Shown here: positions 1 through 64,000 of the stretch, in pieces | Position numbering within the stretch: position 1 is the first letter of the stretch | Layout of the letters: each line of letters starts with the position of its first letter | Assembly: GCA_903885565.1 (NCBI GenBank) | Contig: CAISJI010000216.1 | Span: 8,970 to 72,969, forward strand | Reading direction: 5' to 3' | Length of the DNA stretch: 64,000 nt | Origin: an uncultured Planctomycetaceae bacterium | Lineage (GTDB): Bacteria > Planctomycetota > Planctomycetia > Pirellulales > UBA1268 | Notes under the pieces: model-generated | The model's database searches: none | Told to the model about the DNA's origin: nothing | What the model saw: the letters and a program-made list of their open reading frames with translations, nothing else | Made by a program: the position numbers and the translations under genes

Positions 1-393
1 CGGCGTCCAGATCACGAGCCCTCCACGGGCGAATTGGAACACCGGCCGCAGGCCCCGCGGACCGACCGGGAACCGCGGCTCTTCCTGACCGAAGTGCCAC
101 GCTGAAGCCAGAAAAAAGGCCATGACTGTGGCGGCCGGCGCCACGAACCAGCCGCACACGACCAGCACCGCAACCGCCAGATACCCGCCCAAAAACACCG
201 GCAGCCACGCCATCCCCAGAACCGGTTCGAGCCGTGGCCTGGCAAAGCGATGGTCGGCCGCGCCGTGCGGCAGGCCGATCAACGCGACGAGACTCGCCAA
301 GACGCCGGCTGTGACGCCGGCTGTGGACTGAGAAAAAAAGCACGCGGCCCCGATCATAGCCCAGCAGAGCAAGATTACCGAGGCCGCGTGCAT
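1..393 (-). CDS. blh: Brp/Blh-family beta-carotene 15,15'-dioxygenase (retinal synthesis); N-terminal part only, runs off the window start
   Basis: Absent from the supplied ORF track because it has no stop inside the window. My hand translation of the minus strand from the ATG at 393 is MHAASVILLCWAMIGAACFFSQSTAGVTAGVLASLVALIGLPHGAADHRFARPRLEPVLGMAWLPVFLGGYLAVAVLVVCGWFVAPAATVMAFFLASAWHFGQEEPRFPVGPRGLRPVFQFARGGLVIWTP. It stays open to base 1. It carries the Brp/Blh hallmarks GLPHGAxD and xxHFG in a multi-TM context. It starts 54 nt after the rhodopsin stop on the same strand. Confidence 0.8.
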   Translation of the reverse strand, partial: MHAASVILLCWAMIGAACFFSQSTAGVTAGVLASLVALIGLPHGAADHRFARPRLEPVLGMAWLPVFLGGYLAVAVLVVCGWFVAPAATVMAFFLASAWHFGQEEPRFPVGPRGLRPVFQFARGGLVIWTP

Positions 394-447
394 GGAAACA
401 CTATTCTCCCGCAAGAGGTATTCGACGCTCACGCGGCGGCATATGCC

Positions 448-1284
448 TCAGGCTGAGGCCGTCTTCGTGCTCTTGGATTTGGCGATGAGGTAGATCAGCA
501 CGCCGAAGCCCGCCTTGGCGGTCATGTCGGCGATCGCGTATCCAATCTGCAGGGCGACGACACCACCGGCACCCACGACACCACTGGCGGCATTCGCGGT
601 CCCGGCCTTCGCAGCGAGAGCTTCGGGCGTGCCACCGAGCGCATAAGCGATCGGGTAGACCGCCCATGTGATCACAATGACCAACCGGGCGATCTCGAGG
701 AGTCGGCGGGCCGCGGGTGGCTGCGTCTCCAGAGAATTCGTCAGTTCCGTCCAGAGCACGTACAGGATGTAGAAGAAGGGAATCGACGAGAGCACTCCCC
801 ACATGACCCGCTCTGACCACCGCGACGGGTCGGCGATCACTTCACCCGGATAGCCGAGCGCGATCATCAAGGCCGCCGCGATCACCAGCCGTGTCAGCAG
901 GTTCGTCGCCTTGGCCGCCGGAAGCCGGAGCACAGCCACGAGTTCGACCATCAACAGCGGCACCGTCAGAATCCAGTCGGCATACCGATAGAAGTCGTTG
1001 AAGGCGGCGCCGGTTCCCTTGTACCCACCGTCCACCAGAGCATAAGCGTCGTGCCAGCTGTGGCGAATCATGAAGTAATGGTAGCAGGCGATCGAAACCA
1101 CGAGGCCCGAAACCAGCAGGGCTGGCCGGTATTCCGAGTCGACATGCGCCCGGGACATGAACAAGAACAGCGCGGCTGCCCCCATCGTCGCGACCGTCAT
1201 CGAGAAGATGTTGTCCACCGAGTTGTATTGAACCAGTGAAAGGTCGGGCATCGCCGAGCCCAACAAAAACAAGCCCTCTGTCAT
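448..1284 (-). CDS. Microbial (type I) rhodopsin, proteorhodopsin/xanthorhodopsin-like outward proton pump (DTE motif)
   Basis: 278 aa with 7 hydrophobic helices. Helix C reads RYADWILTVPLLMVEL (D, T, E at the BR D85/T89/D96 positions). Helix G reads YAIADMTAKAGFG (retinal Schiff-base Lys). CYHYFM carries the PR His75 equivalent. An AGGTGA SD-like sequence lies 5 nt before the ATG. Confidence 0.9.
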   Translation of the reverse strand: MTEGLFLLGSAMPDLSLVQYNSVDNIFSMTVATMGAAALFLFMSRAHVDSEYRPALLVSGLVVSIACYHYFMIRHSWHDAYALVDGGYKGTGAAFNDFYRYADWILTVPLLMVELVAVLRLPAAKATNLLTRLVIAAALMIALGYPGEVIADPSRWSERVMWGVLSSIPFFYILYVLWTELTNSLETQPPAARRLLEIARLVIVITWAVYPIAYALGGTPEALAAKAGTANAASGVVGAGGVVALQIGYAIADMTAKAGFGVLIYLIAKSKSTKTASA

Positions 1285-1760
1285 CGTTTCACCTGCTTTC
1301 TGTGTGGTTAAAAAATTCCCGCTGCCTCACGCTCCGGGCAAGCTCCATCTCATCCATTGGCAGGCTCTTTCCGGCCGACCGCTGGCACAGGCTGGTTTCA
1401 CCCTGCGAGGCCTTTCGCACGTTCCCCAAACAACTTTGAAGGTTAGCCAGTGAAGAACACTTCGGCAAGTGGATGCCGGCCGAAAAACGGAATCTATCCC
1501 GCGGCGGCGGTAGCGCCACGGCATTGAGCTACGGGCGCGTGTGGCTGTTTTGGATGGCTCTTGGAGTTTCTTTTCCATGGGGCGATTGTTCGGTCTCCAC
1601 TGGCGCTCGAATGGGATGGCAAATTCCGAGCCCGTTGAGGATCGTCAGGCCCGCGGCACAGGGGAGCGGCTCACGGCGCCGACCACCGAGCCGGGGCTTC
1701 GTGGTGCGTGGCGGCAAGATTTTCCGGCTGAGATTGGTGCTCGGCCCCCCTGAAATGACT

Positions 1761-4130
1761 TCAATAGCGGGGCTTGCGGCCGAGCTTTTTGAGCCGGTTG
1801 ATGCGGAGCGTGCTGCCCCGAAACACGTTTTCAGGCCAGTCGCCGGCAGTGAGGATCGCACTGTAGATCGCCTTCTGCTCGTAGACGTTGACGCCGAATC
1901 CAGCCAGATACTGCAGCCGGAGATTGCCGTCGCGATTGATCTCCGCGTCGGCTAGCCAGGAACGCAACTGCGGTCCCGCGGCCGCGTAGGAGGAGAACAG
2001 ATCAGCGGCATTGTCGCAGCCGATCTCAGCGAGCGATTCACGCAGCAGGTGGGCATCGGCCGCGCGGAGCCGGCCGTCGATCCGGTCGAGATCGATCGTC
2101 AGCGGACCATTGCAGCCGAGCAGGATCAGGTCGTAGCCTGTGCCTCCGGAGGTATTGCCGAATATCAGGCCGTCGGGAAATACCTGGAGAAACGTGGCGA
2201 TCTCGCTCTTCACCGCCGGCGTGCCCGCCTCGTAGAGCTGCACAAACACCGTGATCACCCCGCCGGGAGCCAGATGCCGGCGTGCCAACTCGAAAAATTC
2301 CTGGGTGTAGAGGTTTGCCGCCCCACGCACCCACGGATCAAAAGGATCGCTCGTGATAGCGTCGAAGTGCTCGGTCGTGGTGCGCAGATAATGGCGGGCA
2401 TCGTCGATCTGCACGGACACTTTTGGATTGCGGATCACGTCGTGGTTGATGCTGCCAAAAAACGCTTCGGCGGTACGTGGCACCTCTGCCTCGATCTCGC
2501 AGATCGTCTCCGCAGCAACGGCGGGATCGACGCTCACGCTCCCTGCCGTAACTCCGGCGCCACAGCCGATGACGAGCACGCGCCGGGGGATTTCGGGAAC
2601 CAGTGTCGCCAGATGGCCGAGCATTCGTTGGAGCCTCATGTCCTGCGGTTCCCCCGAGGCCTGCACCTTGCCGGCGTTGTGGTAGTTGAGCGAGCCATCA
2701 GCGGAGCGGGAGACGGCTAATGTGCTCTCGGACCCTTCGCGAACGGCCAAAAACTCAACCGGCTGCTGGTGAAAGAGCGCGGCCAGCCGCCCCCAGCCAA
2801 CGAGCGCCGGCGCAAGCCCCGGCACCCGCGGAACGAGCAGCACCGCCATGAGCAGGCCAGTCGCAGGGGCGATCCAGCGGCCAAGGCGGGTTGGCCAACG
2901 CGAGTCCGGGAGCGCTGGCGGAACAGCGACAACTGCCGCCAGAGCAGCCGCAACAAGCAACCCTTGCTGTGTGGCCCGGCTCCCCGCTCCCGGCAGCAGC
3001 CAGAGCGCCGCAGCAAGACTGCCCAGAACGGCCCCGAGCGTGTTGGCGGCGAGGACGGCGCCTGTCGCGAGGGGAGTGTTTCCTGAACCATGCGTCGCCG
3101 ACGCGATGGCCAGCGGCAGGGTTGCCCCCCAGAGGCAGGCCGCGGGGAGAACGGCCACAAGGCAGCGGACACAATCGATCTGGAGTTGGGCCCAGGGGGA
3201 CGGCGCCAGCCGCGGGTTGACTGGCCACTCGGGCAGGCCGAGCCCCAGGGCCCAAGCGCCAAAGGCGATGGCCGGCACCAGCGCCACCTGGCACCAGACG
3301 AGCCACGCCCGAGGGGGCTGCAGCGTGCCCGCGACGGCAGCACCGATCCCCATTCCACAGAGAAACCCGGCGAGGATGAGCGAGAAGGTGTAGGTTGTGC
3401 CCCCGAGGAGGAGCGTCAGCAGACGGGTCCAGACCACCTCGGCCGCCAGGGCCGTGGCTCCCGAGAGGCAGGCGGCCACCAGCACCCCCTGATCGAGTGT
3501 TGTCCGCAGGAACGGCTCTCCTCCAGCACGCCTGCCAGGCTCGCTGAGCCCACCTCCACCGAGACGTGTCGCCAGCAGGACCGCCAGCCCGGCGGCGGCG
3601 AGGTTGCAGCCGACTGCGACAAGCGTCGCCACGCCGGTGTCGTGCACCCGGAGGAGGTAGAACCCCGCGAGGAGACACCCCACCACTCCGCCGAACGTGT
3701 TGGCGGCATACAGACCGGCGACCTGCAGGGCGGCGCGACGGCCGTTGCCGAGAGCCCGGGTGGCGACGGGGAGGGCCGCTCCCATCGCCAGTGTGGGCAT
3801 CAGCAGCAGGAGGCAGATTGTGAGCCAGTGGAGCGGTCCTGAAAGACTGCCTGCGGCGGCGATCAGGCCGGGAACGGCCAGGCCGCACAGCGCCGTGACA
3901 ACCTCAAAAGCGGCGCAGGCCAGCAGGGGGGAAATCGTCACGGGGATCATGCGGGGCACGATCAGGGCTCCGGCTCCGAGGCCGGTCATGAACGTGGCGA
4001 GGACGATGGCGAGCGAGCGGGTCGTGCCGCCAACATGCAGGGCGAGCACCTGGAGCCAGACAATCTCATACACAAGCGCCGCAGTGCCGCTGGCAACGAA
4101 CAGCGGCAGAAGGAGCCACGCGGATTTCAT
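1761..4130 (-). CDS. Fused polytopic membrane (MFS-like) / spermidine-synthase-like methyltransferase-fold protein
   Basis: The N-terminal ~480 aa are very hydrophobic with many TM segments. The C-terminal part has VLVIGCGAGVTAGS (SAM/dcSAM fold motif I) and ITSDPFDPW, typical of spermidine synthase-like proteins. I chose the start at MKSAWLLLPLF (4130); the track ORF extends to 4214. Confidence 0.8.
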   Translation of the reverse strand: MKSAWLLLPLFVASGTAALVYEIVWLQVLALHVGGTTRSLAIVLATFMTGLGAGALIVPRMIPVTISPLLACAAFEVVTALCGLAVPGLIAAAGSLSGPLHWLTICLLLLMPTLAMGAALPVATRALGNGRRAALQVAGLYAANTFGGVVGCLLAGFYLLRVHDTGVATLVAVGCNLAAAGLAVLLATRLGGGGLSEPGRRAGGEPFLRTTLDQGVLVAACLSGATALAAEVVWTRLLTLLLGGTTYTFSLILAGFLCGMGIGAAVAGTLQPPRAWLVWCQVALVPAIAFGAWALGLGLPEWPVNPRLAPSPWAQLQIDCVRCLVAVLPAACLWGATLPLAIASATHGSGNTPLATGAVLAANTLGAVLGSLAAALWLLPGAGSRATQQGLLVAAALAAVVAVPPALPDSRWPTRLGRWIAPATGLLMAVLLVPRVPGLAPALVGWGRLAALFHQQPVEFLAVREGSESTLAVSRSADGSLNYHNAGKVQASGEPQDMRLQRMLGHLATLVPEIPRRVLVIGCGAGVTAGSVSVDPAVAAETICEIEAEVPRTAEAFFGSINHDVIRNPKVSVQIDDARHYLRTTTEHFDAITSDPFDPWVRGAANLYTQEFFELARRHLAPGGVITVFVQLYEAGTPAVKSEIATFLQVFPDGLIFGNTSGGTGYDLILLGCNGPLTIDLDRIDGRLRAADAHLLRESLAEIGCDNAADLFSSYAAAGPQLRSWLADAEINRDGNLRLQYLAGFGVNVYEQKAIYSAILTAGDWPENVFRGSTLRINRLKKLGRKPRY

Positions 4131-4323
4131 CGGCTCCAGCCAAGAGTGGGCCCCGGGGGTTGAACTGCCGGATCGTAGCAGTCGGTTGCCACAAGCGCCA
4201 AAGCGGCGGCACAATCCCCCAAACCGCCCTGAAATCGTCAGCCCATGCCGACCGCTGGATCGATCGGCTATTCTTTGAGGCTCGGAGGGATCCCCGCTTC
4301 ACCATGCTCAGGGAGGAATCAGC

Positions 4324-5877
4324 ATGCCAGATGTCGCAAGCCTGATCGCGCTGCATGCCCCTTGGGCCACCGTCGATCGCCAGTGGCGGCTCACGCCATT
4401 TGAGCAGTTCATGTGGATGGATGACCGGCCGGCCTTTCCCCTCGTGTTTGAAGTCGTGCTGCGGTTTGCCGGCCCGATAGACCCGGTCGCGATGGCTGAT
4501 GCCTGGCGGTTTGCGATTGCCCGTCACCCGCTGTTGCGCGCCACCATCCGCACCAGGAGCGGCAGCCTGATCTGGGATGCCCCGGCAACCGGCTGGGTAG
4601 AACTGGCAGTCGCCGGTGCCGATGAGGAGCCTCCGGCCGATCTTCCCCGGATTGACCTCGAACGGGAACCGGGCCTGCAGGGCTCCCTGCGCGAGACGCC
4701 TGAGGGCTGGGATCTGGCGCTGCTCTTTCACCATGCCTGCTGCGATGGCCATGGGGCGCGAATGTTTCTGCAGGATCTTGTGCTCGCCTATACCGTCCTG
4801 GGAGGAGTCTCTCCGGAGGAGGATCCGTTTTTCCGTTCCGATGCTGCCCTGTTGGACGAGCGGGAAAAGGTTCCCAGCGCCGAAGGCGGGGGGAGGGCTG
4901 TGTGGCAGCGCCTCAAGCACGCGGCCCGCTTCTCCCTGCTGCGGCCCACACCAGTGGCGAGCAATATTTCCCCCGGCTTAGCAGGCTGTGGACAAAGTGC
5001 AGCATCGCTGGATGCGATGCCCGTCGGCCGTGGAAAACCTCGGCTTTTCCACCGGGCGACCGAGTGGAAAAAGTGCATAGAGGACTTTTTCCACGGGCGG
5101 TTAGCCCAGCCTGCCAGGCATCCATCAGGCTCCTCTCTCGGGCATCGCACGCACACGTTCTCTGCCGATGAAGTGGCGGGTATGGATGCCATCCAGCAGC
5201 GTTTCAGCGCCACCCGCAACGATATTGCCGTAGCGATGCTCTTCTCCGTGCTTGCTGGGTGGCAGCGGAGCAATCGAATCTCCCCACAGGCCCGGATGCG
5301 CGTCGCTGTGCCTACCGACATGCGTTCGCGCGCTGACGAGCGAATGCCGGCCGCCAATCGCTACACCTATATTTTTCTCGAACGCCGCATCGCCGACTGT
5401 GGCGACTGGGAATCGCTGCTGCCGGGGTTGCAACGCGATTTCCAGGAGCGCAGGCAGCAGGGACGGGGCATCCAGTTTCTCAGCTCGCTCAAGCGGGCCG
5501 CGCGCTTCCCTCAGGCCATGCGCTGGGTTTTGCAACGGCCCACCTGCTTTGCAACGGCTGTGCTCACGAATCTCAGCGATCCTTCGTGGCGGCTTCGCAA
5601 GCGACTGCCGGTGGATGCGGAGGGGCTCATGTGGCTCGGCAAGGCGCAGTGCCTCGACATCCAGATCCGGACGCCGCCGCTGCGGCCCGGCACGCGCTGG
5701 GGTTTTGGCATTTTCGAGTATGCCGGGAGGATGACGATCTCCTTCCGCTACGACGCAACGTCGATCACATCTGACGCGGCCGATGCGATTATGGAATGCT
5801 ACGTCAAGCACTGGCAGACGCTGCTGGCAACCTCAGAGGGCTGTCGCCAATCGGCGATCGCATCAGCAGCGGAGTGA
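4324..5877 (+). CDS. Condensation-domain / PapA5- or WS-DGAT-like acyltransferase (HHxxxDG) carrying an internal repeat element
   Basis: 517 aa. HHACCDG lies at aa 136-142. A C-domain-like TRNDIAVAMLFSVLAGW motif lies downstream in the same frame. Residues ~226-258 are encoded by the 98-bp repeat listed below. Confidence 0.7.
   Translation: MPDVASLIALHAPWATVDRQWRLTPFEQFMWMDDRPAFPLVFEVVLRFAGPIDPVAMADAWRFAIARHPLLRATIRTRSGSLIWDAPATGWVELAVAGADEEPPADLPRIDLEREPGLQGSLRETPEGWDLALLFHHACCDGHGARMFLQDLVLAYTVLGGVSPEEDPFFRSDAALLDEREKVPSAEGGGRAVWQRLKHAARFSLLRPTPVASNISPGLAGCGQSAASLDAMPVGRGKPRLFHRATEWKKCIEDFFHGRLAQPARHPSGSSLGHRTHTFSADEVAGMDAIQQRFSATRNDIAVAMLFSVLAGWQRSNRISPQARMRVAVPTDMRSRADERMPAANRYTYIFLERRIADCGDWESLLPGLQRDFQERRQQGRGIQFLSSLKRAARFPQAMRWVLQRPTCFATAVLTNLSDPSWRLRKRLPVDAEGLMWLGKAQCLDIQIRTPPLRPGTRWGFGIFEYAGRMTISFRYDATSITSDAADAIMECYVKHWQTLLATSEGCRQSAIASAAE
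5000..5097 (+). repeat. 98-bp double-hairpin repeat, copy I (inside the CDS 4324..5877)
   Basis: Near-identical to 35231..35327 in the same orientation. The shared string is CAGCATCGCTGGATGCGATGCCCGTCG...CCGAGTGGAAAAAGTGC...GACTTTTTC. Hairpin B is GTGGAAAAAGT/ACTTTTTCCAC, a perfect 11-bp stem. Hairpin A is GTCGGCCGTGGAAAA/TTTTCCACCGGGCGAC, which is imperfect. Confidence 0.85.
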
Positions 5878-5953
5878 TACGCGAGGCCCCAGCCTCCACC
5901 AGTGCCCCCGTCACAAGTGGCCCCGTCGCCTCGCACCTGCCGATCCCGCCGGC

Positions 5954-7489
5954 TTACGTGCCGCAGAATGTGCGGTAGGGTCCGCAGCCCCGTGGTGGGG
6001 CGGCGCGATAGGCAGCGTTCTCAGCTGATTCGATCCAGGGCGCCCGGATCGCAGCCAGCAGTCTGTGGGCGACTGACAGATCCCCCGACTCCGCTGCCTG
6101 GAGGGCTTCCTCAACCTTCTGGTTGCGGGGGATCACCAGTGGATTCACACGCCGCATCCGTGTGGCGGCCTCGGACAATGATCCGGGCTGGCGCTTCAGC
6201 CGCTCCAGCCAGCGGGTGCTCCAGTCGTGGAAAACAGGAAGGCTCCAAGGCTCGCCAGTGGCCGCTCCCGATTCAGCCATGCCGGCAAGGGCGGCAAACG
6301 TGGTGGTGAAATCGGCCCCCGCCTCATGCATCTGCCCGAGCAGCGCCGTGAACAGATCGCGGTCTCCATTTTCCTGGGTGATCAGGCCGAGCTTGGCCCG
6401 CGCTCCGGCGAGGTGATGCCGCTCGAACAGTTCCGGAAAGTGTGCCAGCACGCCCTGCACTTTTTCCAAGGCCGCCTCCTCATCCCCCCGCACCAGCGGC
6501 AGCAGGCTCTCGGCCAGTCGGGCGAGGTTCCAGTGGGCGATCGCAGGCTGGTTCGCATAGGCATAGCGAGCCTGCTGGTCGATCGAACTGAACACCGTGG
6601 TGGGATCATAGGCATCCAGAAATGCGCAGGGGCCGTAGTCGATGGTCTCCCCCGACACAGCCATGTTGTCGGTGTTCATCACTCCATGGACAAAGCCGAC
6701 GAGCATCCAGCGGGCCAGCAGGTGCGCCTGCCGGGCAACCACCGCCCCAAGAAATTCCGTCGCCGGGTCGTCGGTCGCAGCGAGGGTGGGATCGTGGCGG
6801 GCGATGGCGTGGTTGAGAAGCGCGGGGAGCAGGCCCGGCGGCGTGGCGCCCTGCTGGGCAGGGGGGTGGTTTGTCGTGGTGCCCGCGGGGGCCGCCCCCT
6901 GCGCGTCGATCGCCGCGGCATACTCAAACGTGCCAACGCGGATATGACTGGCCGCAATCCGGGTAAGGACCGCTCCGGGCAGGGGTGTGGTGCGCAGGAC
7001 CCATTCGCCGGTGGCGACCACAGCGAGGCTGCGGGTGGTGGGGATCCCCAGGGCATGCATCCCCTCGCTGACACAATACTCGCGCAGCATCGGGCCGAGC
7101 GCCGCGCGGCCGTCACCGCCGCGCGAGTAGCGGGTGCGCCCCGAGCCTTTGAGTTGGATATCAACGCGTCGGGAGTCGGGCGTGATGTGCTCGCCAAGGA
7201 GAATGGCCCGGCCATCTCCGAGATTGGTGAAGTGGCCAAACTGGTGGCCGGCGTAGGCCTGGGCAATCGGTTCCGCGCCCGGCGGCAGTGCGTTGCCGGA
7301 AAAGATCCCCTCTGCCACCGCGAGCAGAATGGCCGGATCGAGTCCCAGATCAGCCGCCAACGGTTCGTTGAACACCGCCACGCTCGGATCACGGACCGCC
7401 TTTGGCAATGCCGGAGAGAAGAGTTGCTCCGGCAGCCGGGCATAGGAATTGTCGAACCGCCAGCCTGCATCCCCGCCTGCCCCGTGCAT
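5954..7489 (-). CDS. selO: Protein adenylyltransferase (AMPylase) SelO/YdiU
   Basis: 511 aa. The N-terminus reads WRFDNSYARLPEQLF...AQAYAGHQFGHF...LGDGRAILLGE...DIQLKGSGRTRYSR, characteristic of the SelO pseudokinase family. Confidence 0.9.
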   Translation of the reverse strand: MHGAGGDAGWRFDNSYARLPEQLFSPALPKAVRDPSVAVFNEPLAADLGLDPAILLAVAEGIFSGNALPPGAEPIAQAYAGHQFGHFTNLGDGRAILLGEHITPDSRRVDIQLKGSGRTRYSRGGDGRAALGPMLREYCVSEGMHALGIPTTRSLAVVATGEWVLRTTPLPGAVLTRIAASHIRVGTFEYAAAIDAQGAAPAGTTTNHPPAQQGATPPGLLPALLNHAIARHDPTLAATDDPATEFLGAVVARQAHLLARWMLVGFVHGVMNTDNMAVSGETIDYGPCAFLDAYDPTTVFSSIDQQARYAYANQPAIAHWNLARLAESLLPLVRGDEEAALEKVQGVLAHFPELFERHHLAGARAKLGLITQENGDRDLFTALLGQMHEAGADFTTTFAALAGMAESGAATGEPWSLPVFHDWSTRWLERLKRQPGSLSEAATRMRRVNPLVIPRNQKVEEALQAAESGDLSVAHRLLAAIRAPWIESAENAAYRAAPPRGCGPYRTFCGT

Positions 7490-7611
7490 GTGTTCTGTTC
7501 CTGAAGTTCTGGGTATTTCTGAAGCGCCGGCATCCCGCCAGCAACACTGTAGCCTCTGCGAGCTGCTATGCTCCCCACCGGCTGTGTATCGGCGGCTGCT
7601 GCGGAGAAATC

Positions 7612-8331
7612 ATGGCGATGCGGAATGCAACTGATGACTGGCGATATTTTGATGCGGGGAAAATTCCGACCAAGGCCTCAACGCCCCACCTCGACAGGCT
7701 GCTGGCACAGATCGGGGCAGCGGCAGACCACGGCGGTCCAATCGCGCTGCTCGATGTGGGGTGCGGTGACGGGCGGCTCTCAAAACGCCTGTACGACCAG
7801 GGCTTGTGTGTGACGGGAGTCGATATCAGTCCGGCGGCGGTGGCAGCCGCCGGCCGCCTCGCCGGTGCTCAAGGAGGGGCGACGCTGCGTTTTGCAGAGG
7901 CCGACTTCGCTGCCGACCAATTTCCCCGGATCGAGGGCGGGCCGTTTGACGTCGTGGTCTGCCAGCTTGTGCTGTCGATCATCGGCGACGACCGGAATCG
8001 GAACAACCTCCTGCGGCATATCCGCGCCCTGCTGAGGCCGGATGGGTGGCTCTATCTCTCGGCCTCGGGTGTGTCGGATGCGATCAATCCCGGCTACGCC
8101 CGGCTGTATGCCGAGGATGCACTCCTGACGGGCGAGCCCCACAGTTATTTCTCGCGGAATGAGCAAGGCGAGGTGCTCTACATGACCCACCACTTCACGG
8201 GCAACGAGCTGGAAGATCTGCTCAAGGCGGCGGGCTTTGGGCAGATCGAGGTGAGCCTTGAGCGCGAGGCGAGCAGCCGGCGGCCGGAGGAAGCGGCCTT
8301 TTTTCTCTACGCCACCTGCCGGCCGGCCTGA
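7612..8331 (+). CDS. Class I SAM-dependent methyltransferase
   Basis: Motif I is LLDVGCGDGRL. The post-I motif is VTGVDISPAAV. I chose the start at ATG 7612 (MAMRNATDDW); the track ORF starts earlier at 7402. Confidence 0.8.
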   Translation: MAMRNATDDWRYFDAGKIPTKASTPHLDRLLAQIGAAADHGGPIALLDVGCGDGRLSKRLYDQGLCVTGVDISPAAVAAAGRLAGAQGGATLRFAEADFAADQFPRIEGGPFDVVVCQLVLSIIGDDRNRNNLLRHIRALLRPDGWLYLSASGVSDAINPGYARLYAEDALLTGEPHSYFSRNEQGEVLYMTHHFTGNELEDLLKAAGFGQIEVSLEREASSRRPEEAAFFLYATCRPA

Positions 8332-8387
8332 ACGCAGGGCGGCCGTCTCCACCGTTGCCGGGGGAAAGGTTGTTGGCAGCACTGGCG

Positions 8388-9503
8388 TCAGGCTGCGGCG
8401 CTGGCCAGCCGTTCGTGGAGTGCCGTGGCTTGCAGCAGGATGCAGCCCTGCAGGATCTCTGGTTTGCCGGGGCTGCCGACCGCTGCGGTGGGGCAGGCGA
8501 TCAGCCCCCTGAGCCGATGCCAGGTTTCCTTGAGCGCGTGAGGAACCGAGCAGGCACTGACATTGCCGGTGCGCCGCGTGAGTCCATTGATCAGTTCTCC
8601 CTGCACGCCGTATTCTTCGAGCTTCATCCCGGTGAAGCGAACGATCCCGGAACCGGCCTGATGAGGCACAACGAAGTTCACGTCGGCGCCGGAGAGTCCG
8701 CTGGCGGAGAGCGCCTTGGCAACGGCGGCCGACATGGCCCGCGGGGCGATTTCGGCGATCGCCATGCCGTCGAGCGAATAGACCAGCCGCTGGTCGTCAT
8801 GGCCGGTACCGCCGCCAGGAATGGGGAAAGCGACGGCGGGCCTCAGATGGAAATCAAAGGCCGACTTCTCGGTTGGCTGTTTCTCGGCATCGGCATGCAG
8901 AATCGTGAAATGCGCCGGATGGCGGCGGTTGGCCGGAGGGGCCAGCAGCGTGGCCGAGGCCATGTCGCCAAACAGGCCGGCGGTCTGGCGGCAGTTGTAG
9001 TCGGTGATCCGGCTAATGCGGCTGGCGGCGACAACGAGCAGGTATTGATCCTGCCGCAGAGCGAGCCGGGGGGCCCAGCGCCGGCAGATGAGGCTCAAGC
9101 TGCGGCTGTAGCCACAGCAAAACCAATTCAGGCCGATCGTGCGTGCGTGTGGCATTCCCAGCAGGCGGGCCAGTTGCCGGGCGGCGCGACTGGGGCGTTC
9201 CCCCGCCACCTCGGCCGGTTTCAGATGCCTGCGGGCGGTCGAAGCGGGAAGAAAGGAGGGGGAGACGAACACCATCCCGCGGCAGTCGGCCAGATTGCAG
9301 CCGGTCTCCTGCTGGAGTTGGCGCACCGCATGCAGGCCCATCGTCACCTCATCGTCGAGCGAGATGGCGCGGGCCTCGATCCCGGTGTGATGGGCAAACT
9401 TGCGGGGCATACTGGCGCCGAACCAGCTGTTTTCCAGTTCCCACTGGGGCTGGTGGAGAGCGATGGCGGAGATGCCCAGGGGTGTGGTGGCGGAGGTGTC
9501 CAT
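8388..9503 (-). CDS. KAS III (FabH)-like thiolase-fold condensing enzyme
   Basis: 371 aa. The Cys-His-Asn triad context is NWFCCGYS, VPHQAGSG and TGNVSACSVP (compare FabH VPHQAN / GNTSAASIP). Confidence 0.75.
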   Translation of the reverse strand: MDTSATTPLGISAIALHQPQWELENSWFGASMPRKFAHHTGIEARAISLDDEVTMGLHAVRQLQQETGCNLADCRGMVFVSPSFLPASTARRHLKPAEVAGERPSRAARQLARLLGMPHARTIGLNWFCCGYSRSLSLICRRWAPRLALRQDQYLLVVAASRISRITDYNCRQTAGLFGDMASATLLAPPANRRHPAHFTILHADAEKQPTEKSAFDFHLRPAVAFPIPGGGTGHDDQRLVYSLDGMAIAEIAPRAMSAAVAKALSASGLSGADVNFVVPHQAGSGIVRFTGMKLEEYGVQGELINGLTRRTGNVSACSVPHALKETWHRLRGLIACPTAAVGSPGKPEILQGCILLQATALHERLASAAA

Positions 9504-9813
9504 CTGAAGCGGGGCTTTCGCTGGGGAAAGGCTGCCGGCGGCGTGCGCAGGGGCGGGATTGTGGCGAGTGTCGGCCGCCGGGGCCAGCGAGAAATTCGGC
9601 CCAAAGAATGCGGGCGGAAGCTATTCGCCAGCCCGACGAGGCCCTGGCTGGCATTTCCTGGGGCGACAACCGCCGCACCCGGCTGCCGATCACTCTATCC
9701 ACAGCCCGCGAGACGCTGCGGGGGGGCGGGAGTCCGGTTTGGTCAAGAAACGGTGGTCGCATGCGGCGCATGTGCCGTCTGCCCCCGTTTGCCCACCTCT
9801 GGACGGCCCCGGC

Positions 9814-12800
9814 TCAGGATCCCGCTGGCGGGGCGGCGAGAAGGGCTTCCAGGGCCTTCATCCGCTCGCGATCGTCGGGCTCGAGCCGGCTCTCCACGAG
9901 GCCGACCTTCCGCGCCTCAAGCAGTGCCTGGCGGGCTCCCTCCAGATCCTTGTCAGCAGCGAGTGCGCAGGCGAGATGCAGGCTGATGGCGGGCGAGGGG
10001 GCAAGCACCGCCTCGCGCAGCACCTCCACGGCGGCGCGTGAGTCGCCGCGGGCCAGCAGCGCCAGGCCCTGCGTGTCAAGAAGACTCGGAACTGCTCCCA
10101 CCTCGGCGATCGCCTCCTCCGCCAACTTCTGCGCCTCGGCGGCGGTCTCCGGACGGGCCAGCAGCATGGCGAGGTTGTTCTTGAGGATCACTTGCTGAGA
10201 TGTGGAAAGCTTTTCCTGCGCGAGCATCTTCCGGTAGGCCGCCACCGCGTCCGGGTTGCGATTGAGAGCGGTGAGCAGTTCGGCTTCCAGCATGGAAAGT
10301 TCCTGCCCATCGGGATCGGCTTGGCGAGCGGCGGCAAACCACTGGTTCACCCGGTCGACGTCGGCCGCCGTGGCGGCTGTGCCCGCTTCTTTGAGAAGTG
10401 ACACGGCAGCCCGTACGAACTCGACTCGGGTAAGGCTCTCCCGGTTGGCATCGAGCAGATCAAACGCCTCAGTTGCCCGGTCGTGGCGGGCCAGAAAACC
10501 GGCGCGGGCGAGCATGCCTGTGGGCGACTGATCGGCAACTGCCGCCAGCGTTTTATCGGCGGCCTGATCAAAGCCGAGTTTTTCCATCAGGGCCACGACC
10601 TTGAGGATTTGGTCCTGGTTGTCGGCCTGCTTGGCGGCGACTGCATAGAGCTTGCGGAGCGCCTCAATCGCGGCCGGCTGATCTCCCTGCGCCACGGCAA
10701 GCTGCGCCTCCAAGGCGTATACAGCAGGTGTTTTGGGATCCCGTTCGGCCAGCGTTTTCCAGACGATTGCCGCCTCGTCGGTCGCACCATGGCGGATCAG
10801 TTTCTCGATCGTGGCACCGAGCATGGCCGACGGCGTCGCCGGCTCGGCGGCAAGACGCAACAGATCCTCGCGGCACTCCTCCCAGCGGCCCGTCTTGTCG
10901 AGCAGTTCTGCCCGCTGCATCCGTTCGGCAGTGGTCAGCGGTCGCTGGGCGGAGAGTTGCGTGAGGGTTTCCAAAGCCAGCCGCCAGTATTTCGGCTCAG
11001 CCCGGGTTGAAAGAGCGCTGATCTCGAAGGTGAGATCATCGCTGGAGGGCTTGTCAGCGGCGTCGGTGTGGGGGGCGAATTGTGTGAGTGCCTGCTCAAA
11101 ATCGCGGGATGTTCCACTCCTGCTCGTCAGATCGGCGATCGCTCTGCGGGCCGCCTTCCGCGCCCCTTCCGCAGCCGCACCGCCGTCGCCTGTGGCGAGA
11201 AAATCCTGAAGAACCGCACAAGCCTCTGCGGCCTTGCCGCGACCAGCCAGCCATTCCGCCAGGCCGAACCGCAGATTGATCTCGTCGGGGAAGCTGGCAA
11301 CCGCCTCGCGCAGGGTGCGCTCCGCATCCTCGGGGCGTCCCAGCAGTGTCTGCCCCCGGGCCATTCCGAGTGGTCGGGCAGGAGGGGAGAGCTGTTCGCT
11401 CATCCGCGCAAGCGTCCGCTCGGCCGCCTCGCGATCACCACTTTCAAGCTGGCAGGAGAGGAGGGAAAGCCAGCCTGGCAGGCTGGCTGTATTCTGAACG
11501 ACGACGCGTTCAAGGGCTTGGATGGCCGGGGCCGATCTGCCCGCCTTGGCGAGCAACTGCCCAAACCAGAGCAGGTCATCAGGGGAGAGTGGCTCGTTGG
11601 ACGCGATGATCCGTTCTGCCAGTGCGGTGGCAGCATCGGCCCGCCCTGCGCCAAACTCCACCTCGGCGGCCAGCCGCGCAAACCCCGCCGGCACCTCCGC
11701 TCCAAGCCGTTTGAGAGCCTCGCGGGCCTCGTCATAACGACCTGCCTGCAAGAGGAGCATGACTACGTTTCGGGTGAAGGGGGCGTTGTCGGGGCTCAAC
11801 TCCAGCCCCTTCTGCAGCCTTTGGATGGCAGCCGCACGGTCGCCACGCAACAGCTCCAGATCGGCCCACAGCCGCTGAACCACGGGCCAGTCGGGCCGCT
11901 CCTTCTCCGCCCCGGCCAGCAGATTCTCCGCTGCGGTGAGTTGGGCAGAATCATCCTCTGGTGCCTGTGCGGCAGCCGGTGTTTGGGCAGTGTTCGTTGG
12001 GGTGACCGGGTTTCTGCGGAGGGAAACTGCCAGCAGCAGCTTGGCGGCTTCGGTGGCGCGGGCCTGGGCGCTGTCTGGCCCGCAGATGCGGGCGATCTCG
12101 GCCGCCGCGCTCGTCGCCTTCGGCAGATCGCGCTGGTCGCACGCCAATTCGAAGAGGATGGTGTGAGCCGGAAGATCATCGGGCTTGGCCGCCAGCAGCA
12201 ATTCCAGCGCGTGTTCGGCTCCGGGCTGGTCCCCGCTGGTAAGCCGACTGGTGGCGACCGTCACCAGCAGCCGCGACGCATCCTCCGGCGGTAGAGCCGC
12301 CGCCTTCGCCTCTATGTCTGCAAGCACGGCGGAGCGTTCCTCGCCTGGCATCCGCGCCGCCAACCTGGCGCGCCACACGAGCAGCCGCGGATCAGCGGCG
12401 GTTTCCGGCGGCACCCGGCCCCAGAGCTGGAGGGCTGCGGCTGGTCCCTCGCGGCGAAGTGTCGAGGTCAGGAGGCGGTCCCAGAATTCAGACTGTGCTG
12501 CATGAGCATCGATCATCCGATCCAGCAGAGCCGAGGCTGCCGTCGGATCTCCTGCCGTGAGGAATTGGTCGTACCGCAGCAGCGCCACCTGCCAGGCTGG
12601 CATGATCTGCGCGGCCTCGACTGCATCGATGAGTGACACGACCTGCGACCAGTCGCGGTTCTCCGCCGGCAGTTTGAGTTGCTGGTTGGCTCGCAACTGC
12701 AGGAGCGGCTGCCAGACCTGCGGCTGCCGTACCAGTTGCTCGGGGCCGAGTTCCGTGGCGATCGCCTCGAATTCAGCAAGCGCCTCCTCGGGTTTTCCGG

Positions 12801-14190
12801 CGGCGGCCAAACCGACTGCTGCCGAGGCCCGCGCTTCAGGAGACCCAGGACTATGGTCGAGAGCGCGCTGCCGGGCCTCCACCTGCAGATCGACCTTCCC
12901 CATCCGTCCATGGCATTCCGCCAGAAGGAAGTTGACCTGTTTTCGCAGCGGTGCCGACTCACCGAGCACCAGGCGCAGGGCCTCCAGCTTTTCCACCGCC
13001 GGCTGCCATTGCTGCTGGGCGACCAACAGGCGCGCCGCCAAGAGCTCGATCGCGGGATTGGTCCTTCCGCCGTTTTTGGAGAGGCGGGCAATCGTCTCTT
13101 CTGCGTCTGTCAGTCGTTTCGTCTCGATCTGGATGTTTCCCAGCGAGAACAACACGACGGGGTTTTCTGGCAGGCGCACTGCAGCCTGCTGCAGAACCTC
13201 AAGGGCTTCGAGCGGCTTTCCCTGCTCAAGTGCCACCTCTGCCAGGCTCATGTCGCCATCGGGCGATGTGGGAAACTGTTCGCGGAGTTCGCCCGCGCGC
13301 CGAGTCGCCTCATCCCAGCGGCGGTTGGCCTTGGCGATGGCCACGGCTGTCGTCAGCAACTCGCGGTCCTGGGGAGCGATCTCCAGTGCCCGATTGATCG
13401 ACTGTTCGGCCCGGGTTGGATCGGAGTGGCCGGCATACCAGCGGGCCTGTCCCAGCCAGGCCAGGCGGTCTTGTGGAGCCGTTTCCTCCAGTCGCTTGAG
13501 AACCTGCTGGGCCGCCGGGAGATCCTGCTGTTTGTCGGCGAGGATCGTGGCCAAAATCAGTGAAGCATCGGCGCCGTAGCGCCCGACTTTCCGCTGGGGA
13601 TCGAATGTTTTGCCGGTCGGATCGAAGCCCGCCAAGCCGGCAGCCAGAGCGGTCGCTTCCGGAAGGTTGTTGTTGGCGAGGCAGGCCCGGGCCTCGAGGA
13701 GACTGATTTCATCAAGATCGATTCCGCTGGCGGCGAGCGCTGCGGCCGGCAGGGCCGCGGCCGCCGTCCGCAGCAGGCCGATCTCCCGCCGGGCGGATTC
13801 GAAGCTGCGCATCTCGAGCAGAACCACCGCCAGCGAGCGGCGCAGTGGCAGTGACTTTGGATGGATCGCGATGGCAGTGCGGATCGCATCGACCACCTCC
13901 TGCCGCTGCTCCTCGCTGCTGCCTGCTTTGAAGGCGGGGACCGCCAGTGCCGCGGCATACTGCGCCTGCGCTGCGGTGTCGTTGGGCGCCTGCCTGAGAT
14001 AGGTCGCAAAGAGCTTTGCCGCTTCCGAGGTCTCACCGGCGGCGAGGCGTTCGCGGGCCTTGGTGGCCAGTTCTGCCACCTGTTGGGCGCGGCGGGCGCT
14101 GTAGAAGCGGGGCAGCACAACCGCCGCAGCCGCCACGGCTACCAGAGCAACGAACAATCCAAACAGCCAGCGTTTGGTGGTGGGAGTCAT
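9814..14190 (-). CDS. Giant membrane-anchored TPR-repeat protein (paralogue 1)
   Basis: About 1,458 aa from MTPTTKRWLFGLFVALVAVAAAAVVLPRF, which is a single N-terminal TM segment. The rest is Ala/Leu/Glu/Arg-rich TPR-like helical repeats. It is collinear with 35733..40139. Confidence 0.85.
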   Translation of the reverse strand: MTPTTKRWLFGLFVALVAVAAAAVVLPRFYSARRAQQVAELATKARERLAAGETSEAAKLFATYLRQAPNDTAAQAQYAAALAVPAFKAGSSEEQRQEVVDAIRTAIAIHPKSLPLRRSLAVVLLEMRSFESARREIGLLRTAAAALPAAALAASGIDLDEISLLEARACLANNNLPEATALAAGLAGFDPTGKTFDPQRKVGRYGADASLILATILADKQQDLPAAQQVLKRLEETAPQDRLAWLGQARWYAGHSDPTRAEQSINRALEIAPQDRELLTTAVAIAKANRRWDEATRRAGELREQFPTSPDGDMSLAEVALEQGKPLEALEVLQQAAVRLPENPVVLFSLGNIQIETKRLTDAEETIARLSKNGGRTNPAIELLAARLLVAQQQWQPAVEKLEALRLVLGESAPLRKQVNFLLAECHGRMGKVDLQVEARQRALDHSPGSPEARASAAVGLAAAGKPEEALAEFEAIATELGPEQLVRQPQVWQPLLQLRANQQLKLPAENRDWSQVVSLIDAVEAAQIMPAWQVALLRYDQFLTAGDPTAASALLDRMIDAHAAQSEFWDRLLTSTLRREGPAAALQLWGRVPPETAADPRLLVWRARLAARMPGEERSAVLADIEAKAAALPPEDASRLLVTVATSRLTSGDQPGAEHALELLLAAKPDDLPAHTILFELACDQRDLPKATSAAAEIARICGPDSAQARATEAAKLLLAVSLRRNPVTPTNTAQTPAAAQAPEDDSAQLTAAENLLAGAEKERPDWPVVQRLWADLELLRGDRAAAIQRLQKGLELSPDNAPFTRNVVMLLLQAGRYDEAREALKRLGAEVPAGFARLAAEVEFGAGRADAATALAERIIASNEPLSPDDLLWFGQLLAKAGRSAPAIQALERVVVQNTASLPGWLSLLSCQLESGDREAAERTLARMSEQLSPPARPLGMARGQTLLGRPEDAERTLREAVASFPDEINLRFGLAEWLAGRGKAAEACAVLQDFLATGDGGAAAEGARKAARRAIADLTSRSGTSRDFEQALTQFAPHTDAADKPSSDDLTFEISALSTRAEPKYWRLALETLTQLSAQRPLTTAERMQRAELLDKTGRWEECREDLLRLAAEPATPSAMLGATIEKLIRHGATDEAAIVWKTLAERDPKTPAVYALEAQLAVAQGDQPAAIEALRKLYAVAAKQADNQDQILKVVALMEKLGFDQAADKTLAAVADQSPTGMLARAGFLARHDRATEAFDLLDANRESLTRVEFVRAAVSLLKEAGTAATAADVDRVNQWFAAARQADPDGQELSMLEAELLTALNRNPDAVAAYRKMLAQEKLSTSQQVILKNNLAMLLARPETAAEAQKLAEEAIAEVGAVPSLLDTQGLALLARGDSRAAVEVLREAVLAPSPAISLHLACALAADKDLEGARQALLEARKVGLVESRLEPDDRERMKALEALLAAPPAGS

Positions 14191-14288
14191 GCCGAGATGA
14201 TCCTGCAAAAGTGGGGAGAAAGAGATGGAGAACCCAGCCACACAGTGGCTGATACGGGAACGCCCTGGTTGGCCCGCGAGTTCCTGGA

Positions 14289-14795
14289 TCAGCGTTTTGT
14301 GCGGCCAGTCTTGGGGCCAGTCTTGGCCTTGGTCTTCGCTTGAGTGCGAGCAGGCTTGGTGGCCACAGCCTTGCGGCGAGCGGGGGCTGGTGTCTTGGCC
14401 CGGGCCGGCTTCTGAGCGGGCGTTTTCCTCGCCACCGGCGGCCTCTCCCGGCGTGCCTTGGCTCCCCGGGCGATTTCATCCAGAAAGTCGTTCACAGTGG
14501 CGGCGAGATCGGCTGCGGAAAGGGGTTCGACCTCATCGATGACAAACAGCGACAGTTCCCCGCGCTGCTGCGCCATCATGAGCGCCTTGTACTCCGCCAG
14601 CGACAGATCATCGTGGTCTTCGTCCTCGCTGGAGAGAAACTCAAAGCCGACGCGGGCGACCGCATCCCAGCCGTCGATATGGAATTCCACGCCGTATTCA
14701 CGGAATGGGATGTTTCGCACGATCGAGTACCCCCGCGACCGGAACAGACGGGCCAACAGGTCGCAGCCTTGTGTTTCAGAAAGGAAGTCGGGCAT
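14289..14795 (-). CDS. Hypothetical protein with a Lys/Ala/Pro-rich histone-H1/Hc1-like C-terminal tail
   Basis: 168 aa. An acidic globular N-domain is followed by ARRERPPVARKTPAQKPARAKTPAPARRKAVATKPARTQAKTKAKTGPKTGRTKR. Confidence 0.65.
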   Translation of the reverse strand: MPDFLSETQGCDLLARLFRSRGYSIVRNIPFREYGVEFHIDGWDAVARVGFEFLSSEDEDHDDLSLAEYKALMMAQQRGELSLFVIDEVEPLSAADLAATVNDFLDEIARGAKARRERPPVARKTPAQKPARAKTPAPARRKAVATKPARTQAKTKAKTGPKTGRTKR

Positions 14796-14858
14796 GGGGG
14801 AATGTCTCCGGGAACCGTTGGGCCTGACGAGGAAGAACAGTCGGGCAGAATACCCGAT

Positions 14859-15170
14859 TCACTCGCCGTTGGCGATCTGCGCTTGGGCGTGTGGCGGCTC
14901 CAGCAACCGATCCTTCTGCCGCCGGTTGAGCCGCTTGATGGCTGCTTCCCGCTGCAACGCCACCGACCGGGAGGGCTGGGCCTCCTGATAAACCGCCTCG
15001 ACCGGCAACCTGCTGCGGGTGTAGCGAGAGGCCCGCCCGACGGCATGGGCCTGCAACCGTTTTGGCAAGTTGTTGGTGATGCCGGTATAGAGCGAGCCGT
15101 CGCGGCAGCGCAGCATATAGACAAGCCAGCCGGCTGGTGTGGGGGAGGGCGAAGGGGGGCTGGGCGTCAC
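14859..15170 (-). CDS. GIY-YIG nuclease superfamily protein (YhbQ/UPF0213-like)
   Basis: WLVYMLRCRDGSLYTGITNNLPKRLQAH...REAAIKRL is the GIY-YIG signature. The start is uncertain. I use the in-frame GTG at 15170. The track ORF runs to ATG 15266 through an AT-rich, Pro-rich stretch that looks non-coding. Confidence 0.65.
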   Translation of the reverse strand: MTPSPPSPSPTPAGWLVYMLRCRDGSLYTGITNNLPKRLQAHAVGRASRYTRSRLPVEAVYQEAQPSRSVALQREAAIKRLNRRQKDRLLEPPHAQAQIANGE

Positions 15171-15299
15171 GGGAAAGGGCCTCGAGGATATCGGTGGCGG
15201 CACGCCATATTGACTTTTTTTCAGCCAGAATATTTGCTGATAGGGGATCTCTTTCGTCTTCATCAAAAAGGTTTTTTCAACTCCCTTGGGAGCGCGATC

Positions 15300-15941
15300 A
15301 TGGCGGGCAAATCAACGTCGACAGCCGCACGCGGTGTCGTCGGTCAGGAAGGGTTTTCAGCTCCTCCGCTCAACCTGCTTCAATCCCGGCCCGGGATTGC
15401 CAATTACTACTTCTATCGGGAAGCCCTCTCGCCTGAGGAGATCGAACGCATCCGGGCCCTCGTCGCGCCGCGGGGCATGCGGGCGGGGAATGTCAGTGGC
15501 GTGATCGACGCCAGCTATCGCTCGTCACGCATCTCCTGGATTCCCCGCCGCCCCGACTCGGAGTGGCTGTATCAAAAACTGGTGGCGTTTGTGCGGGATG
15601 CCAACGAGCAGATGTGGCAGTTTCACCTGACCAATCTCCTCGAGGATATCCAGTTCACCGAATACGATGCCGACTACGAGGGACACTACGACTGGCATAT
15701 GGATATGGGGGGAGTGGAGTCCTCGACCCGCAAGCTGTCAATGACGATCCAACTCTCCGATCCCGGGGATTATGCAGGGGGAGAACTGCAGTTTCTCCTC
15801 AATCGCACCGTCCATGAAACAGACCGATCCCAGGGCACGGTCGTGCTCTTTCCATCCTATCTGCTGCACCGGGTCAATCGGGTGACCCGTGGACGCCGGC
15901 AGTCGCTGGTGCTCTGGATCCACGGGCCCCCCTTTCAATGA
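15300..15941 (+). CDS. 2OG-Fe(II) oxygenase (PKHD-type hydroxylase-like)
   Basis: 213 aa from MAGKSTSTAARG. HYD...H facial triad candidates are GHYDWHMD and LLHRVNRVTRGRRQS. The track ORF (14340..) is an artefactually long N-extension. Two hand-counted 60-nt lines give 53% GC. Confidence 0.8.
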   Translation: MAGKSTSTAARGVVGQEGFSAPPLNLLQSRPGIANYYFYREALSPEEIERIRALVAPRGMRAGNVSGVIDASYRSSRISWIPRRPDSEWLYQKLVAFVRDANEQMWQFHLTNLLEDIQFTEYDADYEGHYDWHMDMGGVESSTRKLSMTIQLSDPGDYAGGELQFLLNRTVHETDRSQGTVVLFPSYLLHRVNRVTRGRRQSLVLWIHGPPFQ

Positions 15942-15973
15942 ATGGCTGAAGGAACGCCGCGGTGTCGTGTCGA

Positions 15974-16762
15974 TCAGCCGGCCCGTTCAAAGTCGGCCTG
16001 CAGATCCTCAAGCAATTGGTCGTAGGCATCGACACGGATCAGGCCGTAGCGGGGCAGTTCCAGATCGACGATGGCCCAGACAGTCAGCGAAACGGCCAGA
16101 GCGAAGATGAGGGTGGTGGTCCAGTTGACCTGCGGTGTCCCCCCCATCGCGATACCGGCGAGCAACGAGGCCACCAAGGCCACGCCCACCAGCACCCAGA
16201 CAATCGGGAGGGGGAGGTGGTTGTTGGCCGCTGCGAGGCGGCTGGTGGCGGCATCAAACATCGTGTTGAGCGCCCCGATCACAAGTGCCCCTGCCTGCGG
16301 TGTGACGCAGCCGGGTTGGGCTGCCACGGCCCGCTGCCAGATGGCAGCCCGGAGGCTGGATGTCAGGGCGGCCAGAGTCGGCTGCTCGGCCGTGGAGAGC
16401 CGCCCGGGTGTCTGCCTCAGGCGGGCCTTGAGATACTGGCGGAAATGCTCCCGCATCGGGGGCTGGTCTTCCGCCGGCAGGCAGTCGATCCGCAGCCAGG
16501 CGGTGCCGATTGCATTGGCCTCATTGACGATGAGATTCCGGCGCGTCTGCAGGTGATCGCCCGCCATTCCGAAGGCAAACGCCAGCAGCAGCCCCAACAG
16601 GCCGAGCACCGCGCCATCGATCGCGGAAATCCCCTCTTCCGATTTTCTGCCGAGCGTGGCGATCTGCCAGATGGCGATTCTGCGGCCCAGCACGACCGCC
16701 ACCACCATCAGCACGCACAGCGCCAGCGGGAGGAGGATGATCAGCTGTGGCGGAATGTCCAT
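15974..16762 (-). CDS. DUF4239 (bestrophin-like) membrane protein
   Basis: 262 aa. LLLAFAFGMAGDHLQTRRNLIVNEANAIGTAWLR matches my memory of the DUF4239 core. TM segments lie at both ends. Confidence 0.7.
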   Translation of the reverse strand: MDIPPQLIILLPLALCVLMVVAVVLGRRIAIWQIATLGRKSEEGISAIDGAVLGLLGLLLAFAFGMAGDHLQTRRNLIVNEANAIGTAWLRIDCLPAEDQPPMREHFRQYLKARLRQTPGRLSTAEQPTLAALTSSLRAAIWQRAVAAQPGCVTPQAGALVIGALNTMFDAATSRLAAANNHLPLPIVWVLVGVALVASLLAGIAMGGTPQVNWTTTLIFALAVSLTVWAIVDLELPRYGLIRVDAYDQLLEDLQADFERAG

Positions 16763-16889
16763 GGCCCTGGAAAAACCTGTCGAGGAAAACGGATGGGACG
16801 CAGAACTATATCATCTGTAGCACACCCTCTCCGGCTGGCGTGAGGCCCCTGCCCGGAGGCGGGCCGCGGCAGCAGCACTCTTCAACCAT

Positions 16890-18317
16890 ATGGTTCAGCC
16901 CGACGAGCCACCCGCCGGCATCCATTGCCCCTCTCCGCCTGGCGGCCCAGACACGGGGGGCTCGCAGAGCGCCGTGCCTGTGCTGCAGCCCCTGCTCTGG
17001 TTGGCAGCGCCGATGCTGCTCGGGCAGGCGGGACAGGTGCTCCTGCAACTGACCGATACAGTCATGATCGGCCACGTCGGGCCGGTGCCGCTGGCCGGCG
17101 CGGCGCTGGCGGGCAACTTTGTGATGTTCGTCCTCTACTTCGCTTACGGTGCCCTGGGGGCAGTTTCGCCGCGGATCGCCGGAGCCTTCGGAGCCGGTGC
17201 CACCGCCGAGGCGGCCCGCACGATGCGGGCGGGGGTGTTGCTGGCGCTGGCGATCGGGCTGGCCATCGCGCTGACGCTCGCTGGCGTGTCTCCGTTTCTG
17301 GGGCAACTCGGACAACCGGCCGAGGTGGCCGCATCATGCCGGGGCTATCTGCTGCTGATCGCCTGGTCGCTGCCGGCGGCCCTGATTGCCGTGGTGCTCG
17401 GGCAGGTTGCCGAGGCGGTTGACCGTCCCTGGCCGGTGCTGGGGTTTATGGGCGCAGCCGTGGCCTTCAATGCCGGGCTCAACTGGCTTCTCATCTTCGG
17501 TCACTGGGGCTGCCCGGCCCTGGGGCTGGAGGGGGCTGGGTGGGCGACGCTCACTGCCCGTTGGCTTCATGCAGCGGCGCTGGTGATCTGGATCTGTCTC
17601 GATCGGGGGATGCGGCCGTTTTGGAGCGTGCCCGTCGGCCGCAGTCTGTTCTCGCTGACCGGCCAGCTCTTCCGGCAGGGGTTGCCGGTGGCGGCGCAGG
17701 ATGTTGTGGAGGGGGGATCGTTCGCCGCCGGATCGTTGATGCTCGGGTGGGCTGGCACGATGGCGCTGGCGGCCAATCAGGTGACGATCGGAATCGCCTC
17801 GCTGGCGTGGATGATTCCGGTGTCGCTTTCGATGGCGACGGGGGTGCGCGTGGCCCAGGCGGCTGGCGCAGGGGATCTCGCCACGGCCCGACGCACAGGC
17901 ATTGCCGGTGTGGCGCTGGGGGCCGGGCTGATGGCGGCCTGTGCGCTTGTTTACACCACCAGCGGCGGGTGGCTGGCCCGCTGTTTTACCGACGATGAGG
18001 AGGTGGCCCGCCTAGCCAGCACGCTGGTGGCGATCGCTGGCATCTATCAGATTTCTGACGGCATCCAATCGGTGAGCCTGGGGGCGCTGCGCGGCTTGAT
18101 GGACAACCGCGTGCCGCTGGTGGCAAACCTCATCTGTTACTGGGGCCTGAGCCTGCCGACGGTCTATCTGCTGGCCTTCCACTTTGGCTGGGGCGCCGCC
18201 GGCGTGTGGGCCGGGTATCTCCCCTGGATGGTGCTGACGGGGCTCTTTTTTCTGTGGCGATTTCTCTGGCTCACCCGTGGAGCTGGGCCCCTTCCCGCTT
18301 CAACCACAAGCCGGTAG
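16890..18317 (+). CDS. MATE family efflux transporter
   Basis: 475 aa with about 12 TM segments. LLWLAAPMLLGQAGQVLLQLTDTVMIGHVG and ISDGIQSVSLGALRGLMD are typical of NorM/MATE. Confidence 0.85.
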   Translation: MVQPDEPPAGIHCPSPPGGPDTGGSQSAVPVLQPLLWLAAPMLLGQAGQVLLQLTDTVMIGHVGPVPLAGAALAGNFVMFVLYFAYGALGAVSPRIAGAFGAGATAEAARTMRAGVLLALAIGLAIALTLAGVSPFLGQLGQPAEVAASCRGYLLLIAWSLPAALIAVVLGQVAEAVDRPWPVLGFMGAAVAFNAGLNWLLIFGHWGCPALGLEGAGWATLTARWLHAAALVIWICLDRGMRPFWSVPVGRSLFSLTGQLFRQGLPVAAQDVVEGGSFAAGSLMLGWAGTMALAANQVTIGIASLAWMIPVSLSMATGVRVAQAAGAGDLATARRTGIAGVALGAGLMAACALVYTTSGGWLARCFTDDEEVARLASTLVAIAGIYQISDGIQSVSLGALRGLMDNRVPLVANLICYWGLSLPTVYLLAFHFGWGAAGVWAGYLPWMVLTGLFFLWRFLWLTRGAGPLPASTTSR

Positions 18318-18849
18318 TGGCAAACAGCAGGCCGCTGGAGAGGAGGTTCACGCCAACAAAGACGCCGAGCAGAATGCCGGCGGCGGCCGGCTTGGTCGTC
18401 AGCAGCAAGCCGGCCAGCACGCCGGTGACCAGCCCGTCGAACAGCAGCCAGCCCCAGGGAAATTCCCGCCCGAGTTCACTCCGCATGGTGGTGGCTGCGG
18501 TGAGCTTGGCGGCGGCCTCAAGCAACAGGATCAAGCCCAGAAACACCACCAATGCCTCGATCCCCGCCTTCGGCAGCACCAGCATGGCTGCGCCCCCCAT
18601 GATCGACAGCGCACCGCACAGGAGCGTCAGCCAGAAGCCGCGACGGGTGAATGTGCCCGCCGCCAGCGCGACCTGTGCGATGCCCGCCGCGACGAGCGTG
18701 ACTCCGCAGAAGGCATCGATCACTGTCGCTGCGGCCCAGGGGGCGGCCAGCGACAGCAATCCCAGCAGGACGAGGACAGCCCCGGCCGCCAGCGACCAAT
18801 TGGCAACGCGTCCCAGGATGCGGGGATTGTCGGTTTCGAGGTCGGCCAT
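18271..18849 (-). CDS. HdeD/DUF308-family membrane protein
   Basis: 192 aa with six Gly/Ala/Leu-rich TM segments in the repeated DUF308 pattern. It overlaps the 3' end of the convergent MATE gene by 47 nt. Confidence 0.65.
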   Translation of the reverse strand: MADLETDNPRILGRVANWSLAAGAVLVLLGLLSLAAPWAAATVIDAFCGVTLVAAGIAQVALAAGTFTRRGFWLTLLCGALSIMGGAAMLVLPKAGIEALVVFLGLILLLEAAAKLTAATTMRSELGREFPWGWLLFDGLVTGVLAGLLLTTKPAAAGILLGVFVGVNLLSSGLLFATTGLWLKREGAQLHG

Positions 18850-18915
18850 GGTTTTGAATCCTGGGGAAGAGAGGAAAGAAGGGCGGCAGGGCCTGCCCGC
18901 TCCAAGGAGATAAGT

Positions 18916-21411
18916 CTACCTCCCGCGGAGGTAGGCGAGGAGATCGTAAATCTCCTCCTGCGAGAGCGTGTCGAGGAGGTTGTGCGGCATGAACGACACC
19001 TGTGACGGCGTCGTGCTCTCCAGTTCTTTCAGTGTAAACCGCACCTCGCTGCCGCCGGGATCGTTGGGATTTGTTGCGATCATCAGGGTGTCGCCCGCCA
19101 TGTTGACGGTGCGGCCGATCACCGTCGTGCCGTCGGTTTTGGTGTAGATAAGCAGCCCGTATTGCTCGTTGATCACCCTGCTCGGATGGAGGATGTTCTC
19201 GAGCAGGTCGCGGGGGCTGTAGCGGCTCCCGGCAGTGGTGAGATCGGGGCCCCCCAGGCCTCCCTCTCCCTGAAAGCTGTGGCAGGCGATGCAAGCGGCG
19301 GCGCTGAACAACTGCCGCCCCCGATCGAGATCCCGCGGCTGGGCCAGAGCGGCTGCGAGGCCCGGCGCCAGATCGTCCATGCTCCACTGTTTCACCAGTG
19401 GTCGGTTGATTGAAGGTACGGCCGGGCTCGGCTGCCGGGCGGCGGCGATCTGGTCGGCATACGCCTCACGCTGCGCGTCGGTGAGCATGGCCACCACAAT
19501 GTGGAGCAGGTGGTCGCGCATCCCCCGGGCTGTGGCGCCTCCCTTCCACTGCGGCAGCAGCACCGTTGCAATCTTGAAAAAACGTTCGCGGAGCTCGGGC
19601 GTCCAGGCAGCACTGTCTGCCGACTTGACCAGCGCCTGCGTGTACGCCACCTGTTCCTCTTGAGTCCGGCTTCGCTCCAGCAGATCGAGCGTCGGGACTT
19701 GGAACGTGTTGCTGTTAAGCGCCGCGGCCAAAGCTGCGATCGCCTCATTGACCCTCCCGTCAGGAGATGGCAGGAGTGGCTCGAGTGTGGCCAGCAACCG
19801 CCCGGCCACGGCGGGGGAATATCGGCCGTGGCGACTCGCTGAGATCGTCAGGATGCGGAGATACCAGGACTGTTCATCGGGGGGAAGCGATTTGATATCC
19901 ATCCGCTCCAAAGCCTCGAGCAGCAGCGGCTGTACCGATTGATCGCCATCGGTGGAGCGGGCGAGGGCCAGGAGCGCCTGCAGGGCCGTGCGCGGGTCAT
20001 GCTCGCTGAGGGCGCGATCTTTCCATTCCGCCACCGGTTGCCATTCGAGCGCTGCCCGGGCCGCCCCCCGGATCGCCCGGTCGGCATGGCCCAGCTGCGG
20101 CCAAACTTCTTCAATCGCAGCCGGATCAGCCCGGCCGTGAAATCGCTCCAGTTGGCGGCGCACGCGTTGGGCTGCGGCCGTCGCCTCAGCGAGCGGTTCG
20201 ACGGCGGCGGGCGCGGTCGATTCGGCGCCGGTGTAGACAACGCGGTAGAGGCCCGACTGCGTGCCTCGGCCGCCGATCAGGAAATAGAGCGCTCCATCGG
20301 CGGGCGACACCGCCACATCGGCGATGGGGAGCCCCTGGGCGCTCAGGAAGGGTTCTGGGTCGGCTGTGTAGCTGGCCCCCTCGGGCTGGAGATGAACGGC
20401 GAACATCCGGCCGTAGCTCCAGTCGCAAGCAAAGAGCGCCTGCTGATAGCGGGCAGGAAACGTCGCGCCGGAGCCGAAGCAGACCCCCGTGGGGGAACCG
20501 GGGCCGATGTTTTTCAGCGGTGGCTGGATCTCTTCCCAGGCGGGCGTCCAGCTCCAGAGCATCTCCCCGGCCCGACCACCCCAGCCGGCGTCGGCGCCGC
20601 TGACGATCTGCCGGATCGCCGTGGGACGGTAGTTCGGGAGGCCCAAATCATTTTCCAGATCGCTGTCGAAAGTGAACAGATCGCCATGGTGGTTGAAGGC
20701 CATGTCGTAGGCGTTGCGCAGGCCCATGCAGAGATATTCCATGTTCCCACCGTCGAGATCGGCCCGCACCACCCACCCGCCGGAATAGGGCTCTGGAGTG
20801 AAGCCGTGATCCCAGCTGTCGCGGTTCCAATGCTTTGGTGTGCAGCCCGCGCTGCAGGGAAGGCCGTTGCGATCGCCGCTGATCATCACAATGGAGCGGC
20901 CATCCGGGGCCGGCACGACTGCATGCAGGCTGTGTTCCACCCAGTTGGCGGCGTCCCCGGTCACCAGCGGAAATTCGTGGAGCGTCTCCGCGGAGTCGAG
21001 GCGGTCGTCACCATCGGTGTCGCTGATGCGCAGGAGCCGGTCGGGAGTGGGGTTTTCCGAGGCGCGATCGCCATGCTGGATCAGGTAGAGGCGGCCCTGA
21101 ATAAAGGCCATGCCTTGGGAAAAGCCCCACTGATCCGACACCACCTCGACCGTGGCTGGGGCGACCGACCCGGCTGGCGGTGGCGTGATGCGAAAGAGTC
21201 GCATGCCCTGGTCAGACGCGTAGATGCGCCCCTTGTCGTCGAAGCACATCGCCACCCACGATCCCTGCTCGCGGGGCACCGAATAGATCCGTTCCACGGC
21301 GAAGCCCTCGTGGATATGGATCGCCTCCGCGGGGGTCGCCTCTTCGGCGACTGCAGTCGAGGCGTGGGGCGTGATCGCCAGCAGGCAGGCCACGAGAAGA
21401 GGGCGGATCAT
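18916..21411 (-). CDS. PVC-type heme-binding (CxxCH) protein with beta-propeller 'membrane-bound dehydrogenase' domain and HEAT-like repeats
   Basis: The signal peptide is MIRPLLVACLLAITPHASTAVA. The N-terminal region looks like a glucose/sorbosone-dehydrogenase-like propeller. The C-terminal cytochrome c motif is CIACHSFQGEGG. The track ORF extends to 21450. Confidence 0.8.
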   Translation of the reverse strand: MIRPLLVACLLAITPHASTAVAEEATPAEAIHIHEGFAVERIYSVPREQGSWVAMCFDDKGRIYASDQGMRLFRITPPPAGSVAPATVEVVSDQWGFSQGMAFIQGRLYLIQHGDRASENPTPDRLLRISDTDGDDRLDSAETLHEFPLVTGDAANWVEHSLHAVVPAPDGRSIVMISGDRNGLPCSAGCTPKHWNRDSWDHGFTPEPYSGGWVVRADLDGGNMEYLCMGLRNAYDMAFNHHGDLFTFDSDLENDLGLPNYRPTAIRQIVSGADAGWGGRAGEMLWSWTPAWEEIQPPLKNIGPGSPTGVCFGSGATFPARYQQALFACDWSYGRMFAVHLQPEGASYTADPEPFLSAQGLPIADVAVSPADGALYFLIGGRGTQSGLYRVVYTGAESTAPAAVEPLAEATAAAQRVRRQLERFHGRADPAAIEEVWPQLGHADRAIRGAARAALEWQPVAEWKDRALSEHDPRTALQALLALARSTDGDQSVQPLLLEALERMDIKSLPPDEQSWYLRILTISASRHGRYSPAVAGRLLATLEPLLPSPDGRVNEAIAALAAALNSNTFQVPTLDLLERSRTQEEQVAYTQALVKSADSAAWTPELRERFFKIATVLLPQWKGGATARGMRDHLLHIVVAMLTDAQREAYADQIAAARQPSPAVPSINRPLVKQWSMDDLAPGLAAALAQPRDLDRGRQLFSAAACIACHSFQGEGGLGGPDLTTAGSRYSPRDLLENILHPSRVINEQYGLLIYTKTDGTTVIGRTVNMAGDTLMIATNPNDPGGSEVRFTLKELESTTPSQVSFMPHNLLDTLSQEEIYDLLAYLRGR

Positions 21412-21520
21412 AATGCTTCCAGTCGCTTTTTTTGAGGGCGTTGCGGGCACGGCGGTGCCGGTCGCCGCTGGGGACTACAATCAAAATCAGTCTTTCTATA
21501 CTACCCGGATCCCGTTCTGC

Positions 21521-23800
21521 ATGGATTCCTCATCCCCTCCATCCAAGGCCACCCCGGAGGCTCCTTCGCGGGCTTTTTCTGGGAACGACCGGGCTGATGC
21601 CACGGTTGTCTCGGCACGTCCGGAGGGTGCTGGAGCGCAGGTCAGTTCGGTCAATGCGATTGGGAGGGCCCTCGAGGGGCAGAGCCTGGGCCCCTACACC
21701 CTGGAGAGGTTTGTAGGGGGCGGGGGAATGGGGGCGGTGTTCCGGGCGGTCGACACCACGCTCGATCGGGTCGTGGCCGTCAAGGTGCTTTCGCAGCAGC
21801 AGTCGTCCGACGCCGAACTGCTGCGGCGGTTTCGGAATGAGGCCCAGTCTGCCGCCCGGCTCGACCACGAGAACATCGGCCGCGTCTACGCGGTGGGTAC
21901 GGAGAAGGGCTGGCATTTCATCGTCTTCGAGTTCATTGAAGGGACCAACCTCCGCGAGTTTGTCGCCGCCCATGGGCCGTTGGAAGTGCCGCTGGCGATC
22001 CAGTTCACCGCGCAGGTGGCCGATGCGCTCGAGCATGCCTCCCAGCGCGACGTTGTCCACCGCGACATCAAGCCCTCGAACATCATCATCACGCCGGCCG
22101 GCCGCGCCCGGGTCGTCGATATGGGGCTGGCCCGGATGCAGGCAGTGGCGGGGCGCGAGGATCTCACCGTCAGTGGCATGACGCTCGGCACATTTGACTA
22201 CATCTCGCCGGAGCAGGCCCGCGATCCCCGCGATGCCGATGTGCGCAGCGATCTTTATTCGCTCGGTTGCACGCTGTTTTTCATGCTCGCCGGCAGGGCG
22301 CCCTTTTCCGAGGGAACTGTGGTGCAGAAGCTCCTGCAGCACCAGCAGGGGGAGCCGCCGGATGTCTGTGCGCTGCGGCCCGATGTGCCTGAGCGGCTGG
22401 CGGGGGTGGTGGCCCGGTTGATGGCGAAGCAACCGGCCGACCGTTACCAGCGGCCCGCTGGCTTGGTGGCCGACCTGCGGGCCGTGGCGCATGAACTGGG
22501 GTTCGATATTGCCGATCTGAAAGTGGAGGCGGCTGTCGAGGGAGAGCCCGTGGCCCGGCCGCGGCGCTCCCCCTGGCCGTGGCTGGTGCCACTGCTGGGC
22601 TTGGCCGCCGTTGTGTTCGGACTGTGGGGAATGTCTGTCTGGCAGCGGCTGCAGGGGGCTGCTGTGAGGAGCCGTCAGGCGGTGGTGAGGGGAGGTGATG
22701 GGCAGATAGAGCCGGCTGTGACCCAGGAGGAGGCAGTCCCGCTGGAGGGGGTCGGTGGCAGGCGGGTGTGGCGGGTGGTGGAGGTACCGGAGCAGCCGGG
22801 CGAAGTTGGCTCGTGTGCGGAGGCCCTGCAACAGGCGGCCGACGGCGAAGTGATCGAATTGGCCGGCGACAGCATCCAATGGGGAGCGCCCTGTGCGGTG
22901 CAGGGGAAGAGCGTCACGCTCCGGGCCGCCGCTGGATGGTCGCCAGTGGTTCGCTGCGTCCCTGACATTTCCGAGCCTGGGGCGGCCGTCGCAGACGCTG
23001 TGGCCACCTGCACGATTGAGTCGGGCACGCTCACCTTCCAGGGCATTCACCTCAGGATGGATGTTCCCACCACGCCATCCCGGCCGGCAGTCATGATCGC
23101 TTTGGCCACGGGGGGCGTGTTGGAGTGTTCGGATGGTGAATTGGAGATGCGCCGCCAGGCGCCGCTGCCCGGGGGGCGTCCGAGGAGCCCTCCCGCAGGC
23201 GACGAGGAGGCGACGATTATCAAAGTGCTGGGACAGCCCGGCACCGGGGATGCGCGGGCAGTGGGGCCCCGCTGCGGCATGCGCATGGACCGCATGAACG
23301 CCAGTGGCTACGGGGTCTTTCTCGATGCCTCGGCGGGCGGGGTTGTGGATGTCGTCTGGTCGGGTGGACGGTGCGTTGTCGGTCAGCGGTTTCTGATTGC
23401 CAACGGGGCACTGTGGACCGCATCGCGGGGAGCGTCGATCCGGTTGGCCCTGCGCGGTGGGCTGTTTGCCTGCCGCGAGGGTTTTGTCTGGTTGAGCGAT
23501 TCCCCGGAGCGGCCGCTGCCCCCCCAGCTCCATGTCTTCGCCGGAGACTGCCGTTTCCTCACCCCTCCCGGCCGGGCCTTTTTGGAGCAGTCGGGGATGG
23601 GGGCTCCGGATGGCTATCGGGGGGCGATCGAATGGCTCGACGGCGGCAGTCGCTATGAGGGGAGCGCACTGTTTCGCAGGATCGATGCGCTGGCCGAACG
23701 GGAGGAGATCGACATCCACGCCACGGCGCAGGGGCTTCAGCATGTGCCCGGTATCGCCGGCTGGGCAGAGGGGGCTGAGTGGGAGTTTGGGGATCCCTGA
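21521..23800 (+). CDS. Ser/Thr protein kinase with TM segment and large uncharacterised C-terminal domain
   Basis: Kinase motifs are GGGGMGAVF, VAVKVL, HRDIKPSNIII, DMGLA and SPEQ. The TM segment is WPWLVPLLGLAAVVFGLWGM. About 330 aa of the C-terminus have no motif I recognise. Confidence 0.85.
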   Translation: MDSSSPPSKATPEAPSRAFSGNDRADATVVSARPEGAGAQVSSVNAIGRALEGQSLGPYTLERFVGGGGMGAVFRAVDTTLDRVVAVKVLSQQQSSDAELLRRFRNEAQSAARLDHENIGRVYAVGTEKGWHFIVFEFIEGTNLREFVAAHGPLEVPLAIQFTAQVADALEHASQRDVVHRDIKPSNIIITPAGRARVVDMGLARMQAVAGREDLTVSGMTLGTFDYISPEQARDPRDADVRSDLYSLGCTLFFMLAGRAPFSEGTVVQKLLQHQQGEPPDVCALRPDVPERLAGVVARLMAKQPADRYQRPAGLVADLRAVAHELGFDIADLKVEAAVEGEPVARPRRSPWPWLVPLLGLAAVVFGLWGMSVWQRLQGAAVRSRQAVVRGGDGQIEPAVTQEEAVPLEGVGGRRVWRVVEVPEQPGEVGSCAEALQQAADGEVIELAGDSIQWGAPCAVQGKSVTLRAAAGWSPVVRCVPDISEPGAAVADAVATCTIESGTLTFQGIHLRMDVPTTPSRPAVMIALATGGVLECSDGELEMRRQAPLPGGRPRSPPAGDEEATIIKVLGQPGTGDARAVGPRCGMRMDRMNASGYGVFLDASAGGVVDVVWSGGRCVVGQRFLIANGALWTASRGASIRLALRGGLFACREGFVWLSDSPERPLPPQLHVFAGDCRFLTPPGRAFLEQSGMGAPDGYRGAIEWLDGGSRYEGSALFRRIDALAEREEIDIHATAQGLQHVPGIAGWAEGAEWEFGDP

Positions 23801-24025
23801 GCGGAAGGGGCTGGCGGGCGACGGCAAAAACCGGCCGCTGCATCCCATTTCTTGACACCTCGGCAGCCTTCTGGTTCTAGTAAAATGAATCCCCGTCGGC
23901 CGGGGGCCAAGTTTCCCCAGCTGGGATGCCGAAAGACTTCCAGTCAAAGCGGCGGCATCAGGGTCGGAAGCATGGCCGGTGGCCGTTGGTTCGGGGCTTT
24001 TTTTACGGACAGTCAGGGAGACAGC

Positions 24026-24457
24026 ATGATGATGTCAGGCAGCGTGAGGGTTCGCAGCAATACCGGTGCGATTCTGGCAGGTGTGGCAGTGGCCGTGATG
24101 GCTGGCGCCGCAGCGCGGCCGGCATATGCGATCAAGCAGTTTGCCGATGAATTCAAGGCTGTGTATGTGAAGGCAGACAGCGCCGATCCAGCGGAGAAGG
24201 CACTGGCTACCGAAGTGGAGACGGCCAAGTGCAACGTCTGCCATGTCGGCAAGAGCAAGAAGGACCGCAACGCCTACGGCCACGCCTTGGCCGATCTGCT
24301 CGACAAGAAGGAAGACGCCAAGGATGTGGCCAAGATCCGCGCGGCGCTTGAAAAGGTGGCCGGCATGCCGAGCGACCCGGCCAAGCCCGATTCGGAGACG
24401 TTTGGCGCCCTCATCAAGCAGGGCAAACTGCCCGGTGGCCCGGTGGTGCAGGAGTAA
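24026..24457 (+). CDS. Small secreted mono-heme cytochrome c-like protein
   Basis: The signal peptide-like stretch is AILAGVAVAVMAGAAARPAYA. There is a single CNVCH heme-binding motif. AGGGAG lies upstream of the ATG at 24026. Confidence 0.7.
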   Translation: MMMSGSVRVRSNTGAILAGVAVAVMAGAAARPAYAIKQFADEFKAVYVKADSADPAEKALATEVETAKCNVCHVGKSKKDRNAYGHALADLLDKKEDAKDVAKIRAALEKVAGMPSDPAKPDSETFGALIKQGKLPGGPVVQE

Positions 24458-24525
24458 AGGAAAGAGCCCTGGATTCAGGGGTGTTCCTCGAGACTGCGGT
24501 CGCAGCCGGAGTCGGTCGGTCTCAC

Positions 24526-25890
24526 TCACTGATGAGTGTGGTTGGACCGACCACTGGCGGTTGAGGCTTTGAGGAGGAGTTCCTCCAGAGCGGGATAGGC
24601 GGCGATCTCTCCGGCCAGATCGGCCGGTGCAAAGAGCCGCACCCGCTTTACGATGTGGTCAAATTGCTCCCGAGCCAGGCTGCGCACCACGGGGGAAAGT
24701 TCCGCCAGGGTGTGCCAGGGGGGAGCGGCCTCCTGATGCCTAGGGCGGCCCCTGACCTGCAGGTTGAACTCCACCTCCCGTTCGGCCGGGGGAGCGTCGA
24801 CGATCAGCAGTTCGGGGGGAATCGGCCGCCCGAGTGCTGCCGCCAGGCTGGCCGCCAGGCGGGCCGACACCTCCGCCTTGTCGGCATACGAGCGGCCGGC
24901 GAGTGCCCGATGGAGGTTCGGGTGGCTGAGGGCGTCAAACGTTGTCACCCGCTTGAGAAGTTCCCGGCTGGCGCCAAACAGGCCCTCCACGAGTGGTTCC
25001 GTAGGAGTTCCCCGGGCCGCCGTCTGGAGCCACTCGATGCAGGTTCGGTCATCCATCCGGATCAGGTGCGGCACATCGATGTGGTCGCGCAGCAACCACA
25101 CCGCGCGCTGCAGCATGCAGGTGGCGGCGCGCACGGCGTGGTGCCAATAGACCTCGCTGAACATGACATATCTGGCAAACACCATCAGTTCTGCCGCCGT
25201 GCGTCCCTTCTCGGTGATGGCCAGTGCCTCCCCGGCCTCGTCGAGGCAGAGGCTCGAGAGCAGTCGTGATTGGTCGAAGTGCCGGCCATAAGGCACCCCC
25301 GCATGGAGGCTGTCGCGGGCGAGATAGTCCATCTTGTCGACGTCGATCGGGCCGGAGAGAAGCGAGTGGAGCAGTCGGCCGGCGCGGTCGGTGGCGGTTC
25401 CTTCGATCAGGGCGGCGACGCGGGCAGGATCGAGCCGCCACAGGGAAGTCAGGATCTCCCTCGTCTCCCCCTGACTCAGCAGCGAGGCCACGAGGGTTTC
25501 GTGTCGGGGCAGTTCCTCCAGCCCCATGTCTTCAATCGGGTGGCAGAAGGGCCAGTGGCCGATGTCGTGCGCAAGTGCCGCCACCGTGAAGGCAGCGGCG
25601 TCGTCTTCGCTGATGGCAGCCACAAACCGTTGGTCGCGGCGGAGGTGGGCCAGAAATTCAAGCGCGAGGCGATACACCCCCAGCGAATGCTCCAGCCGGG
25701 TATGGACAGCCCCGGGGTAGACCAGCGCCACCAGTCCCAACTGGCTGACTCTTGAAAGCCGGTGCAGGGTGGGGGTGTCGAGCAGCGCCCGCACGCGCGG
25801 CGTGAGCGGCACCGTCACATCTGGGGGGATGCGCACCCCCTGCACAGCGGAGTCGAGGGCGAGCAGTTCTGGAAGATTGTGGTACGACAT
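24526..25890 (-). CDS. HD-domain phosphohydrolase (dGTPase/SAMHD1-like dNTP triphosphohydrolase family)
   Basis: The motifs HTRLEHSLGVYRLA, LAHDIGHWPFCH and DVDKMDYLARD form the HD...D pattern of dNTPase-type HD proteins. Confidence 0.85.
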   Translation of the reverse strand: MSYHNLPELLALDSAVQGVRIPPDVTVPLTPRVRALLDTPTLHRLSRVSQLGLVALVYPGAVHTRLEHSLGVYRLALEFLAHLRRDQRFVAAISEDDAAAFTVAALAHDIGHWPFCHPIEDMGLEELPRHETLVASLLSQGETREILTSLWRLDPARVAALIEGTATDRAGRLLHSLLSGPIDVDKMDYLARDSLHAGVPYGRHFDQSRLLSSLCLDEAGEALAITEKGRTAAELMVFARYVMFSEVYWHHAVRAATCMLQRAVWLLRDHIDVPHLIRMDDRTCIEWLQTAARGTPTEPLVEGLFGASRELLKRVTTFDALSHPNLHRALAGRSYADKAEVSARLAASLAAALGRPIPPELLIVDAPPAEREVEFNLQVRGRPRHQEAAPPWHTLAELSPVVRSLAREQFDHIVKRVRLFAPADLAGEIAAYPALEELLLKASTASGRSNHTHQ

Positions 25891-25926
25891 GCCGACGCCT
25901 GGCTTTTTCGACCGACAGTTTGTGCA

Positions 25927-26598
25927 TCACACCGGCGGATAGCCGGCCAGCCAGCGCAGCAGTGCGGTCACCATAACATAGAAGCCATAGTGCATGGCGC
26001 CAGTGCCCCAGTCGAAATCAAAACTCACCAGGCTCGCCAGCGCCCCGACGAAAAAGAAGATGGGGCCGATGAAGAGCCACTGCCACATCTCGGCGGTGAG
26101 ATCGGGGGGAATCATGCCGTGGACCGCCCACAGCAGCGCATAGACGGCGCCACAGCCAAGCGTCCGCAGCCAGAGGTTGCTGCCGCTGTAAGGCTCCAGT
26201 TCCTTGTCCCGCATCGCGGCGTAGCCGAGTCCCGCGCAGGGCCAGGCCACGGCCAGCGCCCCCACGCCGAGCAGCCATACCGGCAGTTGGCCGGGGCCAC
26301 AAGCGAAGCGGGCCAACACCGCCGCCACAAGCAGCGCCACGGCGCCCGCTCCCATGCCAAACCATTCCAGAGGCGAGACCACCACATCGATCCGCTTTAG
26401 AGGCGCTTCCGGTGCCCGCCCGGTGCCGAGGGAGGTGGTGACAGGCGCTTCTGGCTCGTGGATCGTGACCGACTTGATCGGCGCGGCCGGGATCGTGATC
26501 GGCGCCTTGCACTTCGGGCAGGGGCCGGTTCGCCCAGCAAACTGGTCGCTGACTCGGAACGTCGCCTTGCAGGCGGAACAGAGAACCTGAATCGGCAT
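25927..26598 (-). CDS. MJ0042-type zinc-ribbon protein with C-terminal 4-5 TM domain
   Basis: MPIQVLCSACKATFRVSDQFAGRTGPCPKCKAPITIP (CxxC...CxxC) is followed by hydrophobic helices. I chose the start at M42 of the track ORF. Confidence 0.6.
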   Translation of the reverse strand: MPIQVLCSACKATFRVSDQFAGRTGPCPKCKAPITIPAAPIKSVTIHEPEAPVTTSLGTGRAPEAPLKRIDVVVSPLEWFGMGAGAVALLVAAVLARFACGPGQLPVWLLGVGALAVAWPCAGLGYAAMRDKELEPYSGSNLWLRTLGCGAVYALLWAVHGMIPPDLTAEMWQWLFIGPIFFFVGALASLVSFDFDWGTGAMHYGFYVMVTALLRWLAGYPPV

Positions 26599-26845
26599 GG
26601 GGCCACTCACTGGGATTGCCACTGGAAGCGCTGCCAATCCACCAGCGGGAGGCGGAAGTCGCAGCGCGACCTCGCGGGCCACGTGGGCAGTGTCAGAGGC
26701 GGTGGCACGGCCGTCAAGCACAGGCTCCCTTTTCGCCGTGCCGGTTCGCTGCGCGGCCTGCTACACTTCAAGTCCACTGCCGGAAACGAGGGTTGTTTCT
26801 CCCCGCCGTCTCGGCTTGTCTGGGAGTCCTGCTGGGAGTCCTGCC

Positions 26846-27436
26846 ATGGTTGACCAACCCACCCCCCGCAGCGCCGCGAGCGGGAGCGATGGAATCTCGT
26901 TCTACTGCCCCAGCGGCCATCGCATTCTCGTGCCGCGGACGCTGGCCGGGAAACGTGGCGCCTGCTCGAAGTGTGGCGTGGATGTCACGATTCCCCTCAC
27001 CTCGCAGCCCGCCACGCCCCCCCCTGACGGGCAGCCACTGACCACGAATGCATTCATGCCCGCAGGGAGACCGGAAGCGGAACCCGCGGGCCCTCAGCCG
27101 GAACCGGATCAGCCGCTCGAACCACCTCCAGCAGCCTACGCAGCCCAGGACTACCCACTCCCCCCATTTGAGCCTGGCCAGGAAAACCCCACAGCCATGC
27201 TGGTGGCCCGATTGTGGGTCGAACGCGAGCATGGCGGCATCGTCGAACTGCACCTCACCGGGGGGAGCGTGATTCTGCCAGAGTGGTTTGAAACGAACTG
27301 GTCGCGGGGCACCCATGGGGTGTTTGCCAGCCAGGCAGTCGACGGCTCGGTCACGCTCACCGCGGTGGCCTGGGACACCATTCAGAAGATCGTGGTGCGG
27401 CAGGTGCAGGGACTGCCCGACGGGATGTTTGAGTGA
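26846..27436 (+). CDS. Hypothetical zinc-ribbon protein with Pro-rich linker
   Basis: The ribbon is SFYCPSGHRILVPRTLAGKRGACSKCGVDVTIP. A Pro-rich linker and a ~90-aa C-terminal domain of unknown function follow. Confidence 0.55.
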   Translation: MVDQPTPRSAASGSDGISFYCPSGHRILVPRTLAGKRGACSKCGVDVTIPLTSQPATPPPDGQPLTTNAFMPAGRPEAEPAGPQPEPDQPLEPPPAAYAAQDYPLPPFEPGQENPTAMLVARLWVEREHGGIVELHLTGGSVILPEWFETNWSRGTHGVFASQAVDGSVTLTAVAWDTIQKIVVRQVQGLPDGMFE

Positions 27437-27447
27437 GAGGGAACGTT

Positions 27448-28092
27448 CTAATCCTCGTCGAGATCACCTTCGGTGATCATGGTGAAACCCTTGCTGCCGA
27501 GGGTCTCCAGCCCCATGTCGGTGTTGTCGACCATGAGCGCCACTGCCGGCCTGCCGCGGGGCCGCACGAGGATTGGATAGGCCTGGATGATGTTTACCTC
27601 GGCCTGCAACAGCGCTGTGCAGACGCGCAGGAGCGGCTGTGGACAGTCAGACAGTTCCACGCCGATCAGATCGCTTTCGATGATCGCCAGGCCAGCCCGC
27701 TCGAGGATCTCCCGACCCTGATCCGGATGGCTGACGAGAAACCGCACAAATGCGCACTCGCCCGAATCGTTGATCGACAGCGCCACGATCCTTACTCTCG
27801 ACCCATCGAACCGGCGGACCACTTCGAGCAGTTGGCCGACCCGGTTTTCCAGAAAGACCGTGAACTGTCGCAGCGTTGGCCAGTTGCGTCCGCGGGCAGT
27901 GGCGAAGCCGACCCCCGCACCGTCACTCGAGTCGCCAATGCTCACGTTCGCCTGCTCCGTCGGAAGGAAGGAATCAGCACAGCGCTTGTTTCTGCGCTGG
28001 AAAAGATACGCTGAAAGAGAATAGAGTCTCCGCAGGCAGTCGGTCAACGAACCTGCGACGGGCGCGGGAGCATTCCCCGCCGGCCCGAGCAT
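27448..28092 (-). CDS. Tandem ACT-domain protein
   Basis: Two ACT-like units are FTVFLENRVGQLLEVVRRF... and IGVELSDCPQPLLRVCTALLQAEVNI.... The start is uncertain; an in-frame GTG at 27945 would give 165 aa. Confidence 0.65.
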   Translation of the reverse strand: MLGPAGNAPAPVAGSLTDCLRRLYSLSAYLFQRRNKRCADSFLPTEQANVSIGDSSDGAGVGFATARGRNWPTLRQFTVFLENRVGQLLEVVRRFDGSRVRIVALSINDSGECAFVRFLVSHPDQGREILERAGLAIIESDLIGVELSDCPQPLLRVCTALLQAEVNIIQAYPILVRPRGRPAVALMVDNTDMGLETLGSKGFTMITEGDLDED

Positions 28093-28114
28093 CCCCCGAG
28101 GAGGCGAAAAACCT

Positions 28115-28501
28115 GTGTCTGCAGCATCCCATGAGATCGAAATTCGGGTTCGGTATCAGGAAACAGACGGGCAGCGGCGGCTGCACCATGCCAATTATTT
28201 CACCTATTTTGAGATGGGACGCACCGAGATGCTGCGGGCCCGCGGGGCGACCTACCGGCAGTTTGAGGATGCCGGCCTGATGATGGTGGTTTCCGAGGCC
28301 AACTGCCGCTACCGGGCCCCGGCCGAATACGACGATCTGCTCACGCTGCGCACCTGGATGGAGCAGATGGGGGGGGCGAGCATCAAGCATGGCTACGAAG
28401 TGATTCGCGACGGGGTCATCATTGCTACCGGCGCCACCGTGGTGGTGTGCGTTGATACCGAGGGGAAGGTGCGCAGGCTCCCCGAGTGGCTGGTGGAATG
28501 A
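28115..28501 (+). CDS. YbgC/4HBT-family acyl-CoA thioesterase
   Basis: HEIEIRVRYQETDGQRRLHHANYFTYFEMGRTEMLR is the canonical hot-dog thioesterase N-terminus. The start codon is GTG. Confidence 0.85.
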   Translation: MSAASHEIEIRVRYQETDGQRRLHHANYFTYFEMGRTEMLRARGATYRQFEDAGLMMVVSEANCRYRAPAEYDDLLTLRTWMEQMGGASIKHGYEVIRDGVIIATGATVVVCVDTEGKVRRLPEWLVE

Positions 28502-28587
28502 ATCGGGGTGGCGGCCCCCTTCACGCCGAAGGTTTTCTGGTCTGCCGCTGCCGCATCGAGTGAATGGCGACTGTGATCTCCAGCGAG

Positions 28588-29373
28588 CTATCCCAACAGC
28601 GGTTCAAAGACAAACCGCTGTTCGCCGCAGAGGAATTGCGACGGCCCCGCCATTTTCACCGGCGCCTCCAGTTTCACCCACAGCCCATTGAGCCCGCGGT
28701 TGATCATCTTCCAGCCACGGGGTGTCAGATGCACCTCGGCATGGAGGGGGCTGATGAAGGGATCGTCGAGGGCGATCGCTGCCGCTCCGCCGGCGCGACC
28801 GATGGTCGTGGCCCCCACACACTCGTGGCGACGGCCCAGATGATTCGAGCGCACCTCCACCAGACAGGCAGAGCCTGTGGCCTGCACTTCAAACAGCAGT
28901 CGGGTGGCGCCGAGTTGCACAATGGAGCCGTGGCGCAGCCGGGCGGCGGCGGCCCGCACGAGCGTCCCCGCGGCGCTCCCCTCGTCGCTGAGCTGCCAGG
29001 AGCCGTCTGGAAGCCGATCGATTCGCGCATGGCGGGCCGACATCGCAGTGTCGTGTGGGATTACAACCTTCCCCTCGCTGCGTCCGATCACCACCCAGTC
29101 ATCGCGGATGCGGATTGTTTCGCCCGTCTCGCGGCCGTCATCCACAATATGCAAAAGCCCCATCGCTCGCCTCTGGAGCGGATGAAAGATCGGGGCTTCG
29201 GCACTGGTGTCGGCTGCGGTTGGCGGGGTGTCACCGACCTCTGGTTCGGCTGGCGGAGCCGCCTTGAGCAGCTGTGCCCAGCTGTCGAATGATTCAAACA
29301 GGGTGCTCACCTCAGCGGGGCGCGGGGTGGGAATGCTTTGAGCGACAGGGGGATTGGGATCTCGGACGGCCAT
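28588..29373 (-). CDS. Double FHA-domain protein
   Basis: 261 aa from MAVRDPNPP (ATG 29373). FHA 1 reads VVIGRSEGKVVIPHDTAMSARHARIDRLPDGSWQLSDEGSAAGTLV. FHA 2 reads TTIGRAGGAAAIALDDPFISPLHAEVH...INRGLNGLWV. The 674-aa track ORF is an artefactual upstream extension. Confidence 0.75.
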   Translation of the reverse strand: MAVRDPNPPVAQSIPTPRPAEVSTLFESFDSWAQLLKAAPPAEPEVGDTPPTAADTSAEAPIFHPLQRRAMGLLHIVDDGRETGETIRIRDDWVVIGRSEGKVVIPHDTAMSARHARIDRLPDGSWQLSDEGSAAGTLVRAAAARLRHGSIVQLGATRLLFEVQATGSACLVEVRSNHLGRRHECVGATTIGRAGGAAAIALDDPFISPLHAEVHLTPRGWKMINRGLNGLWVKLEAPVKMAGPSQFLCGEQRFVFEPLLG

Positions 29374-29598
29374 GGCCAACACCTTGCGTGACAGACAGCC
29401 CCCTCGCGGTGCACGCTGGCAGCTGCCTCTCTCTCCCAATCTACGACGTTGACAGGGAATTCCACAGTGGGCGACGGGAGCCGGCGGAGTCGCTCCTGGT
29501 CGCTGCATATGACTCAAGGCGGTAGACTGAGGCCCCGCCTGTCGCCTTCTGGCCGATCTGTCGCCCAGCAGGTGCCCCACACCCAAGGAGTTTCCGGC

Positions 29599-31053
29599 AT
29601 GAATCAGGCCGTCGATCCAGTAGCCCAGCGGGCCCTGTCGATCAATCTCGAGAGCGGCGTGTACGGCACGTTCGCCGAGATCGGTGCCGGCCAGGAGGTG
29701 GCACGCTGGTTTTTCTCGGTGGGGGGAGCGGCTGGCACGGTTGCCAAGTCGATGTCGGCCTACGACATGAAGGTGAGCGATGCGATCTACGGCAAGGCCA
29801 CCCGGTATGTTTCCCGCGAGCGGCTCGAGGAGATGCTCAACCACGAGTTCACGCTGTTGCGGGAGAGGCTCGATGAGTCGCGTGGCCCGTCGATGCGGTT
29901 TTTCGCCTTTGCCGACACAGCTGCGGCCATGTCCCATGCCGGCAACAACGAATGCCACGCCTGGGTTGGTATGCGCTTTCAGCACGCCCCGCGCAGCGAG
30001 CCCAATGATGTGCTGGTGCACGTGCGGATGCTCGATCCCGGGAACTCGCGCCAGCAGGATGCCCTGGGCCGTCTGGGAGTGAACCTGATCCATGCCTGTT
30101 TTAATCAAGCGAAAAATCCCAAACAGTTGCTCGAAGCGCTCATGCAGGATGTGGGGCGCGACCGGCTGGAGATCGACTGGGTGCAGATGAGCGGGCCGGT
30201 GTTTGCCGGCGTTGACAACCGGCTGATGGCCCTCCATCTGGTGCGGATTGGCACGACCCCAGCGGTGCTCTTTGATGTCGATGGCAAGCCGCTTCTCGCG
30301 GCCGACGCGATTCGCAAGAAGCGGGTGCTGGTGGAACGGGGACGATTCGCCCCGGTCACCCGGCTCAACCTTGACATGCTCGCGCAGGCTGCCGCCCAGT
30401 TTGCCCAGGACACAGCCACGCCAGAGACGACCGCGCCGCCGCCCGGAGCGGCGCCTGCGCCACAGCGCGGGGGAATCGTCGAGATCATGGAGATCACGAT
30501 GAACAATCTCCGCGACCGTGGGCAGGTGGAGGACGCCGACTTCCTCACTCGCGTCGATCTGCTGTCGGCCGTGGGCAAAATGGTGCTGGTGAGCGATCTG
30601 GGGCCGTTCCATCGGCTGGCCGACTATCTCGCCAAGCGGAATGTCGATAAAACTGGCATCGTGCTGGGGGTGCCGCTGCTGCGGGAACTCTTTAACGAAT
30701 CACACTACCGCGATCTGGGCGGCGGGATTCTGGAGGCGTTTGGTCGGCTGTTCGCCCATTCGGTGCGGCTGTATGTCCATCCCACCCGCGACATGATCGA
30801 CGGCCGGATTGTGACGGCCGACACGCTCAATGTGGCGCCCCATCTGACGCATTTGCTGCGCCATCTCCTGGCCAATGGTCTGGTGCGTTCGTTGCCCTAT
30901 GAGGAGTCGTCGCTGCGCACCTATTCCAGCGAAGAGGTGCGTTCGCGGATCTGTTCCGGCGATCCCTCCTGGAAGGATCTGGTCGATCCGGCAGTGGCGA
31001 AGATCATCTCCAGCACCGGCTACTTCGGCGCCCACTGCGAACTGCCGCAGTAG
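29599..31053 (+). CDS. Conserved hypothetical protein (uncharacterised family)
   Basis: 484 aa. AAGGAG lies 8 nt upstream of the ATG. The strongly conserved-looking N-terminus is LSINLESGVYGTFAEIGAGQEVARWFFSVGGAAGTVAKSMSAYDMKVSDAIYG. I recall seeing it in unannotated or inconsistently annotated proteins but cannot assign a function. Confidence 0.7.
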   Translation: MNQAVDPVAQRALSINLESGVYGTFAEIGAGQEVARWFFSVGGAAGTVAKSMSAYDMKVSDAIYGKATRYVSRERLEEMLNHEFTLLRERLDESRGPSMRFFAFADTAAAMSHAGNNECHAWVGMRFQHAPRSEPNDVLVHVRMLDPGNSRQQDALGRLGVNLIHACFNQAKNPKQLLEALMQDVGRDRLEIDWVQMSGPVFAGVDNRLMALHLVRIGTTPAVLFDVDGKPLLAADAIRKKRVLVERGRFAPVTRLNLDMLAQAAAQFAQDTATPETTAPPPGAAPAPQRGGIVEIMEITMNNLRDRGQVEDADFLTRVDLLSAVGKMVLVSDLGPFHRLADYLAKRNVDKTGIVLGVPLLRELFNESHYRDLGGGILEAFGRLFAHSVRLYVHPTRDMIDGRIVTADTLNVAPHLTHLLRHLLANGLVRSLPYEESSLRTYSSEEVRSRICSGDPSWKDLVDPAVAKIISSTGYFGAHCELPQ

Positions 31054-31093
31054 CTGGCGGCGAAAGGCCCGGCGGCCCCCCATCACCCCTGTG

Positions 31094-34000
31094 TTATCGC
31101 CACTCGACGAAAGCGCTCTGGCCGGGGGCGATGTCGATGGCCAAGGAAGGGGCGGAGGGAAACGTGCGGTTCGAGCGCCACTCCCGCGCTTCGCGGAAGC
31201 CGCCCCGGGGCTTGAGTGTGATATGGGCTACCGCAGCCGGATCAACTGTCACTGGTTCATTCGGTTTTTTGGCAATGCCAGCATTGTTGATCAGTTCGAT
31301 CACCCAGCCGCTGGCCGTACGGTTGACCTGATATTGAATGGCATCCCCCGTCACCTCCACCGGCAGGAGATCCCCGGAGAGTTTTTCCAGTCTGGGGGTG
31401 GCGATCGCCGCCGGCCGGCCCGTGGCGGGGTTTGTCCAGGGATCGAGCACCTCCACCCGCCCGCCCCCCGAGAGGCTGGTCAACTCGACAAACCGTGCCC
31501 CGAGCGCCTCTCGGTGGGCTGGTGAGACCAGCAGCGTGCAGCCCTGCTCGACCGAGTGGCGGAGCTTGGCGAGCGTGGCGTCGTCAAACTCGATGTCGCC
31601 CGCGAGGAGCAACACCTGATAGCTGGCCAGCATTTCCGCACTGGCGCCGGTCAGTTGCACATCAAACATTTCGCCGTAGGGAGTGGGGCGCAGATAAGCC
31701 GCCTCGGGATTGTCGCGATTGGGCGGGGCATGGATGTGGTCAGCGCCGGGAAAGAGCTGGGAGTCGAAGAGATCGCGCAGCTGGCGGTCGCCGGGAGTGG
31801 GCTCCAGAATGCCCCAGGGCTTGTCCATGTAGCCGTTGTAGCCGGCCAGATGGTCGAGCAGAATCGCCACAGGCGTGAAGGGAACGCCCCTCTGGTGCTC
31901 CTGCATGAACTGATACACCTCCGCTGCCTTGCGGCCGTGGGAGGTGAGCGTCCAGGGAGCAGCGGCCTGCTCGAAAAAGATGCTGATGCTGTTTTCGGGA
32001 GTCACCATCGCGGCACCGGCAAACCACGAGTGCAGCCAGAGCCGCTCGTAGAAGCTCAAGCTGTGGCCGGCGTCGAGGCCTCGGGCCATTCCCCCTTCGC
32101 TGCGCAGCGGGCCGCTGGTGGTGCAGGCACCGGCAAACCATGGGCTCACCTGCACGGACCAGGGCTTCTGCCACTGTCGGGAGGCGCCTCGCGCGAACGC
32201 CAGTTTCGACTGCGTGAAGGCGATGTTCTCGCCCAGCTCCAGTCCGATGCACCGAGCCCCCCACTCGCCTGCATAGGCCTCGTAATGGGAATGCCCGTTG
32301 ACGCTGATCACGCGGTCGAGAAGATCGCGGCAGCGGTGTTTGAAATACCGCTCCACCGCCTCGTAGCACTCCCGCTTGCCGCTGGGCATCTGGTCGTAGC
32401 CGCTGAAGCCCGCCGGCTTCATCAGATGTTTGAAGGCGTCGAACTCCGCGCCATACACATCCCGCCACCACTTCTCGTTGTGCGACAGCCGATGGAAGTA
32501 GTAGCCCCACTCCCCCAGCTGCACGGCGGTGAATCTTCCCTCGCGGTCCATCGCTTCCCAAGCGGACGCCTCCGCCGCGCCGAGCACGCAGCGGCCACCA
32601 TCGATCTGCATGTCGGCGCAACAGGTGCTCACAACCGGCCAGCCGGTCGTGGCGAGCATGTCAAACAGCGGCTTGGCGTGGGGGGCGGGCCCCGGCCCCG
32701 GGTCGAAGCCGTTGCCCAGCTTCTCTTTCCGCATCACCGCGATCAGCTGTTCCAGGGCGGCAAGCTCTCCCGGCACGCCGTACATCGTGAAGGCGCAGCC
32801 GGAGTGGCCAGGCAGGGACCGCAGCCCAAATCGCTCAGGCAGCGGCACGGCGGCCGCGGCCACGAGATCTTTCAGACAATCGGCCCAGAGCCGGTAGCCC
32901 GCCGGACTCAGATGCACGCCATCGGGGGAGATCTCGGCCGGCAGCGTGCCGTCAGGCCTGAGCAAGCGCAGGCCAACATCGGCAAAACGCACCTGTCCGC
33001 CGTCGGCGAGGTTGGCGATCAGCCTGTTCACCTCACCGATTTTCAGTCGATCGGGGCTGGCGGAGGAATGATCCTTGGGAAACGTGCCGAGCAGAAGGAT
33101 CTCCGACTCCGGCAATTTCTCCCGCAGCCGAGCGACAATTGTCTCGATGCCGCGGGCGATGTCGGCGGCGGAGTGATGAGGGGAGGCGACGATATTGTTG
33201 ACGCCAATCATCAACACCACCAGTCGGGGGCGGAGCCCGTCCACGGCACCATGGTCGAGCTGCCAGAGGATGTGCTGCGTCTGGCTGCCGGCGATGCCGA
33301 TCGAGGCGGCCCGGCGGGGCACAAACTCCTGCTCCCACACCTCCCGGCCGATATCGCGCCAGCCGGAAGTGATCGAATCGCCAAGGAACAGAATCTCCGG
33401 TCCTCCCGCCAGCCCACGCACTTCGGCCACGCGTTCCCCATGTCGCAAGCACCATTCGTCATTGGGCCGCTGGGGCACCGCTGCATCGGCGGCGCCGGGA
33501 ACGTGGACCGTGCCAGCAGGCCGGATGCCAGCCGGGACGATCGAGAGAGCCTCCTCCTGTTCCATCGCCAGTGAAACCTTGCCGTCAGCCACGGGCAGAT
33601 TCGCCTGGCGGAGCGTGCAGCCGGCGGTTGTGATTGCGTAGAGATCAACTGCCTTCACATCCTGCCAGTCGGCTGGCAGTCGCCAGGCCTTGCCAGGAGT
33701 TCCTCTGTTTGACCAGGCGATGACCTCCCGCGGATTCCACAGCGCCGGCACGAACAGATCGTCGTCGGCCCGGAGCACAAAATCCCCCTGACGGATCGTG
33801 CGAACCCCCTCCTCCGTGCGGGCCACGACGCCATCGCCGTAGGTCAGCACATCGTTTTTGAACGACAGGCGGTCGTGGCGGCTGAGGAAATACCAGGGAA
33901 GCGTGGTGCGGCAGAACATCGCCAGGAAGCCGGGCATCGTTTCCTTGTCACGCTGCCAGATCTCCTCTGCGTGCATGCTCGAGCCAAACCGGAAATCGCC

Positions 34001-35236
34001 ATCGTTATCCCGGTCGGTGCGGCCGCGGGCCATCAGCCGCTCAGGGATTCTCATCTGATAACCGCGGTCGCCCGGATACCACCATGACATCGCCTGCAGT
34101 CCGGTGAAGCCTTCGCCCGGCGGATGGGCCCAGAAGATCCCCTCGCCGGTCACATCGAAGCCCCGGTCGCGCCAATACTGAAAAATCTTCCGCTGCGTCT
34201 CCACATATTTCTCAGGCGTCAGCCCGCCATGCTCGGGAAGGGCGTGCCAGGGGCTGACCGGTTTGCCATTATCGCGCTGGGCGATGAAGACATCGATGTG
34301 GATCGTGTGGCCATCCTTCAGTTCGGGCACCATCTCGATCAGCCGGTCGATCCGGCGCTGTGCCAGCCCCGCCTCCCATTCGCGGGGATAGACGACGTTG
34401 TACATGTCGTCGCCCACGATCTGGATGCCGGGCACGAGCAGCTTGCCCTCCTCATCCTTGGCCAGCAGATCCTGCTTGACATACTCATCCCACAGCGGGC
34501 TATGGCGATAGGCATCGACCATATTGATATGGAGGCTGACGGTGGTGTTGTAACGCCTTGCCTCGCGGATGAGCCAGCGCAGGCTTTCGAGCGCTGTGGC
34601 GTCATGGGGCAGTTTCAGCCGCGGGTTGACCTCGTCCCAGGCGGGGTAGCCATGGTCATGGCCCCCTTTCTGCCAGCCGACGAGGTAGACGATCTTGGGG
34701 ATGCCGCGGGTGAGGTTGTCGGTTTTGCGGATCACCTCCAGCGCCTCCTCAAACGTGCAGAGCACATCATGCGGCTTCTGGAAGAGCGGCTCTTTTGCCA
34801 GTCGCTCCACCGGTTCCCCTTCCATTCCCAGAAAGAGCTTTGTCACCAGACACTGGTGGTAATCGCGGTAGAAGGGGGCGACCACCACACTCGTGCTGGC
34901 GGAATGCTGCTTGCCATCCCGTTCCAAGGTCGCCTGAATGCGGGCGACGCCCCCTGCGCGGGGCAGAATCTGTCCGTTTTCAATGGTGACAACCTCCACG
35001 CCGCCGCTGGCCTCGGTGGTGGTGGCGGTGATTGCGGCGGCCGCCGGATCGATCGGCAGCCGTTGCCCAGAGGAGCTGACGGCAGTGAGGGTGATTCGCG
35101 CGGCCCCATGGGGATCGCGCACGAGTTGGAGCGTGGGCCTGTCGAGGGCGATCTCAAGGCGATCGATCGGCATGGGCTCTGCAGCCGATGCCGACAGCGT
35201 GGCCAGTGCTAGCAGGCTGCCGATCAGGTTCAGCAT
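31094..35236 (-). CDS. Secreted multidomain glycoside-hydrolase-like protein (GH101/endo-alpha-N-acetylgalactosaminidase-like + SGNH/GDSL hydrolase + large C-terminal domain)
   Basis: The signal-like N-terminus is MLNLIGSLLALATLSASAAEP. IVYLVGWQKGGHDHGYPAWDEV is GH101-like. FLGDSITSGW is SGNH block I. The final ~600 aa are an uncharacterised region. The track ORF start (35437) reads through repeat copy II, so I prefer 35236. Confidence 0.8.
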   Translation of the reverse strand: MLNLIGSLLALATLSASAAEPMPIDRLEIALDRPTLQLVRDPHGAARITLTAVSSSGQRLPIDPAAAAITATTTEASGGVEVVTIENGQILPRAGGVARIQATLERDGKQHSASTSVVVAPFYRDYHQCLVTKLFLGMEGEPVERLAKEPLFQKPHDVLCTFEEALEVIRKTDNLTRGIPKIVYLVGWQKGGHDHGYPAWDEVNPRLKLPHDATALESLRWLIREARRYNTTVSLHINMVDAYRHSPLWDEYVKQDLLAKDEEGKLLVPGIQIVGDDMYNVVYPREWEAGLAQRRIDRLIEMVPELKDGHTIHIDVFIAQRDNGKPVSPWHALPEHGGLTPEKYVETQRKIFQYWRDRGFDVTGEGIFWAHPPGEGFTGLQAMSWWYPGDRGYQMRIPERLMARGRTDRDNDGDFRFGSSMHAEEIWQRDKETMPGFLAMFCRTTLPWYFLSRHDRLSFKNDVLTYGDGVVARTEEGVRTIRQGDFVLRADDDLFVPALWNPREVIAWSNRGTPGKAWRLPADWQDVKAVDLYAITTAGCTLRQANLPVADGKVSLAMEQEEALSIVPAGIRPAGTVHVPGAADAAVPQRPNDEWCLRHGERVAEVRGLAGGPEILFLGDSITSGWRDIGREVWEQEFVPRRAASIGIAGSQTQHILWQLDHGAVDGLRPRLVVLMIGVNNIVASPHHSAADIARGIETIVARLREKLPESEILLLGTFPKDHSSASPDRLKIGEVNRLIANLADGGQVRFADVGLRLLRPDGTLPAEISPDGVHLSPAGYRLWADCLKDLVAAAAVPLPERFGLRSLPGHSGCAFTMYGVPGELAALEQLIAVMRKEKLGNGFDPGPGPAPHAKPLFDMLATTGWPVVSTCCADMQIDGGRCVLGAAEASAWEAMDREGRFTAVQLGEWGYYFHRLSHNEKWWRDVYGAEFDAFKHLMKPAGFSGYDQMPSGKRECYEAVERYFKHRCRDLLDRVISVNGHSHYEAYAGEWGARCIGLELGENIAFTQSKLAFARGASRQWQKPWSVQVSPWFAGACTTSGPLRSEGGMARGLDAGHSLSFYERLWLHSWFAGAAMVTPENSISIFFEQAAAPWTLTSHGRKAAEVYQFMQEHQRGVPFTPVAILLDHLAGYNGYMDKPWGILEPTPGDRQLRDLFDSQLFPGADHIHAPPNRDNPEAAYLRPTPYGEMFDVQLTGASAEMLASYQVLLLAGDIEFDDATLAKLRHSVEQGCTLLVSPAHREALGARFVELTSLSGGGRVEVLDPWTNPATGRPAAIATPRLEKLSGDLLPVEVTGDAIQYQVNRTASGWVIELINNAGIAKKPNEPVTVDPAAVAHITLKPRGGFREAREWRSNRTFPSAPSLAIDIAPGQSAFVEWR

Positions 35237-35327
35237 CGCTGGATGCGATGCCCGTCGACCGGGGAAACCCTCGACGTTTCCACCGGTCGACCGAGTGGAA
35301 AAAGTGCCGGGACGACTTTTTCTACGG
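35231..35327 (+). repeat. 98-bp double-hairpin repeat, copy II (5' of the GH gene start, minus-strand upstream region)
   Basis: Aligns base-for-base with 5000..5097 apart from scattered substitutions. Hairpin A is GTCGACCGGGGAAAC/GTTTCCACCGGTCGAC. Hairpin B is GTGGAAAAAGT/ACTTTTTCTAC with one G-U pair. Confidence 0.85.
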
Positions 35328-35732
35328 ACAGCTGCGATGAGGAGCGGGAAGAACCAAACAGCCGGGATCGTGCGCATGGGGTAAAAATTCCTGCAGGAAG
35401 AAAACCAGCCACCCAGAGGGGCGGTGCCGGGGGGCATGATTATGCCACGAGAATGGGTTGCACAGGCAAATCGGGCCGGATGCGGTGGAGGGGGAGCGAG
35501 ATACCGCCAGCCGGCCCCTCGGCGGGGGGCGTTCCTATGGTCGCCCCAGTGGGCTGTCTTCGATCCCGAGGGGCAGGGATGACTTTCACCACGGAGAGTT
35601 AGAATGAAGGCTCGTCGGGCTGTGGATCAAGGGCGTGTCCCGCAGCCAGGTTGAGTTCCAGCGAGAAGAACTCGCGCCTCCAGCGATCTTCAGATCGACA
35701 ACGCACATTCGCCCTGGTGCAGAAAGTGGCTC

Positions 35733-38700
35733 ATGAAAAAGCGAATCAACATCCAGTTTCTGGCGATCATCGCTGGTTTGCTGGTGATCGCCACAGTTGG
35801 CGTGTTCGTGATTCACCGGATTCAGGTGCGGAGGAACATCGACGGTCTTGCCCGACTGGCGCGGGAACGCGTGGCGGAAGGCAAGGCAGCCGAGGCCATT
35901 GGATTCTACGAGCGCTATCTGGCCTTTCATCCTCAGGATCGGGAAGCGACCGCGGAATGGGGCGACCTTCTCCTGGCGGAGGCCGGGGCCCCGACCGCCA
36001 GCGGCCGTGTTCGGAAACGGGCGGCCGCGGGGATGGAGAAGGCGGTGAACAGCAATCCCGGTGACGCTGTCAGGCGGTTGAAGCTGGCGGAGTTTCTCCT
36101 GAAAAATGGTCGGTTTGAGGATGCCCTCGACCATGTGCAGATGCTGCGGAAAAATCTCACCGCCGCCGAAAACCCGCTGGCGGCGCATGCGAGCGAAACG
36201 CCGAAGACTCTGGCCGAAATGATCCCGGGCCGAGTGGAGGAAAAGAGGATTGATCTCTCCACGAATCAGGAAGCAGCCCACCTGGATTTGATGGCTGCCA
36301 AGGCTCACGCTCGGCTGGGGAATTTTGAGGAATCGGCCGCCTTTGCCAGCGATCTCGTGGGCTTCAATCTGGAGAAGCGGGAGTTTGATTCCGAATGGAA
36401 AACGCTGCCTGAATGCGGCGAGGCCTACGAACTGTTGGCGGCGCTCCTGGAGCAGCGGCTCAAGGATCCAGCTGCGGCCGATCGCGTGATGAAACAGTGG
36501 ATCAAGACGCTCCCGGAGGATGGCAAGGCCCGACTGGCTGCGGCGCAGTGGAGCCTTGGTCATGGGGATACGGAAGCGGCCGAGCAGTATGTGGCCAAGG
36601 CCGCAGAAATGCTCCCCAACAATGCGGATGTGCTCTTCACTTCATTCCAGATCGCCCTGAGCGAAAAAAACTACGAGCGAGCCGCCACGATCATCCAAGA
36701 TGCAAAGGGGCGGTTCCCAGAGCGGGTGCTTCGCGCCAGAGCCCTGCTGGCGCTCAAGCAGGAGAACACCGACGAGGCAGTGAAGGTGCTGGAAGGGGGT
36801 GTGGAGAAGTCGGCCAACCCGGAGCAACTCCTCGTGATGCTCTGCGATGTTCTGATCCAGACCAACCGGCTCGATGATGCCGGAAAGAAGATCGATCAGT
36901 TGCGGGAACTTGCCGGTGCGAAAAGCCCACCGGTCATGCTCTTTGACGTTCGGCTCCTGATGGCCAAAGGCCGGTGGCTGGAGGCGAAGCAGAAGCTGGA
37001 GAGCATGCGCGACAACTTGGCAGATTCCAACGATCTGCTCCGGCAGGTTGACCTGATGTTGGCGGAGTGCCTCAAGAATCTGGGGCAGTTTGACGAGCAG
37101 CTCGAGGTGGACAGGCGGGTGGAGGCGGAGGATACGGAGTCGTTCATAGGAAAGGCGCGAATTGCCGCCTCTCTGGCGGCCTCCGGGCGGACCGACGAGG
37201 CTCTGGCAGAATACGAAGCCATCGTGGCTTCGGTTCCTCAGGAATCACTTGCCACGATGCCGCAGGTGTGGGGGCCTCTGCTGCAGCTCCGGGCGGGTAA
37301 GCAGCTCAATCGCAAAAAGCTCGACCGCGACTGGTCGAGCGTCGATGCGCTGCTTGGTCTTCTCCTCCGCATGGACGCAATTGCGGATGACGACAAGGCG
37401 ATTCTGGAGGCCAAGGTTCGTTTTCAGAAAGGGGAGGTGACTTCCGCCATCGAGGCGATGGAAGCGGCCCTGCGGAAGACCCCAGGCAATCAGCGGCTCG
37501 CTGCCAGCTTCGTGGGCATGCTTTTGGAAGCCAATCAGGTCGACAGGGCATCCGAGGCGCTCGCTGCGTTCCCAGCGAGTGATGAGACCCGCCTCGAGCG
37601 GATGTTGTTGGAAGCCCGTCTTATTGAGAAACAAACCAAAGAAGATACGACGCAGCAACTGGCCCGACTCGAGAAGGATGCGCTCGCTCTTCCGCCACCT
37701 CGGGCGCAGGAAGTGCTGGCTGTGCTGGCATCGATTCATGCTGCCGGCGGACGCCAGGCCGAGACAGAGCGGCTATGGAAGCAGATGCTTGAGGCGAATC
37801 CGGGCGATTTGCGGATCCTGCTGGCCCTGTTTGGGATGGCGCGCGAGCAGCAGGATCTCGACAAGGCCACGCGCTATGCCGCGGAGATCGGCCAGTCGTC
37901 GGGCTCCGACAGCGCGCAGGCCAAAACGGCCCAAGCGGCACTCCTGCTCCTGCAGGTGGCGGTCGCCCAGCAGGCACGGACCGAAGGGCCGAAGCTCTCT
38001 GCGGAGGAGAGCGGCAAGCTCGATAAGGCCTACGACATGCTTGTCGACGCGGAGAACGACCGCCCCGATTGGCTCCAGACACAACAGCTCTTCGCCGATA
38101 TCGAGCGCCTGCGTGGCAAACCCACCGCCGCCATCGAACGGCTGCAGAAGGTTGTCACGGCCGGCACGCGGAATCCAGCGGTTATCAAACAGTTGGCGAA
38201 TCTGCTCTATGCGGCCGGGCGGCTGGATGAGGCGGCCCGCACGGTTGACATGCTCAGTGCGTCGGATATCTCGGGCATGGAGCGACTTTTCGCCGATCGG
38301 GCGGCCAGTGAAGGTAAATTCGCCGAGGCGCTGGCGCTGGCGCAGAAGATCGTGTCGCCTGAGTCGAAGAATGTGGGCGAGTTGGTTTGGCTGGCGCAGC
38401 TCTCCGCTCGGGCCGGCCAGGGGAAGCAGGCCGAGGGGCTCTTTGCCCGGGTGTTGGAGCTCTCCCCTGATCAGCCGGTGGCATGGCTGGCGGTGGCCTC
38501 GGCACAGGTGCAGGCGGGGAATCGTGAGGGGGCCGGGCAGACCGCCTCGCGGGCCCGCGAGGTGCTTTCGAGTCCGCAGCGGGAATTGGTCTCGGCGCAG
38601 ATCCGCGAAATGCTCGGCGAAGTCGGTATGGCGGCGGAAAACTATGCGGCAGCCGTGGCAGCGGCGCCTGACGATCCGGCGGTGGCGAGGCAGCGGGCGG

Positions 38701-40139
38701 AATTCCTGATCCGCCGGGGACAGTCGAAGCTTGCTCAGGAGGAGCTGGAACGCATGATCGGCCAGGGTGGGGCAGCCTCGACGCCGCAGAAGACCTGGGC
38801 TCGGCGAACCTTGGCTGGGCTGGCGGCAGAAAGTGGCAGCTACAAGGAGATGTGGAAGGCTCGGGCGCTGCTCAAGCCGGCCGCCGGCGACGGTGAGGAT
38901 ATCCAGAGGCAGAATCAGGGGCTCGAGGTGGCATTGCTCGCCGCCCGGCCTGAGCCAGCCTCTTGGCTGGCAGCTCTCGATCTGGCCGACACAATGCGAA
39001 TCCAGGGACCGCTCCCCGGCAATCTGCGCCTGTTGCTGTCTCAGATACTCGAGAAACTCGATCGTTGGCAGGAGGCGCGCACTGAGCTGATCGATCTGGC
39101 CGGTGCGCCGAATGCGGCGGTGCAATTGCAGGCATTTGTCACCGAGCGACTTCTCGCCCACGGCGAAATCGCCAGTGCAAAAACCGCCTTGGAAAAGCTG
39201 CAGGCGACCGATCCCGATTCGCCGGCCACGCTGGCCATTGAGGCCCGGGTGGCGCTGGCCGCCGGCGATAGGGCAGCCGCCGTGGCGGTGGCTCGGCGGT
39301 TGATGCCGACAGCCGATGGCCCGCCCCAACGCGACGAACAGTTGGCTGCCACCGCGGCGCTGATGGAGGAACTCACGTTTGAGAAGGCTGCCGAGCAGGT
39401 GTTCGACCGATATGCCGAGCAGTCGCCGAAGGGGATGGTGGAGCGGGCGAAATTTCTGGCGCGGCAGAAGCGGGTCGATGAGGCCCTGACGCGTCTTGGT
39501 GAAGGGTGGGGAAAACTGCCTCCTGCTCAGATCATTCAGATTGCCCTCCAGCTTGTGCAGGGGGAAGGCAGGCCTGCCAATCCCGAGTTGGTAGCCGCGC
39601 TGGAAGCCTTGATCGACCGGGCGCGGCAGGAGGATCCGGGCTCAGCTGTGCTGCTGATGACTGAGGCGGGTGCCAAGGAATTACTGGAGCAGCGCGAGGA
39701 TGCCATGCGGATCTACCGTTCGTTGCTGGAGGGGGATCGGTTGCCCCCCATGCAGGCGGCGCTGATCTCCAATAACCTCGCTTACAATCTGCTGGCCAAT
39801 CCCAGCCCCAGCGACGTGGATGAGGCAAAAAGACTGATCGACTCTGCCATCGTGGAGCTGGGGCCGAATCCGGAACTGCTCGACACGCGGGCGCTGGTCT
39901 GGCTGGCGGCGGGAGAGCCGCAGAAGGCAATCGCGGATTTAAAAGAAACGCTCGTGCTGCCGACAGCGCAAAAGCAACTCCATCTGGCGGTTGCGTATCT
40001 GGTTTCTAAAAACAGTCCGAATGCCCGCATCGCCTTCGAAAAGGCAGCCAAGCTGGGACTCGATCCCGCCAAGCTTGATCCCCAGGACAGGGCGATCCTG
40101 GAGAAGCTGGAAGCAGCCTTGGGCAAGCGGAATCGGTGA
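35733..40139 (+). CDS. Giant membrane-anchored TPR-repeat protein (paralogue 2)
   Basis: 1,468 aa. The N-terminal TM segment is INIQFLAIIAGLLVIATVGVFVI. It is collinear with 9814..14190. For example, PQVWGPLLQLRAGKQLN...DRDWSSV matches PQVWQPLLQLRANQQLK...NRDWSQV. The C-terminal LHLAVAYLVSKN...LDPQDRAILEKLEAAL matches LHLACALAADKD...LEPDDRERMKALEALL. Confidence 0.85.
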   Translation: MKKRINIQFLAIIAGLLVIATVGVFVIHRIQVRRNIDGLARLARERVAEGKAAEAIGFYERYLAFHPQDREATAEWGDLLLAEAGAPTASGRVRKRAAAGMEKAVNSNPGDAVRRLKLAEFLLKNGRFEDALDHVQMLRKNLTAAENPLAAHASETPKTLAEMIPGRVEEKRIDLSTNQEAAHLDLMAAKAHARLGNFEESAAFASDLVGFNLEKREFDSEWKTLPECGEAYELLAALLEQRLKDPAAADRVMKQWIKTLPEDGKARLAAAQWSLGHGDTEAAEQYVAKAAEMLPNNADVLFTSFQIALSEKNYERAATIIQDAKGRFPERVLRARALLALKQENTDEAVKVLEGGVEKSANPEQLLVMLCDVLIQTNRLDDAGKKIDQLRELAGAKSPPVMLFDVRLLMAKGRWLEAKQKLESMRDNLADSNDLLRQVDLMLAECLKNLGQFDEQLEVDRRVEAEDTESFIGKARIAASLAASGRTDEALAEYEAIVASVPQESLATMPQVWGPLLQLRAGKQLNRKKLDRDWSSVDALLGLLLRMDAIADDDKAILEAKVRFQKGEVTSAIEAMEAALRKTPGNQRLAASFVGMLLEANQVDRASEALAAFPASDETRLERMLLEARLIEKQTKEDTTQQLARLEKDALALPPPRAQEVLAVLASIHAAGGRQAETERLWKQMLEANPGDLRILLALFGMAREQQDLDKATRYAAEIGQSSGSDSAQAKTAQAALLLLQVAVAQQARTEGPKLSAEESGKLDKAYDMLVDAENDRPDWLQTQQLFADIERLRGKPTAAIERLQKVVTAGTRNPAVIKQLANLLYAAGRLDEAARTVDMLSASDISGMERLFADRAASEGKFAEALALAQKIVSPESKNVGELVWLAQLSARAGQGKQAEGLFARVLELSPDQPVAWLAVASAQVQAGNREGAGQTASRAREVLSSPQRELVSAQIREMLGEVGMAAENYAAAVAAAPDDPAVARQRAEFLIRRGQSKLAQEELERMIGQGGAASTPQKTWARRTLAGLAAESGSYKEMWKARALLKPAAGDGEDIQRQNQGLEVALLAARPEPASWLAALDLADTMRIQGPLPGNLRLLLSQILEKLDRWQEARTELIDLAGAPNAAVQLQAFVTERLLAHGEIASAKTALEKLQATDPDSPATLAIEARVALAAGDRAAAVAVARRLMPTADGPPQRDEQLAATAALMEELTFEKAAEQVFDRYAEQSPKGMVERAKFLARQKRVDEALTRLGEGWGKLPPAQIIQIALQLVQGEGRPANPELVAALEALIDRARQEDPGSAVLLMTEAGAKELLEQREDAMRIYRSLLEGDRLPPMQAALISNNLAYNLLANPSPSDVDEAKRLIDSAIVELGPNPELLDTRALVWLAAGEPQKAIADLKETLVLPTAQKQLHLAVAYLVSKNSPNARIAFEKAAKLGLDPAKLDPQDRAILEKLEAALGKRNR

Positions 40140-40221
40140 GCCTGCTAGAGGCCACTACCGCCGCACCGCGGATGCACTTGAGCCTCCGCCTGCGCGGCAC
40201 TTTTCCCTGAATCGACCGCAG

Positions 40222-40240
40222 GAAAACCCCGAGGGTTTTC
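40222..40240. terminator. Perfect 8-bp hairpin, possible bidirectional terminator (downstream of TPR-2 and of tRNA-Val)
   Basis: GAAAACCC-cga-GGGTTTTC. It lies 83 nt after the TPR-2 stop and 45 nt after the tRNA 3' end on the other strand. No long U-run follows. Confidence 0.35.
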
Positions 40241-40284
40241 TGGATCGACCACCTCCGCATCGAGCGGGGCATACACACATTCAC

Positions 40285-40358
40285 TGGGCAAAGAGGGACT
40301 CGAACCCCCAACCCCCTCGGTGTAAGCGAGGTGCTCTAACCAATTGAGCTATTTGCAC
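40285..40358 (-). tRNA. tRNA-Val (anticodon UAC)
   Basis: I folded the minus strand by hand as a 74-nt cloverleaf. The D stem is GCTC/GAGC. The anticodon stem is CCTCG/CGAGG with loop CTTACAC (UAC). The variable loop has 5 nt. The T arm is GGGGG-TTCGAGT-CCCTC. The discriminator is A and no CCA is encoded. Acceptor pair 2:71 is a U-C mismatch. Confidence 0.85.
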
Positions 40359-40466
40359 GATCTGCCGTCCCGCGCTCGGCCTGAATGGTTCTGGCGAGGT
40401 CGCGGGAGCAGGTCTAAGAATCCGATTCTACCCGGCTGCCACCACAACGCCATGGCCAGATAGCCC

Positions 40467-42245
40467 TCACGCTTTCGGCGGCGGCACCACCGTGCGAATT
40501 CCCAGTTCCACCAACTGCTTTGCTTCCACCGGCGAGGGGGCGCCGGTCATCAGATCACTCGCCTTTTGCGTTTTCGGGAAGGCGATCACGTCGCGGATCG
40601 AATCGAGCTTCCCCAGCAGCATCACCCAGCGATCGATCCCCAACGCGATGCCGCCGTGCGGGGGCGCCCCGCTGCGCAGGGCGTCGAGCAGGAAGCCAAA
40701 CCGCTCCCGGGCCATCTCCGCCGAAATGCCCAGCAGCTTGAACACCTTCTCCTGCGTCGCCGAGTCGTGGATGCGGATCGTGCCGCCGCCCGCCTCCGAG
40801 CCGTTGATGACCAGATCGTAGGCCTGTGCCCGGCAGCGGGCCGGATCGCTCTCGAGGGCCTGCAGATCGGCGGCCCGGGGGGCGGTGAAGGGATGGTGCA
40901 TCGAGGCCCAGCCGCCGCTTTCGGCATCATGGGCAAACATCGGGAAATCGACCACCCAGGAAAAATGCATGCTGTTGGGATCGTAGAGCCCAAGCGTCGC
41001 TCCCAGCCGCTTGCGGAGCGTGTGGAGCGCCTTGCAGGAAACGTCGAACGAATCGGCGACGATCAGCACCAGATCCCCAGGCTCTGCAGCCAGCTTCGCC
41101 CGCAGCGCCGCTCCCACCTCTCCCACCAGATTCTTGGCGACTGGCCCGGAGAATTCGCCCCCCGCCTCCACCTTCAGCCATACCAGACCCTTGGCCCCTG
41201 CCTCCACCGCCAGGGCAGTCAGCTCGTCGAGCTCCTTGCGGGAGAAGCGGGTCGCCCCACCCGGCACGCGGATGCCGCGCACCCGCCCGCCCGATTCGGC
41301 GGCTGCCTTGAAGACCCGAAACTCGCTGCCAGAGGCTTCCGGAGTGAGATCGACGATCTCCAGGCCGTAGCGCAGATCGGGGGCATCGTGTCCAAACCGC
41401 TCCATGCATTCATCCCAGGTGAGCCGCGGCAGTGGCACAGGCACCTCGAGCCCGAGGATCTCGCGCGCGGTCCGCTGCACGAGCCCCTCGATCACTCCCA
41501 TCACATCGGCCGATTCGACAAACGACATCTCGACGTCGAGCTGCGTGAATTCGGGCTGCCGATCGGCCCGCAGATCCTCGTCCCGGAAGCACTTGGCCAC
41601 CTGCACGTAGCGGTCAAATCCTGCCATCATTAACAGCTGCTTGTAGAGCTGAGGCGACTGCGGCAGGGCAAAGAACGCGCCGTGATCAAGCCGGCTGGGC
41701 ACGAGGTAGTCGCGGGCGCCCTCTGGCGTGCTGCGGCCGAGCATCGGCGTTTCCACATCGATGAACTCAAGGTCGTCAAAATAATCGCGCATGATCTTCA
41801 CGATCCGGTGCCGCAGGAACAGGTTTTCCTGCATGGCCGGTCGGCGCAGGTCGAGCCAGCGATTCTCCAGTCGCACCTCCTCGCCCGGCAGATCGGTGGC
41901 GCCCGGCTGGAAAACCGGCGTCTCGGCCTCGTTGAGCACCTCGAGGTGCTGGCAGGAAACCTCAATCGCCCCGGTGGCGAGTTTGGGGTTGGTGGTGCCG
42001 TCAGGGCGGGCCCCCACCGTGCCCCGCACGAGGATCACCCATTCGGGCCGGACGGTTTTCGCCAGCGCGAGCAGCTCAGCTGAGTTTTCCGGGCCCACCA
42101 CCACCTGCGTGCGGCCCCAGCGGTCGCGGAGGTCGATGAAGATCACTCCCTTATGGTCGCGAACCCTGTCAACCCAGCCACAGAGCGCCACATGAGCGCC
42201 GAGATTTTCCGCACGCAATTCACCGCAGGTGTGACTTCGAAGCAC
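40467..42245 (-). CDS. aspS: Aspartate--tRNA ligase
   Basis: 592 aa. MLRSHTCGELR..., FRDEDLRADRQPEFTQLD (class II motif 2) and GGIALGIDRWVML (motif 3) are present. Confidence 0.95.
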   Translation of the reverse strand: MLRSHTCGELRAENLGAHVALCGWVDRVRDHKGVIFIDLRDRWGRTQVVVGPENSAELLALAKTVRPEWVILVRGTVGARPDGTTNPKLATGAIEVSCQHLEVLNEAETPVFQPGATDLPGEEVRLENRWLDLRRPAMQENLFLRHRIVKIMRDYFDDLEFIDVETPMLGRSTPEGARDYLVPSRLDHGAFFALPQSPQLYKQLLMMAGFDRYVQVAKCFRDEDLRADRQPEFTQLDVEMSFVESADVMGVIEGLVQRTAREILGLEVPVPLPRLTWDECMERFGHDAPDLRYGLEIVDLTPEASGSEFRVFKAAAESGGRVRGIRVPGGATRFSRKELDELTALAVEAGAKGLVWLKVEAGGEFSGPVAKNLVGEVGAALRAKLAAEPGDLVLIVADSFDVSCKALHTLRKRLGATLGLYDPNSMHFSWVVDFPMFAHDAESGGWASMHHPFTAPRAADLQALESDPARCRAQAYDLVINGSEAGGGTIRIHDSATQEKVFKLLGISAEMARERFGFLLDALRSGAPPHGGIALGIDRWVMLLGKLDSIRDVIAFPKTQKASDLMTGAPSPVEAKQLVELGIRTVVPPPKA

Positions 42246-42373
42246 GCAACAAACCTTTCAAGACGACAGGGATTTCACGACACCAGACCGAGCCACTTGA
42301 GGCTGCGGGGCCAGAGCCCACACAAAACTGTCGCCGGAAGAGAAGGCCGGCACAAGCCCGCCTTACCCACGGG

Positions 42374-42571
42374 CTACGACTGCCACACCGAGAGCACAAG
42401 CAGCGTGACCGCCAGCAGAATCGCGACGGTCGCCACCGGCACCGCTCCCCAGAGAATGAGCGTCGGCACCAAGGCCCCCAGTTGGCTGCCGGCGAACACG
42501 GCCGCCAGCGTGAGGATTGCAAAGATGATCGTCAGGGCGAGGCTCGTCCACGCCAGGATTTTTGTCAGCAC
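42374..42571 (-). CDS. Small two-TM membrane protein (hypothetical)
   Basis: 65 aa, MLTKILAWTSLALTIIFAILTLAAVFAG...VATVAILLAVTLLVLSVWQS. It lies between dcd and aspS on the same strand. No homology is recognisable. Confidence 0.45.
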   Translation of the reverse strand: MLTKILAWTSLALTIIFAILTLAAVFAGSQLGALVPTLILWGAVPVATVAILLAVTLLVLSVWQS

Positions 42572-42577
42572 GTTTGC

Positions 42578-43189
<612 letters not shown>

Positions 43190-43254
43190 GAAAGGGTCTC
43201 GTGGGAGCGAGGGCGGAACAGAGCGGGGCGACTGAGCCCAATTGTACGCTTTTT

Positions 43255-43974
43255 TCAGCCGGTTCCCATGGGGCCGCGGCGGCTCTTGCCGGCGGCTGGC
43301 TGCACGCCTATTCGCGGGCAGATATCGGCCAGAAGACAGGCCCCGCAGCGCGGAACACGAGCGGAGCAAACACCGCGGCCATGCTCGATCAGCCTGTGGC
43401 TCCAGCCGATCCAGTGGGACTGGGGCACCGCGGCGATCAGATCACGCTCGGCCCGCACGGCGTCGGTATGGCGGGTGAGGCCCAGCCGGCGGGAGAGCCG
43501 CCCCACATGGGTGTCGACCACCACTCCCACCGCCGTGTGGAACGCGCAGCCCAGCACCACATTGGCAGTTTTGCGCCCCACGCCCGGCAGTTTCACTAAA
43601 GCCTCGAGCGATTCTGGAACCTCCCCCCCATGCCGGTCGACCAGAGCCTGGCAGCAGGCGAGGATATTCTTCGCCTTGGCGCGGAAGAAGCCGGTGCTGT
43701 GGATCATCTCCTCGATCTCGGGCTGCTCCGCTGCGGCCATGGCCTGCGGGGTGGGCCAGCGGCGAAACAGGGCTCCCGTCACGACATTGACCCGTTTGTC
43801 GGTGCACTGGGCCGACAGAATCGTTGCCACAAGCAATTGAAACGGGGTGGCGAAATCGAGCGAGCAACGGGCCTCGGGGTGGGCTTCCGCCAGACGCTCG
43901 GCCACGGTGGCCGCTTGCCGGGCACGGTCTGCCGCTGAACGAGGCGCTGCGGGGCGAAGGGTGCTACGATTCAT
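43255..43974 (-). CDS. nth: Endonuclease III (DNA-(apurinic or apyrimidinic site) lyase)
   Basis: FQLLVATILSAQCTDKRVN, the HhH LPGVGRKTANVVL and the 4Fe-4S cluster CSARVPRCGACLLADIC are present. Confidence 0.9.
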   Translation of the reverse strand: MNRSTLRPAAPRSAADRARQAATVAERLAEAHPEARCSLDFATPFQLLVATILSAQCTDKRVNVVTGALFRRWPTPQAMAAAEQPEIEEMIHSTGFFRAKAKNILACCQALVDRHGGEVPESLEALVKLPGVGRKTANVVLGCAFHTAVGVVVDTHVGRLSRRLGLTRHTDAVRAERDLIAAVPQSHWIGWSHRLIEHGRGVCSARVPRCGACLLADICPRIGVQPAAGKSRRGPMGTG

Positions 43975-44006
43975 GGGAATGTCCAGACCGTCCTCAGGAG
44001 TCGACC

Positions 44007-44417
44007 ATGGCAGCGAGCGATCCGCCGCCCCTCTACGACCCGCTCTATCTGCAGGGCATCGAAAAATTCAATGAGTGCGATTACTACGAAAGCCACGAGG
44101 TGTGGGAGGAACTCTGGACCGAATACCGGGGGGATTCGAGAAAATTCTATCAGGGACTGATCCAGGCGGCCGTCGCCCTCTATCATTTTGGCAACGGAAA
44201 CATTCGCGGCGCCCGCAAACTTCATACAAGCGTCCACGGCTATCTGGAGCCCTACGCCCCGGTTCACCTCGGGCTCGATCTGGTGGGGTTTCTCCGGTCG
44301 TTCGACACCTGCCTCGCCGAAGTGGCTGCCAGCACGGAAGAATTTCCCTCCATCGAACTCAATCCGGAACTGCTCCCTGAAATCCACCTCGATCCAGCCC
44401 CTCCAGACGTAACGTAA
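44007..44417 (+). CDS. DUF309 domain protein
   Basis: GIEKFNECDYYESHEVWEELW...QGLIQAAVALYHFGNGNIRGARKL is the DUF309 signature. The start is ATG 44007. Confidence 0.75.
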   Translation: MAASDPPPLYDPLYLQGIEKFNECDYYESHEVWEELWTEYRGDSRKFYQGLIQAAVALYHFGNGNIRGARKLHTSVHGYLEPYAPVHLGLDLVGFLRSFDTCLAEVAASTEEFPSIELNPELLPEIHLDPAPPDVT

Positions 44418-44450
44418 ACTGCCCGTGGAAAAAGTCATCTCCGAATCGAA

Positions 44451-45155
44451 GTGATGTCAGACGAACCGTTGGCCTTCTCTCCAGAACAGTTTTCCGGCTT
44501 GGCTCGGGTTTTCCCGCTGCCGAATATGGTGATGTTTCCCCACGTCATGCAGGCCCTCCATATCTTTGAGCCCCGCTACCGGCAACTGCTTGAGGAATCG
44601 CTCGCGACCGATCGGCTGATTGCCCTTGGCGTGCTCGCCCCCGGCTGGGAATCAGACTACGAGGGACGTCCGGCCCTCCATCCCACCGCCTGCCTCTGTC
44701 GCGTGGCAACGCACCAGCGCACCGATCAGGGGACCTCGAATGTGCTTCTGCTGGGGGTGCGCCGACTGCGGCTGGGCCGCGAACTCCCCAGCCAGGAAAC
44801 CGGGAAACTGTTCCGGGTGGTGGAGGCGGAGATCCTCGAGGACGCCGCCCCCAGCGACATCACAGCCAGCGCCGCGGCGGGGCTCCAGCGGGAACTGCTC
44901 GCCGCCTTCAAGCGGGCGATACCGAAGATGCCCGATGCCTACGACCAGCTCGATCAGTTGCTGGGCAATCAGATCTCCCTCGGCATGCTTAGCGACATCG
45001 TCTCCTACACGATCGAACTCGACATGAACTGGAAGCTGCGGCTGTTGGCGGAATGCGATGTGGTGCGCCGCACGCACCTGCTGCTGGAGGCATTGTCAGG
45101 GCGGACGCCAGGCACCCCCGGCCGGCCGTTCCCGCCGCTCTTTAGCCAGAACTGA
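44451..45155 (+). CDS. LON substrate-binding (Lon N-terminal) domain protein
   Basis: VFPLPNMVMFPHVMQALHIFEPRYRQLL is the classic Lon N-domain opening. At 234 aa it has no AAA or protease domain. Confidence 0.8.
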   Translation: MMSDEPLAFSPEQFSGLARVFPLPNMVMFPHVMQALHIFEPRYRQLLEESLATDRLIALGVLAPGWESDYEGRPALHPTACLCRVATHQRTDQGTSNVLLLGVRRLRLGRELPSQETGKLFRVVEAEILEDAAPSDITASAAAGLQRELLAAFKRAIPKMPDAYDQLDQLLGNQISLGMLSDIVSYTIELDMNWKLRLLAECDVVRRTHLLLEALSGRTPGTPGRPFPPLFSQN

Positions 45156-45161
45156 AATTTA

Positions 45162-45367
45162 CGCCCGCAGGGCCATCCATGGCCCCTGCAGGCTTGGGCA
45201 GGCGAAGGCGAAGCCAAGGTTCGCCTAGCCTGCCGGGGCCCGCCGTCCGGGCGGGTTGGCTTCGCGCCCGCAGGGCCATCCATGGCCCCTGCAGGCTTGG
45301 GGCATTCGGAGTCACAGCCGAGGTGTGCCTCGAATGCAAGTGCCCGCCGTCCGGGCGGGCGGCGGGC
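45162..45367 (+). repeat. Two diverged tandem ~103-bp units, each made of a 38-bp palindromic module plus the 18-bp module GCCCGCCGTCCGGGCGGG
   Basis: CGCCCGCAGGGCCATCCATGGCCCCTGCAGGCTTGGG occurs at 45162-45198 and 45265-45301. GCCCGCCGTCCGGGCGGG occurs at 45238-45255 and 45342-45359. The spacing is 103-104 nt in both cases and the sequence between modules has diverged. Confidence 0.8.
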
Positions 45368-45373
45368 ACTTGC
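45336..45373 (+). other. Perfect 13-bp inverted repeat (stem-loop) in the folE upstream gap
   Basis: GCAAGTGCCCGCC-gtccgggcgggc-GGCGGGCACTTGC. The 5' arm can alternatively pair with GGCGGG inside the loop, giving mutually exclusive hairpins. Confidence 0.7.
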
Positions 45374-45375
45374 AA

Positions 45376-45410
45376 TCCCGTGTGCATCGATCATGTCGGG
45401 ACGATTTTTT
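45376..45410 (+). terminator. Weak terminator-like hairpin plus T6 run
   Basis: TCCCG...CGGGA flanks a segment centred on the ATCGAT palindrome, followed by ACGATTTTTTC. The stem is short, so this is a low-confidence call. Confidence 0.3.
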
Positions 45411-45484
45411 CACCGACAGCGGCGAATACAGCCTGTTTTCCGTAGGCCCGCTGTGCGGCGGCCGCGGGGGATTAAACTGAGGGC

Positions 45485-46189
45485 ATGAAGAACAACAGCA
45501 GTCATTCCGGCTCCACCGGCTCAAGACCACACGCTCAAGAGTCTGCCAGAGCCTTTACCGGCGCGGCCGAAGGCTGCGGCGACGATCTTGAGGCCGCAAA
45601 CTCCGCCGCCGGCACAGCCCCTGTCGACCATGCCAGAATCGAACGGGCCGTCCGCGAAATTCTGCTCGCCGTGGGCGAAGATCCCGACCGCGAGGGGCTC
45701 CTGCAAACCCCCGCCCGCGTCGCCCGCATGTATGCCGAGATGTTCAGCGGGCTCAAGGCCGACCCTGCCGTCCATCTGCGCACCGCGTTCACCGAAAAAT
45801 ATGACGAAGTGGTGCTCGTGCGCAACATCGCGTTCAACTCCGTCTGCGAACACCACCTGCTTCCCTTCATGGGCCATGCCCACATCGGCTACATCCCCGA
45901 CGGGCGGGTTGTTGGCCTCAGCAAGCTCGCCCGGCTGGTGGAGGTGGTTTCCCACCGCCCGCAGGTGCAGGAACGGATGACCGAAACCATCGCCGATCTG
46001 CTGGTGGAAGATCTCGGGGCCAAGGGGGTGGCGGTGGTCGTGGAAGCGGCGCACACCTGCATGACGATCCGCGGCGTGCGCAAGCCCGGCAGCGTCTGTG
46101 TGACTTCGGCGATGAAGGGGCTCTTTCGCTCCAATGTTTCGAGCCGCGCTGAGGTGATGTCGCTCATTTTCGGGAGCCGGACGCCATGA
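45485..46189 (+). CDS. folE: GTP cyclohydrolase I (FolE type I)
   Basis: [37 protein letters not shown]...RPQVQERMT is the canonical FolE core. Confidence 0.9.
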
Positions 46190-46220
46190 CGCCGAACACC
46201 AAACAGGCAGAGGCCTGCGC

Positions 46221-47012
46221 GTGACACTGCTGATCGATTTTCTTTGCCGGTTTGGCTGGGGCCTCTCCCTGGCGCTGGTCCTCACGCCGGCAGCCTTGGT
46301 GCCGGGGGGGTTTTTTCGCGTCAACCTGTTGGTGGTGATGGGGCTGGCCACGTTTGCCAGTCTGCTGGCAGCCGGCCTATCCAGCGAGAGCGTGCTGGCA
46401 GGAAGCGCGGCGGCAGGTGTGGCCGGGAGCGTCTGGCTGCTGGCGGCCGTGGCGGCGGTGGTGGCTTGGGTCGGAGGCATCCTCTGGCTGGCAGGGAAGG
46501 AGAAGGGGGGCAGTGGAGCCTGTGCCCTCTGCGCGATTCTGTTGGCAGCGGCGGTGTGGGGGAGTGGTGAGCCGACGCCCGTGGCCGCAGGCAGCCGCCT
46601 CCTCTCCGGGGCTGTGGTGGGCCTCACCGTGCATGCGATGCTCTTGGGCCACTGGTATCTCAACGCCCCCGGGATGCGGGTCGATGCGCTGCGCCGGATG
46701 ATCGATCTGGCCCTGGTGGCCTGGGCCCTCCAACTGGCGGCGGCCGGGGCCATGCTTGCCGCTGCCAATCTGGCCGCCGCAACCGCCGGCAGCCCGGGGC
46801 TTGTGGGCCAGCCTGTTGGAACCACCACCATGGCGCTTGCGTCCCTGCGCTGGCTGGCGGGGCTGGTTGGCCTGCCGGTGCTGTTGTGGATGAGCCGCAA
46901 AACCCTGGAAATTCCCAATACGCAAAGCGCCACCGGTATTCTGTATGTGGCCTGCCTCGCGGCGATCGTGGGCGAACTGGCGGCCCAACTGCTGGCCGCG
47001 ACCGCTCGGTGA
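46221..47012 (+). CDS. Polytopic membrane protein, unknown function
   Basis: 263 aa with about 7 hydrophobic segments. It contains VHAMLLGHWYLNAPGM. The start codon is GTG. I recognise no family. Confidence 0.55.
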   Translation: MTLLIDFLCRFGWGLSLALVLTPAALVPGGFFRVNLLVVMGLATFASLLAAGLSSESVLAGSAAAGVAGSVWLLAAVAAVVAWVGGILWLAGKEKGGSGACALCAILLAAAVWGSGEPTPVAAGSRLLSGAVVGLTVHAMLLGHWYLNAPGMRVDALRRMIDLALVAWALQLAAAGAMLAAANLAAATAGSPGLVGQPVGTTTMALASLRWLAGLVGLPVLLWMSRKTLEIPNTQSATGILYVACLAAIVGELAAQLLAATAR

Positions 47013-47048
47013 ATCGTTCGGGCCCGTTGGTCCTCCGGAACACAACTC

Positions 47049-47546
47049 ATGCACATCACATTTGCCTGCCCTGCCTGCGCTGCCACTGTGGCGATGAGGG
47101 GTGTCGAATCGGCCACGGCGCTTGAATGCTCCGCCTGCCGGGCCCGCCTGCCGATTCCGGCTGATGCTCTGGTGGCCGGCCCCGACGGTGAGCCGCGGCT
47201 CCAGCGGTGTTTGGTCTGCCCCAGCACGGAGCTTTTTCTGCGCAAGGATTTTCCGCAGCGGCTGGGGGTGGGGATCGTGGTGGCAGGACTGGCGGCGAGC
47301 TGCGTGACCTGGGCTTGGCGAGAGCTGCTGATGACATTCGCCATTCTCTTTGGCACTGCCCTGATCGACGTGGTGCTCTACTTCTGCGTGCCCGATTGCC
47401 TGACCTGCTATCGCTGCGGCGCCCGCTACAGTGGGGATGGCAGCGAAACGTTTGGCCCCTTTGATCTGGAGACGCACGAAAAACACCGGCAGCAGCTAGC
47501 CCGCCTGCAGGAACAGGCCAGCCGAAAACCAGCCGCTCATGCCTGA
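47049..47546 (+). CDS. Zinc-ribbon membrane protein, unknown function
   Basis: Three Cys pairs are present: CPAC...CSAC, CLVC and CLTCYRC. Two TM segments lie between them. Confidence 0.55.
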   Translation: MHITFACPACAATVAMRGVESATALECSACRARLPIPADALVAGPDGEPRLQRCLVCPSTELFLRKDFPQRLGVGIVVAGLAASCVTWAWRELLMTFAILFGTALIDVVLYFCVPDCLTCYRCGARYSGDGSETFGPFDLETHEKHRQQLARLQEQASRKPAAHA

Positions 47547-47577
47547 ATGCCCCACCCCAACAGGTCAGTCTGTCGCC

Positions 47578-47838
47578 ATGCCCGTTCCTTCCAGCAGCAC
47601 TCTCACCGTCGCCCTCTTTGCCGGCATGGCCGAACTGGCCGGCGCTCGCAGCGTGACTGTGGCTTGGAGCGGGGGCAGCGTGGAAGACCTCCGACGCGTG
47701 CTGGGAGTGGCCCACCCGAAGTTGATCCCCTTGCTTGAGCGCAGCGCCGTGGCCGTGGCGGGAAAATATGCCGCCGACACGCAGCAGGTGGCGACCGGAA
47801 GCGAGGTGGCGATCATTCCTCCGGTGAGCGGAGGGTGA
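47578..47838 (+). CDS. moaD: Molybdopterin synthase sulfur-carrier subunit MoaD
   Basis: 86 aa ending in ...VAIIPPVSGG (ubiquitin-like fold, C-terminal Gly-Gly). It overlaps the moaE start by 4 nt. Confidence 0.8.
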   Translation: MPVPSSSTLTVALFAGMAELAGARSVTVAWSGGSVEDLRRVLGVAHPKLIPLLERSAVAVAGKYAADTQQVATGSEVAIIPPVSGG

Positions 47839-48320
47839 CGATGTCGAGCCGATCACCGCAGCCTGAAATGCTCGTGCGCCGCCCCGTCGATGGCCAACGC
47901 CTGCTTGAGCAGGTGGCCGATCAGGACGCGGGAGCCAACATTCTGTTTGTCGGCACCACGCGTCGCACCACCGGCAGCGAACTGACCGTGGGGCTCGATT
48001 ACGAGGCCCACGAACCGATGGCAGCGGCGGCCCTTGAGCGACTCAAAGTGGAGGCGATTGAGCGCTTCGCCCTGACGTCCTGCGCGATCGAGCACCGGCT
48101 CGGCTGGGTGCCGGCAGGGGAGGCGAGCATTGCCGTGGCGCTCAGTTCGCCGCATCGCCGCGAGGCCTTTGCCGCGGTGGAATGGCTCATGGAACGGATC
48201 AAGGCGGAGGTGCCGATCTGGAAATGCGAGGCGGGAGAGCATGGCTCGCGAGAGTGGGCGCATCCCGGCGACATGCGCGGCGTGGCCGCTGGCCCGGCGG
48301 CGACAGGAGGCCCCTCATGA
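47835..48320 (+). CDS. moaE: Molybdopterin synthase catalytic subunit MoaE
   Basis: GANILFVGTTRR...EAHEPMA...IEHRLGWVPAGEASIAVALSSPHRREAF...IKAEVPIWK is present. Confidence 0.85.
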   Translation: MTMSSRSPQPEMLVRRPVDGQRLLEQVADQDAGANILFVGTTRRTTGSELTVGLDYEAHEPMAAAALERLKVEAIERFALTSCAIEHRLGWVPAGEASIAVALSSPHRREAFAAVEWLMERIKAEVPIWKCEAGEHGSREWAHPGDMRGVAAGPAATGGPS

Positions 48321-49366
48321 CCGACGCCTCCCTTCCACCAGCAGTCAGCCAGACAATGCCCCCGGCCTCTGCCTTGGTCGATCGCTTCGGGCGGGTGCAT
48401 ACCGACCTGCGTTTGAGCGTGACTGACCGCTGCACGCTGCGCTGCACCTACTGCATGCCGCTCGATGCGACGTTTCGGCCGCGGGAGGAACTGCTCACCG
48501 ATGACGAATGCATCCGGGTGGCAACTGTCGCCGCGCGGCTGGGCGTTCGCTCGATCCGCGTGACCGGCGGCGAGCCGCTGTTGCGTCCTGGGCTCGCCGG
48601 GCTGGTGGCCCGGTTGGTGGCGCTTCCCGGTATGGAAGAGGTGGCGCTGACCACCAACGGTCTCCTGCTGGCCCAGCAGGCAGAGGGGCTGTTTGCTGCC
48701 GGCCTGAGCCGGTTGAATGTCAGCCTCGATGCCCTTTCGGAAGAAGTGTTTGAACGAGTGGCCCGGGCGGGCGGGCTGGAGCGGGTGCTCGCCGGCTTGG
48801 CGGAGGCGAAGCGGATTGGCTTCCGGGCGATCCGCATCAATGCCGTTTCGATCCGGGGCCTCACCGAATCGGAGATCGTGCCGCTGGCCAGCTTCTGCCG
48901 TCGCGAGGGGTTTCATCTGCGTTTCATCGAATTCATGCCGCTCGATGCCGACAGCACATGGTCGAACGAGAAAGTGCTCTCCGGGGCCGAGGTGCGCGAG
49001 ATCCTGGAGCGGGAAGTGGGGGCAGTCTTACCCCGGCCGCGCACCGATCCCAGCCAGCCCGCCGTCGATTTTGACTTCGCCGATGGGGCCGGCAGCGTCG
49101 GCTTCATCGATCCGGTGAGCGCTCCCTTCTGCGGCCAATGCGACCGGCTGCGGCTGACGGCCGACGGCCAGCTGCGCAACTGTCTGTTTTCCACAGTTGA
49201 ATGGGATGCCCGCGGGCTGCTTCGCCGCGGCGGTGCCCCTCTGGATATTGATGGCGCGCTTGCAACGATGCTCCGCGACTGCGTGCAGGCCAAGCATGCG
49301 GCCCATGGCATCGGTGCTGCCGATTTCCACAAGCCCCAGCGCGCCATGTATCAGATCGGGGGCTGA
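48317..49366 (+). CDS. moaA: GTP 3',8-cyclase MoaA (radical SAM)
   Basis: LRLSVTDRCTLRCTYCMP (CxxxCxxC) is present, with the C-terminal cluster FCGQCDRLRLTADGQLRNCLF. An ATGA overlap joins it to the moaE stop. Confidence 0.9.
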   Translation: MTDASLPPAVSQTMPPASALVDRFGRVHTDLRLSVTDRCTLRCTYCMPLDATFRPREELLTDDECIRVATVAARLGVRSIRVTGGEPLLRPGLAGLVARLVALPGMEEVALTTNGLLLAQQAEGLFAAGLSRLNVSLDALSEEVFERVARAGGLERVLAGLAEAKRIGFRAIRINAVSIRGLTESEIVPLASFCRREGFHLRFIEFMPLDADSTWSNEKVLSGAEVREILEREVGAVLPRPRTDPSQPAVDFDFADGAGSVGFIDPVSAPFCGQCDRLRLTADGQLRNCLFSTVEWDARGLLRRGGAPLDIDGALATMLRDCVQAKHAAHGIGAADFHKPQRAMYQIGG

Positions 49367-49367
49367 G

Positions 49368-50594
49368 ATGGATTCCCAGCCTGTGCGCCGGTATCTCGAT
49401 AGCGCCGCCACAAGCTGGCCGAAGCCTGAGGCTGTGCTGGCGGCCTCAGCTGAAGCCGCCCGGAGTGTGGGGGCCGCGGCTGGCCGGGGCACCCATCAGG
49501 CGGCCCAGGCTGCCGATCGAATGCGCCGGCTGGCCCGCCGCCGCGCGGCAGACCTGCTCGGCGGTGTTGATCCATCCCGGGTGGCCCTCCCTGCCGGGGG
49601 CACGCTCGGCCTCAATATGGCGATCCACGGGGTGCTCCAGCCGGGCGACCGGGTGATCGCCACCGCCGCCGACCACAACGCCTCGCTGCGGACGCTGCAC
49701 TTTCTGGCACAGCGGGAGGAGATCGAGCTCACAGTGGTCCCTTGTGACAGCCGGGGCTGGGTCGATCCGGCGGCGATCGAGCGGGCGTGGCGGCCGGCCA
49801 CCAGATTGGTGGTCTGTTCCCATGCTGCGAATGTGACCGGCATGGTGCAAGATGCGGCTGCCATGGCGAATATCGCCCACGGCCGGGGGGGGCTGTTGCT
49901 CCTCGATGCCGCGCAGACGCTCGGTCAGATTCCCTGCGACGTCCCTGGCTACGGGGCCGACATCGTCGTGGCGCCAGCCCACAAATGGCTGCAGGGGCCT
50001 TCCGGCGCGGCAATTCTCTGGGTAAGGGAAGGGATCGATCTGGTTCCATTGGTGCAGGGGGGCACCGGCACCCAGAGCGACTCTCTGGAAATGCCCGAGG
50101 CGTTCACTGACCGCATGGAGCCTGGCACCCCCGATCTCCCGGCGCTGGCTGGCCTGACCGCCGCCGTCGACTGGCTCGAGCGATTTTCAATTTCCGCTGT
50201 GGCAGCCCATTGCAGAAGTCTGGCGCAGGCTGCTGCAGATGGCCTGCGTGCTGTGGCTGGAGTGCGCGTGATCGGCGGAGGGCAGGTGGGGGTGCCGATT
50301 GTGAGTTTTACAGCCGAGGGCTATGATCCGGCCGAGCTTGCGCTGCTCTTGGAGCAGTTGGCGGGCATCGAGGCGCGGGCTGGCTATCACTGCGCAGCCC
50401 TGGTGCACGAGCACCTCTCCACGGCGGCCGGCGGCACGCTGCGGGTGAGCTTTGGACCACACAACACCGATGAGGATGTGGCGATCTTGGTGGAAACCAT
50501 GGGTCAGCTCCTCCAGAGAAGCCTTTCGAGTTCCGTGGCGGGCGCTTTAGGGAGCGACCTGTCTTCCCGATCAATCCCCCCTTGGCAGAAATAA
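49368..50594 (+). CDS. Class V aminotransferase-fold cysteine desulfurase (SufS/CsdA-like)
   Basis: YLDSAATSWP, VVAPAHKWLQGPSG (PLP Lys) and ARAGYHCA (active-site Cys loop, compare RxGHHCA) are present. It starts 1 nt after the moaA stop. Confidence 0.85.
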   Translation: MDSQPVRRYLDSAATSWPKPEAVLAASAEAARSVGAAAGRGTHQAAQAADRMRRLARRRAADLLGGVDPSRVALPAGGTLGLNMAIHGVLQPGDRVIATAADHNASLRTLHFLAQREEIELTVVPCDSRGWVDPAAIERAWRPATRLVVCSHAANVTGMVQDAAAMANIAHGRGGLLLLDAAQTLGQIPCDVPGYGADIVVAPAHKWLQGPSGAAILWVREGIDLVPLVQGGTGTQSDSLEMPEAFTDRMEPGTPDLPALAGLTAAVDWLERFSISAVAAHCRSLAQAAADGLRAVAGVRVIGGGQVGVPIVSFTAEGYDPAELALLLEQLAGIEARAGYHCAALVHEHLSTAAGGTLRVSFGPHNTDEDVAILVETMGQLLQRSLSSSVAGALGSDLSSRSIPPWQK

Positions 50595-50601
50595 ACGGAC
50601 C

Positions 50602-51027
50602 ATGGCAGGCATCAAAAAAGAGGTTTGGTATTCGGGCGGGCTGCGCTTTGAGTGCACGCAGTGTGGCGATTGCTGCTCCGGGTCTGAGGGATATGTGTGG
50701 GTGAATCAGGAGGAGATCAACGCCATGGCCAGCCGGGTGGGGCTGGAGCCGAAGGTGTTTGAGGAGAAGTATGTGAAGCGGGTGGGGGTGCGGCGATCGC
50801 TGAAGGAGCGGCCGGGTGGCGACTGCGTGTTGCTCGATGAGCAGACCCGCAAGTGCACCGCCTATGAGGAGCGGCCGCGGCAGTGCAAGACCTGGCCTTT
50901 TTGGGATTCCAACATCCGCACGCCTGAGGCCTGGGAAGAGACGGCCCAAGCCTGTCCGGGCTGCAACAATGGCAACCTCGTGCCGCTGGAAACGATCATC
51001 GAGCAGGCCTCCAAGATCCGGATCTGA
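50602..51027 (+). CDS. YkgJ-family (UPF0153) CxxCxxCC Fe-S/zinc cluster protein
   Basis: FECTQCGDCCSG and ...CTAYEERPRQCKTWPFW are present. Confidence 0.8.
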   Translation: MAGIKKEVWYSGGLRFECTQCGDCCSGSEGYVWVNQEEINAMASRVGLEPKVFEEKYVKRVGVRRSLKERPGGDCVLLDEQTRKCTAYEERPRQCKTWPFWDSNIRTPEAWEETAQACPGCNNGNLVPLETIIEQASKIRI

Positions 51028-51071
51028 ACCGGTATCGGCTAGCGTGCCGAGCACGCACGCACGCTAAGCGC

Positions 51072-51241
51072 GACTGGCCGCCGGGAGGGCGGCCTCACAG
51101 AAGCGGGCGGAGGCCCGCCAAGCGAAAACGGGCATGATGCCCGTGTTTCGCGTGAAGCGGCCCGCCGGGAGGGCGGCCTCACAGAAGCGGGCGGAGGCCC
51201 GCCAAGCGAAAACGGGCATGATGCCCGTGTTTCGCGTGAAG
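51072..51241 (+). repeat. 84-bp three-hairpin repeat, two tandem copies
   Basis: The copies are 51072-51157 and 51158-51241 (period 84). The core is CCGCCGGGAGGGCGGCCTCACAGAAGCGGGCGGAGGCCCGCCAAGCGAAAACGGGCATGATGCCCGTGTTTCGCGTGAAG. The hairpins are CCGCC-gggag-GGCGG, GCGGGC-ggag-GCCCGC and ACGGGCA-tga-TGCCCGT. Confidence 0.9.
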
Positions 51242-51409
51242 ACGACACGCAAAAGCTACGCAGGGGCTGCCAAGCCTCGCTAGCATCGTGTACAAACGTC
51301 CTACTCCTTCGGGTGGTCAAATCACCAACGCACAAGCCGTCGAAGACGGTCATTCGATTGATCGCCCGCACAGTGATCTCGTAACCGGGTTCCCTTCTCC
51401 GGAAAAAAC

Positions 51410-53038
51410 ATGGCGCTGAATCGCTGGCAGACTCTGCCGAAAAACCAACTCAATCGTCTTTTGGACCGCAGCCATACGCTGCAGGGCGCCGTTCTTGTTG
51501 GGTTAGACGGCCTGTTAGTTGAGATGCAGGCAAGGGCAATGAATGTCTATGCTGAAGGTATCCCGTGGGGATTGGCCGTCCGGATTTCCGGAATGGCAAA
51601 GGGCACTGTTCGCGAATCGCTCGATCGCATCAGCGGAGCATTTCGGGCGGCCGGTATTCCTGACTCCCAGGCGGAAATCTTGATCAACCTAACTCCGCCG
51701 GAGATTCCAAAGGATGGAACATGGCTGGACCTTCCCCTTGCGTTGATCATGCTGCAGGCGACCGGTTATCTGCCAGATCTGACCGAAGACAAGGAAAAGA
51801 ACTTTGTTGTTGTCGGCGAACTTGGTCTGCACGGAGACATTCGCCGTATTCCCGGCGTGCTTTCGTTGGCTTATTTGGCAAAAGCTGGACAGAAACTCAT
51901 TGTTCCCTTCGGCAACGAGAAGGAAGCCGCTTTGATAATGGCCAAGCCAGGCCATGACGGATGTGGAGTCTTTGCTGCCAAGAAACTAATGGAAGTAATC
52001 GATTTTTTCTCTGGCCGAGGAAAACTGGACAACGCGCTGAGCCAGCGCATCTCGTTCGAAAGCGTGGTGGAGAAGGCGATTGATTTTGGGAAAATACGCG
52101 GCCAGAGTGAGGCCAAGGACGCAGCCATCATTGCGGCCGCCGGTGGCCATAACTTATTGCTCATTGGCCCGCCCGGAGAGGGAAAATCGCTGCTGGCGAG
52201 CGCAATGCCAGGAATTCTTCCCCGATTGACGGACCCTGAAAAAGTTCAGCTGACACGGATCTACTCGGCCGCAGGGAAGCTGGATCGAGATGGGCAAGCC
52301 GTCACGCGACGGCCGCTGCGAACCGTTCACCACACGGCCTCCAAGCAGTCCATCATCGGCGGAGGTTCTGGAGTGCCTCGGCCCGGTGAGATCACCATGG
52401 CCCACTTGGGAGTGCTTTTTCTCGACGAAATCGCCGAGTTTCCAGCGGCAACTCTTGAGGCTATGCGACAGCCTCTTGAGGCCGGAGAAATCACCGTAAC
52501 CCGGGTTGCAGGAAGCTTTACGTATCCCTGCCGATTCGCGCTTCTGGCGGCCATGAATCCATGCCCGTGCGGCTATTACGGCACGGAGCGCTGCAGTTGC
52601 AAGCCGGATGCGGTTCGACGCTACCTCGGCAAAATCAGCGGCCCGATTTCAGATCGCATCGATTTGCAGGTCACTCTCAGGCCGTTATCCACGGACGAGC
52701 GGTTTGCTGCTACGGAGGACGGACAGTCTCCGAAATTGCGCGGCCATGTGGAGGCGGCGAGGCTCCGGCAGGCGGAGCGGTTTAGCGGCACGGACATTCC
52801 GTTCAATGCGGCGATACCGGGCGGCGCCGTCGTGGAATACTGCCAGTTCGGGGAAGCGGCTATGAAACACTACAGGCAACTGATCGAAGAGAACACGCTG
52901 TCAACCCGATCAATGGATCGATTAGCCAAGGTGGCCCGAACCGTAGCCGACTTAGCGGGCAGCGATTCGATTGAGCCGAAGCATGTCGCCCAAGCCGCCA
53001 AGTACGTCATCGGAGGAGTGCTCCGAGAGCAGTATTGA
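51410..53038 (+). CDS. comM: YifB/ComM family ATPase (Mg-chelatase-like, MCM-related AAA+)
   Basis: 542 aa. It has a Lon-like N-domain, Walker A LLLIGPPGEGKSLLA, Walker B GVLFLDEIAEF, the Zn/Cys cluster NPCPCGYYGTERCSC and a C-terminal SMDRLAKVARTVADLAG. Confidence 0.9.
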   Translation: MALNRWQTLPKNQLNRLLDRSHTLQGAVLVGLDGLLVEMQARAMNVYAEGIPWGLAVRISGMAKGTVRESLDRISGAFRAAGIPDSQAEILINLTPPEIPKDGTWLDLPLALIMLQATGYLPDLTEDKEKNFVVVGELGLHGDIRRIPGVLSLAYLAKAGQKLIVPFGNEKEAALIMAKPGHDGCGVFAAKKLMEVIDFFSGRGKLDNALSQRISFESVVEKAIDFGKIRGQSEAKDAAIIAAAGGHNLLLIGPPGEGKSLLASAMPGILPRLTDPEKVQLTRIYSAAGKLDRDGQAVTRRPLRTVHHTASKQSIIGGGSGVPRPGEITMAHLGVLFLDEIAEFPAATLEAMRQPLEAGEITVTRVAGSFTYPCRFALLAAMNPCPCGYYGTERCSCKPDAVRRYLGKISGPISDRIDLQVTLRPLSTDERFAATEDGQSPKLRGHVEAARLRQAERFSGTDIPFNAAIPGGAVVEYCQFGEAAMKHYRQLIEENTLSTRSMDRLAKVARTVADLAGSDSIEPKHVAQAAKYVIGGVLREQY

Positions 53039-53039
53039 G

Positions 53040-53672
53040 ATGCAAACGCGACATATTATCGGTATCGCAGGGCTTGTGATCGCCCTTCTTGGAACGATCT
53101 TCGACCTCATCGCGGTAACGGCATTTGCCCATTTTGTTCTCGCCACAGGCATTCTGCTGGCGATGGTCGGTTTTCGGGCGGAGCTAGCCCCGCTGCTCGC
53201 AACTTGGACAAAAGCGTTGTTGCAATGTTTGTGGAGTCTTGGCCGTTGCCTTGCCCGTCTCTTTCAGTTCTTGTTCATCAGGGCATCTGGCGGGCGGAAA
53301 CGCGGATCACTGCACCGATGGAATGACCTCGGCGATTTCGATTTTGAGGTCGTCGGAGAATCGAATTACCAGCCAGCGTTGACTGCTGTAACTGGCGGCC
53401 GTATCGCCGGGTCCGAGGGAATTTTTTGCGAAGCGGAACTGGTTCCCGAATCAAACAACAAATTCGATTCCATGGCAGTCGCGGTATCCGTCAACGGCAG
53501 AAAAGTTGGCTACTTGGCGCGGAGTGACGCCAGAGAATTCCGGGATCGGCTGGCAGATTCTGGCCTGACCGGCCAAGTAACGGTCTGCCAAGCAATGATT
53601 CGCGGCGGAGGCCGCCGCCGCGACGGTGAGGCAATGAGCTACGGCATCTGGCTCGACATTGAGCCATTCTGA
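53040..53672 (+). CDS. Membrane-anchored HIRAN-domain protein
   Basis: 210 aa. Two or three N-terminal TM segments are present (IIGIAGLVIALLGTIFDLIAV..., ATGILLAMVGF). The HIRAN-like core is FEVVGESNYQ...LVPESNNKFDSMAVAVSVNGRKVGYLARSDAREF. The ATG lies 1 nt after the comM stop. Confidence 0.75.
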   Translation: MQTRHIIGIAGLVIALLGTIFDLIAVTAFAHFVLATGILLAMVGFRAELAPLLATWTKALLQCLWSLGRCLARLFQFLFIRASGGRKRGSLHRWNDLGDFDFEVVGESNYQPALTAVTGGRIAGSEGIFCEAELVPESNNKFDSMAVAVSVNGRKVGYLARSDAREFRDRLADSGLTGQVTVCQAMIRGGGRRRDGEAMSYGIWLDIEPF

Positions 53673-53756
53673 CGTGCGGTGAACTCTAGGCGGCCTGCAG
53701 TTGGCTCGGCGCCTAGCTTCGTCACGGCTCACGCGCTGAGAGAGGGCGCCACGCGG

Positions 53757-53842
53757 GACTGGCCGCCGGGAGGGCGGCCTCACAGAAGCGGGCGGAGGCC
53801 CGCCAAGCGAAAACGGGCAGGATGCCCGTGTTTCGCGTGAAG
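53757..53842 (+). repeat. 84-bp three-hairpin repeat, third copy (same orientation)
   Basis: Identical to the copies at 51072-51241 except for one substitution, which falls in the loop of hairpin 3 (tga to gga). It is immediately followed by GGGCCATGGATGGCCC (53846-53861), the inverted form of the 45170/45273 palindrome core. Confidence 0.9.
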
Positions 53843-53873
53843 CTAGGGCCATGGATGGCCCTTCAGGCGCTAT

Positions 53874-54092
53874 TTACAGTATCCCGCCGTGCGTGCGGTA
53901 GGCGGTCATGTGCGACGGCTGATCGAGGAACCAGATGCGTTCCCACTCGTCGGTGATCGCCCGCAGATCTTCGGAGGTGAAGATGAGTTGCTGGGCCCGG
54001 CGGACCGGATCGCCCGAATACATCGGGATGAGGCAGCCGGTGCTCATCGGGAGCGCCACGGCCGCCAGCAGAATCCAGCACAGTTTCCTCAT
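53874..54092 (-). CDS. Small lipoprotein (hypothetical)
   Basis: MRKLCWILLAAVALPMSTGC is a lipobox-like signal. GGAGGA lies 7 nt upstream of the ATG at 54092. The track ORF is longer, running to 54284. Confidence 0.55.
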   Translation of the reverse strand: MRKLCWILLAAVALPMSTGCLIPMYSGDPVRRAQQLIFTSEDLRAITDEWERIWFLDQPSHMTAYRTHGGIL

Positions 54093-54393
54093 CACTACGT
54101 CCTCCATGACGGACTCAACCAACTTGCTTGAACGACCCGGCGATATCCGCCAGTCGATTCTCTTGCCTGCCTGGCCGGGACATCCTGTCCGCAACCGCTC
54201 ATCCACCCACTGCCAAAACCGATCTAGTACCACGCGGCTCGTCTGAGCCGCAATCCATCGTCTGTCGCGGGGACCTCGGATCACCAGCCTCGCGAAACCC
54301 CCGCACCCACTCTCACTCCGCCAGTCTGCCCAAACTCTTGTTCGATATTTTTTTCAGCCTGTTGAGGCGGCTGGCAGTTGCTTCAGCCTCGAC

Positions 54394-54798
54394 TCATTCC
54401 TCTGCTGTTCGATCGGTTCCTTCCGGCCGGGGGGCGGTTGGTTCCTCGGTTGCTCCCTGTCCGGGGGGCGAGTCCTCTACTGAGGGCGTCTCCTTGTCCC
54501 GGCGATAGTCGCGAACCTTGGCCTCCATCTCCTTGCCCGGCTTGAACGAAACCACGCATTTGGCCTGCACCGGCACCTTTTCTCCGGTGCGCGGATTGCG
54601 GGCCATTCGGGCATCCCGCTGTTTGATTTGGAACACTCCGAAATTTCTCAGCTCGATCCTGCCCTCCCGCACCAACGCATCGATCAGAGCATCGAAGGTG
54701 CGTTGCACCAGTTCCTTGGTGCGAAGTTGGGGAAGATCGAGTTGTTCGGCAATGGTCCGGACAATATCTTTCTTGGTCACGGTTCCGGTACTCCGCAC
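54394..54798 (-). CDS. HU/IHF-family DNA-binding protein with extended Pro/Glu-rich C-terminal tail
   Basis: TKKDIVRTIAEQL...ELRNFGVFQIKQRDARMARNPRTGEKVPVQAKCVVSFKPGKEM is the HU/IHF fold. About 35 extra residues follow (RRDKETPSVEDSPPGQGATEEPTAPRPEGTDRTAEE). Confidence 0.85.
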   Translation of the reverse strand: MRSTGTVTKKDIVRTIAEQLDLPQLRTKELVQRTFDALIDALVREGRIELRNFGVFQIKQRDARMARNPRTGEKVPVQAKCVVSFKPGKEMEAKVRDYRRDKETPSVEDSPPGQGATEEPTAPRPEGTDRTAEE

Positions 54799-55144
54799 GA
54801 GTCATCGCGGGTTGCTGGACTCCTACCGACCAAGGTCGATAGCCAGCCCAAAAACCCCCGAGGAAATTCGTCCGAAGTCTATGTCTGGCAAGCAGTAGTG
54901 TCAACAAGTGGCAGCTCCGTTGCAGCCTGATACCGGCTCACCATGCCTCCTTATCGTCGTCACAATCGGCAGACTTGAAGGAATCGGAACAATCGGACCA
55001 AATCGTTCATCTGATGTGGCTGTGGCGGCCCAACCTGAGGGCGGCGGCCTGCTACAATCGGTGGCCCCGCCATCAGCTACGCCCGCGTGGCCAGCGATTT
55101 CGTCTCTTTGCGGCCTGTTCCCGAGCTGGTCAACAACTTTCATC

Positions 55145-56179
55145 ATGCCCCCAGCCGACCGGTTTGCCGCAGCTCGCCCAGCCTCCGAAGGCTCCCCTGT
55201 CGAGCCACCGCCGGTCGATCTGGCGGTGATGATCGGCAGCCTGCGGCTGCCCAACCCGATTCTGGTGGCGTCGGGCACGTTTGGCTACGCGCGGGAGATG
55301 GCCGGCTATGTCGATCTTGCCCGGCTCGGCGGGATCGTGCCCAAAACGATCACGCCGCTGCCGCGCAAGGGGAACGTGCCCTGGCGCACCGTGGAAACCT
55401 CCGCCGGCCTGCTCAATTCGATCGGGCTCGACAACGACGGCATCGACGCCTTTCTGCAGGCCCAGCTCCCCTTCCTGCTCGGCTGTGGGGCGCCGGTGAT
55501 CGTGAGCATCGCTGGCGCCAACCAGCGGGAGTTTGTGCAGTTGGCCGATCGCTTGGAAGGGGTGCCGGGCATCGCGGGCTTGGAGCTGAACATCTCCTGC
55601 CCCAACGTGAGCCATGGTGTCGATCTGGGGACTGATCCGGAGCTCTGCCGCAGCGTTGTGGCGGGCGTGCGCGGGGTGACGCGGCTGCCTGTGATCGCCA
55701 AGCTCACGCCGAATGTCACCGACATCGCCAGCATCGCCAGGGGGGCACGCGACGGTGGCGCCGATGCCCTCACGCTCATCAACACCTGCCAGGGCATGGC
55801 GGTCGACTGGCGGCGGCGGCGGCCAATGCTCGGCAATGGCATCGGAGGCTTGAGCGGACCGGCCATCAAGCCGATTGCACTGCGCTGCGTGTATCAGGTG
55901 CGCAAGGCTGTCGACCTCCCGATCATCGGCGTGGGGGGCATCATGACGATCGATGACTGCATGGAATTCTTCGTCACCGGCGCCACGGCTGTGCAGATCG
56001 GCACAGCCAATTTTGCCGAGCCGATCGCCTCGATGCGCCTGCTTGAGGCGTTGCCGAAAGCGCTTGCCGAGATTGGCGCCACCTGCATGGCTGATCTGAT
56101 CGGCACGCTGCGGCCGCCGGCCGGCGCCGCTGTGCCCGCCCCACCTCCCCCTCCAGGAAGCCCACCGCATGCCGCCTGA
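55145..56179 (+). CDS. pyrD: Dihydroorotate dehydrogenase, class 1B-type catalytic subunit
   Basis: [24 protein letters not shown] (active-site Cys), IAKLTPNV and IIGVGGI are present. The start is ATG 55145. Confidence 0.85.
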
Positions 56180-57191
56180 TTCCACCGCCGCTCCCGCCCC
56201 GGTGCGCGTTCTGTCGGGCATCCAGCCGACAGGGCGATTCCACTGGGGGAATTATTTCGGTGCTATCCGGCAGTACATCGACCTGCAAGCTGCCGGAGAG
56301 TCTTTCTATTTTATCGCCGATCTGCATGCCCTCACGACCGTTCGCGAGCCCGCTCGCCTCCGTGCTCTCGTGCGCGACGCCGCTCTTGATCTCGTGGCAC
56401 TCGGCCTCGATCCGGAGCAGGCGGCGCTGTTTGTGCAATCGGATGTGCCGGAGGTCACGGAGCTGACATGGCTCTTGATGACGGTCACTCCGATGGGGCT
56501 GCTCGAACGGTGCCATGCCTACAAGGATAAAAAATCGCGCGGCATTGCGGCCGATGCCGGGCTGTTCACCTATCCGGTGCTGATGAGCGCCGACATCCTC
56601 GCCTACGACGCCACCGTGGTGCCGGTGGGGGAAGATCAGGTGCAGCATATTGAGGTCTGCCGGGATCTGGCCGGCACATTCAACCACCTCTACGGCGAGG
56701 TGTTCACGCTCCCCAAGCCGAGGCTGGTAGACAGCGGCGCACGGGTTCCGGGCACCGACGGGCAGAAGATGTCCAAAAGCTACGACAACACGCTCGATGT
56801 GTTTGAGGACCTGCCGGCGCAGAAGAAGAAAATCATGCGGATCACCACCGACTCGCGGCCGCTGGAAGACCCCAAAGATCCGGCGGATGATCAGCTCTTC
56901 GCACTCTATTCGCTCGTCGCCCCGGAGCCTGAGCGGCAGGCGATGGCCGCGCTCTACCAGCGCGGCGGCTTTGGCTATGGCGAGGTGAAAAAGGCGCTGG
57001 TGACTGCCGCTGCCGATTACTTCTCCGCTGCCCGCAGCCGGAGGGCTGCTCTGGCGGCCGATGCGGGGCGCATCGAGGCGATTCTCGAGGCTGGTGCCGC
57101 GCGGGCCAGGCAGAAGGCGGGCGCGGTGCTGGCACGGGCCCGGCAGGCCTGCGGGTTGTCGCGGGGATATGGCTCCGGGAGGCAGGCATGA
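56169..57191 (+). CDS. trpS: Tryptophan--tRNA ligase
   Basis: [17 protein letters not shown] (HIGH-like region), [10 protein letters not shown] and the KMSKS motif are present. Confidence 0.95.
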
Positions 57192-57607
57192 ACGTCTTGG
57201 GGATCGGCACCGACATCACCGAATGCCTGCGGATCGCGCAGATGATCGAGCGGCACGGCGAACTCTTTGTGGGCCGCGTGTACACGTCGCTGGAGATCGA
57301 ATACTGCCGCAGCCGCCGGATGGCCACGCAGCATTTCGCGGGTCGCTGGGCCGCCAAAGAGGCGGTGCTCAAGGCCTTGGGCACCGGCTGGCGCCGGGGC
57401 ATCAGCTGGCGCGACATTGAGATCCGCAATGCCCCGGGGGGGCGGCCCCAGACGCTGCTGCAGGGGGGGGCACTCGATGTGGCCGAGAAGCTCGGCATCG
57501 AGTGCGTGCTCATCAGCATCTCCCACTGCCGGTCTCACGCCACCGCCTATGCGGTGGCGCTCGACGAGGTGCCGACCACGTTCAGCGACGATCCCTACGG
57601 GTCCTGA
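57188..57607 (+). CDS. acpS: Holo-[acyl-carrier-protein] synthase
   Basis: [13 protein letters not shown]...[16 protein letters not shown]...ISISH is a typical AcpS sequence. It overlaps trpS by 4 nt. Confidence 0.9.
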
Positions 57608-57624
57608 AGCGGCGGGGGACTGCG

Positions 57625-60423
57625 TCAGGCCTCAAATGGCGGCAGGTGCGCCACGCCCCCTTCGATGCACAGGCTGGCCAGCGGCGCGCCATCAGGCACG
57701 TTTGTGACACCGTCGCGGCGGGTGAGCTGCAGGCGGGTCTGCAGACGCATATGTTCCTGAAGCTGTTTTTCCAGGGCCTCCCGCTGCGCCTCCGGCAGCT
57801 TGGTGAATGCTTCCCGCCCGCGGCATTTGGGAAACGCCCGGCAGCCGAGCCAGGGCCCGCGTTTCCCATCGCGCAGATTCATCAAGTTGCCACACTTCTG
57901 GCAAGCGATGTCGGTCAGCACCGGAGGGGGCGACGGGAATTTGAGCAGCCCCTTTTTGTCGATGTTGAGGATGAACGGAGCCGGCTCCGCGGTCTCGGCC
58001 GCTGCCTTCTTGCCCTTGGGCTTCACCGGGCGGGGCTTGTCCTCCACGAGGAAATCGCCAAACCTGCCGGTGCGTTTGACCATCGGCACCCCCGCTGGGG
58101 AGAGCAGATCGATCTGCTCGGGCAACAGCGGCCGCCGCTGGCGGTCGACCGGCATCGCGAACGTGCAGGCGGGCACTTCCTTGATTTTGGCAGGCTTGCG
58201 TGGCTTGGCCTTCGCCCCCTTTTTGGTCGGGGCTCGCGCGGCGGCCGCCGCAGCTGCCGCCTTGGCCACGCCAGCGGGGTCGGGGATCTTCTCGTTGTAG
58301 CCGCTGCAGGAGAGAAACTCCCCCTTGTTGCCCAGGCGAAACTCCAGCCGTCGATGGCACTGCGGGCAGCCATAGGGGGAGGGATCCGACTTCGCCTTCT
58401 CGTGCTCCTGCTCCATGGCGCCGGCAAGTTTTGGCGTGAGTTCGTCGTAAAACTCATGGAGCATTTCTGTCCAGGGCTTGTCCCCCTGAGCCACTTCGTC
58501 GAGCTCCCGTTCGATCCCGCGGGTGTAGCCGATCTCGATGAATTGATCGCGGAAAGCGCGCTTGAGAAATCCGGTGACCGCCTCGCCCACAGCCGTGGCT
58601 TGGAAGCGACGGTCTTGCTGCACGACGTAGTTTCGCTTCTCGATCACATTGATAATGCTGGCGTAGGTGGAGGGGCGGCCGATCCCCTCCTCCTCCATCT
58701 TTTTGACCAGGGTGGCTTCGGTGAAGCGGGGCGGAGGGGCCTGAAACTTCTGCCGCGGCTCGATGTCGAACGGGGCCAGTTCGGTGCCATTCTGGAAATC
58801 GGGGAGCACCTGCTCCCCGTCGTCCCTGGGGGTTCCGCTGATGGCAAAAAAGCCATCGAAACGGAGCACGCGGCCGTTGGCCTTGAACACAGCGCCGGTG
58901 TCGCGATCGGTGCGCCGCAGGCGGACGGCGGTCGAATCCCACTCGGCGTCGGTGGCCTGGCAGGAGATAAAACTCTGCCAGATCAGGCGGTAGAGCTTGA
59001 GCTGCTCCTCTGTCAGCGCGCTTGAGACGCTGTCGGGATCCCGGAAGGCATCGGTGGGGCGGATCGCCTCGTGGGCCTCCTGGGCACTTTCGTTGCTGCT
59101 GCTGAAAACGCGTTGTTTTTCCGGAAGATATCGAGGCCCGTGCCGCTCCTGAAGATAGCGCCGCGCCATCTCCACCGCCTCGCGCGAGAGATTTGTGGAA
59201 TCGGTACGCATGTAGGTGATCAGGCCCACCCGTCCCTCGCCGGGGAGATCGATTCCCTCGTAGAGCTGCTGGGCGATGCGCATCGTCCGGTCGGTCGACA
59301 TGCCCAGCCGGCTGCTGGCCGCCTGCTGCAGCGTGCTGGTGATGAAGGGGGGATAGGGACGCGACCGGGTGCGGGTGATATCGATCGATTCGACGGTGTA
59401 GCGGGCCTTGGGATCGGGCCGGCCGGTGAGTCGGACGACATTCCTGCCCCGCCCCTTCCCGGAGGAGTCGATTTCGCGGGCCAGTTGCAGATCGATCAGG
59501 CCGGCGGCGGCTGCGGCTGATTCGGCGCCGATAGCCAGATCGGCGCTGGACATGTTTTCCGCCTCAATCTTCAGCGGCTTGCCAGCCACTTCCACCAGAT
59601 CGCAGGAGAGGGCCCTGTGATCGGCCAGCCATGCCATGCGGTCGCGCACCAGCGGCGGCCGGCCCCGCTCGTCACGCTTGGCCAGCAGTGTCTGCCACTG
59701 GGCATGGAGCGATGTGGCCGCGGCCACATCAAACGTCATGCTTCCGGAGATCTCCCACGATTCGTTGGGAGTGAAGGCCCTGATCTCCTGCTCCCGTTCA
59801 ACCACGATGCGCGTGGCCACGCTCTGGACTCTCCCGGCGCTCAGTCCCCCCGCCACCTTTTTCCAGATGATCGGTGACACCTGATAGCCAACGATCCTGT
59901 CGACAATGCGGCGGGCCTGCTGGGCCTCCACACGGGGCATATTGATGACGCGCGGCGACTGGAAGGCCCGCTGCACCTCCGCCTTGGTGATCGCGTCGAA
60001 GGTCACCCGTTTGGCGTGGAGCGGGTCGACATTGAGAACCTGGGTGAGGTGCCAGGCGATCGCCTCCCCCTCCCTGTCAAGATCGGTGGCAAACCAGACA
60101 TCATCGGCCCCTTTGGCCAGCCGACGCAGCTCAGCCACGGTCTTGGTCTTCCCCTCGTCGATGACGTAGGTGGGAGCAAAGTCATGGTCGAGGTCGACGC
60201 CGGGGACTGGCTGTTTGGAGCCTTTGGGGGCTTTACCCGGCAGGTCGCGAATGTGGCCGATCGAGGCTTTGACCACGAATCCTGGGCCCAGATATTTTTC
60301 GATGGTCTTGGCTTTGGCGGGGCTTTCCACGATGACCAACTGGTAGCCCTTGCCGCCGGTCGGTGCCGCCGTGGTGCTGCCAGAGGGGCTCTTCGCGGGG
60401 CGTTTTGCTGTCTTTTTAGCCAT
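57625..60423 (-). CDS. topA: DNA topoisomerase I
   Basis: 932 aa. The TOPRIM opening is LVIVESPAKAKTIEKYLG. The active-site region is ITYMRTDS. C-terminal Cys4 zinc fingers are present (CPQCHRRL, CQKCGN...CRAFPKC). Confidence 0.95.
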   Translation of the reverse strand: MAKKTAKRPAKSPSGSTTAAPTGGKGYQLVIVESPAKAKTIEKYLGPGFVVKASIGHIRDLPGKAPKGSKQPVPGVDLDHDFAPTYVIDEGKTKTVAELRRLAKGADDVWFATDLDREGEAIAWHLTQVLNVDPLHAKRVTFDAITKAEVQRAFQSPRVINMPRVEAQQARRIVDRIVGYQVSPIIWKKVAGGLSAGRVQSVATRIVVEREQEIRAFTPNESWEISGSMTFDVAAATSLHAQWQTLLAKRDERGRPPLVRDRMAWLADHRALSCDLVEVAGKPLKIEAENMSSADLAIGAESAAAAAGLIDLQLAREIDSSGKGRGRNVVRLTGRPDPKARYTVESIDITRTRSRPYPPFITSTLQQAASSRLGMSTDRTMRIAQQLYEGIDLPGEGRVGLITYMRTDSTNLSREAVEMARRYLQERHGPRYLPEKQRVFSSSNESAQEAHEAIRPTDAFRDPDSVSSALTEEQLKLYRLIWQSFISCQATDAEWDSTAVRLRRTDRDTGAVFKANGRVLRFDGFFAISGTPRDDGEQVLPDFQNGTELAPFDIEPRQKFQAPPPRFTEATLVKKMEEEGIGRPSTYASIINVIEKRNYVVQQDRRFQATAVGEAVTGFLKRAFRDQFIEIGYTRGIERELDEVAQGDKPWTEMLHEFYDELTPKLAGAMEQEHEKAKSDPSPYGCPQCHRRLEFRLGNKGEFLSCSGYNEKIPDPAGVAKAAAAAAAARAPTKKGAKAKPRKPAKIKEVPACTFAMPVDRQRRPLLPEQIDLLSPAGVPMVKRTGRFGDFLVEDKPRPVKPKGKKAAAETAEPAPFILNIDKKGLLKFPSPPPVLTDIACQKCGNLMNLRDGKRGPWLGCRAFPKCRGREAFTKLPEAQREALEKQLQEHMRLQTRLQLTRRDGVTNVPDGAPLASLCIEGGVAHLPPFEA

Positions 60424-60633
60424 GGCGGGAGCGGCCCGATTCTGCTTGAGGAGCGGTAAAAAGAACCCCCGCCGGTGATGTTCCGGCGGCTGGGCATTTT
60501 GGTACGGGATTGGCGCACACAGACCGTTCTCTACAATCGGCCACCTGTTGCGCTCGACAGACAGCGTTACCCTCCATTCTCTTCCCTTGTCAAGGCTCGG
60601 CGGTTTTGTTGCCGTTCGAGGTCAGGCTCCGCC

Positions 60634-62913
60634 ATGGCCGGTTCTTTCGATCTTTTCCGCAAGTATCAGCGTTCGCTGCTGGTTTTTGTCGCCATTTTGG
60701 CGATGCTCGCTTTTTTCGTGCTCCCCCCCTTTCTGCAGATGGGCAGCAGCGCCCCGGCAGGGGATCCGGTGGCGGTCCACTGGAGCGGCGGCGATGTCCG
60801 CGAGGACCAACTCGAACGCAGCGTAGCCATGCGGTCGGTGCTCAACCGCTTTCTGGTGGAGAGTGCTGTCGCCGCCGGGCGGGATCCCTCGCAACTGCCG
60901 CTGTTTCCCGATAACGAGCAGGCTGTGATCCGCTCGATGCTGGTCGGGGAGGAAGGCCGGAAAAACGGGCTGGTGGTGAGTGACGTGGCGATCAACGAGT
61001 TTCTCTCCGACTGGACCAACAACCTCGTACGCCAAGAGAAATTCAACGAAATTCTCGCCGGGCTGCGGCTCGGGCCGATGGCGGTTTCGCAGCGCGATCT
61101 GTTTGAAACGCTGCGGGCAGAACTGCTCGCCCGCAATACACTGATGATGTTTCAGGCTGGTTTTTCCGGCGATCCGCCCGGGTGGCGCTGGGATTATTTC
61201 AAGCGTATGGAGCAGGCGGCGACGATCGAGGCGGTGGGCGTGCCGGTCGGCCTGTTTGCCGATCAAGTGGCCCCCCCCTCCGAGCCGACGCTGCGGGCAT
61301 TTTATGAGAAATACAAAGAAGATCTCCCCGATGCGCGCAGCGAGAACCCCGGCTTCCGCGAACCCCGCCGGGTGAAGTTTGAGACGCTGGTAGCCCGGCG
61401 CGAGGCGTTTGTGGAAGAGGCGGCCCAAGCCGTGACCGACGCCGAAATTCTGGAATTCTACGAAAAGAACAAAACCGCGATGTTCCGGGCCAAGCCCGCC
61501 ACCGAGGCGGCTGCCAGCCAGCCCGCAGCAGAGGCACCCGCAGCAGAGGCACCCGCAGCAGAGGCTCCCGCAGCAGAGGCTCCGGCAGCGCCGCCCCCTG
61601 AAACGCAGCCGGCAGCAGCAGCCACCGGCGCTCCGGCGGCCCCAGCGGCTGAGCCGGAGGGGGCCGCCCCCGTGGCAGCCCCGGCGGCCGTCGAAGAACC
61701 GCCGGCCGCGGCGCCGGCAGCGGAGACTCCCCCCCCGGCTGTCCCTGCTGCCGAGGCGCCTGCCACGCCTGAGGCGCCTGCCACGCCGGCACCGGCGGGA
61801 GCAGCGCTGCCGCAGAGCCCCTTTCGGCAGGTGGCGTTCAAGCAGCCTGCTGCGGCCGAGACGCCGGCCGCTGACGCTTCCGCCCCCCAGACGGCAGTGG
61901 CAGCGCCCGCCTCCCCTGCCGCAGAGCCGGCAGCTCCGGTCGAGGTTCAGCCGCTGGAAGAGGTGAAGGATAAGATTCGGGACCAACTGGCCCAGCAGAA
62001 GGCCAACATCCGGATCGACAATGTCTTTGCCGCCGTGGCCAAGGATCTGACCGACTACGCCGCAGATCTGGCTCTCTGGCAGGCACAGCAGATTGCCGGC
62101 CGGGAAGCTCCCCGAGCCCCCGATTTCGACAAGATCGCCAGTGTGCAGGGGCTTCAGGCTGTGCGTTCGGAACTCGTCACCGCCCAGCAGGCCTTTGACG
62201 GCGGCGGGGTGGGGCGGAGCTTCGATTTTGTGGCCGATCCAGGCAGCCGGTTCGGGGTGCGTCAGCTCAATTGGCTGGAAAGCATGTACGGCCCCAACAC
62301 GCTCTCCCTGCGGCCGATAACCACTCGCGATTTTGAGGGCAACCGCTACCTCTCGTGGAAGACCGAGGACCAGCCGGAGTTCGTGCCTTCGTTCACAGTG
62401 GTCCGGGCCAATGTGGAAAAAGCCTGGCGGATGGTGGAAGCCCGCGGATTGGCTGCCAAGCAGGCCCAAGACCTGATCAGCCGAGCTGCAACGCAAAAGG
62501 AACCGCTGGGAGCGGTGATCGCCGGCCAGCCCGCACTCCAGGCCTTGCAGGCGGTGCAGGTGGGGCCGTTCCCCTGGGTGGCGCCTGAGGCCCTCGCCAA
62601 TGGCAATGCGGCTCCCAGCCAGCCTGAGGGGCTGTCCTTCCCCGGCAACGATTTCATGCGGACGCTGTTTGCCCTTGAGGCAGGTGGGGCAGGGGTGGCT
62701 TTCAATGAGCCGCGAACTGTCTGCTATGCCTTTCGGATGCTTGCGCTCGATCCTCCCGAGCAGGTGCTCAAAGAGCGCTTCGTCGAGGGGCGAGCCGATC
62801 AGCGGCGGATCGGCATGGTGGCTCAGGGAGAGTTCACCGGCGCCTTCCAGCAGTGGATGGAGGGCGTGGAGAAGCGTTACGACCTGCAGTGGAAGCGGCA
62901 GCCCCGCCGCTAG
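60634..62913 (+). CDS. PpiD/SurA-like periplasmic chaperone with long Ala/Pro/Glu low-complexity insert
   Basis: The N-terminal anchor is FRKYQRSLLVFVAILAMLAFFVL. The flanks look SurA-N-like. About 150 aa of A/P/E-rich sequence sit in the middle. The start is ATG 60634. Confidence 0.7.
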   Translation: MAGSFDLFRKYQRSLLVFVAILAMLAFFVLPPFLQMGSSAPAGDPVAVHWSGGDVREDQLERSVAMRSVLNRFLVESAVAAGRDPSQLPLFPDNEQAVIRSMLVGEEGRKNGLVVSDVAINEFLSDWTNNLVRQEKFNEILAGLRLGPMAVSQRDLFETLRAELLARNTLMMFQAGFSGDPPGWRWDYFKRMEQAATIEAVGVPVGLFADQVAPPSEPTLRAFYEKYKEDLPDARSENPGFREPRRVKFETLVARREAFVEEAAQAVTDAEILEFYEKNKTAMFRAKPATEAAASQPAAEAPAAEAPAAEAPAAEAPAAPPPETQPAAAATGAPAAPAAEPEGAAPVAAPAAVEEPPAAAPAAETPPPAVPAAEAPATPEAPATPAPAGAALPQSPFRQVAFKQPAAAETPAADASAPQTAVAAPASPAAEPAAPVEVQPLEEVKDKIRDQLAQQKANIRIDNVFAAVAKDLTDYAADLALWQAQQIAGREAPRAPDFDKIASVQGLQAVRSELVTAQQAFDGGGVGRSFDFVADPGSRFGVRQLNWLESMYGPNTLSLRPITTRDFEGNRYLSWKTEDQPEFVPSFTVVRANVEKAWRMVEARGLAAKQAQDLISRAATQKEPLGAVIAGQPALQALQAVQVGPFPWVAPEALANGNAAPSQPEGLSFPGNDFMRTLFALEAGGAGVAFNEPRTVCYAFRMLALDPPEQVLKERFVEGRADQRRIGMVAQGEFTGAFQQWMEGVEKRYDLQWKRQPRR
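61525..61590 (+). repeat. 15-bp tandem repeat x4.4 (coding for AEAPA units)
   Basis: GCAGCAGAGGCACCC occurs twice, then GCAGCAGAGGCTCCC, then GCAGCAGAGGCTCCG, then a partial unit. Confidence 0.85.
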
Positions 62914-62915
62914 CA

Positions 62916-64000
62916 TCAGCGCCGCGGCTTGAGCACGATGGTGGCCAGAGGTGGCAGCGACAGGCTGAGCGAATGGGGCCGGTTGTGGTGCGGTTGAGGC
63001 ACCGCCTGGAGCGAGCCGGCGTTGCCGACGTTGCTCCCGCCATACCAGGCCGAATCGCTGTTGAAGACCTCGTCGTAGATGCCCCCCTGCGGCACGCCCA
63101 CCCGGTAGCCGGCCCGCGGCACCGGCGTGAAGTTGCAGCAGACCACGAGGAAATCGTTCGGGTCTGCTGCCAGACGGATGAACGCCAGCACGCTGTCCTG
63201 CCAGTTGCTGCAGTCGATCCAGTCGAACCCCCGAATGTCGCAGTCGAGTTCATGGAGCGCCGGTTCGCGGCAGACCAGGGCGTTGAGATCTGCCAAGGCT
63301 TTCGCGACGCCCTGATGGGCCGCCTGGTCGAGCAGATGCCAATGGAGACTCGAGTCGAAATCCCATTCCGTCCACTGGCCAAACTCCCCCCCCATGAACA
63401 GCAGTTTCTTGCCCGGGTGGCACCACATATAGCCATAGAGCAGCCGCAGGTTGGCGAATTTCTGCCACGGGTCACCCGGCATCTGGGTGAGGAGCGATCC
63501 CTTGCAGTGCACCACTTCGTCATGCGAGAGGGGGAGGACGAAGTTCTCACTGAAGGCGTAGATGAGGCTGAACGTCAGTTCGTCGTGGTGGTAGCGGCGG
63601 TGGATCGGATCTTGGCGCATGTACCGCAGCGTGTCGTTCATCCACCCCATGTTCCACTTGAGGCTGAAGCCGAGGCCACCGGTATCGGTTGGCCGCGAAA
63701 CACCGGGCCAGGAGGTTGATTCCTCGGCAATGGTGACCACCCCCGGGTGGTGCTGGTGCACCTGCACGTTGAATTCCTTGAGGAAGGCGACCGCCTCCAG
63801 GTTTTCCCGGCCACCGAGGCGGTTGGGCAACCATTCCCCCTCTTTGCGGCTGTAGTCGAGGTAGAGCATCGATGCCACAGCATCGACCCGCAGCCCGTCG
63901 ATGTGGTAGCGGTCGAGCCAGAACAGGGCGCTGGAGATGAGGTAGTTGGACACCTCATGGCGACCGTAATTGAAGATCAGGGTGCCCCAGTCGGGATGCT
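62916..64000 (-). CDS. glgB: 1,4-alpha-glucan branching enzyme, C-terminal part (gene continues past the window end)
   Basis: My hand translation continues upstream of the track ORF as ...[46 protein letters not shown]. This is the GH13 branching-enzyme catalytic region, and the frame is open to base 64000. Confidence 0.9.

Follow-up and report, generated by a model that had tools for sequence, protein, structure and literature searches.

A Pirellulales xanthorhodopsin gene with a fenestration glycine and a conserved, predicted mini-helix in its extended F-G loop

Fenestrated rhodopsins that carry a carotenoid antenna are now believed to make a substantial contribution to the light harvested in lakes and oceans. 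To our knowledge, the structural understanding of xanthorhodopsins (XRs) comes from four proteins only, all of them with short F-G loops. An opsin gene close to one end of a 64,000-nucleotide stretch of DNA from an uncultured Planctomycetaceae bacterium (the whole stretch is called the window here) raises the question of which kind of rhodopsin it encodes, whether that rhodopsin could seat an antenna, and what its unusually long F-G loop contributes. The initial annotation, made from the sequence alone, had described a green-tuned proton pump with an antenna-permissive glycine and an Ala/Gly-rich insert before helix G. Taken as a whole, the reading that we consider probable is a green XR pump of a lake-dwelling Pirellulales host, with retinal provided by Blh, an antenna-permissive site and a mini-helix that would form the floor of this site; its parts carry different weight and are graded separately below. 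The gene-level features are as follows.

1..393, minus strand: 5' part of blh, encoding the retinal-forming beta-carotene 15,15'-dioxygenase, cut by the window edge.
448..1284, minus strand: XR-family opsin gene of 278 aa, intact including the stop codon (ORF list, Pfam, PDB matches, Foldseek).
1289..1294, minus strand: Shine-Dalgarno-like AGGTGA, read from the sequence; 4 nt separate it from the downstream ATG at 1284.

The alignment of 78 opsin upstream regions showed GGTG.A as the sole block kept in at least 80% of them, with the start column of the ATG being the same in 39 relatives. Beyond this Shine-Dalgarno-like GGTGA, nothing was conserved in the 476-nt region upstream of the opsin, and an Rfam search returned no match near the gene, its only match being a tRNA at 40285-40358. 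Several ORFs overlap the opsin on both strands (401..820 on the minus strand, 1051..1239 on the plus strand, and others); they were treated as artefacts of high G+C content, since the G+C content is 62-68%.

The opsin matches the Pfam family Bac_rhodopsin (PF01036) with an E-value of 3.9e-41 over residues 26-268. Sequence searches against the PDB returned Salinibacter XR as the best match (3ddl, 2e-69), followed by psXR (9wfa, 3e-68), Kin4B8 (7ytb, 4e-65), GR (6nwd, 5e-65) and the thermophilic rhodopsin TR (5azd, 6e-64), while sodium and chloride pumps of the NQ/NDQ type (~1e-24), green proteorhodopsin (GPR, ~1e-21) and bacteriorhodopsin (BR, ~1e-13) matched far more weakly. BLASTP identities were 49-51% to XR, GR, Kin4B8 and psXR, 29% to GPR and 28% to BR. 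An AF2 model built on an MSA of 68 sequences reached a mean pLDDT of 91.8 and a pTM of 0.88 with seven helices (a single-sequence AlphaFold run gave a pLDDT of 51), and a Foldseek search of the PDB with this model listed GR, TR, psXR, Kin4B8 and XR first at TM-scores of 0.82-0.87, ranks 1-11 all being chains of the XR clade. The N-terminal strand and B-C hairpin sheet of the XR family are present in the model as well (strands 81-84 and 87-90, bridge at residue 15). Proteorhodopsin (PR) chains scored far below XR chains, and what the opsin has in common with PR are the superclade motifs DTE, H75 and L105. Because XR chains lead both the PDB sequence and the Foldseek rankings and the identity to GPR is 29%, the opsin is placed in the XR family and is not a proteorhodopsin proper.

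After the opsin stop codon, 54 nt pass before blh begins on the same strand, and the truncated product matches the BCD family (PF15461) with an E-value of 3.3e-20 at profile positions 2-98 of 267. Of 81 related loci, 75 have blh directly behind the opsin; these include a relative (L001) that is 86% identical and lies on a 118-kb contig, where opsin and blh are followed by genes for lycopene cyclase, polyprenyl synthase, phytoene desaturase and phytoene synthase. ORF clustering showed that the order XR-blh-crtY-crtE-crtI-crtB is conserved in 50-75 of the 81 loci. By analogy, crtY, crtE, crtI and crtB of the present operon would lie beyond the window edge, and Pfam scans of all large ORFs of the window detected no crt genes besides blh. 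Blh would thus make the retinal and, as proposed for the relatives, act on beta-carotene supplied by crtY-crtE-crtI-crtB of the same operon. The gene almost certainly encodes an XR-type retinal protein supplied by the adjacent blh. Tblastn with approximate CrtZ and CrtW queries gave no match in the window or in the loci of about 80 relatives (8-10 kb flanks), a weak negative; with such approximate queries, neither the window nor the 8 kb around the operon of these relatives showed a carotenoid hydroxylase or ketolase gene. Of the 81 relatives, 31 have an unannotated membrane protein of 316 aa linked to the operon. Elsewhere the window contains housekeeping genes and genes typical of planctomycetes, all unrelated to the opsin: a spermidine-synthase-like membrane fusion, SelO, giant TPR proteins, a Ser/Thr kinase, tRNA synthetases and topoisomerase I.

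Relatives of the opsin are numerous. The protein database holds at least 120 clusters at 78-95% identity, the few named ones being Planctomycetota or Botrimarina, and when each GTDB species was represented by one genome, at least 277 stretches were found to encode a relative. Of these 277, the best 80 (74-94% identity) are nearly all from Pirellulales, Planctomycetia or Planctomycetota MAGs, many of them lake-like by their isolate names, e.g. Baikal and Lac Pavin, and a cultured relative with a complete genome is available in Pirellulaceae bacterium SH449 (CP197409.1; 74% identity). Two ENA metagenome contigs with the sample prefix GROS21-1 encode an identical protein, and both end within or just past blh. 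The host is probably a lake-dwelling Pirellulales planctomycete. Green-light rhodopsins and DTE opsins of freshwater planctomycetes appear in the literature as passing mentions and survey counts only (PMC6461901; 10.1101/2022.08.01.502354).

Residue equivalences were taken from a MAFFT alignment of the opsin with BR, GPR, XR, Kin4B8, GR, psXR and 77 family representatives. The BR reference is identical to PDB 1o0a and the GPR reference to 8cqc except for one signal-peptide residue; the sequences of XR, Kin4B8, GR and psXR were drawn from the PDB alignments of the opsin search. The alignment to the six references assigned the following codons of the pump motif and the retinal site.

1078..1080, minus strand: H69, equivalent to PR His75 and XR His62.
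943..978, minus strand: helix C codons with the DTE motif and the tuning Leu.
976-978, minus strand: D103, equivalent to BR D85 and GPR D97.
964-966, minus strand: T107, equivalent to BR T89.
952-954, minus strand: L111, equivalent to BR L93 and GPR L105, the PR-105 tuning site.
943-945, minus strand: E114, equivalent to BR D96 and GPR E108.
514..528, minus strand: helix G codons with D253 and K257.
526-528, minus strand: D253, the counter-ion, equivalent to BR D212.
514-516, minus strand: K257, the retinal Schiff-base lysine, equivalent to BR K216.

In 122 close homologues D103, T107, L111, E114, D253 and K257 are all invariant and position 69 is His in 121; R100 aligns with BR R82. The DTE motif (D103/T107/E114), the Leu at the PR-105 position and the His75 equivalent, which the initial annotation had picked out by eye, thus all hold in the alignment, and the strings that it quoted (RYADWILTVPLLMVE, VMWGVLSSIPFFYILYVLW and EALAAKAGTANAASGVVGAGGVV) are present in the 278-aa translation. 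Among outward proton pumps DTE is the commonest motif, and it is present in psXR, an XR with outward transport (PMC12779958). From this motif and the characterised relatives we infer that the opsin is very probably a green-absorbing outward proton pump. In the proposed cycle retinal would be bound to K257, the Schiff-base proton would pass after photoisomerisation to D103, which would be paired with H69 and D253, and E114 would reprotonate the Schiff base from the cytoplasm. The tuning-site Leu is near-universal among the family representatives in the alignment and, like the Gly at the fenestration, is typical of the XR family rather than special to this protein.

The fenestration glycine was located by HMMER alignment to 3ddl and by MAFFT.

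796..798, minus strand: codon GGA of G163, the fenestration glycine.

The earlier by-eye alignment of helix E, which had put a Gly at the position of BR Trp138, turned out to be exact in both alignments: G163 corresponds to BR W138, GPR F152, XR G156, Kin4B8 G153, GR G178 and psXR G172, the last of these being numbered G172 and placed at XR position 156 in the literature (PMC12779958). Gly at this position is the stated requirement for an antenna, and the G153F exchange in Kin4B8 abolishes binding (10.1101/2022.08.24.505090; PMC12779958); according to the preprint, about 55% of environmental XRs have it (10.1101/2022.08.24.505090). Position 163 is Gly in 121 of the 122 close homologues. Its presence makes antenna binding possible, which is not the same as showing it.

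The surroundings of G163 were compared with the carotenoid contacts of characterised relatives, which dock the ring of a keto- or hydroxy-carotenoid at the fenestration. G153, T157, Y204, A205, S208 and Y209 line the fenestration of Kin4B8, with S208/Y209 as the bottom that hydrogen-bonds the 3-hydroxy ring (10.1101/2022.08.24.505090; PMC12423958); these residues correspond to G163, S167, Y214, A215, G218 and T219 of the opsin. Accordingly, the polar floor pair of Kin4B8 is absent, and the hydroxyl of the invariant T219 alone is retained. Seven carotenoid contacts are common to XR and GR (G156, T160, N191, L197, I205, Y207 and M211; PMC3587595). Three of them are identical in the opsin (G163, I212 and Y214), two are conservative (S167 and V204, position 204 being Leu in most of the clade) and two are changed (I198 for N191 and G218 for M211). 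Asn at XR position 191 occurs in 12 of 27 Gly-bearing versus 2 of 34 Trp- or Phe-bearing family representatives and in all four proven carotenoid binders, and is Ile in the opsin. S167 fits the T/S signature of fenestrated members, and A215 is small like A205 of Kin4B8, unlike L224 of psXR. The residues around the pocket are, by sequence, unusually small: Gly, Ala or Val at 164 (Val in the opsin), S167, A215, G217 and G218. On these grounds it is rather likely that the opsin is sterically permissive for a carotenoid ring at G163. We predict with even chances that it binds a xanthophyll, and its use of an antenna in vivo would be, at best, equally probable.

The F-G loop was delimited with the MSA-based AF2 model, conservation, codon analysis and a comparison of loop lengths.

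571..633, minus strand: extended F-G loop, G218-G238.
607-627, minus strand: conserved mini-helix P220-K226, part of this loop.
583-600, minus strand: variable hexad T229-S234, an indel within the clade, part of this loop and followed by GVVG.

Between the Pro of the YP motif (P211) and the helix G Asp (D253) the opsin has 41 residues in the alignment. The same span is 26 in the family mode, GR and psXR, 27 in Kin4B8, 31 in Salinibacter XR and 25 in BR and GPR; spans of 31-34 are found in a few unrelated lineages. The opsin therefore exceeds PR by 16 residues, the XR-family mode by 15 and XR by 10. The initial annotation had arrived at the same excess over PR, though from counts of 43 and 27 instead of 41 and 25. 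Aligning from both ends placed the inserted residues at about E221-S234/G235. The insert is thus real, but the 23-residue string originally quoted for it overshoots: GVVGAGGVVALQ belongs to the normal start of helix G and aligns with GGAGSVVAVQ in Kin4B8. In the AF2 model helix F spans residues 190-217 and is followed by a short helix at 220-226, a coil at 227-238 and helix G from 239, with block pLDDT values of 91 (211-220), 83 (221-230), 71 (231-240) and 94 (241-250). Structure prediction, which had been proposed for locating the insert, hence puts it into a separate short helix and a coil and not into a longer helix. At the nucleotide level, a direct repeat matching at 8 of 9 positions, GGTGTCGT(G/C), lies at window positions 574-582 and 556-564 and encodes GVV...GVV.

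The start of the insert, G218/T219, aligns to S208/Y209 of Kin4B8, and G218 to M211 of XR; as S208/Y209 are the floor in Kin4B8 and M211 is part of it in XR, the insert begins at the floor of the carotenoid pocket. In the proposed mechanism, residues T219-P-E-A-L-A-A-K226 of the insert would fold into a short amphipathic helix, one face of which is under strong purifying selection; a flexible Gly/Ala stretch with the six-residue indel would come next, and T219 and L223 would replace the bulky floor (M211/F213 in XR, S208/Y209/W211 in Kin4B8). For the mini-helix, a structural role is the most likely one. That its T219/L223 pack against the ends of helices E and F and so stand in for the floor is a tentative proposal, somewhat short of an even bet. 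T219, L223 and K226 are candidates for a new floor or lid of an enlarged carotenoid pocket and may act as such; as another possibility, a periplasmic or membrane partner, e.g. the operon-linked 316-aa protein, could dock onto the mini-helix. We regard it as improbable that the mini-helix confers a new carotenoid specificity or binds a partner.

Conservation differs sharply between the two halves of the insert. Nearly all of the 122 close homologues have G-G-T-P-[DE]-A-L-x-A-K-A-G in the first half, while residues 229-234 are missing in 31 of these homologues and in 32 of 81 species-level sequences. Among the latter, G217, G218, T219, A222, L223, A225 and K226 are invariant, each with 2-5 synonymous codons, and positions 220, 221 and 224 vary, as in a helix that is constrained on one side only. 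The mean amino-acid entropy of residues 217-228 is 0.42 bits, compared to 0.31 for helix F, 0.67 for the B-C loop and 0.88 bits for the D-E loop; positions 231, 234, 236 and 240 are hypervariable. The first half is thus clearly under purifying selection, and the second half is variable and indel-prone across these sequences. Of the original description, the Ala/Gly-rich composition stands, whereas the insert is not mere filler, its first half being strongly conserved. A second protein search, seeded with a cluster representative of 74% identity, covered a wider Pirellulales clade and separated three subtypes.

Subtype A, the opsin's own group: loop GGTPxALxAKAG, Gly at 163, Ser at 167.
Subtype B, including Mariniblastus MAGs: loop GSTTxALEAAxG, Gly at 163, Cys at 167.
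Subtype C: loop GSTPAALxAAxG, Phe at 163 (fenestration blocked), Cys at 167.

A basic insertion of about nine residues is common to subtypes A, B and C, and so the insert predates the Gly/Phe switches; the extra hexad is confined to part of subtype A. All three subclades keep the core T-P/T-x-A-L-x-A, down to about 72% identity. As the Phe-blocked subclade C retains the basic insert, we discarded the idea of an antenna-specific adaptation; the insert may still shape the pocket where the fenestration is open. K226 and G218 were likewise rejected as markers of an open fenestration, the fenestrated subclade B having Ala and Ser there. The covariation of S167/G218/K226/W156 versus C167/S218/A226/Q156 is confounded by phylogeny and was dropped as evidence for contacts because it goes back to only two or three independent events.

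The same data bear on the most serious alternative, namely that the opsin is the same proton pump lacking an antenna, with the Gly inherited from an XR ancestor, the fenestration closed or deformed by the mini-helix floor, and beta-carotene used for retinal only. The replacement of N191 by Ile and the loss of M211 or S208/Y209 fit such a pump, as do an operon made up of crtE, crtI, crtB, crtY and blh only, with no crtZ- or crtW-like match in the searches described above, and the persistence of the insert in subclade C. However, the Gly is kept throughout subclades A and B (and in all but one of the close homologues) while the sister lineage tolerates Phe, which suggests selection for a small residue at this position. 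The small neighbours at 164, 167, 215, 217 and 218 moreover enlarge the opening instead of filling it, and the fenestrated XRs tested so far (XR, GR, Kin4B8 and psXR) each bound some carotenoid (PMC12779958; 10.1101/2022.08.24.505090). We hold a pump lacking an antenna to be rather unlikely, albeit the strongest of the alternatives.

That the insert is a neutral, low-complexity Ala/Gly expansion of the loop, arisen e.g. by replication slippage and devoid of a role, is less probable still. Its composition, the absence of 229-234 in part of the species-level sequences, the hypervariable positions, the direct repeat encoding GVV...GVV and the pLDDT of 71 for residues 231-240 speak for it. Yet residues 217-228 show a lower entropy than the D-E and B-C loops, seven of their positions are invariant despite free synonymous change, and their core persists in all three subclades. 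We consider neutrality of the whole insert very unlikely; it is tenable for the second half only. Finally, a sensory rhodopsin or a transporter of an ion other than H+, for which the extended extracellular loop could in principle provide contacts to a partner protein, is hardly credible given the complete DTE motif, in which E114 is the carboxylate donor, together with R100, D253 and the pairing of H69 with D103, operon mates for retinal biosynthesis and not for a transducer or kinase, nearest characterised relatives that are all outward proton pumps, and the far weaker matches to NQ/NDQ-type pumps.

Regarding the preferred reading of a green XR pump with an antenna-permissive site, much of it is familiar: the motifs are standard for the family, the host group is a known carrier, and the operon is a classical rhodopsin photosystem. 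What is new, modestly, is a very large, uncharacterised Pirellulales XR clade in which the pocket floor would be replaced by a mini-helix under selection. The remodelled floor constitutes a natural experiment on whether, and which, carotenoid binds, with the Phe-blocked sister group and the cultured SH449 available for experiments. If T219, L223 and K226 do form the new floor or lid, this freshwater clade would have an antenna specificity unlike that of every characterised XR, e.g. for a planctomycete-type or an externally acquired xanthophyll. If the loop is irrelevant, the gene is one more green XR proton pump.

Among known systems, GPR (2L6X / 8CQC) has DTE, H75, L105 and the Schiff-base lysine in common with the opsin, but is only 29% identical to it, carries Phe152 in place of the fenestration Gly and has an F-G segment of 25 residues. 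GR (6NWD) and psXR (9WFA) are 50-51% identical, with DTE, the same fold, the fenestration Gly (G178 and G172, respectively) and the N-terminal strand plus B-C hairpin; unlike the opsin, they have an F-G segment of 26 residues, a bulky Leu at the position of A215, Met at that of G218 and Asn at that of I198. XR of Salinibacter ruber (3DDL; 49% identity) agrees in DTE, the His-Asp pair, the tuning-site Leu and the residues G156, Y207 and I205 (G163, Y214 and I212 in the opsin). Its F-G loop of 31 residues likewise lies above the family mode and shares the P-E-A-[FL] motif, although it is 10 residues shorter than that of the opsin. In the ring pocket, F157, M208 and M211 of XR are replaced by V164, A215 and G218, N191 by I198 and L148 by R155, and unlike in salinixanthin-type systems the conserved operon of the opsin includes no ketolase, glycosyltransferase or acyltransferase genes. 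Kin4B8 (7YTB / 8I2Z) from Lake Kinneret binds zeaxanthin and lutein, and its host belongs to the phylum Bdellovibrionota, unlike the planctomycete opsin (10.1101/2022.08.24.505090). Its 27-residue F-G segment opens with S208/Y209 where the opsin has G218/T219 followed by the mini-helix, and N188 stands against I198. Despite these differences, Kin4B8 is, like the opsin, a freshwater, fenestrated DTE xanthorhodopsin (Foldseek TM-score 0.83-0.87), in which G153, Y204 and A205 are identical to G163, Y214 and A215, and T157 aligns with S167.

The window edge cuts blh (window 1-393, minus strand), and two independent ENA contigs (L082:10892-11557; L083) with an identical opsin likewise terminate within or just past this gene. 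The pattern suggests that assemblies of this population repeatedly break in the blh-crt region. On the other side of the opsin, and elsewhere in the window, the following genes were found:

1761-4214, minus strand: 817-aa membrane protein with a spermidine-synthase-like domain at its C-terminus, the opsin's immediate upstream neighbour and encoded on its strand
4324-5877, plus strand: 517-aa protein, next after the 817-aa protein and in divergent orientation, with a weak, sub-threshold condensation-domain match
9814-14241, minus strand: giant TPR-repeat protein, 1475 aa
35733-40139, plus strand: giant TPR-repeat protein, 1468 aa
40285-40358, minus strand: tRNA gene

Both the 817-aa and the 517-aa neighbours are present again in the contigs with the identical opsin, and comparison of 81 related loci revealed no clade-wide conservation of either. 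The giant TPR-repeat proteins and the tRNA gene appear to have no link to the opsin. A protein of about 316 aa that spans the membrane several times, and for which no Pfam match was obtained, adjoins the XR-blh-crt operon in 31 of the 81 related loci, where it lies directly upstream of the operon or just 3' of crtB in variable orientation (for example L022:5524-6483 and L001:7544-8518, both plus strand, the latter in the 86%-identical relative; 29 further loci). It may be a functional partner; a tblastn search showed it to be absent from the window.

Several of the GTDB MAGs that carry the gene have the record title Candidatus Kuenenia stuttgartiensis, Candidatus Kuenenia sp. or Chitinophagaceae (loci L002, L004, L006, L010, L014, L016, L038, L039, L046-L048, L053, L055 and L080). 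The remaining MAGs listed with them at comparable identity (76-93%) mostly bear the titles Pirellulales, Planctomycetia or Planctomycetota, and the Kuenenia and Chitinophagaceae record titles are probably wrong.

Within the opsin gene, an 8-of-9-nt direct repeat, GGTGTCGT(C/G), occurs at window 556-564 and 574-582 (minus strand) with a spacing of 18 nt and codes for GVV...GVV. Over this region the relatives read as the hexads TANAAS, GIVGAN and GVVGLQ. The pattern suggests an origin of the clade-specific 6-residue indel of the F-G insert by tandem duplication.

The Pirellulales XR clade of this opsin includes a sister subclade in which Phe replaces Gly at the fenestration (WF[GA]LSC) and the F-G mini-helix insert is retained as GSTPAALxAAxG. 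A third subclade, with Mariniblastus MAGs among its members, combines Gly at the fenestration with GSTTxALEAAxG. Together the two subclades (proteins P0121 and P0271-P0291) give antenna studies a naturally occurring set for comparison.

Follow-up and report, generated by a model that had tools for sequence, protein, structure and literature searches.

The repeat that occurs twice in the window, as we call the whole 64-kb stretch of DNA analysed here, is best explained as a 119-bp non-autonomous DNA transposon (MITE) that would be moved by an IS5-type transposase and of which one copy lies in frame in a tolerated protein linker, a reading to which we assign a probability of about 0.85. Elements of this kind are known, and the family is a new one among them. 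Under the mechanism that we propose, a MITE family abundant in freshwater Pirellulales-like Planctomycetes, with imperfect inverted ends and three hairpins, would insert at Py-TA-Pu tetranucleotides and duplicate them.

Extent and ends of the element

Copies I and II lie in the same orientation, about 30 kb apart (Table 1). The window contains exactly two occurrences of each of two conserved blocks (28 and 20 nt), and none of 100 shuffles yielded two matches. An earlier description of this DNA, made from the letters alone (the sequence-only reading), had spoken of near-identical twin copies of 98 bp. The two copies in one orientation stand, the wording on their likeness was generous (identity of 86/98 over the originally delimited stretch and 100/119, or 84%, over the full element), and the extent was too narrow, as about 70 other copies and the empty sites give 119 bp for each copy. 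In an alignment of the copies, family similarity starts 18 nt to the left of the earlier boundaries and ends 3 nt to the right of them. The family consensus runs from CAGGCTGTGGATAAAGTGCA through hairpins 1, 2 and 3 to CGGGCAG, and its 19-bp ends, CAGGCTGTGGATAAAGTGC and GGACTTTTTCCACGGGCAG, are imperfect terminal inverted repeats that match at 13 of 19 positions in the consensus and at 14 of 19 in copy I. Translation of all six frames of the consensus revealed no transposase ORF in the element, which is 119 or 132 bp long; two of the six frames are fully open.

Table 1. Coordinates of the host genes, of copies I and II with their parts and flanks, and of further family members in the window
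Feature	Position	Strand	Basis or remark
Host gene of copy I, stand-alone condensation-fold protein, 517 aa	4324..5877	+	Pfam, homologues, AF2 model
Copy I, left target-site duplication TTAG	4978..4981	+	Same 4-mer at right end
MITE copy I	4982..5100	+	119 bp; cmsearch 144.8 bits; absent exactly from L002, L003
Copy I, left inverted end	4982-5000		
CAA codon, family consensus TAA in same frame	4991..4993	+	Consensus frame +0 = LAGCG*SAASLD
Copy I, hairpin 1	5002-5020		
Copy I, hairpin 2	~5023-5061		
Copy I, hairpin 3	5064-5094		
Copy I, right inverted end	5082-5100		
Copy I, right target-site duplication TTAG	5101..5104	+	
GH101 / GDSL multidomain gene	31094..35377	-	Pfam; likely original start ATG 35377
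Copy II, left flank CTAG	35209-35212		
MITE copy II	35213..35331	+	119 bp; cmsearch 128.8 bits
Copy II, right flank, decayed CTGC	35332-35335		
Decayed long-variant copy, right two thirds	35512..35598	+	nhmmer E = 7.5e-9; TTAG at 35599-35602; GH/TPR intergenic
Diverged member without most of hairpin 3	40190..40286	-	cmsearch 25 bits, E = 6e-5; nhmmer E = 1.7e-4
Isolated right-end inverted repeat, truncated remnant	44419..44436	-	18/18 match
Two tandem diverged-subfamily units (45260-45380, 45157-45258)	45157..45380	-	cmsearch 49.1 and 46.6 bits, E about 1e-10

Copy I in a condensation-fold gene

The host protein of copy I belongs to the condensation-domain superfamily, as confirmed by its HHxxxDG motif together with the two-lobe, CAT-like fold of its model. 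The motifs already recognised in the sequence-only reading, HHACCDG at aa 136-142 and TRNDIAVAMLF at about aa 297-307, do flank the element in one frame. A match to Pfam PF00668 (aa 43-160) scores 26.6, just under the cut-off of 30.6, and comparison of the AF2 model using Foldseek returns C/E/Cy domains and PapA5 (E = 4 × 10−14 to 3 × 10−18). We identified 183 homologues of the host protein; its full-length orthologues comprise 437-552 aa, and the three closest insert-free ones 476 aa.

The ORF is open through copy I, with the translation given in the sequence-only reading, and its codons 220-260 correspond to the element plus the duplication. Exactly these 41 residues are missing from 15 of 16 aligned orthologues, among them three with 92-93% identity, and the single orthologue that has them is 91% identical. 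The same holds at the DNA level, where the same gene is found with the element in the window and in the related contigs L001 and L040 and without it in L002 and L003, the difference being exactly 123 bp (119 + 4); the empty sites read GGGG (L002) and GTGG (L003), not TTAG. The in-frame insertion into a condensation-domain gene proposed in the sequence-only reading is borne out by these comparisons, and it is a true insertion, since the insert-free orthologues have no homologous residues at that position.

For the sequence outside the element, comparison of the window with the other insert-bearing lineages gives a dN/dS of 0.128-0.129 (at dS = 0.33), and values of 0.14-0.17 are obtained when one gene of the pair is insert-free. 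The value of about 0.13 between insert-bearing lineages indicates that the gene has been subject to purifying selection since the insertion, and the possibility, raised earlier, that it is a pseudogene falls away. Inside the element, dN/dS is 0.5-0.9, calculated from few sites, which indicates that the inserted peptide itself is not conserved. The N and C lobes of the AlphaFold model are confident, and residues 205-269, which span the insert (220-260), have a pLDDT below 50; the inter-lobe linker is also the most variable stretch of the orthologue alignment. On this model, the insert sits in the inter-lobe linker of the condensation fold, in agreement with the original suggestion of a linker between subdomains.

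Where the family consensus has GGA TAA AGT in the frame of copy I, the window, L001 and L040 have GGA CAA AGT; among the distinct family copies compared, GGACAAAG occurs only in these three. The presence of CAA for TAA points to selection for an open frame, either because a rare variant alone was tolerated or because the stop was repaired after the insertion. Informative sites among four lineages split 13/11/11, a star-like pattern with a mosaic signal in which the split does not give the order of gain and loss; given this split, the insert appears to be polymorphic within a recombining population. In the proposed mechanism, copy I would have landed in a TTAG inside the gene at a site in the flexible inter-lobe linker, where 123 bp amount to 41 codons, and with the sole in-frame TAA being CAA, the protein would have remained intact and functional, with a disordered insert of 41 residues.

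Copy II in a probable signal-peptide region

Copy II is translated from the minus strand; the frame concerned is open in the consensus, and the ORF of the GH101/GDSL gene runs through it from ATG 35377. In silico removal of positions 35213-35335 gives MRTIPAVWFFPLLILALATLSASA directly followed by AEP; this 123-bp deletion joins MRTIPAVWFFPLLI to (A/L)ALATLSASA-AEP, which makes a canonical 24-residue signal peptide with a cleavage region that aligns with that of GH101 homologues (signal peptides of about 20-30 residues). Past the element, only ALATLSASA precedes the predicted cleavage site, which is too short alone for a signal peptide. From the restored canonical signal peptide and the too-short remnant, we infer that copy II was probably inserted in frame within the signal-peptide coding region. 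The sequence-only reading had placed this copy just upstream of the start of the GH gene and regarded the upstream part of the ORF as a misleading extension, which is probably incorrect: given the restored signal peptide, the extension is likely the original N-terminus. The protein collection contained no close orthologue of the GH gene that could display the empty site, the best match being 71% identical with N-termini that are not comparable.

The element adds RRASHPA, after which come an in-frame ATG of the element (35236-35234) and MLNLIGSLL. Copy II has 14 mismatches to the family consensus, and the 5 of them that lie within the first 18 nt turn HFIH into the more hydrophobic NLIG. Judging from the translated sequence, export could proceed from either start, ATG 35377 or the ATG of the element; if the latter is used, the element would now provide the GH enzyme with its start codon and the first eight residues of its export signal. 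In the proposed mechanism, copy II would have landed in a CTAG of the signal-peptide region, again in frame, and would serve as an internal signal sequence (RRASHPA-MLNLIGSLLALATLSASA) or bring in a new start codon.

Copy number, size classes and genomic setting

The conserved 20-mer of hairpin 1 is found in 106 stretches of public metagenome contigs, mostly from freshwater lakes, so that the earlier question of whether the two copies reflect local gene conversion or an element family is decided in favour of a family. A 25-mer scan of the genome collection matched one Pirellulales MAG contig only, and in a BLAST search of the plasmid collection, the consensus matched nothing beyond 25 nt by chance. 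In all, there are 80 full-length copies, 74 distinct loci and, after collapsing contigs of the same locus, 65 distinct insertion sites. Two size classes stand out among the 80 full-length copies, of which 33 measure 119 bp and 29 measure 132 bp; with the duplication, the shorter class adds 123 bp, a multiple of three, and the longer 136 bp, which would shift the frame.

The setting of the copies was called with a codon log-odds model, for which 254 long ORFs of these contigs served as the training set and which picked the true frame in 88.5% of 120-nt windows. At 21 of the 74 loci, the copy adjoins the TAG stop of a flanking ORF, and the duplicated tetranucleotide contains the stop; 9 of these copies abut a stop on one side, 11 on the other and 1 on both, so that there is no orientation bias. 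Another 6 of the 74 loci lie at most 60 nt past a stop codon, and at least 4 copies (L016, L018, L046 and L087), probably also the one in L021, precede a gene start by a few codons. Among the 65-74 distinct sites, the condensation-fold gene is the only one with a mid-gene insertion that is read through. The family is a typical, mostly intergenic MITE, and the in-frame copy is a survivor of selection rather than an example of its usual habit. In this GC-rich genome, Py-TA-Pu sites would occur mostly at TAG stops and just upstream of starts, and it is there that most copies are found.

Target-site duplication and the probable type of transposase

In most copies, the flanking tetranucleotide is CTAG, TTAG, CTAA or TTAA, in falling order (22, 11, 6 and 3, respectively, of the left flanks at 65 sites). 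Py-TA-Pu is present on both flanks at 30 of the 65 sites, with identical left and right tetranucleotides in 23 of these 30. Comparison of the two flanks shows that they covary at the first base (Fisher p = 0.008) and at the last base (p = 0.0009), and this covariation of the outer bases indicates a true 4-bp duplication rather than a 2-bp TA duplication of the IS630 type. Duplication of the TA dinucleotide is an established property of IS630; we rejected a derivation from the IS630 / Tc1-mariner group because covariation of the outer bases of the flanking 4-mers is impossible with a 2-bp duplication. The ends of the family resemble, we presume, the IS5 end GGAAGGTGCGAATAAG. Duplication of Py-T-A-Pu by IS5 has been described, with CTAG at 15 sites, CTAA at 3 and TTAG at 3 and hence the same order of preference (PMC5493358). 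Because a Py-TA-Pu duplication is the signature of IS5-type DDE enzymes, mobilisation in trans by a transposase of this type is most likely.

In 780 kb of related contigs, we found no autonomous element with matching ends, whether as paired inverted ends 400-4000 bp apart or as copies diverging past hairpin 2; the search for a parent IS at related loci yielded only pairs of separate MITEs and one unrelated element of the IS630 type. The gene of this element (DDE_3, in L098) is the only transposase seen adjoining a copy, and the DNA retrieved for the comparison showed no gene for a DDE_Tnp_1-type transposase. The element sits in a CTAG between two inverted copies, and we rejected it as the parent on account of its unrelated ends.

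Hairpins and conserved loops

Both strands of each copy fold far better than shuffled sequences (z = −3.7 to −4.8). The two GTGGAAAA/TTTTCCAC hairpins described in the sequence-only reading are both present, but each copy contains three hairpins, not two, as these are preceded by hairpin 1 (GCATCGC-TGGAT-GCGATGC, with a 7-bp stem). Covariation in the hairpins is strong: in 121 distinct copies, compensatory changes occur at 30 of 31 base pairs, and 95.4% of cells are paired (a fraction somewhat inflated because the alignment was fitted to the model), compared to 40-52% with slid partners, and no shuffle reaches the observed values.

Diverged subfamilies have wholly different stems and the same architecture. 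The loop of hairpin 1 keeps YGGAK (with GGA in 22 of the 28 copies that were not selected by the search word), that of hairpin 2 keeps CCTYGG, and that of hairpin 3 keeps CATGGATG (GGA in 105 of 121). On the plus strand, G-U pairs exceed A-C mismatches, 99 vs. 55, in the alignment fitted to the model. TGGA(T/A) is also present in the inverted ends and stems and may be a binding site for the transposase. In a search of the whole window at the Rfam gathering threshold, only a tRNA passed; the best match below threshold, when two element regions were searched with E up to 10, was RsmW-like (45156-45282; 25 bits vs. a gathering score of 52). Hairpin loops with a GGA motif are the hallmark of CsrA targets, and the GGA loops CUGGAUG and CAUGGAUG resemble the CsrA consensus. 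One of the related contigs (L065) encodes a CsrA homologue.

Alternative explanations

The conserved loops could mean that the element is a functional RNA module, that is, a post-transcriptional control element with GGA loops, for instance for CsrA, that has been spread by transposition. If so, selection on the RNA would be expected to let the stems covary and to hold the loops fixed across deeply diverged subfamilies, and retention of GGA in hairpins 1 and 3 despite changes of the stems, the excess of G-U over A-C, the weak RsmW-like match and the existence of a CsrA homologue are consistent with this. However, the copies at stop codons are unbiased in orientation (9 + 1 vs. 11 + 1), no Rfam family is found at threshold, the alignment that yields the G-U excess was fitted to the model, and TGGA(T/A) could be conserved as a transposase-binding site. 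We therefore consider such a module unlikely, and it is similarly doubtful that, borne by a transposon, its two GGA loops (hairpins 1 and 3) seed CsrA-type sites by hundreds of genes or titrate the regulator. The covariation, which argues for selection on structure, together with tandem arrays (in L004, L086, L094, L096 and at 45157-45380 of the window) and loops conserved while stems change, might instead suggest an element of the REP/REPIN type, moved by a tyrosine transposase (RAYT, IS200-like) that recognises hairpins, in which case the flanking 4-mers would be cleavage sites. REP and REPIN units are built on a palindrome of 20-40 bp with an unpaired GTAG or CGTC tag and do not duplicate their target, and the tagged families have stems of 8-9 bp (PMC3733652). 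In the element, left and right flanks covary as in a true duplication, the ends are inverted repeats, units measure 119-132 bp rather than 20-40 bp, and no unpaired GTAG or CGTC tag is present, the only CGTC being base-paired in the stem of hairpin 2. These observations make a REP/REPIN origin improbable, and a CGTC-tagged REP in particular was rejected on the stem length and the paired tag.

The sequence-only reading had favoured an RPE-like selfish element adapted to coding genes, with its length and sequence selected to give in-frame, stop-free and tolerated inserts. In line with this, copy I is in frame and tolerated, copy II is probably in frame, the 119-bp class with its duplication is divisible by three, and two of six consensus frames are open. 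Against it, there is a single mid-gene event among 65-74 distinct sites, the 132-bp class amounts to 136 bp with its duplication, the consensus contains a stop in the frame of copy I, most copies are located at stop codons or in untranslated leaders, and dN/dS of the insert (0.5-0.9) shows a peptide that is not conserved. The claim does not fit a mostly intergenic family with inverted ends and target duplication, and we regard it as very unlikely. Finally, the raw window displays only two intact copies, as might be expected if the two loci had undergone local duplication or had converted one another; alternatively, copy I could mark a decaying pseudogene. With more than 100 copies at unrelated loci, and with a host frame that is intact and colinear with the orthologues at a dN/dS of 0.13, this last explanation is refuted by the orthologue alignment, the 106 stretches and dN/dS and has a negligible probability.

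Comparison to known elements and implications

The MITE reading is in accord with the IS5-derived MITEs of prokaryotes, which are likewise small, lack a transposase gene, have imperfect inverted repeats and many dispersed copies, show presence/absence polymorphism and produce a 4-bp Py-TA-Pu duplication with CTAG preferred, as does IS5 itself (PMC5493358). The family described here differs from them in that no cognate IS5-type element was found in the related contigs and diverged relatives form tandem arrays, and its three local hairpins with conserved loops and covarying stems are unusual for MITEs. In-frame fusions of MITEs with host genes are known for RPE, ERIC, BOX, Coxiella QMITE1 and Anabaena MITEs (PMC10969869). 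Such fusions have been reported in several phyla; the sequence-only reading had named Rickettsia and had considered in-frame insertion undescribed for a genome of this kind. As in RPEs and other intragenic MITEs, a palindromic repeat lies in frame at a tolerated site of a conserved gene that is still functional (PMC10969869). Unlike RPEs, of which many copies lie in frame in genes, the present family, which has no sequence relationship to them and occurs in a different phylum, rarely inserts in coding sequences (1-2 of about 65 sites, namely, one mid-gene and one probable signal-peptide event vs. 21 at stops), and its inverted ends and duplication are clear. It shares with REP, BIME and REPIN elements the GC-rich intergenic stem-loops, often clustered or in tandem and often just past genes, and a structure that is kept more than the sequence, whereas its units are three to five times longer, are flanked by a target duplication and show no RAYT association. 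With Csr/Rsm RNAs, it has in common GGA in hairpin loops and the weak RsmW-like score; unlike these RNAs, it stays below the Rfam threshold, lies in both orientations to genes and also occurs inside coding sequence. Our literature search did not reveal any earlier account of such a MITE family in Planctomycetes, and none appears to have been described.

Copy I is a natural example of an intragenic transposon insertion that was survived, with a length that is a multiple of three, a disordered linker as the site and the consensus stop absent. Of note are this removed stop codon, the probable insertion into a signal peptide, the targeting of TAG stops and the conserved loops. The element accounts for misleading ORF extensions and unusual inserts encountered in the annotation of these genomes. 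Given its preference for TAG stops and 5' leaders, it is likely to modify 3' and 5' untranslated regions, and a role in protein binding could be indicated by loops that stay conserved as the stems covary.

Further family members in the window

Searches of the window with a family-specific covariance model and nhmmer profile identified at least four diverged or partial members in addition to copies I and II, for a total of six or seven in 64 kb (Table 1). The two tandem units of a diverged subfamily keep the three-hairpin architecture with different stems and with the loops CGGAC, CCTYGGC and ATGGAT conserved. Tandem units of diverged subfamilies such as this one, which are without the left inverted end or a clear duplication, look more like REP/BIME arrays and in this respect speak against the MITE view. 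The diverged member at 40190..40286 abuts a tRNA gene (40285-40358), and the truncated remnant is located one base past the TAA stop of the ORF 43824..44417.

Possible recombination at the gene hosting copy I

The condensation-fold gene that carries copy I (window 4324-5877) is closer at synonymous sites to its insert-free relatives in the metagenome stretches L002 and L003 (dS 0.24-0.26) than to its insert-bearing relatives in L001 and L040 (dS 0.33). Informative sites among four lineages were evenly split over the three topologies. The closer dS of the insert-free genes, together with this even division, suggests recombination among the lake populations that carry the gene.

Structural variants of the family and an associated insertion sequence

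Locations of the features discussed
Feature	Location	Strand	Remarks
IS630-type insertion sequence	L098:317-1512		369-aa transposase, DDE_3 and HTH domains
MITE copy beside it	L098:195-312	+	head-to-head with the next
MITE copy beside it	L098:1516-1634	-	head-to-head with the previous
Two head-to-tail units	L004:315-545; L094:3-160; L096:447-690; L086:453-707; window 45157-45380
Copies with extra mini-hairpin	L008:519-655; L030:3390-3536; L011:2838-2985; L032:7787-7919; window 35499-35530
Family copy	L065:31-146	+
CsrA homologue	L065:414-566	-	51 aa compared
Diverged repeat copy	window 40190-40286	-
tRNA gene	window 40285-40358	-
GH101-like protein	window 31094-35437	-	~1,400 aa, central GDSL lipase domain
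817-aa ORF	window 1761-4214	-	methyltransferase domain, aa 528-657

Some members of the family have lost whole modules, and units can line up in short tandem arrays, which are not obviously accounted for by simple cut-and-paste insertion; in the L094 units, hairpin 2 is wholly absent and the period is ~91 nt. In some copies the loop of hairpin 2 contains an additional, GC-rich mini-hairpin, GCCAGCCGGCCCCTCGGCGGGGAGC, which looks like a small insertion inside the MITE. The IS630-type element of the metagenome stretch L098, which has perfect 20-bp ends (TGTCCTGAGTCGGAAGTTCG), is located exactly at the CTAG common to the two MITE copies that flank it, a position from which it would follow that MITE ends recreate the rare CTAG target and draw further insertions.

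Genes near family copies and other unusual genes

In L065, a family copy lies ~270 nt from the gene for a CsrA homologue (43-49% identity over 51 aa with the CsrA proteins of E. coli and B. subtilis), a closeness that may be due to chance, given the density of copies. The diverged repeat copy adjoins the tRNA gene directly on its 3' side, with an overlap of ~2 bases in the model alignment.

The GH101-like protein, whose long C-terminal region has no Pfam match, appears to be an unusual fusion, since its homologues in the protein collection are mostly ~580 aa long. In the 817-aa ORF, a long, hydrophobic, multi-pass N-terminal half is joined to a spermidine/spermine synthase-like methyltransferase domain.

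Follow-up and report, generated by a model that had tools for sequence, protein, structure and literature searches.

A low-GC comM–HIRAN gene pair lies between structured direct repeats and is variably present at one locus of an uncultivated planctomycete clade

Several described systems resemble the locus reported here, in which a comM–HIRAN gene pair lies between copies of a direct repeat that we call R. Repeat-flanked islets, which recombine by Campbell-type homologous recombination, leave a deletion allele with exactly one repeat and no cargo, vary in tandem repeat number, and lack a dedicated recombinase; our locus behaves alike, except that R is a structured, conserved, and apparently locus-specific 84-nt element rather than an IS, an rRNA operon, or a gene duplicate. 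The minimal homology for RecA-type recombination is shorter than these direct repeats. Integron cassettes and CALINs (integrase-less attC clusters) are also alike, with strain-variable modules split by structured direct repeats of ~60–140 nt and with no integrase nearby. REP/BIME and MITE-like repeats share with R the form of small GC-rich palindromic intergenic units, with tandem clusters and terminator-like hairpins. Members of the comM/yifB family are hexameric AAA+ DNA helicases, and HIRAN domains bind 3' DNA ends. Other bacteria conserve comM, which serves there as an insertion site for islands; in Acinetobacter it is the chromosomal target of AbaR-type islands. Our locus likewise ties comM to mobile DNA, but here comM is cargo, not target.

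In the window (the entire 64-kb stretch of DNA analysed), the conserved left flank ends with a gene for a ykgJ-type CxxCxxCC protein (50602..51027, plus strand; Pfam PF03692), which alignment separates from the first R copy by a 34-nt spacer (51028..51061). Three direct copies of a single R family follow in a 97-nt register with a period of 84 nt, as found by a repeat finder: R1 (51062..51158), its tandem copy R2 (51146..51242; unit 51162–51241), and R3 (53747..53843), all on the plus strand, with 96% identity between R3 and R1. The 84-bp direct repeats that the initial annotation placed around this segment are thus present. Between R2 and R3 lie a non-coding 167-nt leader (51243..51409, plus strand; 97% identical in the commonest relatives), comM, the HIRAN gene, and a 74-nt spacer from the HIRAN stop codon to R3 (53673..53746). 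The conserved right flank begins with a 72-aa lipoprotein-like gene (53874..54092, minus strand), called in all relatives and both outgroups, and continues with a gene for an HU/IHF-type DNA-binding protein (54394..54798, minus strand), which is native, is found in the outgroups, and has a GC3 of 0.66. R3 lies downstream of the lipoprotein gene at a distance of 30 nt, a position that a copy occupies in every in-group allele.

The inter-repeat block deviates in composition from its surroundings. GC content in 500-nt windows is 0.53–0.61 within the block versus 0.65–0.71 at 46–50 kb and 55–58 kb, and among 247 sliding 2.5-kb windows the one at 51251–53750 is both lowest in GC (0.572; window mean 0.647, SD 0.020) and most distant in tetranucleotide usage (0.0288; mean 0.0165, SD 0.0026), as computed by the sliding-GC and k-mer comparison that had been proposed for this segment. 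By GC3, the HIRAN gene (0.61) and comM (0.62) rank lowest among ~43 ORFs, for which 0.72–0.84 is typical. Mildly low GC (0.57–0.62) also characterises ykgJ and the lipoprotein/HU genes at 54.0–55.2 kb; because these genes are native yet GC-poor, the repeats mark the steepest, though not an absolute, change in composition. R itself is host-like at 72% GC, although its copies border the foreign DNA at either end. The observation as a whole is therefore confirmed and its earlier interpretation supported, with the qualification that the extreme of low GC coincides with the repeats whereas low GC as such is not unique to the cassette.

Four alleles of the slot were read in environmental assemblies. 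Allele A, carried by the commonest relatives (24 contigs read), has the order ykgJ, serine hydrolase, R, comM–HIRAN, R, lipoprotein–HU. Allele B is allele A minus comM–HIRAN, with one to three R copies kept; loci with both flanks (L009, L010, L019–L021, and L024, of which L019 contains a run of Ns) have the order ykgJ, hydrolase, R (1–3), lipoprotein. Allele C is the window itself: ykgJ, R1–R2, comM–HIRAN, R3, lipoprotein–HU. Allele D, known from one 5-kb contig (L006) whose flanks are 92.5% identical at the nucleotide level, consists of ykgJ, a single R, and lipoprotein–HU, and is exactly the single-repeat empty site that the initial annotation had predicted. The hydrolase and comM–HIRAN modules therefore occur in all four presence/absence combinations. 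No trace of window positions 51243–53745 was found in the allele-B loci or in L006. These comparisons document a real, natural gene indel: wild relatives are missing precisely the comM–HIRAN module but retain one repeat. What first looked like a fifth allele, with small ORFs (L011, L015, L017, and L018), proved to be the hydrolase allele interrupted by scaffold gaps or by duplications.

Module boundaries are exact to the base. Each module has R at its right end, and the left boundary in all alleles is one base after the ykgJ stop codon. Homology to every relative stops there, at 51028 (BLAST end-points 51027/51028 in L009–L033). A 1.9-kb serine-hydrolase module, its gene oppositely oriented, replaces the 34-nt spacer in alleles A and B, and this spacer is common only to the hydrolase-less allele D, with a 17-nt indel. 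In two outgroup lineages, whose YkgJ proteins are 84% and 80% identical, ykgJ lies directly beside the lipoprotein–HU operon without comM–HIRAN, and the intervening spacers of 137 and 87 nt lack R-like sequence. Because the outgroups have neither R nor cargo, the block is an insertion that took place in the ancestor of one clade. Cassette and flanks diverge equally from allele A (96.9% identity for the cassette, 96.1–97.4% for the flanks, and 99.5% for the lipoprotein-like gene), so that the cassette is not a recent private acquisition of this genome. The possibility of ancient residence, raised earlier as an argument against a foreign block, thus holds within the clade, where allele A has the same genes at flank-level divergence, but not beyond it.

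Could the gene pair be native, with a gene-specific low GC, and the comM-less contigs be assembly artefacts caused by the repeats? The native HU and ykgJ genes are GC-poor too, the closest relatives have both genes at the same locus, and repeats of ~90 nt can mislead assemblers. We nevertheless regard this explanation as highly improbable. Both outgroups lack such genes at the locus, and the nearest ComM homologues outside the clade lie in unrelated contexts. Moreover, each B locus examined comes from a separate assembly, lacks the cassette, and has its own strain-specific flank SNPs and distinct R/S arrays (S being a second repeat family, described below), whereas every allele-A contig retains the cassette, which makes assembler loop-skipping between repeats unlikely for allele B.

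We favour, with moderate confidence, the view that the module is a horizontally acquired accessory unit that is removed precisely by R × R recombination, probably homologous, and that could re-insert. On this account, comM–HIRAN would have been inserted into the spacer between ykgJ and the lipoprotein–HU operon in the common ancestor of a single species-level planctomycete clade and then inherited vertically. R × R recombination, which we infer to be most likely RecA-type and homologous, would take out a 2.6-kb unit precisely and leave one R; the same process would let R arrays grow and shrink between one and three copies, and a circular or transformed copy of the cassette could re-enter any R-bearing locus. 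Several results bear on these steps. First, the copies offer 84–97 bp at 96–100% identity, which is sufficient for such a pop-out, and alleles B and D retain R with no cassette remnant. Second, period-84 head-to-tail R arrays occur, as do S/R hybrids joined at a common 17-nt hairpin. Third, rooting the left-flank tree gives the topology (D,(C,(A,B))), and the disagreement of this tree with the right-flank one points to recombination among strains. On these sequences, parsimony does not separate a gain followed by a loss from an early gain and two subsequent losses within the clade, and the comM-less alleles can equally be R × R deletions. Of the earlier proposal that the repeats are an insertion footprint, the insertion therefore stands, given the empty outgroups, but the repeats are not proven to be its footprint.

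R is a compact and strongly structured element. Its copies are 80–97 nt long and 96–100% identical to one another, and the R1/R2 tandem junction, ...GTGAAGC/GGCCCGCC..., is close to GTGAAGC/AGCCCGCC in relatives L010 and L021. A 44-nt core occurs three times at one mismatch or fewer, versus zero expected from shuffles. With filters off, a covariance model scored the three copies in the 64-kb window at 77–118 bits (111 bits for R1, 117.5 for R3), and the next-best match in the window, at 23 bits, had coordinates within a coding ORF. Both minimum-free-energy and centroid folds, on both strands, gave three distinct hairpins enclosed by an outer stem of 10 bp, with structure z scores of −3.6 and −4.8 on the two strands. 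On the minus strand, the third hairpin of R3 reads as an intrinsic terminator, and R also supplies a terminator-like hairpin behind the lipoprotein–HU operon. Divergence is 1–3% in R versus 3–7% in neutral flanks, and five of the eight variable core positions are unpaired; by columns, 5/30 unpaired versus 3/49 paired positions vary, counts too few for significance and with no covariation to test. Conservation above that of the flanks, together with variable positions that are mostly unpaired, hints at a function beyond passive homology.

These properties raise the question of whether R is instead a dedicated attC- or att-like site served by a recombinase in trans, with the slot an integron-like array of [hydrolase+R], [comM–HIRAN+R], and bare [R]. 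R ending every module on the right, the left boundary fixed just past the ykgJ stop codon, the four combinations of the two modules, and the strong structure and conservation of R would all fit such a site, and a recombinase acting in trans would not need to lie nearby. R differs from attC sites and integron arrays in other respects, however. First, a regular-expression scan for attC cores (RYYYAAC/GTTRRRY) gave zero matches on either strand, both across 50950–53950 and in each R copy, so that R has no R''/R' cores; the nearest equivalents in R are GCGCGAC and GTTTCGC. Second, attC sites form a single imperfect, bulged hairpin, whereas R forms three hairpins within an outer stem. Third, the modules are of mixed orientation, the hydrolase gene being reversed, the cassette has its own 167-nt leader, and the array is very small, with just one to three R copies, all at one locus. 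Fourth, neither IntI nor a series of many same-orientation cassettes was found in the window (~45 ORFs). Finally, the period-84 arrays and the S/R hybrids at the 17-nt hairpin look homology-driven. We consider a dedicated site unlikely. Slightly less likely still is the fuller proposal that R is a folded-DNA site for a recombinase encoded elsewhere, that the slot is a small integron-like platform, of a type new in Planctomycetes, that shuffles these modules, and that ComM–HIRAN is a self-contained mobile module for DNA-end processing or defence.

Searches place R at this slot and nowhere else in the sequence examined. With the covariance model, no copy was found outside the slot downstream of ykgJ, either in the 64-kb window or in ~195 kb of other loci, some of them copies of the same locus. 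Peptides encoded by R occur in three of 5.8 billion proteins, all three from this locus, and a scan of JGI metagenomes gave one genuine match, L006; a second match, in L005, was dismissed as chance because it falls inside a gene. Rfam contained zero families matching R at E ≤ 1, and a viral contig scan found none. An exact 22-mer of R had zero matches in 185,579 species genomes, a collection without this lineage, as seen from a scan guided by the neighbouring aminotransferase protein that gave only an unrelated Pseudomonadales match. This confinement bears on the idea that R belongs to the MITE- or REP-like mobile elements and landed separately on either side of a resident gene pair, so that the bracketing is coincidental. 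The ends of R (CACGCGNGAC ... GTTTCGCGTG) are complementary and palindromes lie inside it, and a second small palindromic family, S, is insertion-polymorphic in the same genome. But R, unlike REP/BIME and MITE-like repeats, is apparently not dispersed, being absent beyond the slot in the window, the relatives' loci, and translated ORFs; no target-site duplication was evident at the R junctions read; and neither the gene pair nor R is present in the outgroups, so the genes are not resident. We judge this idea very unlikely.

A fragment of S lies at 53846..53870, just right of R3; full tandem S copies lie at 45162–45359, and an extra S insertion of ~95 nt occurs beside R3 in relatives L006, L009, and L020. 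We dropped the notion that the cassette leader derives from S, as the alignment score did not exceed that of shuffles. No sigma-70-like site was found in this leader (51243..51409).

As the initial annotation held, the cassette carries two genes only, one comM-like and one with a HIRAN domain. comM/yifB (51410..53038, plus strand) encodes a 542-aa Mg-chelatase-like AAA+ ATPase, which matches TIGR00368 over its full length at 420.3 bits (cutoff 362.4) and also matches Pfam domains PF13541, PF01078, and PF13335. The gene is intact, differs from that of allele A by 44 synonymous and five nonsynonymous codons, and, judged from its codons, is under purifying selection. The HIRAN gene (53040..53672, plus strand; 210 aa) has its ATG one base past the comM stop codon, an arrangement that indicates translational coupling to comM. 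Three N-terminal helices, probably a membrane anchor, precede a C-terminal HIRAN domain. The match of this protein to Pfam PF08797, at 24.0–24.3 bits, falls slightly below the 24.7 cutoff, and 59 of its 61 closest family members match PF08797. An AlphaFold model (pLDDT 91.8) matches 3k2y and the HLTF HIRAN structures 4s0n, 6kcs, and 4xzg with probability ~1.0, although TM-scores, normalised to the target, are only 0.40–0.50. The family match and the predicted fold together identify the 210-aa product as a HIRAN-domain protein. PADLOC returned only weak generic AAA matches, and searches of phage and plasmid DNA with the cassette gave nothing relevant.

The window also bears out the earlier statement that no integrase, transposase, or tRNA borders the block: among ~45 ORFs scanned across the 64 kb, none encodes an integrase or transposase, and the sole tRNA of the window is a tRNA-Val at 40285–40358. 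In relatives L002 and L003, a HIRAN domain is fused N-terminally to ComM, and the 73%-identical fusion is carried by an island of low GC at tRNA-Val. Terminal att-like repeats of 21 nt bound this island, which also contains a truncated integrase (a 193-aa ORF that matches Phage_integrase weakly). Like the cassette, the island sets low-GC ComM–HIRAN cargo between direct repeats in a high-GC planctomycete genome; unlike the island, the cassette has no bordering tRNA, integrase remnant, or tRNA 3'-end repeats, and its HIRAN gene is separate and downstream rather than an N-terminal fusion. The existence of this fusion on such an island makes a foreign origin of the cassette plausible. We considered whether the window might hold a frameshifted ComM–HIRAN fusion and dropped this idea, as HIRAN is N-terminal in the fused relatives.

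The low-GC DNA between direct repeats, and the homologous gene in the tRNA-Val island, would also suit a decayed integrase-type genomic island, in which the R copies are old attL and attR sites and the integrase has been lost. As with genomic islands, the window has direct repeats around compositionally deviant DNA, and relatives offer the vacant site, although the outgroup spacers, which would represent attB, have no R-like sequence. The window shows neither an integrase nor a tRNA, tmRNA, or conserved-gene target. R is GC-rich and resembles the host rather than the cargo, att repeats of 84–97 nt that also form tandem arrays would be unusual, and the cassette has only 167 + 74 nt of non-coding DNA, with no integrase remnant. 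A decayed island is thus improbable. Acquisition followed by homologous R × R recombination remains our preferred reading, and such indels are useful for learning how short structured repeats ease accessory-gene loss and regain without a dedicated mobility gene. At this locus, an uncultivated planctomycete population is polymorphic for a gene cassette whose boundaries are exact to the base, and the two outgroups establish which state is ancestral.

The link between ComM and HIRAN recurs: the two are an adjacent, coupled pair in the window and are fused in relatives. No relevant paper on HIRAN together with ComM or YifB was found in the literature searched. The linkage mirrors the HIRAN-plus-motor design of eukaryotic HLTF/Rad5, where HIRAN is fused to an SNF2 translocase and a 3'-end-binding domain is thereby coupled to a branched-DNA-remodelling motor; as in HLTF, HIRAN is N-terminal to the motor in the fused relatives. 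The differences are that the motor is a YifB/ComM AAA+/MCM-like ATPase rather than SNF2, and that the HIRAN protein of the window is separate and has predicted membrane helices. From this linkage we infer a candidate ComM partner, in which HIRAN may capture a 3' DNA end at the membrane. Because comM is variable cargo here, strains of the same species may differ in their capacity for transformation if ComM acts in that process as it does elsewhere. In a clade at 76% identity, the genes flanking comM are those of toxin–antitoxin, restriction–modification, and AbiE islands, together with a serine recombinase and a fragment of comM.

The segment between the second and third copies of repeat R (window 51243–53746), a comM-HIRAN gene pair with its leader and spacer, was compositionally exceptional. 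In a sliding-window and k-mer check, 51251–53750 had both the lowest GC content of 247 sliding 2.5-kb windows (57.2%, ~3.8 SD below the mean; window mean 64.7%) and the most deviant tetranucleotide usage (~4.7 SD above the mean), and GC3 values for comM (0.62) and the HIRAN gene (0.61) were the two lowest among ~43 ORFs, most of which fell between 0.72 and 0.84. These results agree with the low-GC foreign block described in the initial annotation. Its placement of the drop exactly at the repeats held on the left, where the edge was sharp at R2, but was less clear-cut on the right: GC3 of the native HU gene is 0.66, and GC drops to 0.57–0.60 in 500-nt windows between 54.2 and 55.2 kb.

The comM/yifB gene (51410–53038) encodes a full-length YifB/ComM ATPase with ChlI, Mg_chelatase, and C-terminal domains, scoring 420 bits against TIGR00368 (cutoff 362). 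One base past its stop codon, the ATG at 53040 begins a gene (53040–53672) for a 210-residue protein from a family with 3,157 representatives. The Pfam HIRAN score of this protein was slightly below cutoff, and 59 of 61 close family members match PF08797. An AlphaFold model (61 homologues; mean pLDDT 91.8) has three N-terminal helices and then a β-rich domain, for which the best PDB matches were a bacterial protein (3k2y) and the HIRAN domain of HLTF. The segment thus carries the two genes first described. No integrase, transposase, or recombinase was found among the ~45 window ORFs scanned, and the sole tRNA gene, for tRNA-Val, lies at 40.3 kb rather than at a border, again as first described.

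A repeat finder placed three direct copies of a single R family around these genes, which bears out the claim of direct repeats at both junctions. R1 (51062–51158) and R2 (51146–51242) lie head to tail on the left with a period of 84 nt, and R3 (53747–53843), on the right, is 96% identical to R1 across 97 nt. A 44-nt core occurred three times in the window at no more than one mismatch, against zero occurrences in 100 shuffles. A covariance model, derived from 11 distinct copies and run with filters off, scored the three copies at 118, 111, and 77 bits; the next-best match in the window, at 23 bits, falls inside a coding ORF. Self-BLAST found no further copy in the window. The fold of each copy, on either strand, consists of three GC-rich hairpins enclosed by an outer stem of 10 bp (z = –3.6 and –4.8 for the two strands, against shuffles), and in all three copies the third hairpin has the form of an intrinsic terminator on the minus strand. 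No Rfam family resembles R, and an attC site was ruled out by three hairpins instead of one and by the absence from both strands of the RYYYAAC/GTTRRRY cores.

Outside the slot between ykgJ (50602–51027) and the lipoprotein-HU genes, R was found neither in the window nor in ~195 kb of other loci, which are partly copies of the same locus. When the four open reading frames of R were searched against 5.8 billion proteins, the only matches were three spurious ORFs, all from this locus. R is not visibly a dispersed family, and independent MITE-like insertions, which fit the data less well than recombination between R copies, are very unlikely. R is also unusually conserved across strains: 12 distinct copies vary at 8 of 79 core columns, five of the eight being unpaired, and neighboring DNA in the same strains is 3–7% different. 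Tandem arrays hold one to three copies, and the period-84 junctions are closely alike (GAAGC joined to GGCCCGCC in the window and to AGCCCGCC in the metagenome contigs L010 and L021).

Relatives were taken from metagenomes, where close ones are many. A scan with an R 22-mer led to contig L006, which is 92.5% identical to window 47251–51157 and 92.8% identical to 53846–54794 and carries ykgJ, a short spacer, one R, and the lipoprotein and HU genes with nothing in between, a natural empty site with a single repeat of the kind anticipated initially. About 30 further loci were collected using YkgJ variants 98–99% identical to that of the window and a ComM variant at least 90% identical. In all of them, window homology ends at 51027/51028, the ykgJ stop codon. 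Contigs reaching the right flank match the window again from 53746, the first base of R3; the exception is L024, whose truncated R matches from 53786. Four arrangements were seen. Allele A (L029–L033; 24 contigs read) has ykgJ, a minus-strand PF00144 serine hydrolase gene, R, comM-HIRAN, R, and lipoprotein-HU. Allele B is the same without comM-HIRAN and with one to three R copies (both flanks seen in L009, L010, L019–L021, and L024; in L022, L023, and L025–L028, also listed here, the hydrolase is present and the contig ends before the right flank). Allele C, that of the window, has ykgJ, a spacer, R1 and R2, comM-HIRAN, R3, and lipoprotein-HU; allele D (L006) has ykgJ, a spacer, R, and lipoprotein-HU. 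No part of window 51243–53745 was retained in any B or D locus. An apparent fifth allele was rejected as a hydrolase allele interrupted by scaffold gaps. The hydrolase (517 residues, secreted; L029 5945–7498), missing from the window, is a second module that varies independently of comM-HIRAN. It is also GC-poor (58%) and has a C-terminal extension with a weak DUF302 match, and it scores far below class C β-lactamase cutoffs.

Three points argue against the comM-less alleles being products of assembler loop-skipping at a 90-nt repeat. First, the loci examined for allele B were assembled separately, and the cassette is missing from each one that reaches the right flank. Second, allele B carries its own flank SNPs and its own structures of R/S arrays, S being the second small element described below. 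Third, the cassette is kept in every contig of the allele-A background. An explanation by native genes plus assembly artefacts fits less well than recombination between R copies and is hardly credible. Allele D, known from one contig, is less secure.

Both outgroups keep the order moaE, moaA, aminotransferase, ykgJ, lipoprotein, HU, pyrD, trpS, acpS, topA, with ykgJ and the lipoprotein gene as immediate neighbors separated by 137 nt (outgroup 1, YkgJ 84% identical) or 87 nt (outgroup 2, YkgJ 80% identical; TARA contigs and GCA_001757085.1). R is absent from both spacers. The ancestral slot was thus empty, and R, the hydrolase module, and comM-HIRAN were all gained in the in-group lineage. The proposed foreign insertion is in keeping with these empty slots but is not new: the cassette is 96.9% identical to that of allele A, much like the flanking genes (96.1–97.4%), and is thus old within the lineage, the window and its closest relatives sharing it by descent. 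Codon differences between the window and allele A (44 synonymous, 5 nonsynonymous) show purifying selection on ComM; the HIRAN gene (53040–53672 versus L029 9631–10263), with 8 synonymous and 10 nonsynonymous differences, would be under relaxed or diversifying selection. The rooted left-flank tree is (D,(C,(A,B))) and the right-flank order differs, which indicates that strains recombine with one another. Two histories are equally parsimonious, gain followed by loss in B and early gain followed by losses in both B and D; each includes at least one natural, precise loss of the cassette from R to R.

The cassette is real, being compositionally foreign, bounded by repeats, matched by natural single-repeat empty sites, and free of any local mobility gene, and the initial interpretation was largely right. 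Ordinary recombination between repeats is the most likely mechanism; homologous recombination between R copies is the simplest account fitting all the data, and probably the correct one. Copies of 80–97 bp at 96–100% identity would offer ample homology, a crossover would leave one R and no scar, matching the observed product, and the same process could expand and contract R arrays. The cassette might spread between strains by the reverse reaction or by conserved-flank recombination after DNA uptake, which would fit the discordant flank trees. R ends every module, the left boundary never varies, and R itself is both conserved and structured, features that would also suit a site-specific system acting on R in trans, which we consider unlikely. 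None of the models considered accounts for how the GC-rich, host-like R first came to flank GC-poor foreign DNA; original insertion into a pre-existing R-R array, of the sort present in relatives, is the least demanding idea. Given shared descent and ordinary recombination, this is not a new kind of element, and its interest lies in the conserved, structured repeat and in the ComM-HIRAN association, for which we found no description in the literature.

R also recombines with S, a second small palindromic intergenic element. The two have the hairpin GCCGCC-NGGA-GGGCGGC in common, and one L010 copy of R is an S/R hybrid joined at this hairpin. S occurs as a fragment at 53846–53870 and as a tandem pair upstream of folE (45162–45359; copies 83% identical), and it is a ~95-nt insertion polymorphism just right of R in L006, L009, and L020. 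Relatives also differ from the window at 45154–45355.

The closest ComM proteins from outside the clade occur in contexts unrelated to the slot. An 82% homologue has other neighbors on a contig of ~58% GC, a 72% homologue lies among transporters, and a 76% group adjoins toxin-antitoxin, restriction-modification, and AbiE islands. In several clusters (72–75% identity; 749–810 residues, most 793–810), a HIRAN domain is fused to the ComM N-terminus. One such fusion (796 residues; L002, also L003 and L004) lies, in L002 and L003, in a ~5.95-kb block of 58% GC (region L002 4129–10156) within a ~70% GC genome. The block directly follows tRNA-Val(tac), and an exact copy of the final 21 nt of the tRNA lies at its far end; a 193-residue ORF beside the tRNA weakly matches the C-terminal part of Phage_integrase. 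The flanks of this island are syntenic with window 21–44 kb, and no second copy of the 3′ end of the window tRNA-Val was found. A decayed integrase island at the slot fits less well than recombination between R copies and is quite unlikely. As these contexts and the tRNA-Val fusion show, mobile DNA carries this ComM lineage in related planctomycetes, and its link to HIRAN takes two different architectures. ComM is a branch-migration helicase in natural transformation, and by analogy with HLTF/Rad5 the HIRAN protein may capture a 3′ DNA end and pass it to ComM, here at the membrane.

Several further features were observed. The tRNA-Val island has a second exact direct repeat (23 nt) just inside both ends. 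L001 2593–12071 and L041 1–10628, with ComM 76% identical to that of the window, lie within defense/toxin-antitoxin islands (ResIII/methyltransferase/HNH, SLFN-like helicase, ParE, PIN, AbiEii, DUF4160/DUF2442); L001 also encodes a large serine recombinase and, separately, a C-terminal fragment of ComM, a context that suggests island insertion at comM. Two TPR-rich proteins of ~1,470 residues are encoded at 9814–14241 (–) and 35733–40139 (+), the latter next to tRNA-Val, within the interval occupied in L002 by the HIRAN-ComM island. A direct repeat of 118 nt (85.6% identity; 4979–5096 and 35210–35327) lies inside large ORFs at both sites, and a bacteriorhodopsin-like protein is encoded at 448–1284 (–; PF01036, E = 4e-41) in this planctomycete-like genome.

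Follow-up and report, generated by a model that had tools for sequence, protein, structure and literature searches.

Does a gene for a DNA-processing motor gain a working partner when it is followed, one nucleotide after its stop codon, by a gene for a putative DNA-end sensor, or is the second gene an incidental neighbour? This question is raised by a locus in the window, i.e., the whole stretch of 64,000 nucleotides from a planctomycete analysed here, in which comM/yifB, encoding an AAA+ helicase, precedes a gene for a membrane-anchored protein with a predicted HIRAN domain. HIRAN is a domain type that binds DNA 3′ ends. The first-pass annotation knew of no described system with this pairing, and the literature searched likewise contains no paper that links HIRAN to ComM/YifB.

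The gene pair and its surroundings

On the plus strand, comM occupies positions 51410–53038, codes for 542 amino acids and ends with a TGA stop codon (53036–53038). After a single G (53039), the HIRAN gene begins with the ATG at 53040 and extends to 53672 on the same strand (210 aa), so that the 1-nt spacing noted in the first-pass annotation is borne out by the ORF coordinates (53038/53040). Two alternative in-frame starts are located further 5′, a TTG at 52971 and an ATG at 52983, the latter being the gene caller's choice for the 95% identical P0001. The ATG at 53040 is the likely start, because homologues in alignment A1 begin at a methionine just preceding the first hydrophobic helix. Whichever of the three starts is taken, the two genes abut or overlap. 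The junction has the same sequence in the sister strain (L001, dS ~0.1), and a sigma-70 scan of the region found no promoter.

The ComM/YifB assignment of the first gene holds: the NCBIfam model TIGR00368 (YifB) scores 420.3 bits, above its cut-off of 362.4, and Pfam detects a Lon-like ChlI domain (PF13541, aa 57–169), an AAA+ Mg_chelatase ATPase domain (PF01078, aa 225–428, E = 1e-79) and a Mg_chelatase_C domain (PF13335, aa 439–532), in the order found in YifB/ComM. With a Walker A motif (GPPGEGKS, 52166–52189) and a Walker B motif (VLFLDE, 52412–52429), the protein carries complete ATPase motifs; a Cys cluster, CPCGYYGTERCSC, is encoded at 52562–52600, like these motifs on the plus strand.

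The pair is located between copies of an 84-nt intergenic repeat with three hairpins. Two tandem copies are present 5′ of comM (51062–51242; z-scores of −4.3 on the plus and −5.7 on the minus strand) and a third one 3′ of the HIRAN gene (53747–53843), where its minus strand contains a terminator-like hairpin just past the end of the ORF at 53874–54284. The whole window contains three copies, with 0 expected by chance. The sister strain L001 has a single copy together with a 1.9-kb beta-lactamase family gene upstream of comM and keeps the downstream copy (8760–8859); according to BLAST, its copies deviate by a few bases from those of the window. An exact-match search for the 84-nt repeat in the fetched loci gave no match, and Rfam has no family for the repeats or for the region. 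Minus-strand ORFs over the repeats (e.g., 51039–51371 and 53451–53852) were rejected as genes, being artefacts of repeat translation.

In comparison with L001, comM has a dN/dS of 0.04 and a dS of 0.117, the latter being about 0.10 for the flanking pyrD and trpS. By these estimates, comM is under strong purifying selection, comparable to that on the surrounding core genes. Its nearest relatives are 63–82% identical, and any names given among the matches listed are planctomycete. GC3 is 0.62 in comM and 0.60 in the HIRAN gene versus 0.73–0.89 in most neighbouring genes; comM also has a GC3 below that of its surroundings in three other loci (L013, L223 and L175). A recently imported foreign copy of comM was considered because of the atypical composition and rejected in view of dS, dN/dS, synteny and the planctomycete relatives, and the gene looks native rather than foreign. 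The pair had initially been described as a foreign-looking, repeat-bounded cassette. Direct repeats and low GC3 are present, a recombinase is absent, the sister strain carries the pair at the same locus, and the cassette idea is weak in the case of comM, given its flank-like dS, its low dN/dS and its low GC3 elsewhere. The surroundings of comM in the window consist of housekeeping genes, and the locus is free of integrase genes, phage genes and further cargo of islands.

The membrane-anchored HIRAN protein and its family

Two transmembrane (TM) helices are predicted at aa 5–25 and 27–45 of the downstream protein (53052–53174, plus strand; Kyte-Doolittle 19-mer maxima of 2.35 and 2.18), and AlphaFold2 places them at aa 2–24 and 28–44. 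According to AlphaFold2 and hydropathy, they are followed by an amphipathic helix (aa 46–82) and a basic linker, SGGRKRGSLHRWN (aa 83–95; both within 53175–53324, plus strand). The 2–3 TM helices proposed earlier are in line with this arrangement, which comprises two strongly hydrophobic helices and one weakly hydrophobic, amphipathic helix. In 112 TM-bearing family members, the mean K/R count is 2.67 after and 0.68 before the TM segment. Because of these positive charges, the positive-inside rule suggests that the linker side of the window protein faces the cytoplasm.

Residues 96–208 (53325–53663, plus strand) are assigned to a HIRAN-fold domain by Pfam, Foldseek and a PDB profile search. 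The Pfam HIRAN model (PF08797) scores 24.3 bits on the window protein (E = 2.8e-5) and thus slightly misses its gathering score of 24.7, which the homologue P0002 exceeds with 30.3 bits. With a mean pLDDT of 88.5, the AlphaFold2 model was compared with known structures by Foldseek: in the PDB, 3k2y and the HIRAN domain of HLTF have a probability of 0.95–1.0 and all others are below 0.2, with modest TM-scores of 0.35–0.53; in BFVD, the best match, at E = 3.5e-8 and an rmsd of 3.4 Å, is a 'HIRAN domain containing protein' from a phage. When a profile of the TM-HIRAN family is searched against the PDB, HIRAN chains are the sole matches. As judged from these models and profiles, the downstream protein has a HIRAN fold, and its initial naming is upheld by the Foldseek and profile searches and the P0002 score.

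The domain contains a VVGESNYQ motif (53349–53372) and an NKFD motif (53457–53468), both on the plus strand. In the profile alignment, NKFD falls on the NPYD motif of HLTF, with F142-D143 as its counterpart in the window protein, and Y110, N140 and D143 are invariant across 17 family members (alignment A1). In HLTF, the NPYD aspartate contacts the 3′-OH and a tyrosine stacks, roles which we take to be those of D143 and Y110, respectively. The dN/dS of the HIRAN gene in comparison with L001 is 0.36, calculated from just 21 differences.

The best structural and sequence matches of the window protein are small standalone HIRAN proteins of bacteria and phages, such as Lactobacillus plantarum lp_0118 (PDB 3k2y) and those of uncultured Caudovirales, which consist largely of the HIRAN domain and are often encoded on mobile elements. 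To our knowledge, none of them is functionally characterised. The window protein and its near family differ from them by an additional N-terminal membrane anchor, and the window lineage furthermore couples the gene to comM.

The TM-HIRAN family comprises 6746 clusters at 50% identity, and the N-terminal anchor is present in 112 of the 150 cluster representatives closest to the window protein. Relatives are found on phage-like contigs with genes for terminase, GpA nuclease, DnaB/SSB or primase, and the search of IMG/VR gave 50 TM-HIRAN loci. CI/LexA-type S24 repressors account for 12 of the 90 upstream same-strand neighbours detected; the position directly after such a repressor gene is the classic place of exclusion genes expressed from prophages. 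Its members are carried mostly by phages and do not depend on ComM for their function.

HIRAN and ComM in other genomes

The sister strain carries the pair at the corresponding locus (L001–L006), and a comM followed by a TM-HIRAN gene was seen solely in the species-level lineage of the window. On an unrelated soil contig (L175), the order is reversed: a TM-HIRAN gene is located immediately 5′ of a comM that is 64% identical, with both genes on one strand; the product of this TM-HIRAN gene scores 18.7 bits with Pfam HIRAN, below the gathering score of 24.7. One such further adjacency in 133 family loci is not significant alone, with roughly 0.07 expected for an immediate neighbour.

HIRAN and ComM are also found in a single polypeptide. 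Among the best 120 ComM matches, at least 11 clusters of one sister lineage (749–810 aa) carry an N-terminal HIRAN domain fused to a ComM part that is 73–76% identical to that of the window. In the fusion P0052, the HIRAN domain reaches 25.8 bits with Pfam, above the gathering score, and hhalign aligns the fusion HIRAN to the window's family with a probability of 98.4% (E = 5.5e-15). In the AlphaFold2 model of a 796-aa fusion, pLDDT is below 50 over residues 1–153, the HIRAN part, and a search with the N-terminal 248 aa of P0052 gave two weak matches, without recovering the fusions themselves. Within the fusion clade, mean identity is 80% in the HIRAN region, compared with 51% in the linker and 85–87% in the ComM domains, which argues for constraint on the fused HIRAN region, conserved on a par with the ComM core. 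The fusion is located among housekeeping genes, and its clade, being a single lineage, counts as one evolutionary event.

A HIRAN gene near comM is absent from four closer planctomycete loci, L226, L227, L228 and P0128. Of two more such loci, each readable only in part, none follows comM in a 69% identical relative whose upstream part is cut off (L013) or in the 150 nt readable downstream of comM in an 82% identical one (L229). HIRAN proteins of the window's family were found within 6 kb of comM in 0 of 80 diverse genomes. A scan of genome contigs with ComM gave mainly pattern-matched ComM proteins of other phyla, about 40% identical. The comM neighbourhood of L226 carries an island with toxin–antitoxin systems, AbiEii, a serine recombinase and a ComM fragment, and that of L228 one with a type I restriction–modification system and an integrase. 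The association of HIRAN with comM is sporadic. The first-pass annotation had considered that the adjacency might be unique to this genome, which is countered by the sister strain, L175 and the fusion clusters; its second concern, an unrelated neighbour of comM in orthologous loci, applies to several related loci, among them the four without a HIRAN gene.

HIRAN as a candidate targeting partner of ComM

The best explanation of these observations is that HIRAN serves as a 3′-end-binding targeting partner, an acquired accessory subunit of a ComM branch-migration helicase that is native to the organism; we consider this a tentative reading, with a chance slightly short of even. In the absence of DNA, ComM is for the most part a monomer, and factors that load it may be required (PMC11612176). 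It is recruited by DprA, and how its loading and direction are controlled has been called an open question (PMC12012524). In the proposed mechanism, the HIRAN domain would reside on the cytoplasmic side, as the positive-inside rule predicts, and capture the free 3′-OH end of single-stranded DNA, like the HIRAN domain of HLTF. At a D-loop or fork junction, it would thereby nucleate or orient the assembly of ComM, which stays monomeric before contact with DNA, and the assembled ring would then move the branch one set way. The membrane anchor of the window version would put this step on the inner membrane face, at the exit point of imported single strands.

This role would parallel the way in which DprA's winged-helix domain recruits ComM in Vibrio cholerae, Helicobacter pylori and Legionella pneumophila. 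The helicase family is the same, with the same Lon-like/AAA+/C-terminal layout in the window, and both share the concept of an accessory DNA-binding protein that ComM needs to reach its substrate; the recruiter is DprA in one case and putatively HIRAN, either membrane-anchored or fused to ComM, in the other. Eukaryotic HLTF/Rad5, active in fork reversal, likewise combines a HIRAN 3′-end module with a motor for branched DNA, and the N-x-aromatic-D signature is kept in the window protein. HLTF/Rad5 uses a SNF2 motor and a RING domain, whereas the window encodes an AAA+ MCM-like ring without RING, and its HIRAN domain is a separate membrane-anchored polypeptide. Among bacterial systems, the HIRAN domains that HipL kinases and HipN antitoxins carry in Hip toxin–antitoxin modules are joined to an effector and have been proposed as DNA-end sensors, as is done here; the window pair lacks a kinase or HipS-like domain, and the partner is a helicase.

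A functional link is favoured by the 1-nt junction conserved in L001, the fusions with their constrained HIRAN region, the adjacency in L175 and the location of other family members beside DNA motors or nucleases, while 0 of 80 genomes, the absence from closer loci and the few independent events disfavour a general module. The phage-borne character of most of the family counts against the targeting role, and so does the weaker constraint on the HIRAN gene than on comM (dN/dS 0.36 versus 0.04), which is also one of the points in favour of an incidental neighbour, in which a phage-derived TM-HIRAN 'moron', e.g., of the superinfection-exclusion type, has been inserted beside an insertion-prone comM locus and works independently of ComM. 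This main rival is rather unlikely but consistent with the phage-like contigs and IMG/VR loci of the relatives, the S24 repressor genes upstream of them, the comM-side islands of L226 and L228, the 82% and 69% identical relatives, which lack a HIRAN gene downstream of comM, and the repeats on both sides of the pair with an adjacent indel. Those repeats, however, enclose comM as well as the HIRAN gene, the window locus is devoid of integrase, phage gene and island cargo, the 1-nt coupling is conserved, and chance insertion leaves the fusions and the L175 adjacency within the same ComM clade unexplained.

Blocking transformation benefits mobile elements, and a TM-HIRAN protein could antagonise the process by sequestering ComM or the 3′ ends of single strands that have been imported, damping the recombination of incoming DNA. 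The association of the family with mobile elements would fit, and two reports describe interference of such elements with transformation and frequent targeting of comM (PMC11441513, PMC11472951). That an in-frame HIRAN::ComM fusion is conserved among housekeeping genes fits poorly with an inhibitor, and no mobile element surrounds the window pair, which makes this antagonism improbable. Equally improbable is a defence module, in which the membrane HIRAN protein would detect invading DNA of phages or plasmids by its 3′ ends at the membrane and ComM would act as the effector motor that unwinds or expels this DNA. HIRAN-HipA gene clusters are predicted to be defensive (PMC11706625), and the TM-HIRAN family occurs in prophage immunity regions. 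Yet the window pair and the fusion have housekeeping surroundings instead of defence islands, ComM is as strongly constrained as nearby core genes, and a nuclease or toxin effector is missing; in PADLOC-DB 2.0, the HIRAN protein has 0 matches and ComM only weak generic AAA+ matches (E = 3e-4 or worse). The anti-phage or anti-plasmid role raised in the first-pass annotation thus gains no direct support, and the TM-HIRAN family may have a conflict-related role, given its phage-immunity-region context.

With respect to targeting, the pairing and fusion suggest, without proving it, an undescribed way to bring ComM to DNA ends. The loading of ComM onto recombination intermediates and its direction are stated open questions, and recruitment by DprA was shown only recently (PMC12012524). 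A lineage with a built-in or adjacent HIRAN domain is a directly testable natural variant of ComM, and it mirrors the HIRAN-plus-motor design of HLTF/Rad5. A more far-reaching version, which we regard as doubtful, is that HIRAN acts as a dedicated 3′-end sensor, by which ComM is loaded and given its polarity independently of DprA, that the anchor of the window protein physically links DNA passage through the inner membrane to the onset of branch migration, and that prophage TM-HIRAN proteins exclude superinfecting or transforming DNA by 3′-end capture at the membrane. If true, HIRAN would offer a natural solution, independent of DprA, to the problem of what directs the bidirectional ComM helicase.

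A further outcome of the analysis is a very large family of membrane-anchored HIRAN proteins that is uncharacterised. Since prophage repressor genes adjoin the genes of many members, these proteins are candidates for a new function in DNA-entry exclusion or sensing. PHROGs yields only weak matches of unknown function, and the family has few matches in cultured-phage and plasmid collections. Other members adjoin an Mrr-DEAD/SNF2 helicase (P0002), a primase with a SNF2-domain gene two genes upstream (P0013) or an SbcC-like protein (L179). In Nostoc phage Nsp-JY10, a family member is located beside an XRE gene; another is encoded on an Eleftheria terrae megaplasmid, where its surroundings are rich in IS elements, and further members are found on Xanthomonas plasmids.

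The comM gene and its membrane-anchored HIRAN neighbour

The comM/yifB gene (51410-53038, + strand) encodes a YifB/ComM AAA+ ATPase of 542 aa, containing Walker A and Walker B motifs, a Cys cluster and the Pfam domains ChlI, Mg_chelatase (E 1.3e-79) and Mg_chelatase_C, and scoring 420 bits against TIGR00368 (cut-off 362). A single base separates its TGA stop from the ATG of the coupled HIRAN gene, which encodes 210 aa on the same strand (53040-53672). ComM acts in branch migration as a hexameric helicase (PMC6158740), largely monomeric without DNA and with its loading in vivo unresolved (PMC11612176). It is recruited by DprA's winged-helix domain, and the directional control of this bidirectional helicase is stated to be an open question (PMC12012524).

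In the HIRAN protein, the first two helices (aa 5-25 and aa 27-45) are strongly hydrophobic; a third (aa 46-82), amphipathic and weakly hydrophobic, leads into a basic linker and a β-rich domain (aa 96-208) that reaches 24.3 bits on Pfam HIRAN, slightly below its 24.7 gathering score. High-probability structure matches of the AlphaFold2 model (mean pLDDT 88.5) are confined to HIRAN, namely several HLTF HIRAN entries and L. plantarum lp_0118 (3k2y), all at 0.95-1.0, while everything else stays below 0.2; among viral proteins it comes closest to a phage 'HIRAN domain containing protein' (E 3.5e-8). HIRAN chains were the only PDB matches to the profile of the TM-HIRAN family, i.e., small proteins combining an N-terminal membrane segment with a HIRAN domain. 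In the profile alignment, the window's NKFD lies opposite the HLTF NPYD motif, and Y110, N140 and D143 are unchanged across 17 homologues. The first-pass annotation of a comM gene with a HIRAN gene starting 1 nt past its stop is borne out by the ORFs, Pfam, TIGR00368 and Foldseek-type structure matches, and its HIRAN assignment is accepted from the near-threshold Pfam score, the structure and PDB profile matches and the invariant residues, with aa 96-208 as the predicted domain.

Profile searching of 1.84 billion cluster representatives retrieved 6746 TM-HIRAN clusters (at 50% identity) with E ≤1e-3 and 464 with E ≤1e-30, a family for which no function is described. An N-terminal hydrophobic segment is present in 112 of the 150 best matches, and K/R counts are 2.67 after this segment versus 0.68 before it; the HIRAN domain is therefore predicted to be cytoplasmic, an orientation that probably also applies to the window protein.

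Surroundings and origin of comM

The pair is flanked by housekeeping genes, with ThiS-like, MoaE, MoaA-like, class V aminotransferase and CxxCxxCC genes upstream, and a small ORF, HU, pyrD, trpS, acpS and topA downstream. The small ORF (53874-54284, - strand), located between the HIRAN gene and HU, carries a signal sequence resembling that of a lipoprotein (…LAAVALPMSTGC…), and Pfam and NCBIfam searches gave no match; its conserved counterpart in the sister strain is called as 72 aa.

An 84-nt intergenic repeat occurs as two tandem copies upstream of comM (51062-51242) and as a single copy downstream of the HIRAN gene (53747-53843). All three bracket comM-HIRAN, and the 64 kb window contains no further copy. 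The repeat forms three hairpins when folded (z-scores -4.3 to -5.7), its minus strand forms a terminator-like hairpin, and an Rfam search gave no match. The sister strain (L001-L006, from ENA metagenomes) has the same locus in the same order at ~96-97% DNA identity (ComM 99%, HIRAN protein 95%), and there too the pair is flanked by a repeat at either end (L001 6163-6256 and 8760-8859). Between the CxxCxxCC gene and comM, L001 carries an extra 1.9-kb beta-lactamase-family gene (4263-6162, 517 aa, minus strand). In the window this gene is missing and the second repeat copy takes its place (~51028-51160), which indicates an indel beside the repeat.

Most neighbouring genes have a GC3 of 0.73-0.89, but comM only 0.62 and the HIRAN gene 0.60, and the pair had been read as part of a foreign cassette. 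For comM, this reading is weakened by three observations: its GC3 also lies below the surroundings in L013, L223 and L175; those of its relatives at 63-82% identity that are named bear planctomycete names (Pirellulales, Paludisphaera, Aureliella); and in the comparison of the window with L001, comM has a dS of 0.117, equal to that of pyrD (0.096) and trpS (0.102), and a dN/dS of 0.04. These sequence comparisons argue that comM is probably native. The HIRAN gene is less constrained than comM (dN/dS 0.36 for the whole gene and 0.27 for the domain, from only 21 differences).

HIRAN and ComM in other genomes

A word-indexed search with the HIRAN protein found 16 homologues. Sister strain apart, those with examined context lie mostly on phage-like contigs, and none of them has comM nearby; neighbours include terminase, GpA nuclease, DnaB/SSB, and a primase that has an SNF2-domain gene two positions upstream, and one homologue adjoins an Mrr-DEAD/SNF2 helicase. 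Pattern scans for TM-HIRAN added 50 viral loci and 80 metagenomic ones. Tblastn with ComM over the HIRAN-side loci matched only the sister strain and the soil contig L175, where a TM-HIRAN gene (4318-5430) lies immediately 5' of comM on the same strand, the latter being 64% identical to the window's comM.

From the ComM side, none of 80 comM loci from diverse genomes had a HIRAN of the window's family within 6 kb, by a subfamily-specific HMM that distant HIRAN types could escape. No HIRAN was found at the closer planctomycete comM loci L226, L227, L228 and that of P0128. The stretch downstream of the L013 comM yielded none either, nor did the 150 nt readable at L229. The association of HIRAN with ComM is sporadic and not a general ComM property, and the window's own arrangement is limited to one narrow lineage.

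HIRAN::ComM fusions of 749-810 aa, with HIRAN at the N-terminus, form 11 clusters among the matches listed. Their ComM part is 73-76% identical to the window ComM, and the fused HIRAN passes the Pfam gathering score (25.8 bits) and aligns with the window's family in hhalign (98.4% probability, E 5.5e-15). The 11 clusters constitute one clade and are therefore counted as one event; the fusion gene sits amid housekeeping genes. Within the clade, mean identity is 80% in the HIRAN region and 85-87% across the ComM domains, compared with 51% in the linker. In P0052 and relatives (aa ~175-225), the otherwise poorly conserved linker includes one conserved helical stretch, LRMIYCRYAQxKAWNSLP…EKLAAW, that corresponds to no recognised domain. 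With the window pair and the L175 adjacency, HIRAN is thus joined to ComM in three arrangements within one ComM clade.

Other N-terminal extensions are a zinc-ribbon CxxC...CxxC in the ComM of P0128 and L175 (5700-7478), ~140 extra residues in P0136 (683 aa) and ~70 in P0131 (611 aa). The ComM N-terminus of this clade seems to be an accumulation site for accessory modules.

Possible roles of the pair

The window system is a variant on a known ComM theme, in which the helicase has HIRAN as a putative accessory module. In the literature searched, HIRAN is tied neither to ComM (in its biological sense) nor to YifB; HIRAN domains of bacterial Hip kinase modules are discussed as possible DNA-end sensors (PMC8262856, PMC11706625). 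The best-supported reading, a tentative one, casts HIRAN as a targeting module for ComM that would bind 3' ends. The window version would provide it as a separate membrane-anchored protein, co-translated with ComM; its domain may bind 3' ends, the protein would contact ComM, and the pair may be linked to DNA uptake. The proposal of a functional module holds in part: the fusions and the L175 adjacency speak for it, while the absence of HIRAN near most of the comM loci surveyed speaks against it. The HIRAN::ComM fusion is relevant to an open question of mechanism and lends itself to direct testing.

The main rival, a phage-derived TM-HIRAN gene that lies beside comM by accident in an insertion-prone neighbourhood, is rather doubtful. 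In the related planctomycete contigs L226 and L228, the surroundings of comM look like an insertion hot-spot. On L226 (1-14682), a ComM C-terminal fragment (161 aa) lies upstream of the full comM, among PIN/ParE toxin-antitoxin pairs, AbiEii, SLFN-like helicase fragments and a serine recombinase; on L228 (1-15641), the island-type genes are type I restriction-modification, T5orf172, D5 primase and a tyrosine integrase. Across 133 TM-HIRAN loci, 12 of the 90 upstream same-strand neighbours detected are CI/LexA-type HTH and Peptidase_S24 repressors, and others are Rha-type regulators. The small TM-HIRAN gene lies directly 3' of the repressor, on the same strand, on the phage-like contigs L093, L094, L096, L101, L102, L104, L129-L131, L151, L163 and L166 (~5000-6400 in each of the longer loci). 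This place immediately after the repressor suggests expression from the prophage and corresponds to the immunity region, which from general phage biology would be a typical site of exclusion and defence genes. A defence module is improbable for the window pair, and an antagonist of transformation has a similarly small chance. None of the PADLOC models matched.

SbcC/SbcD-type genes recur at these loci: sbcD-sbcC follows comM in the P0128 locus, an SbcC-like gene (7501-9555) abuts comM on L175, and another (2799-5792) lies directly 5' of a TM-HIRAN gene on L179.
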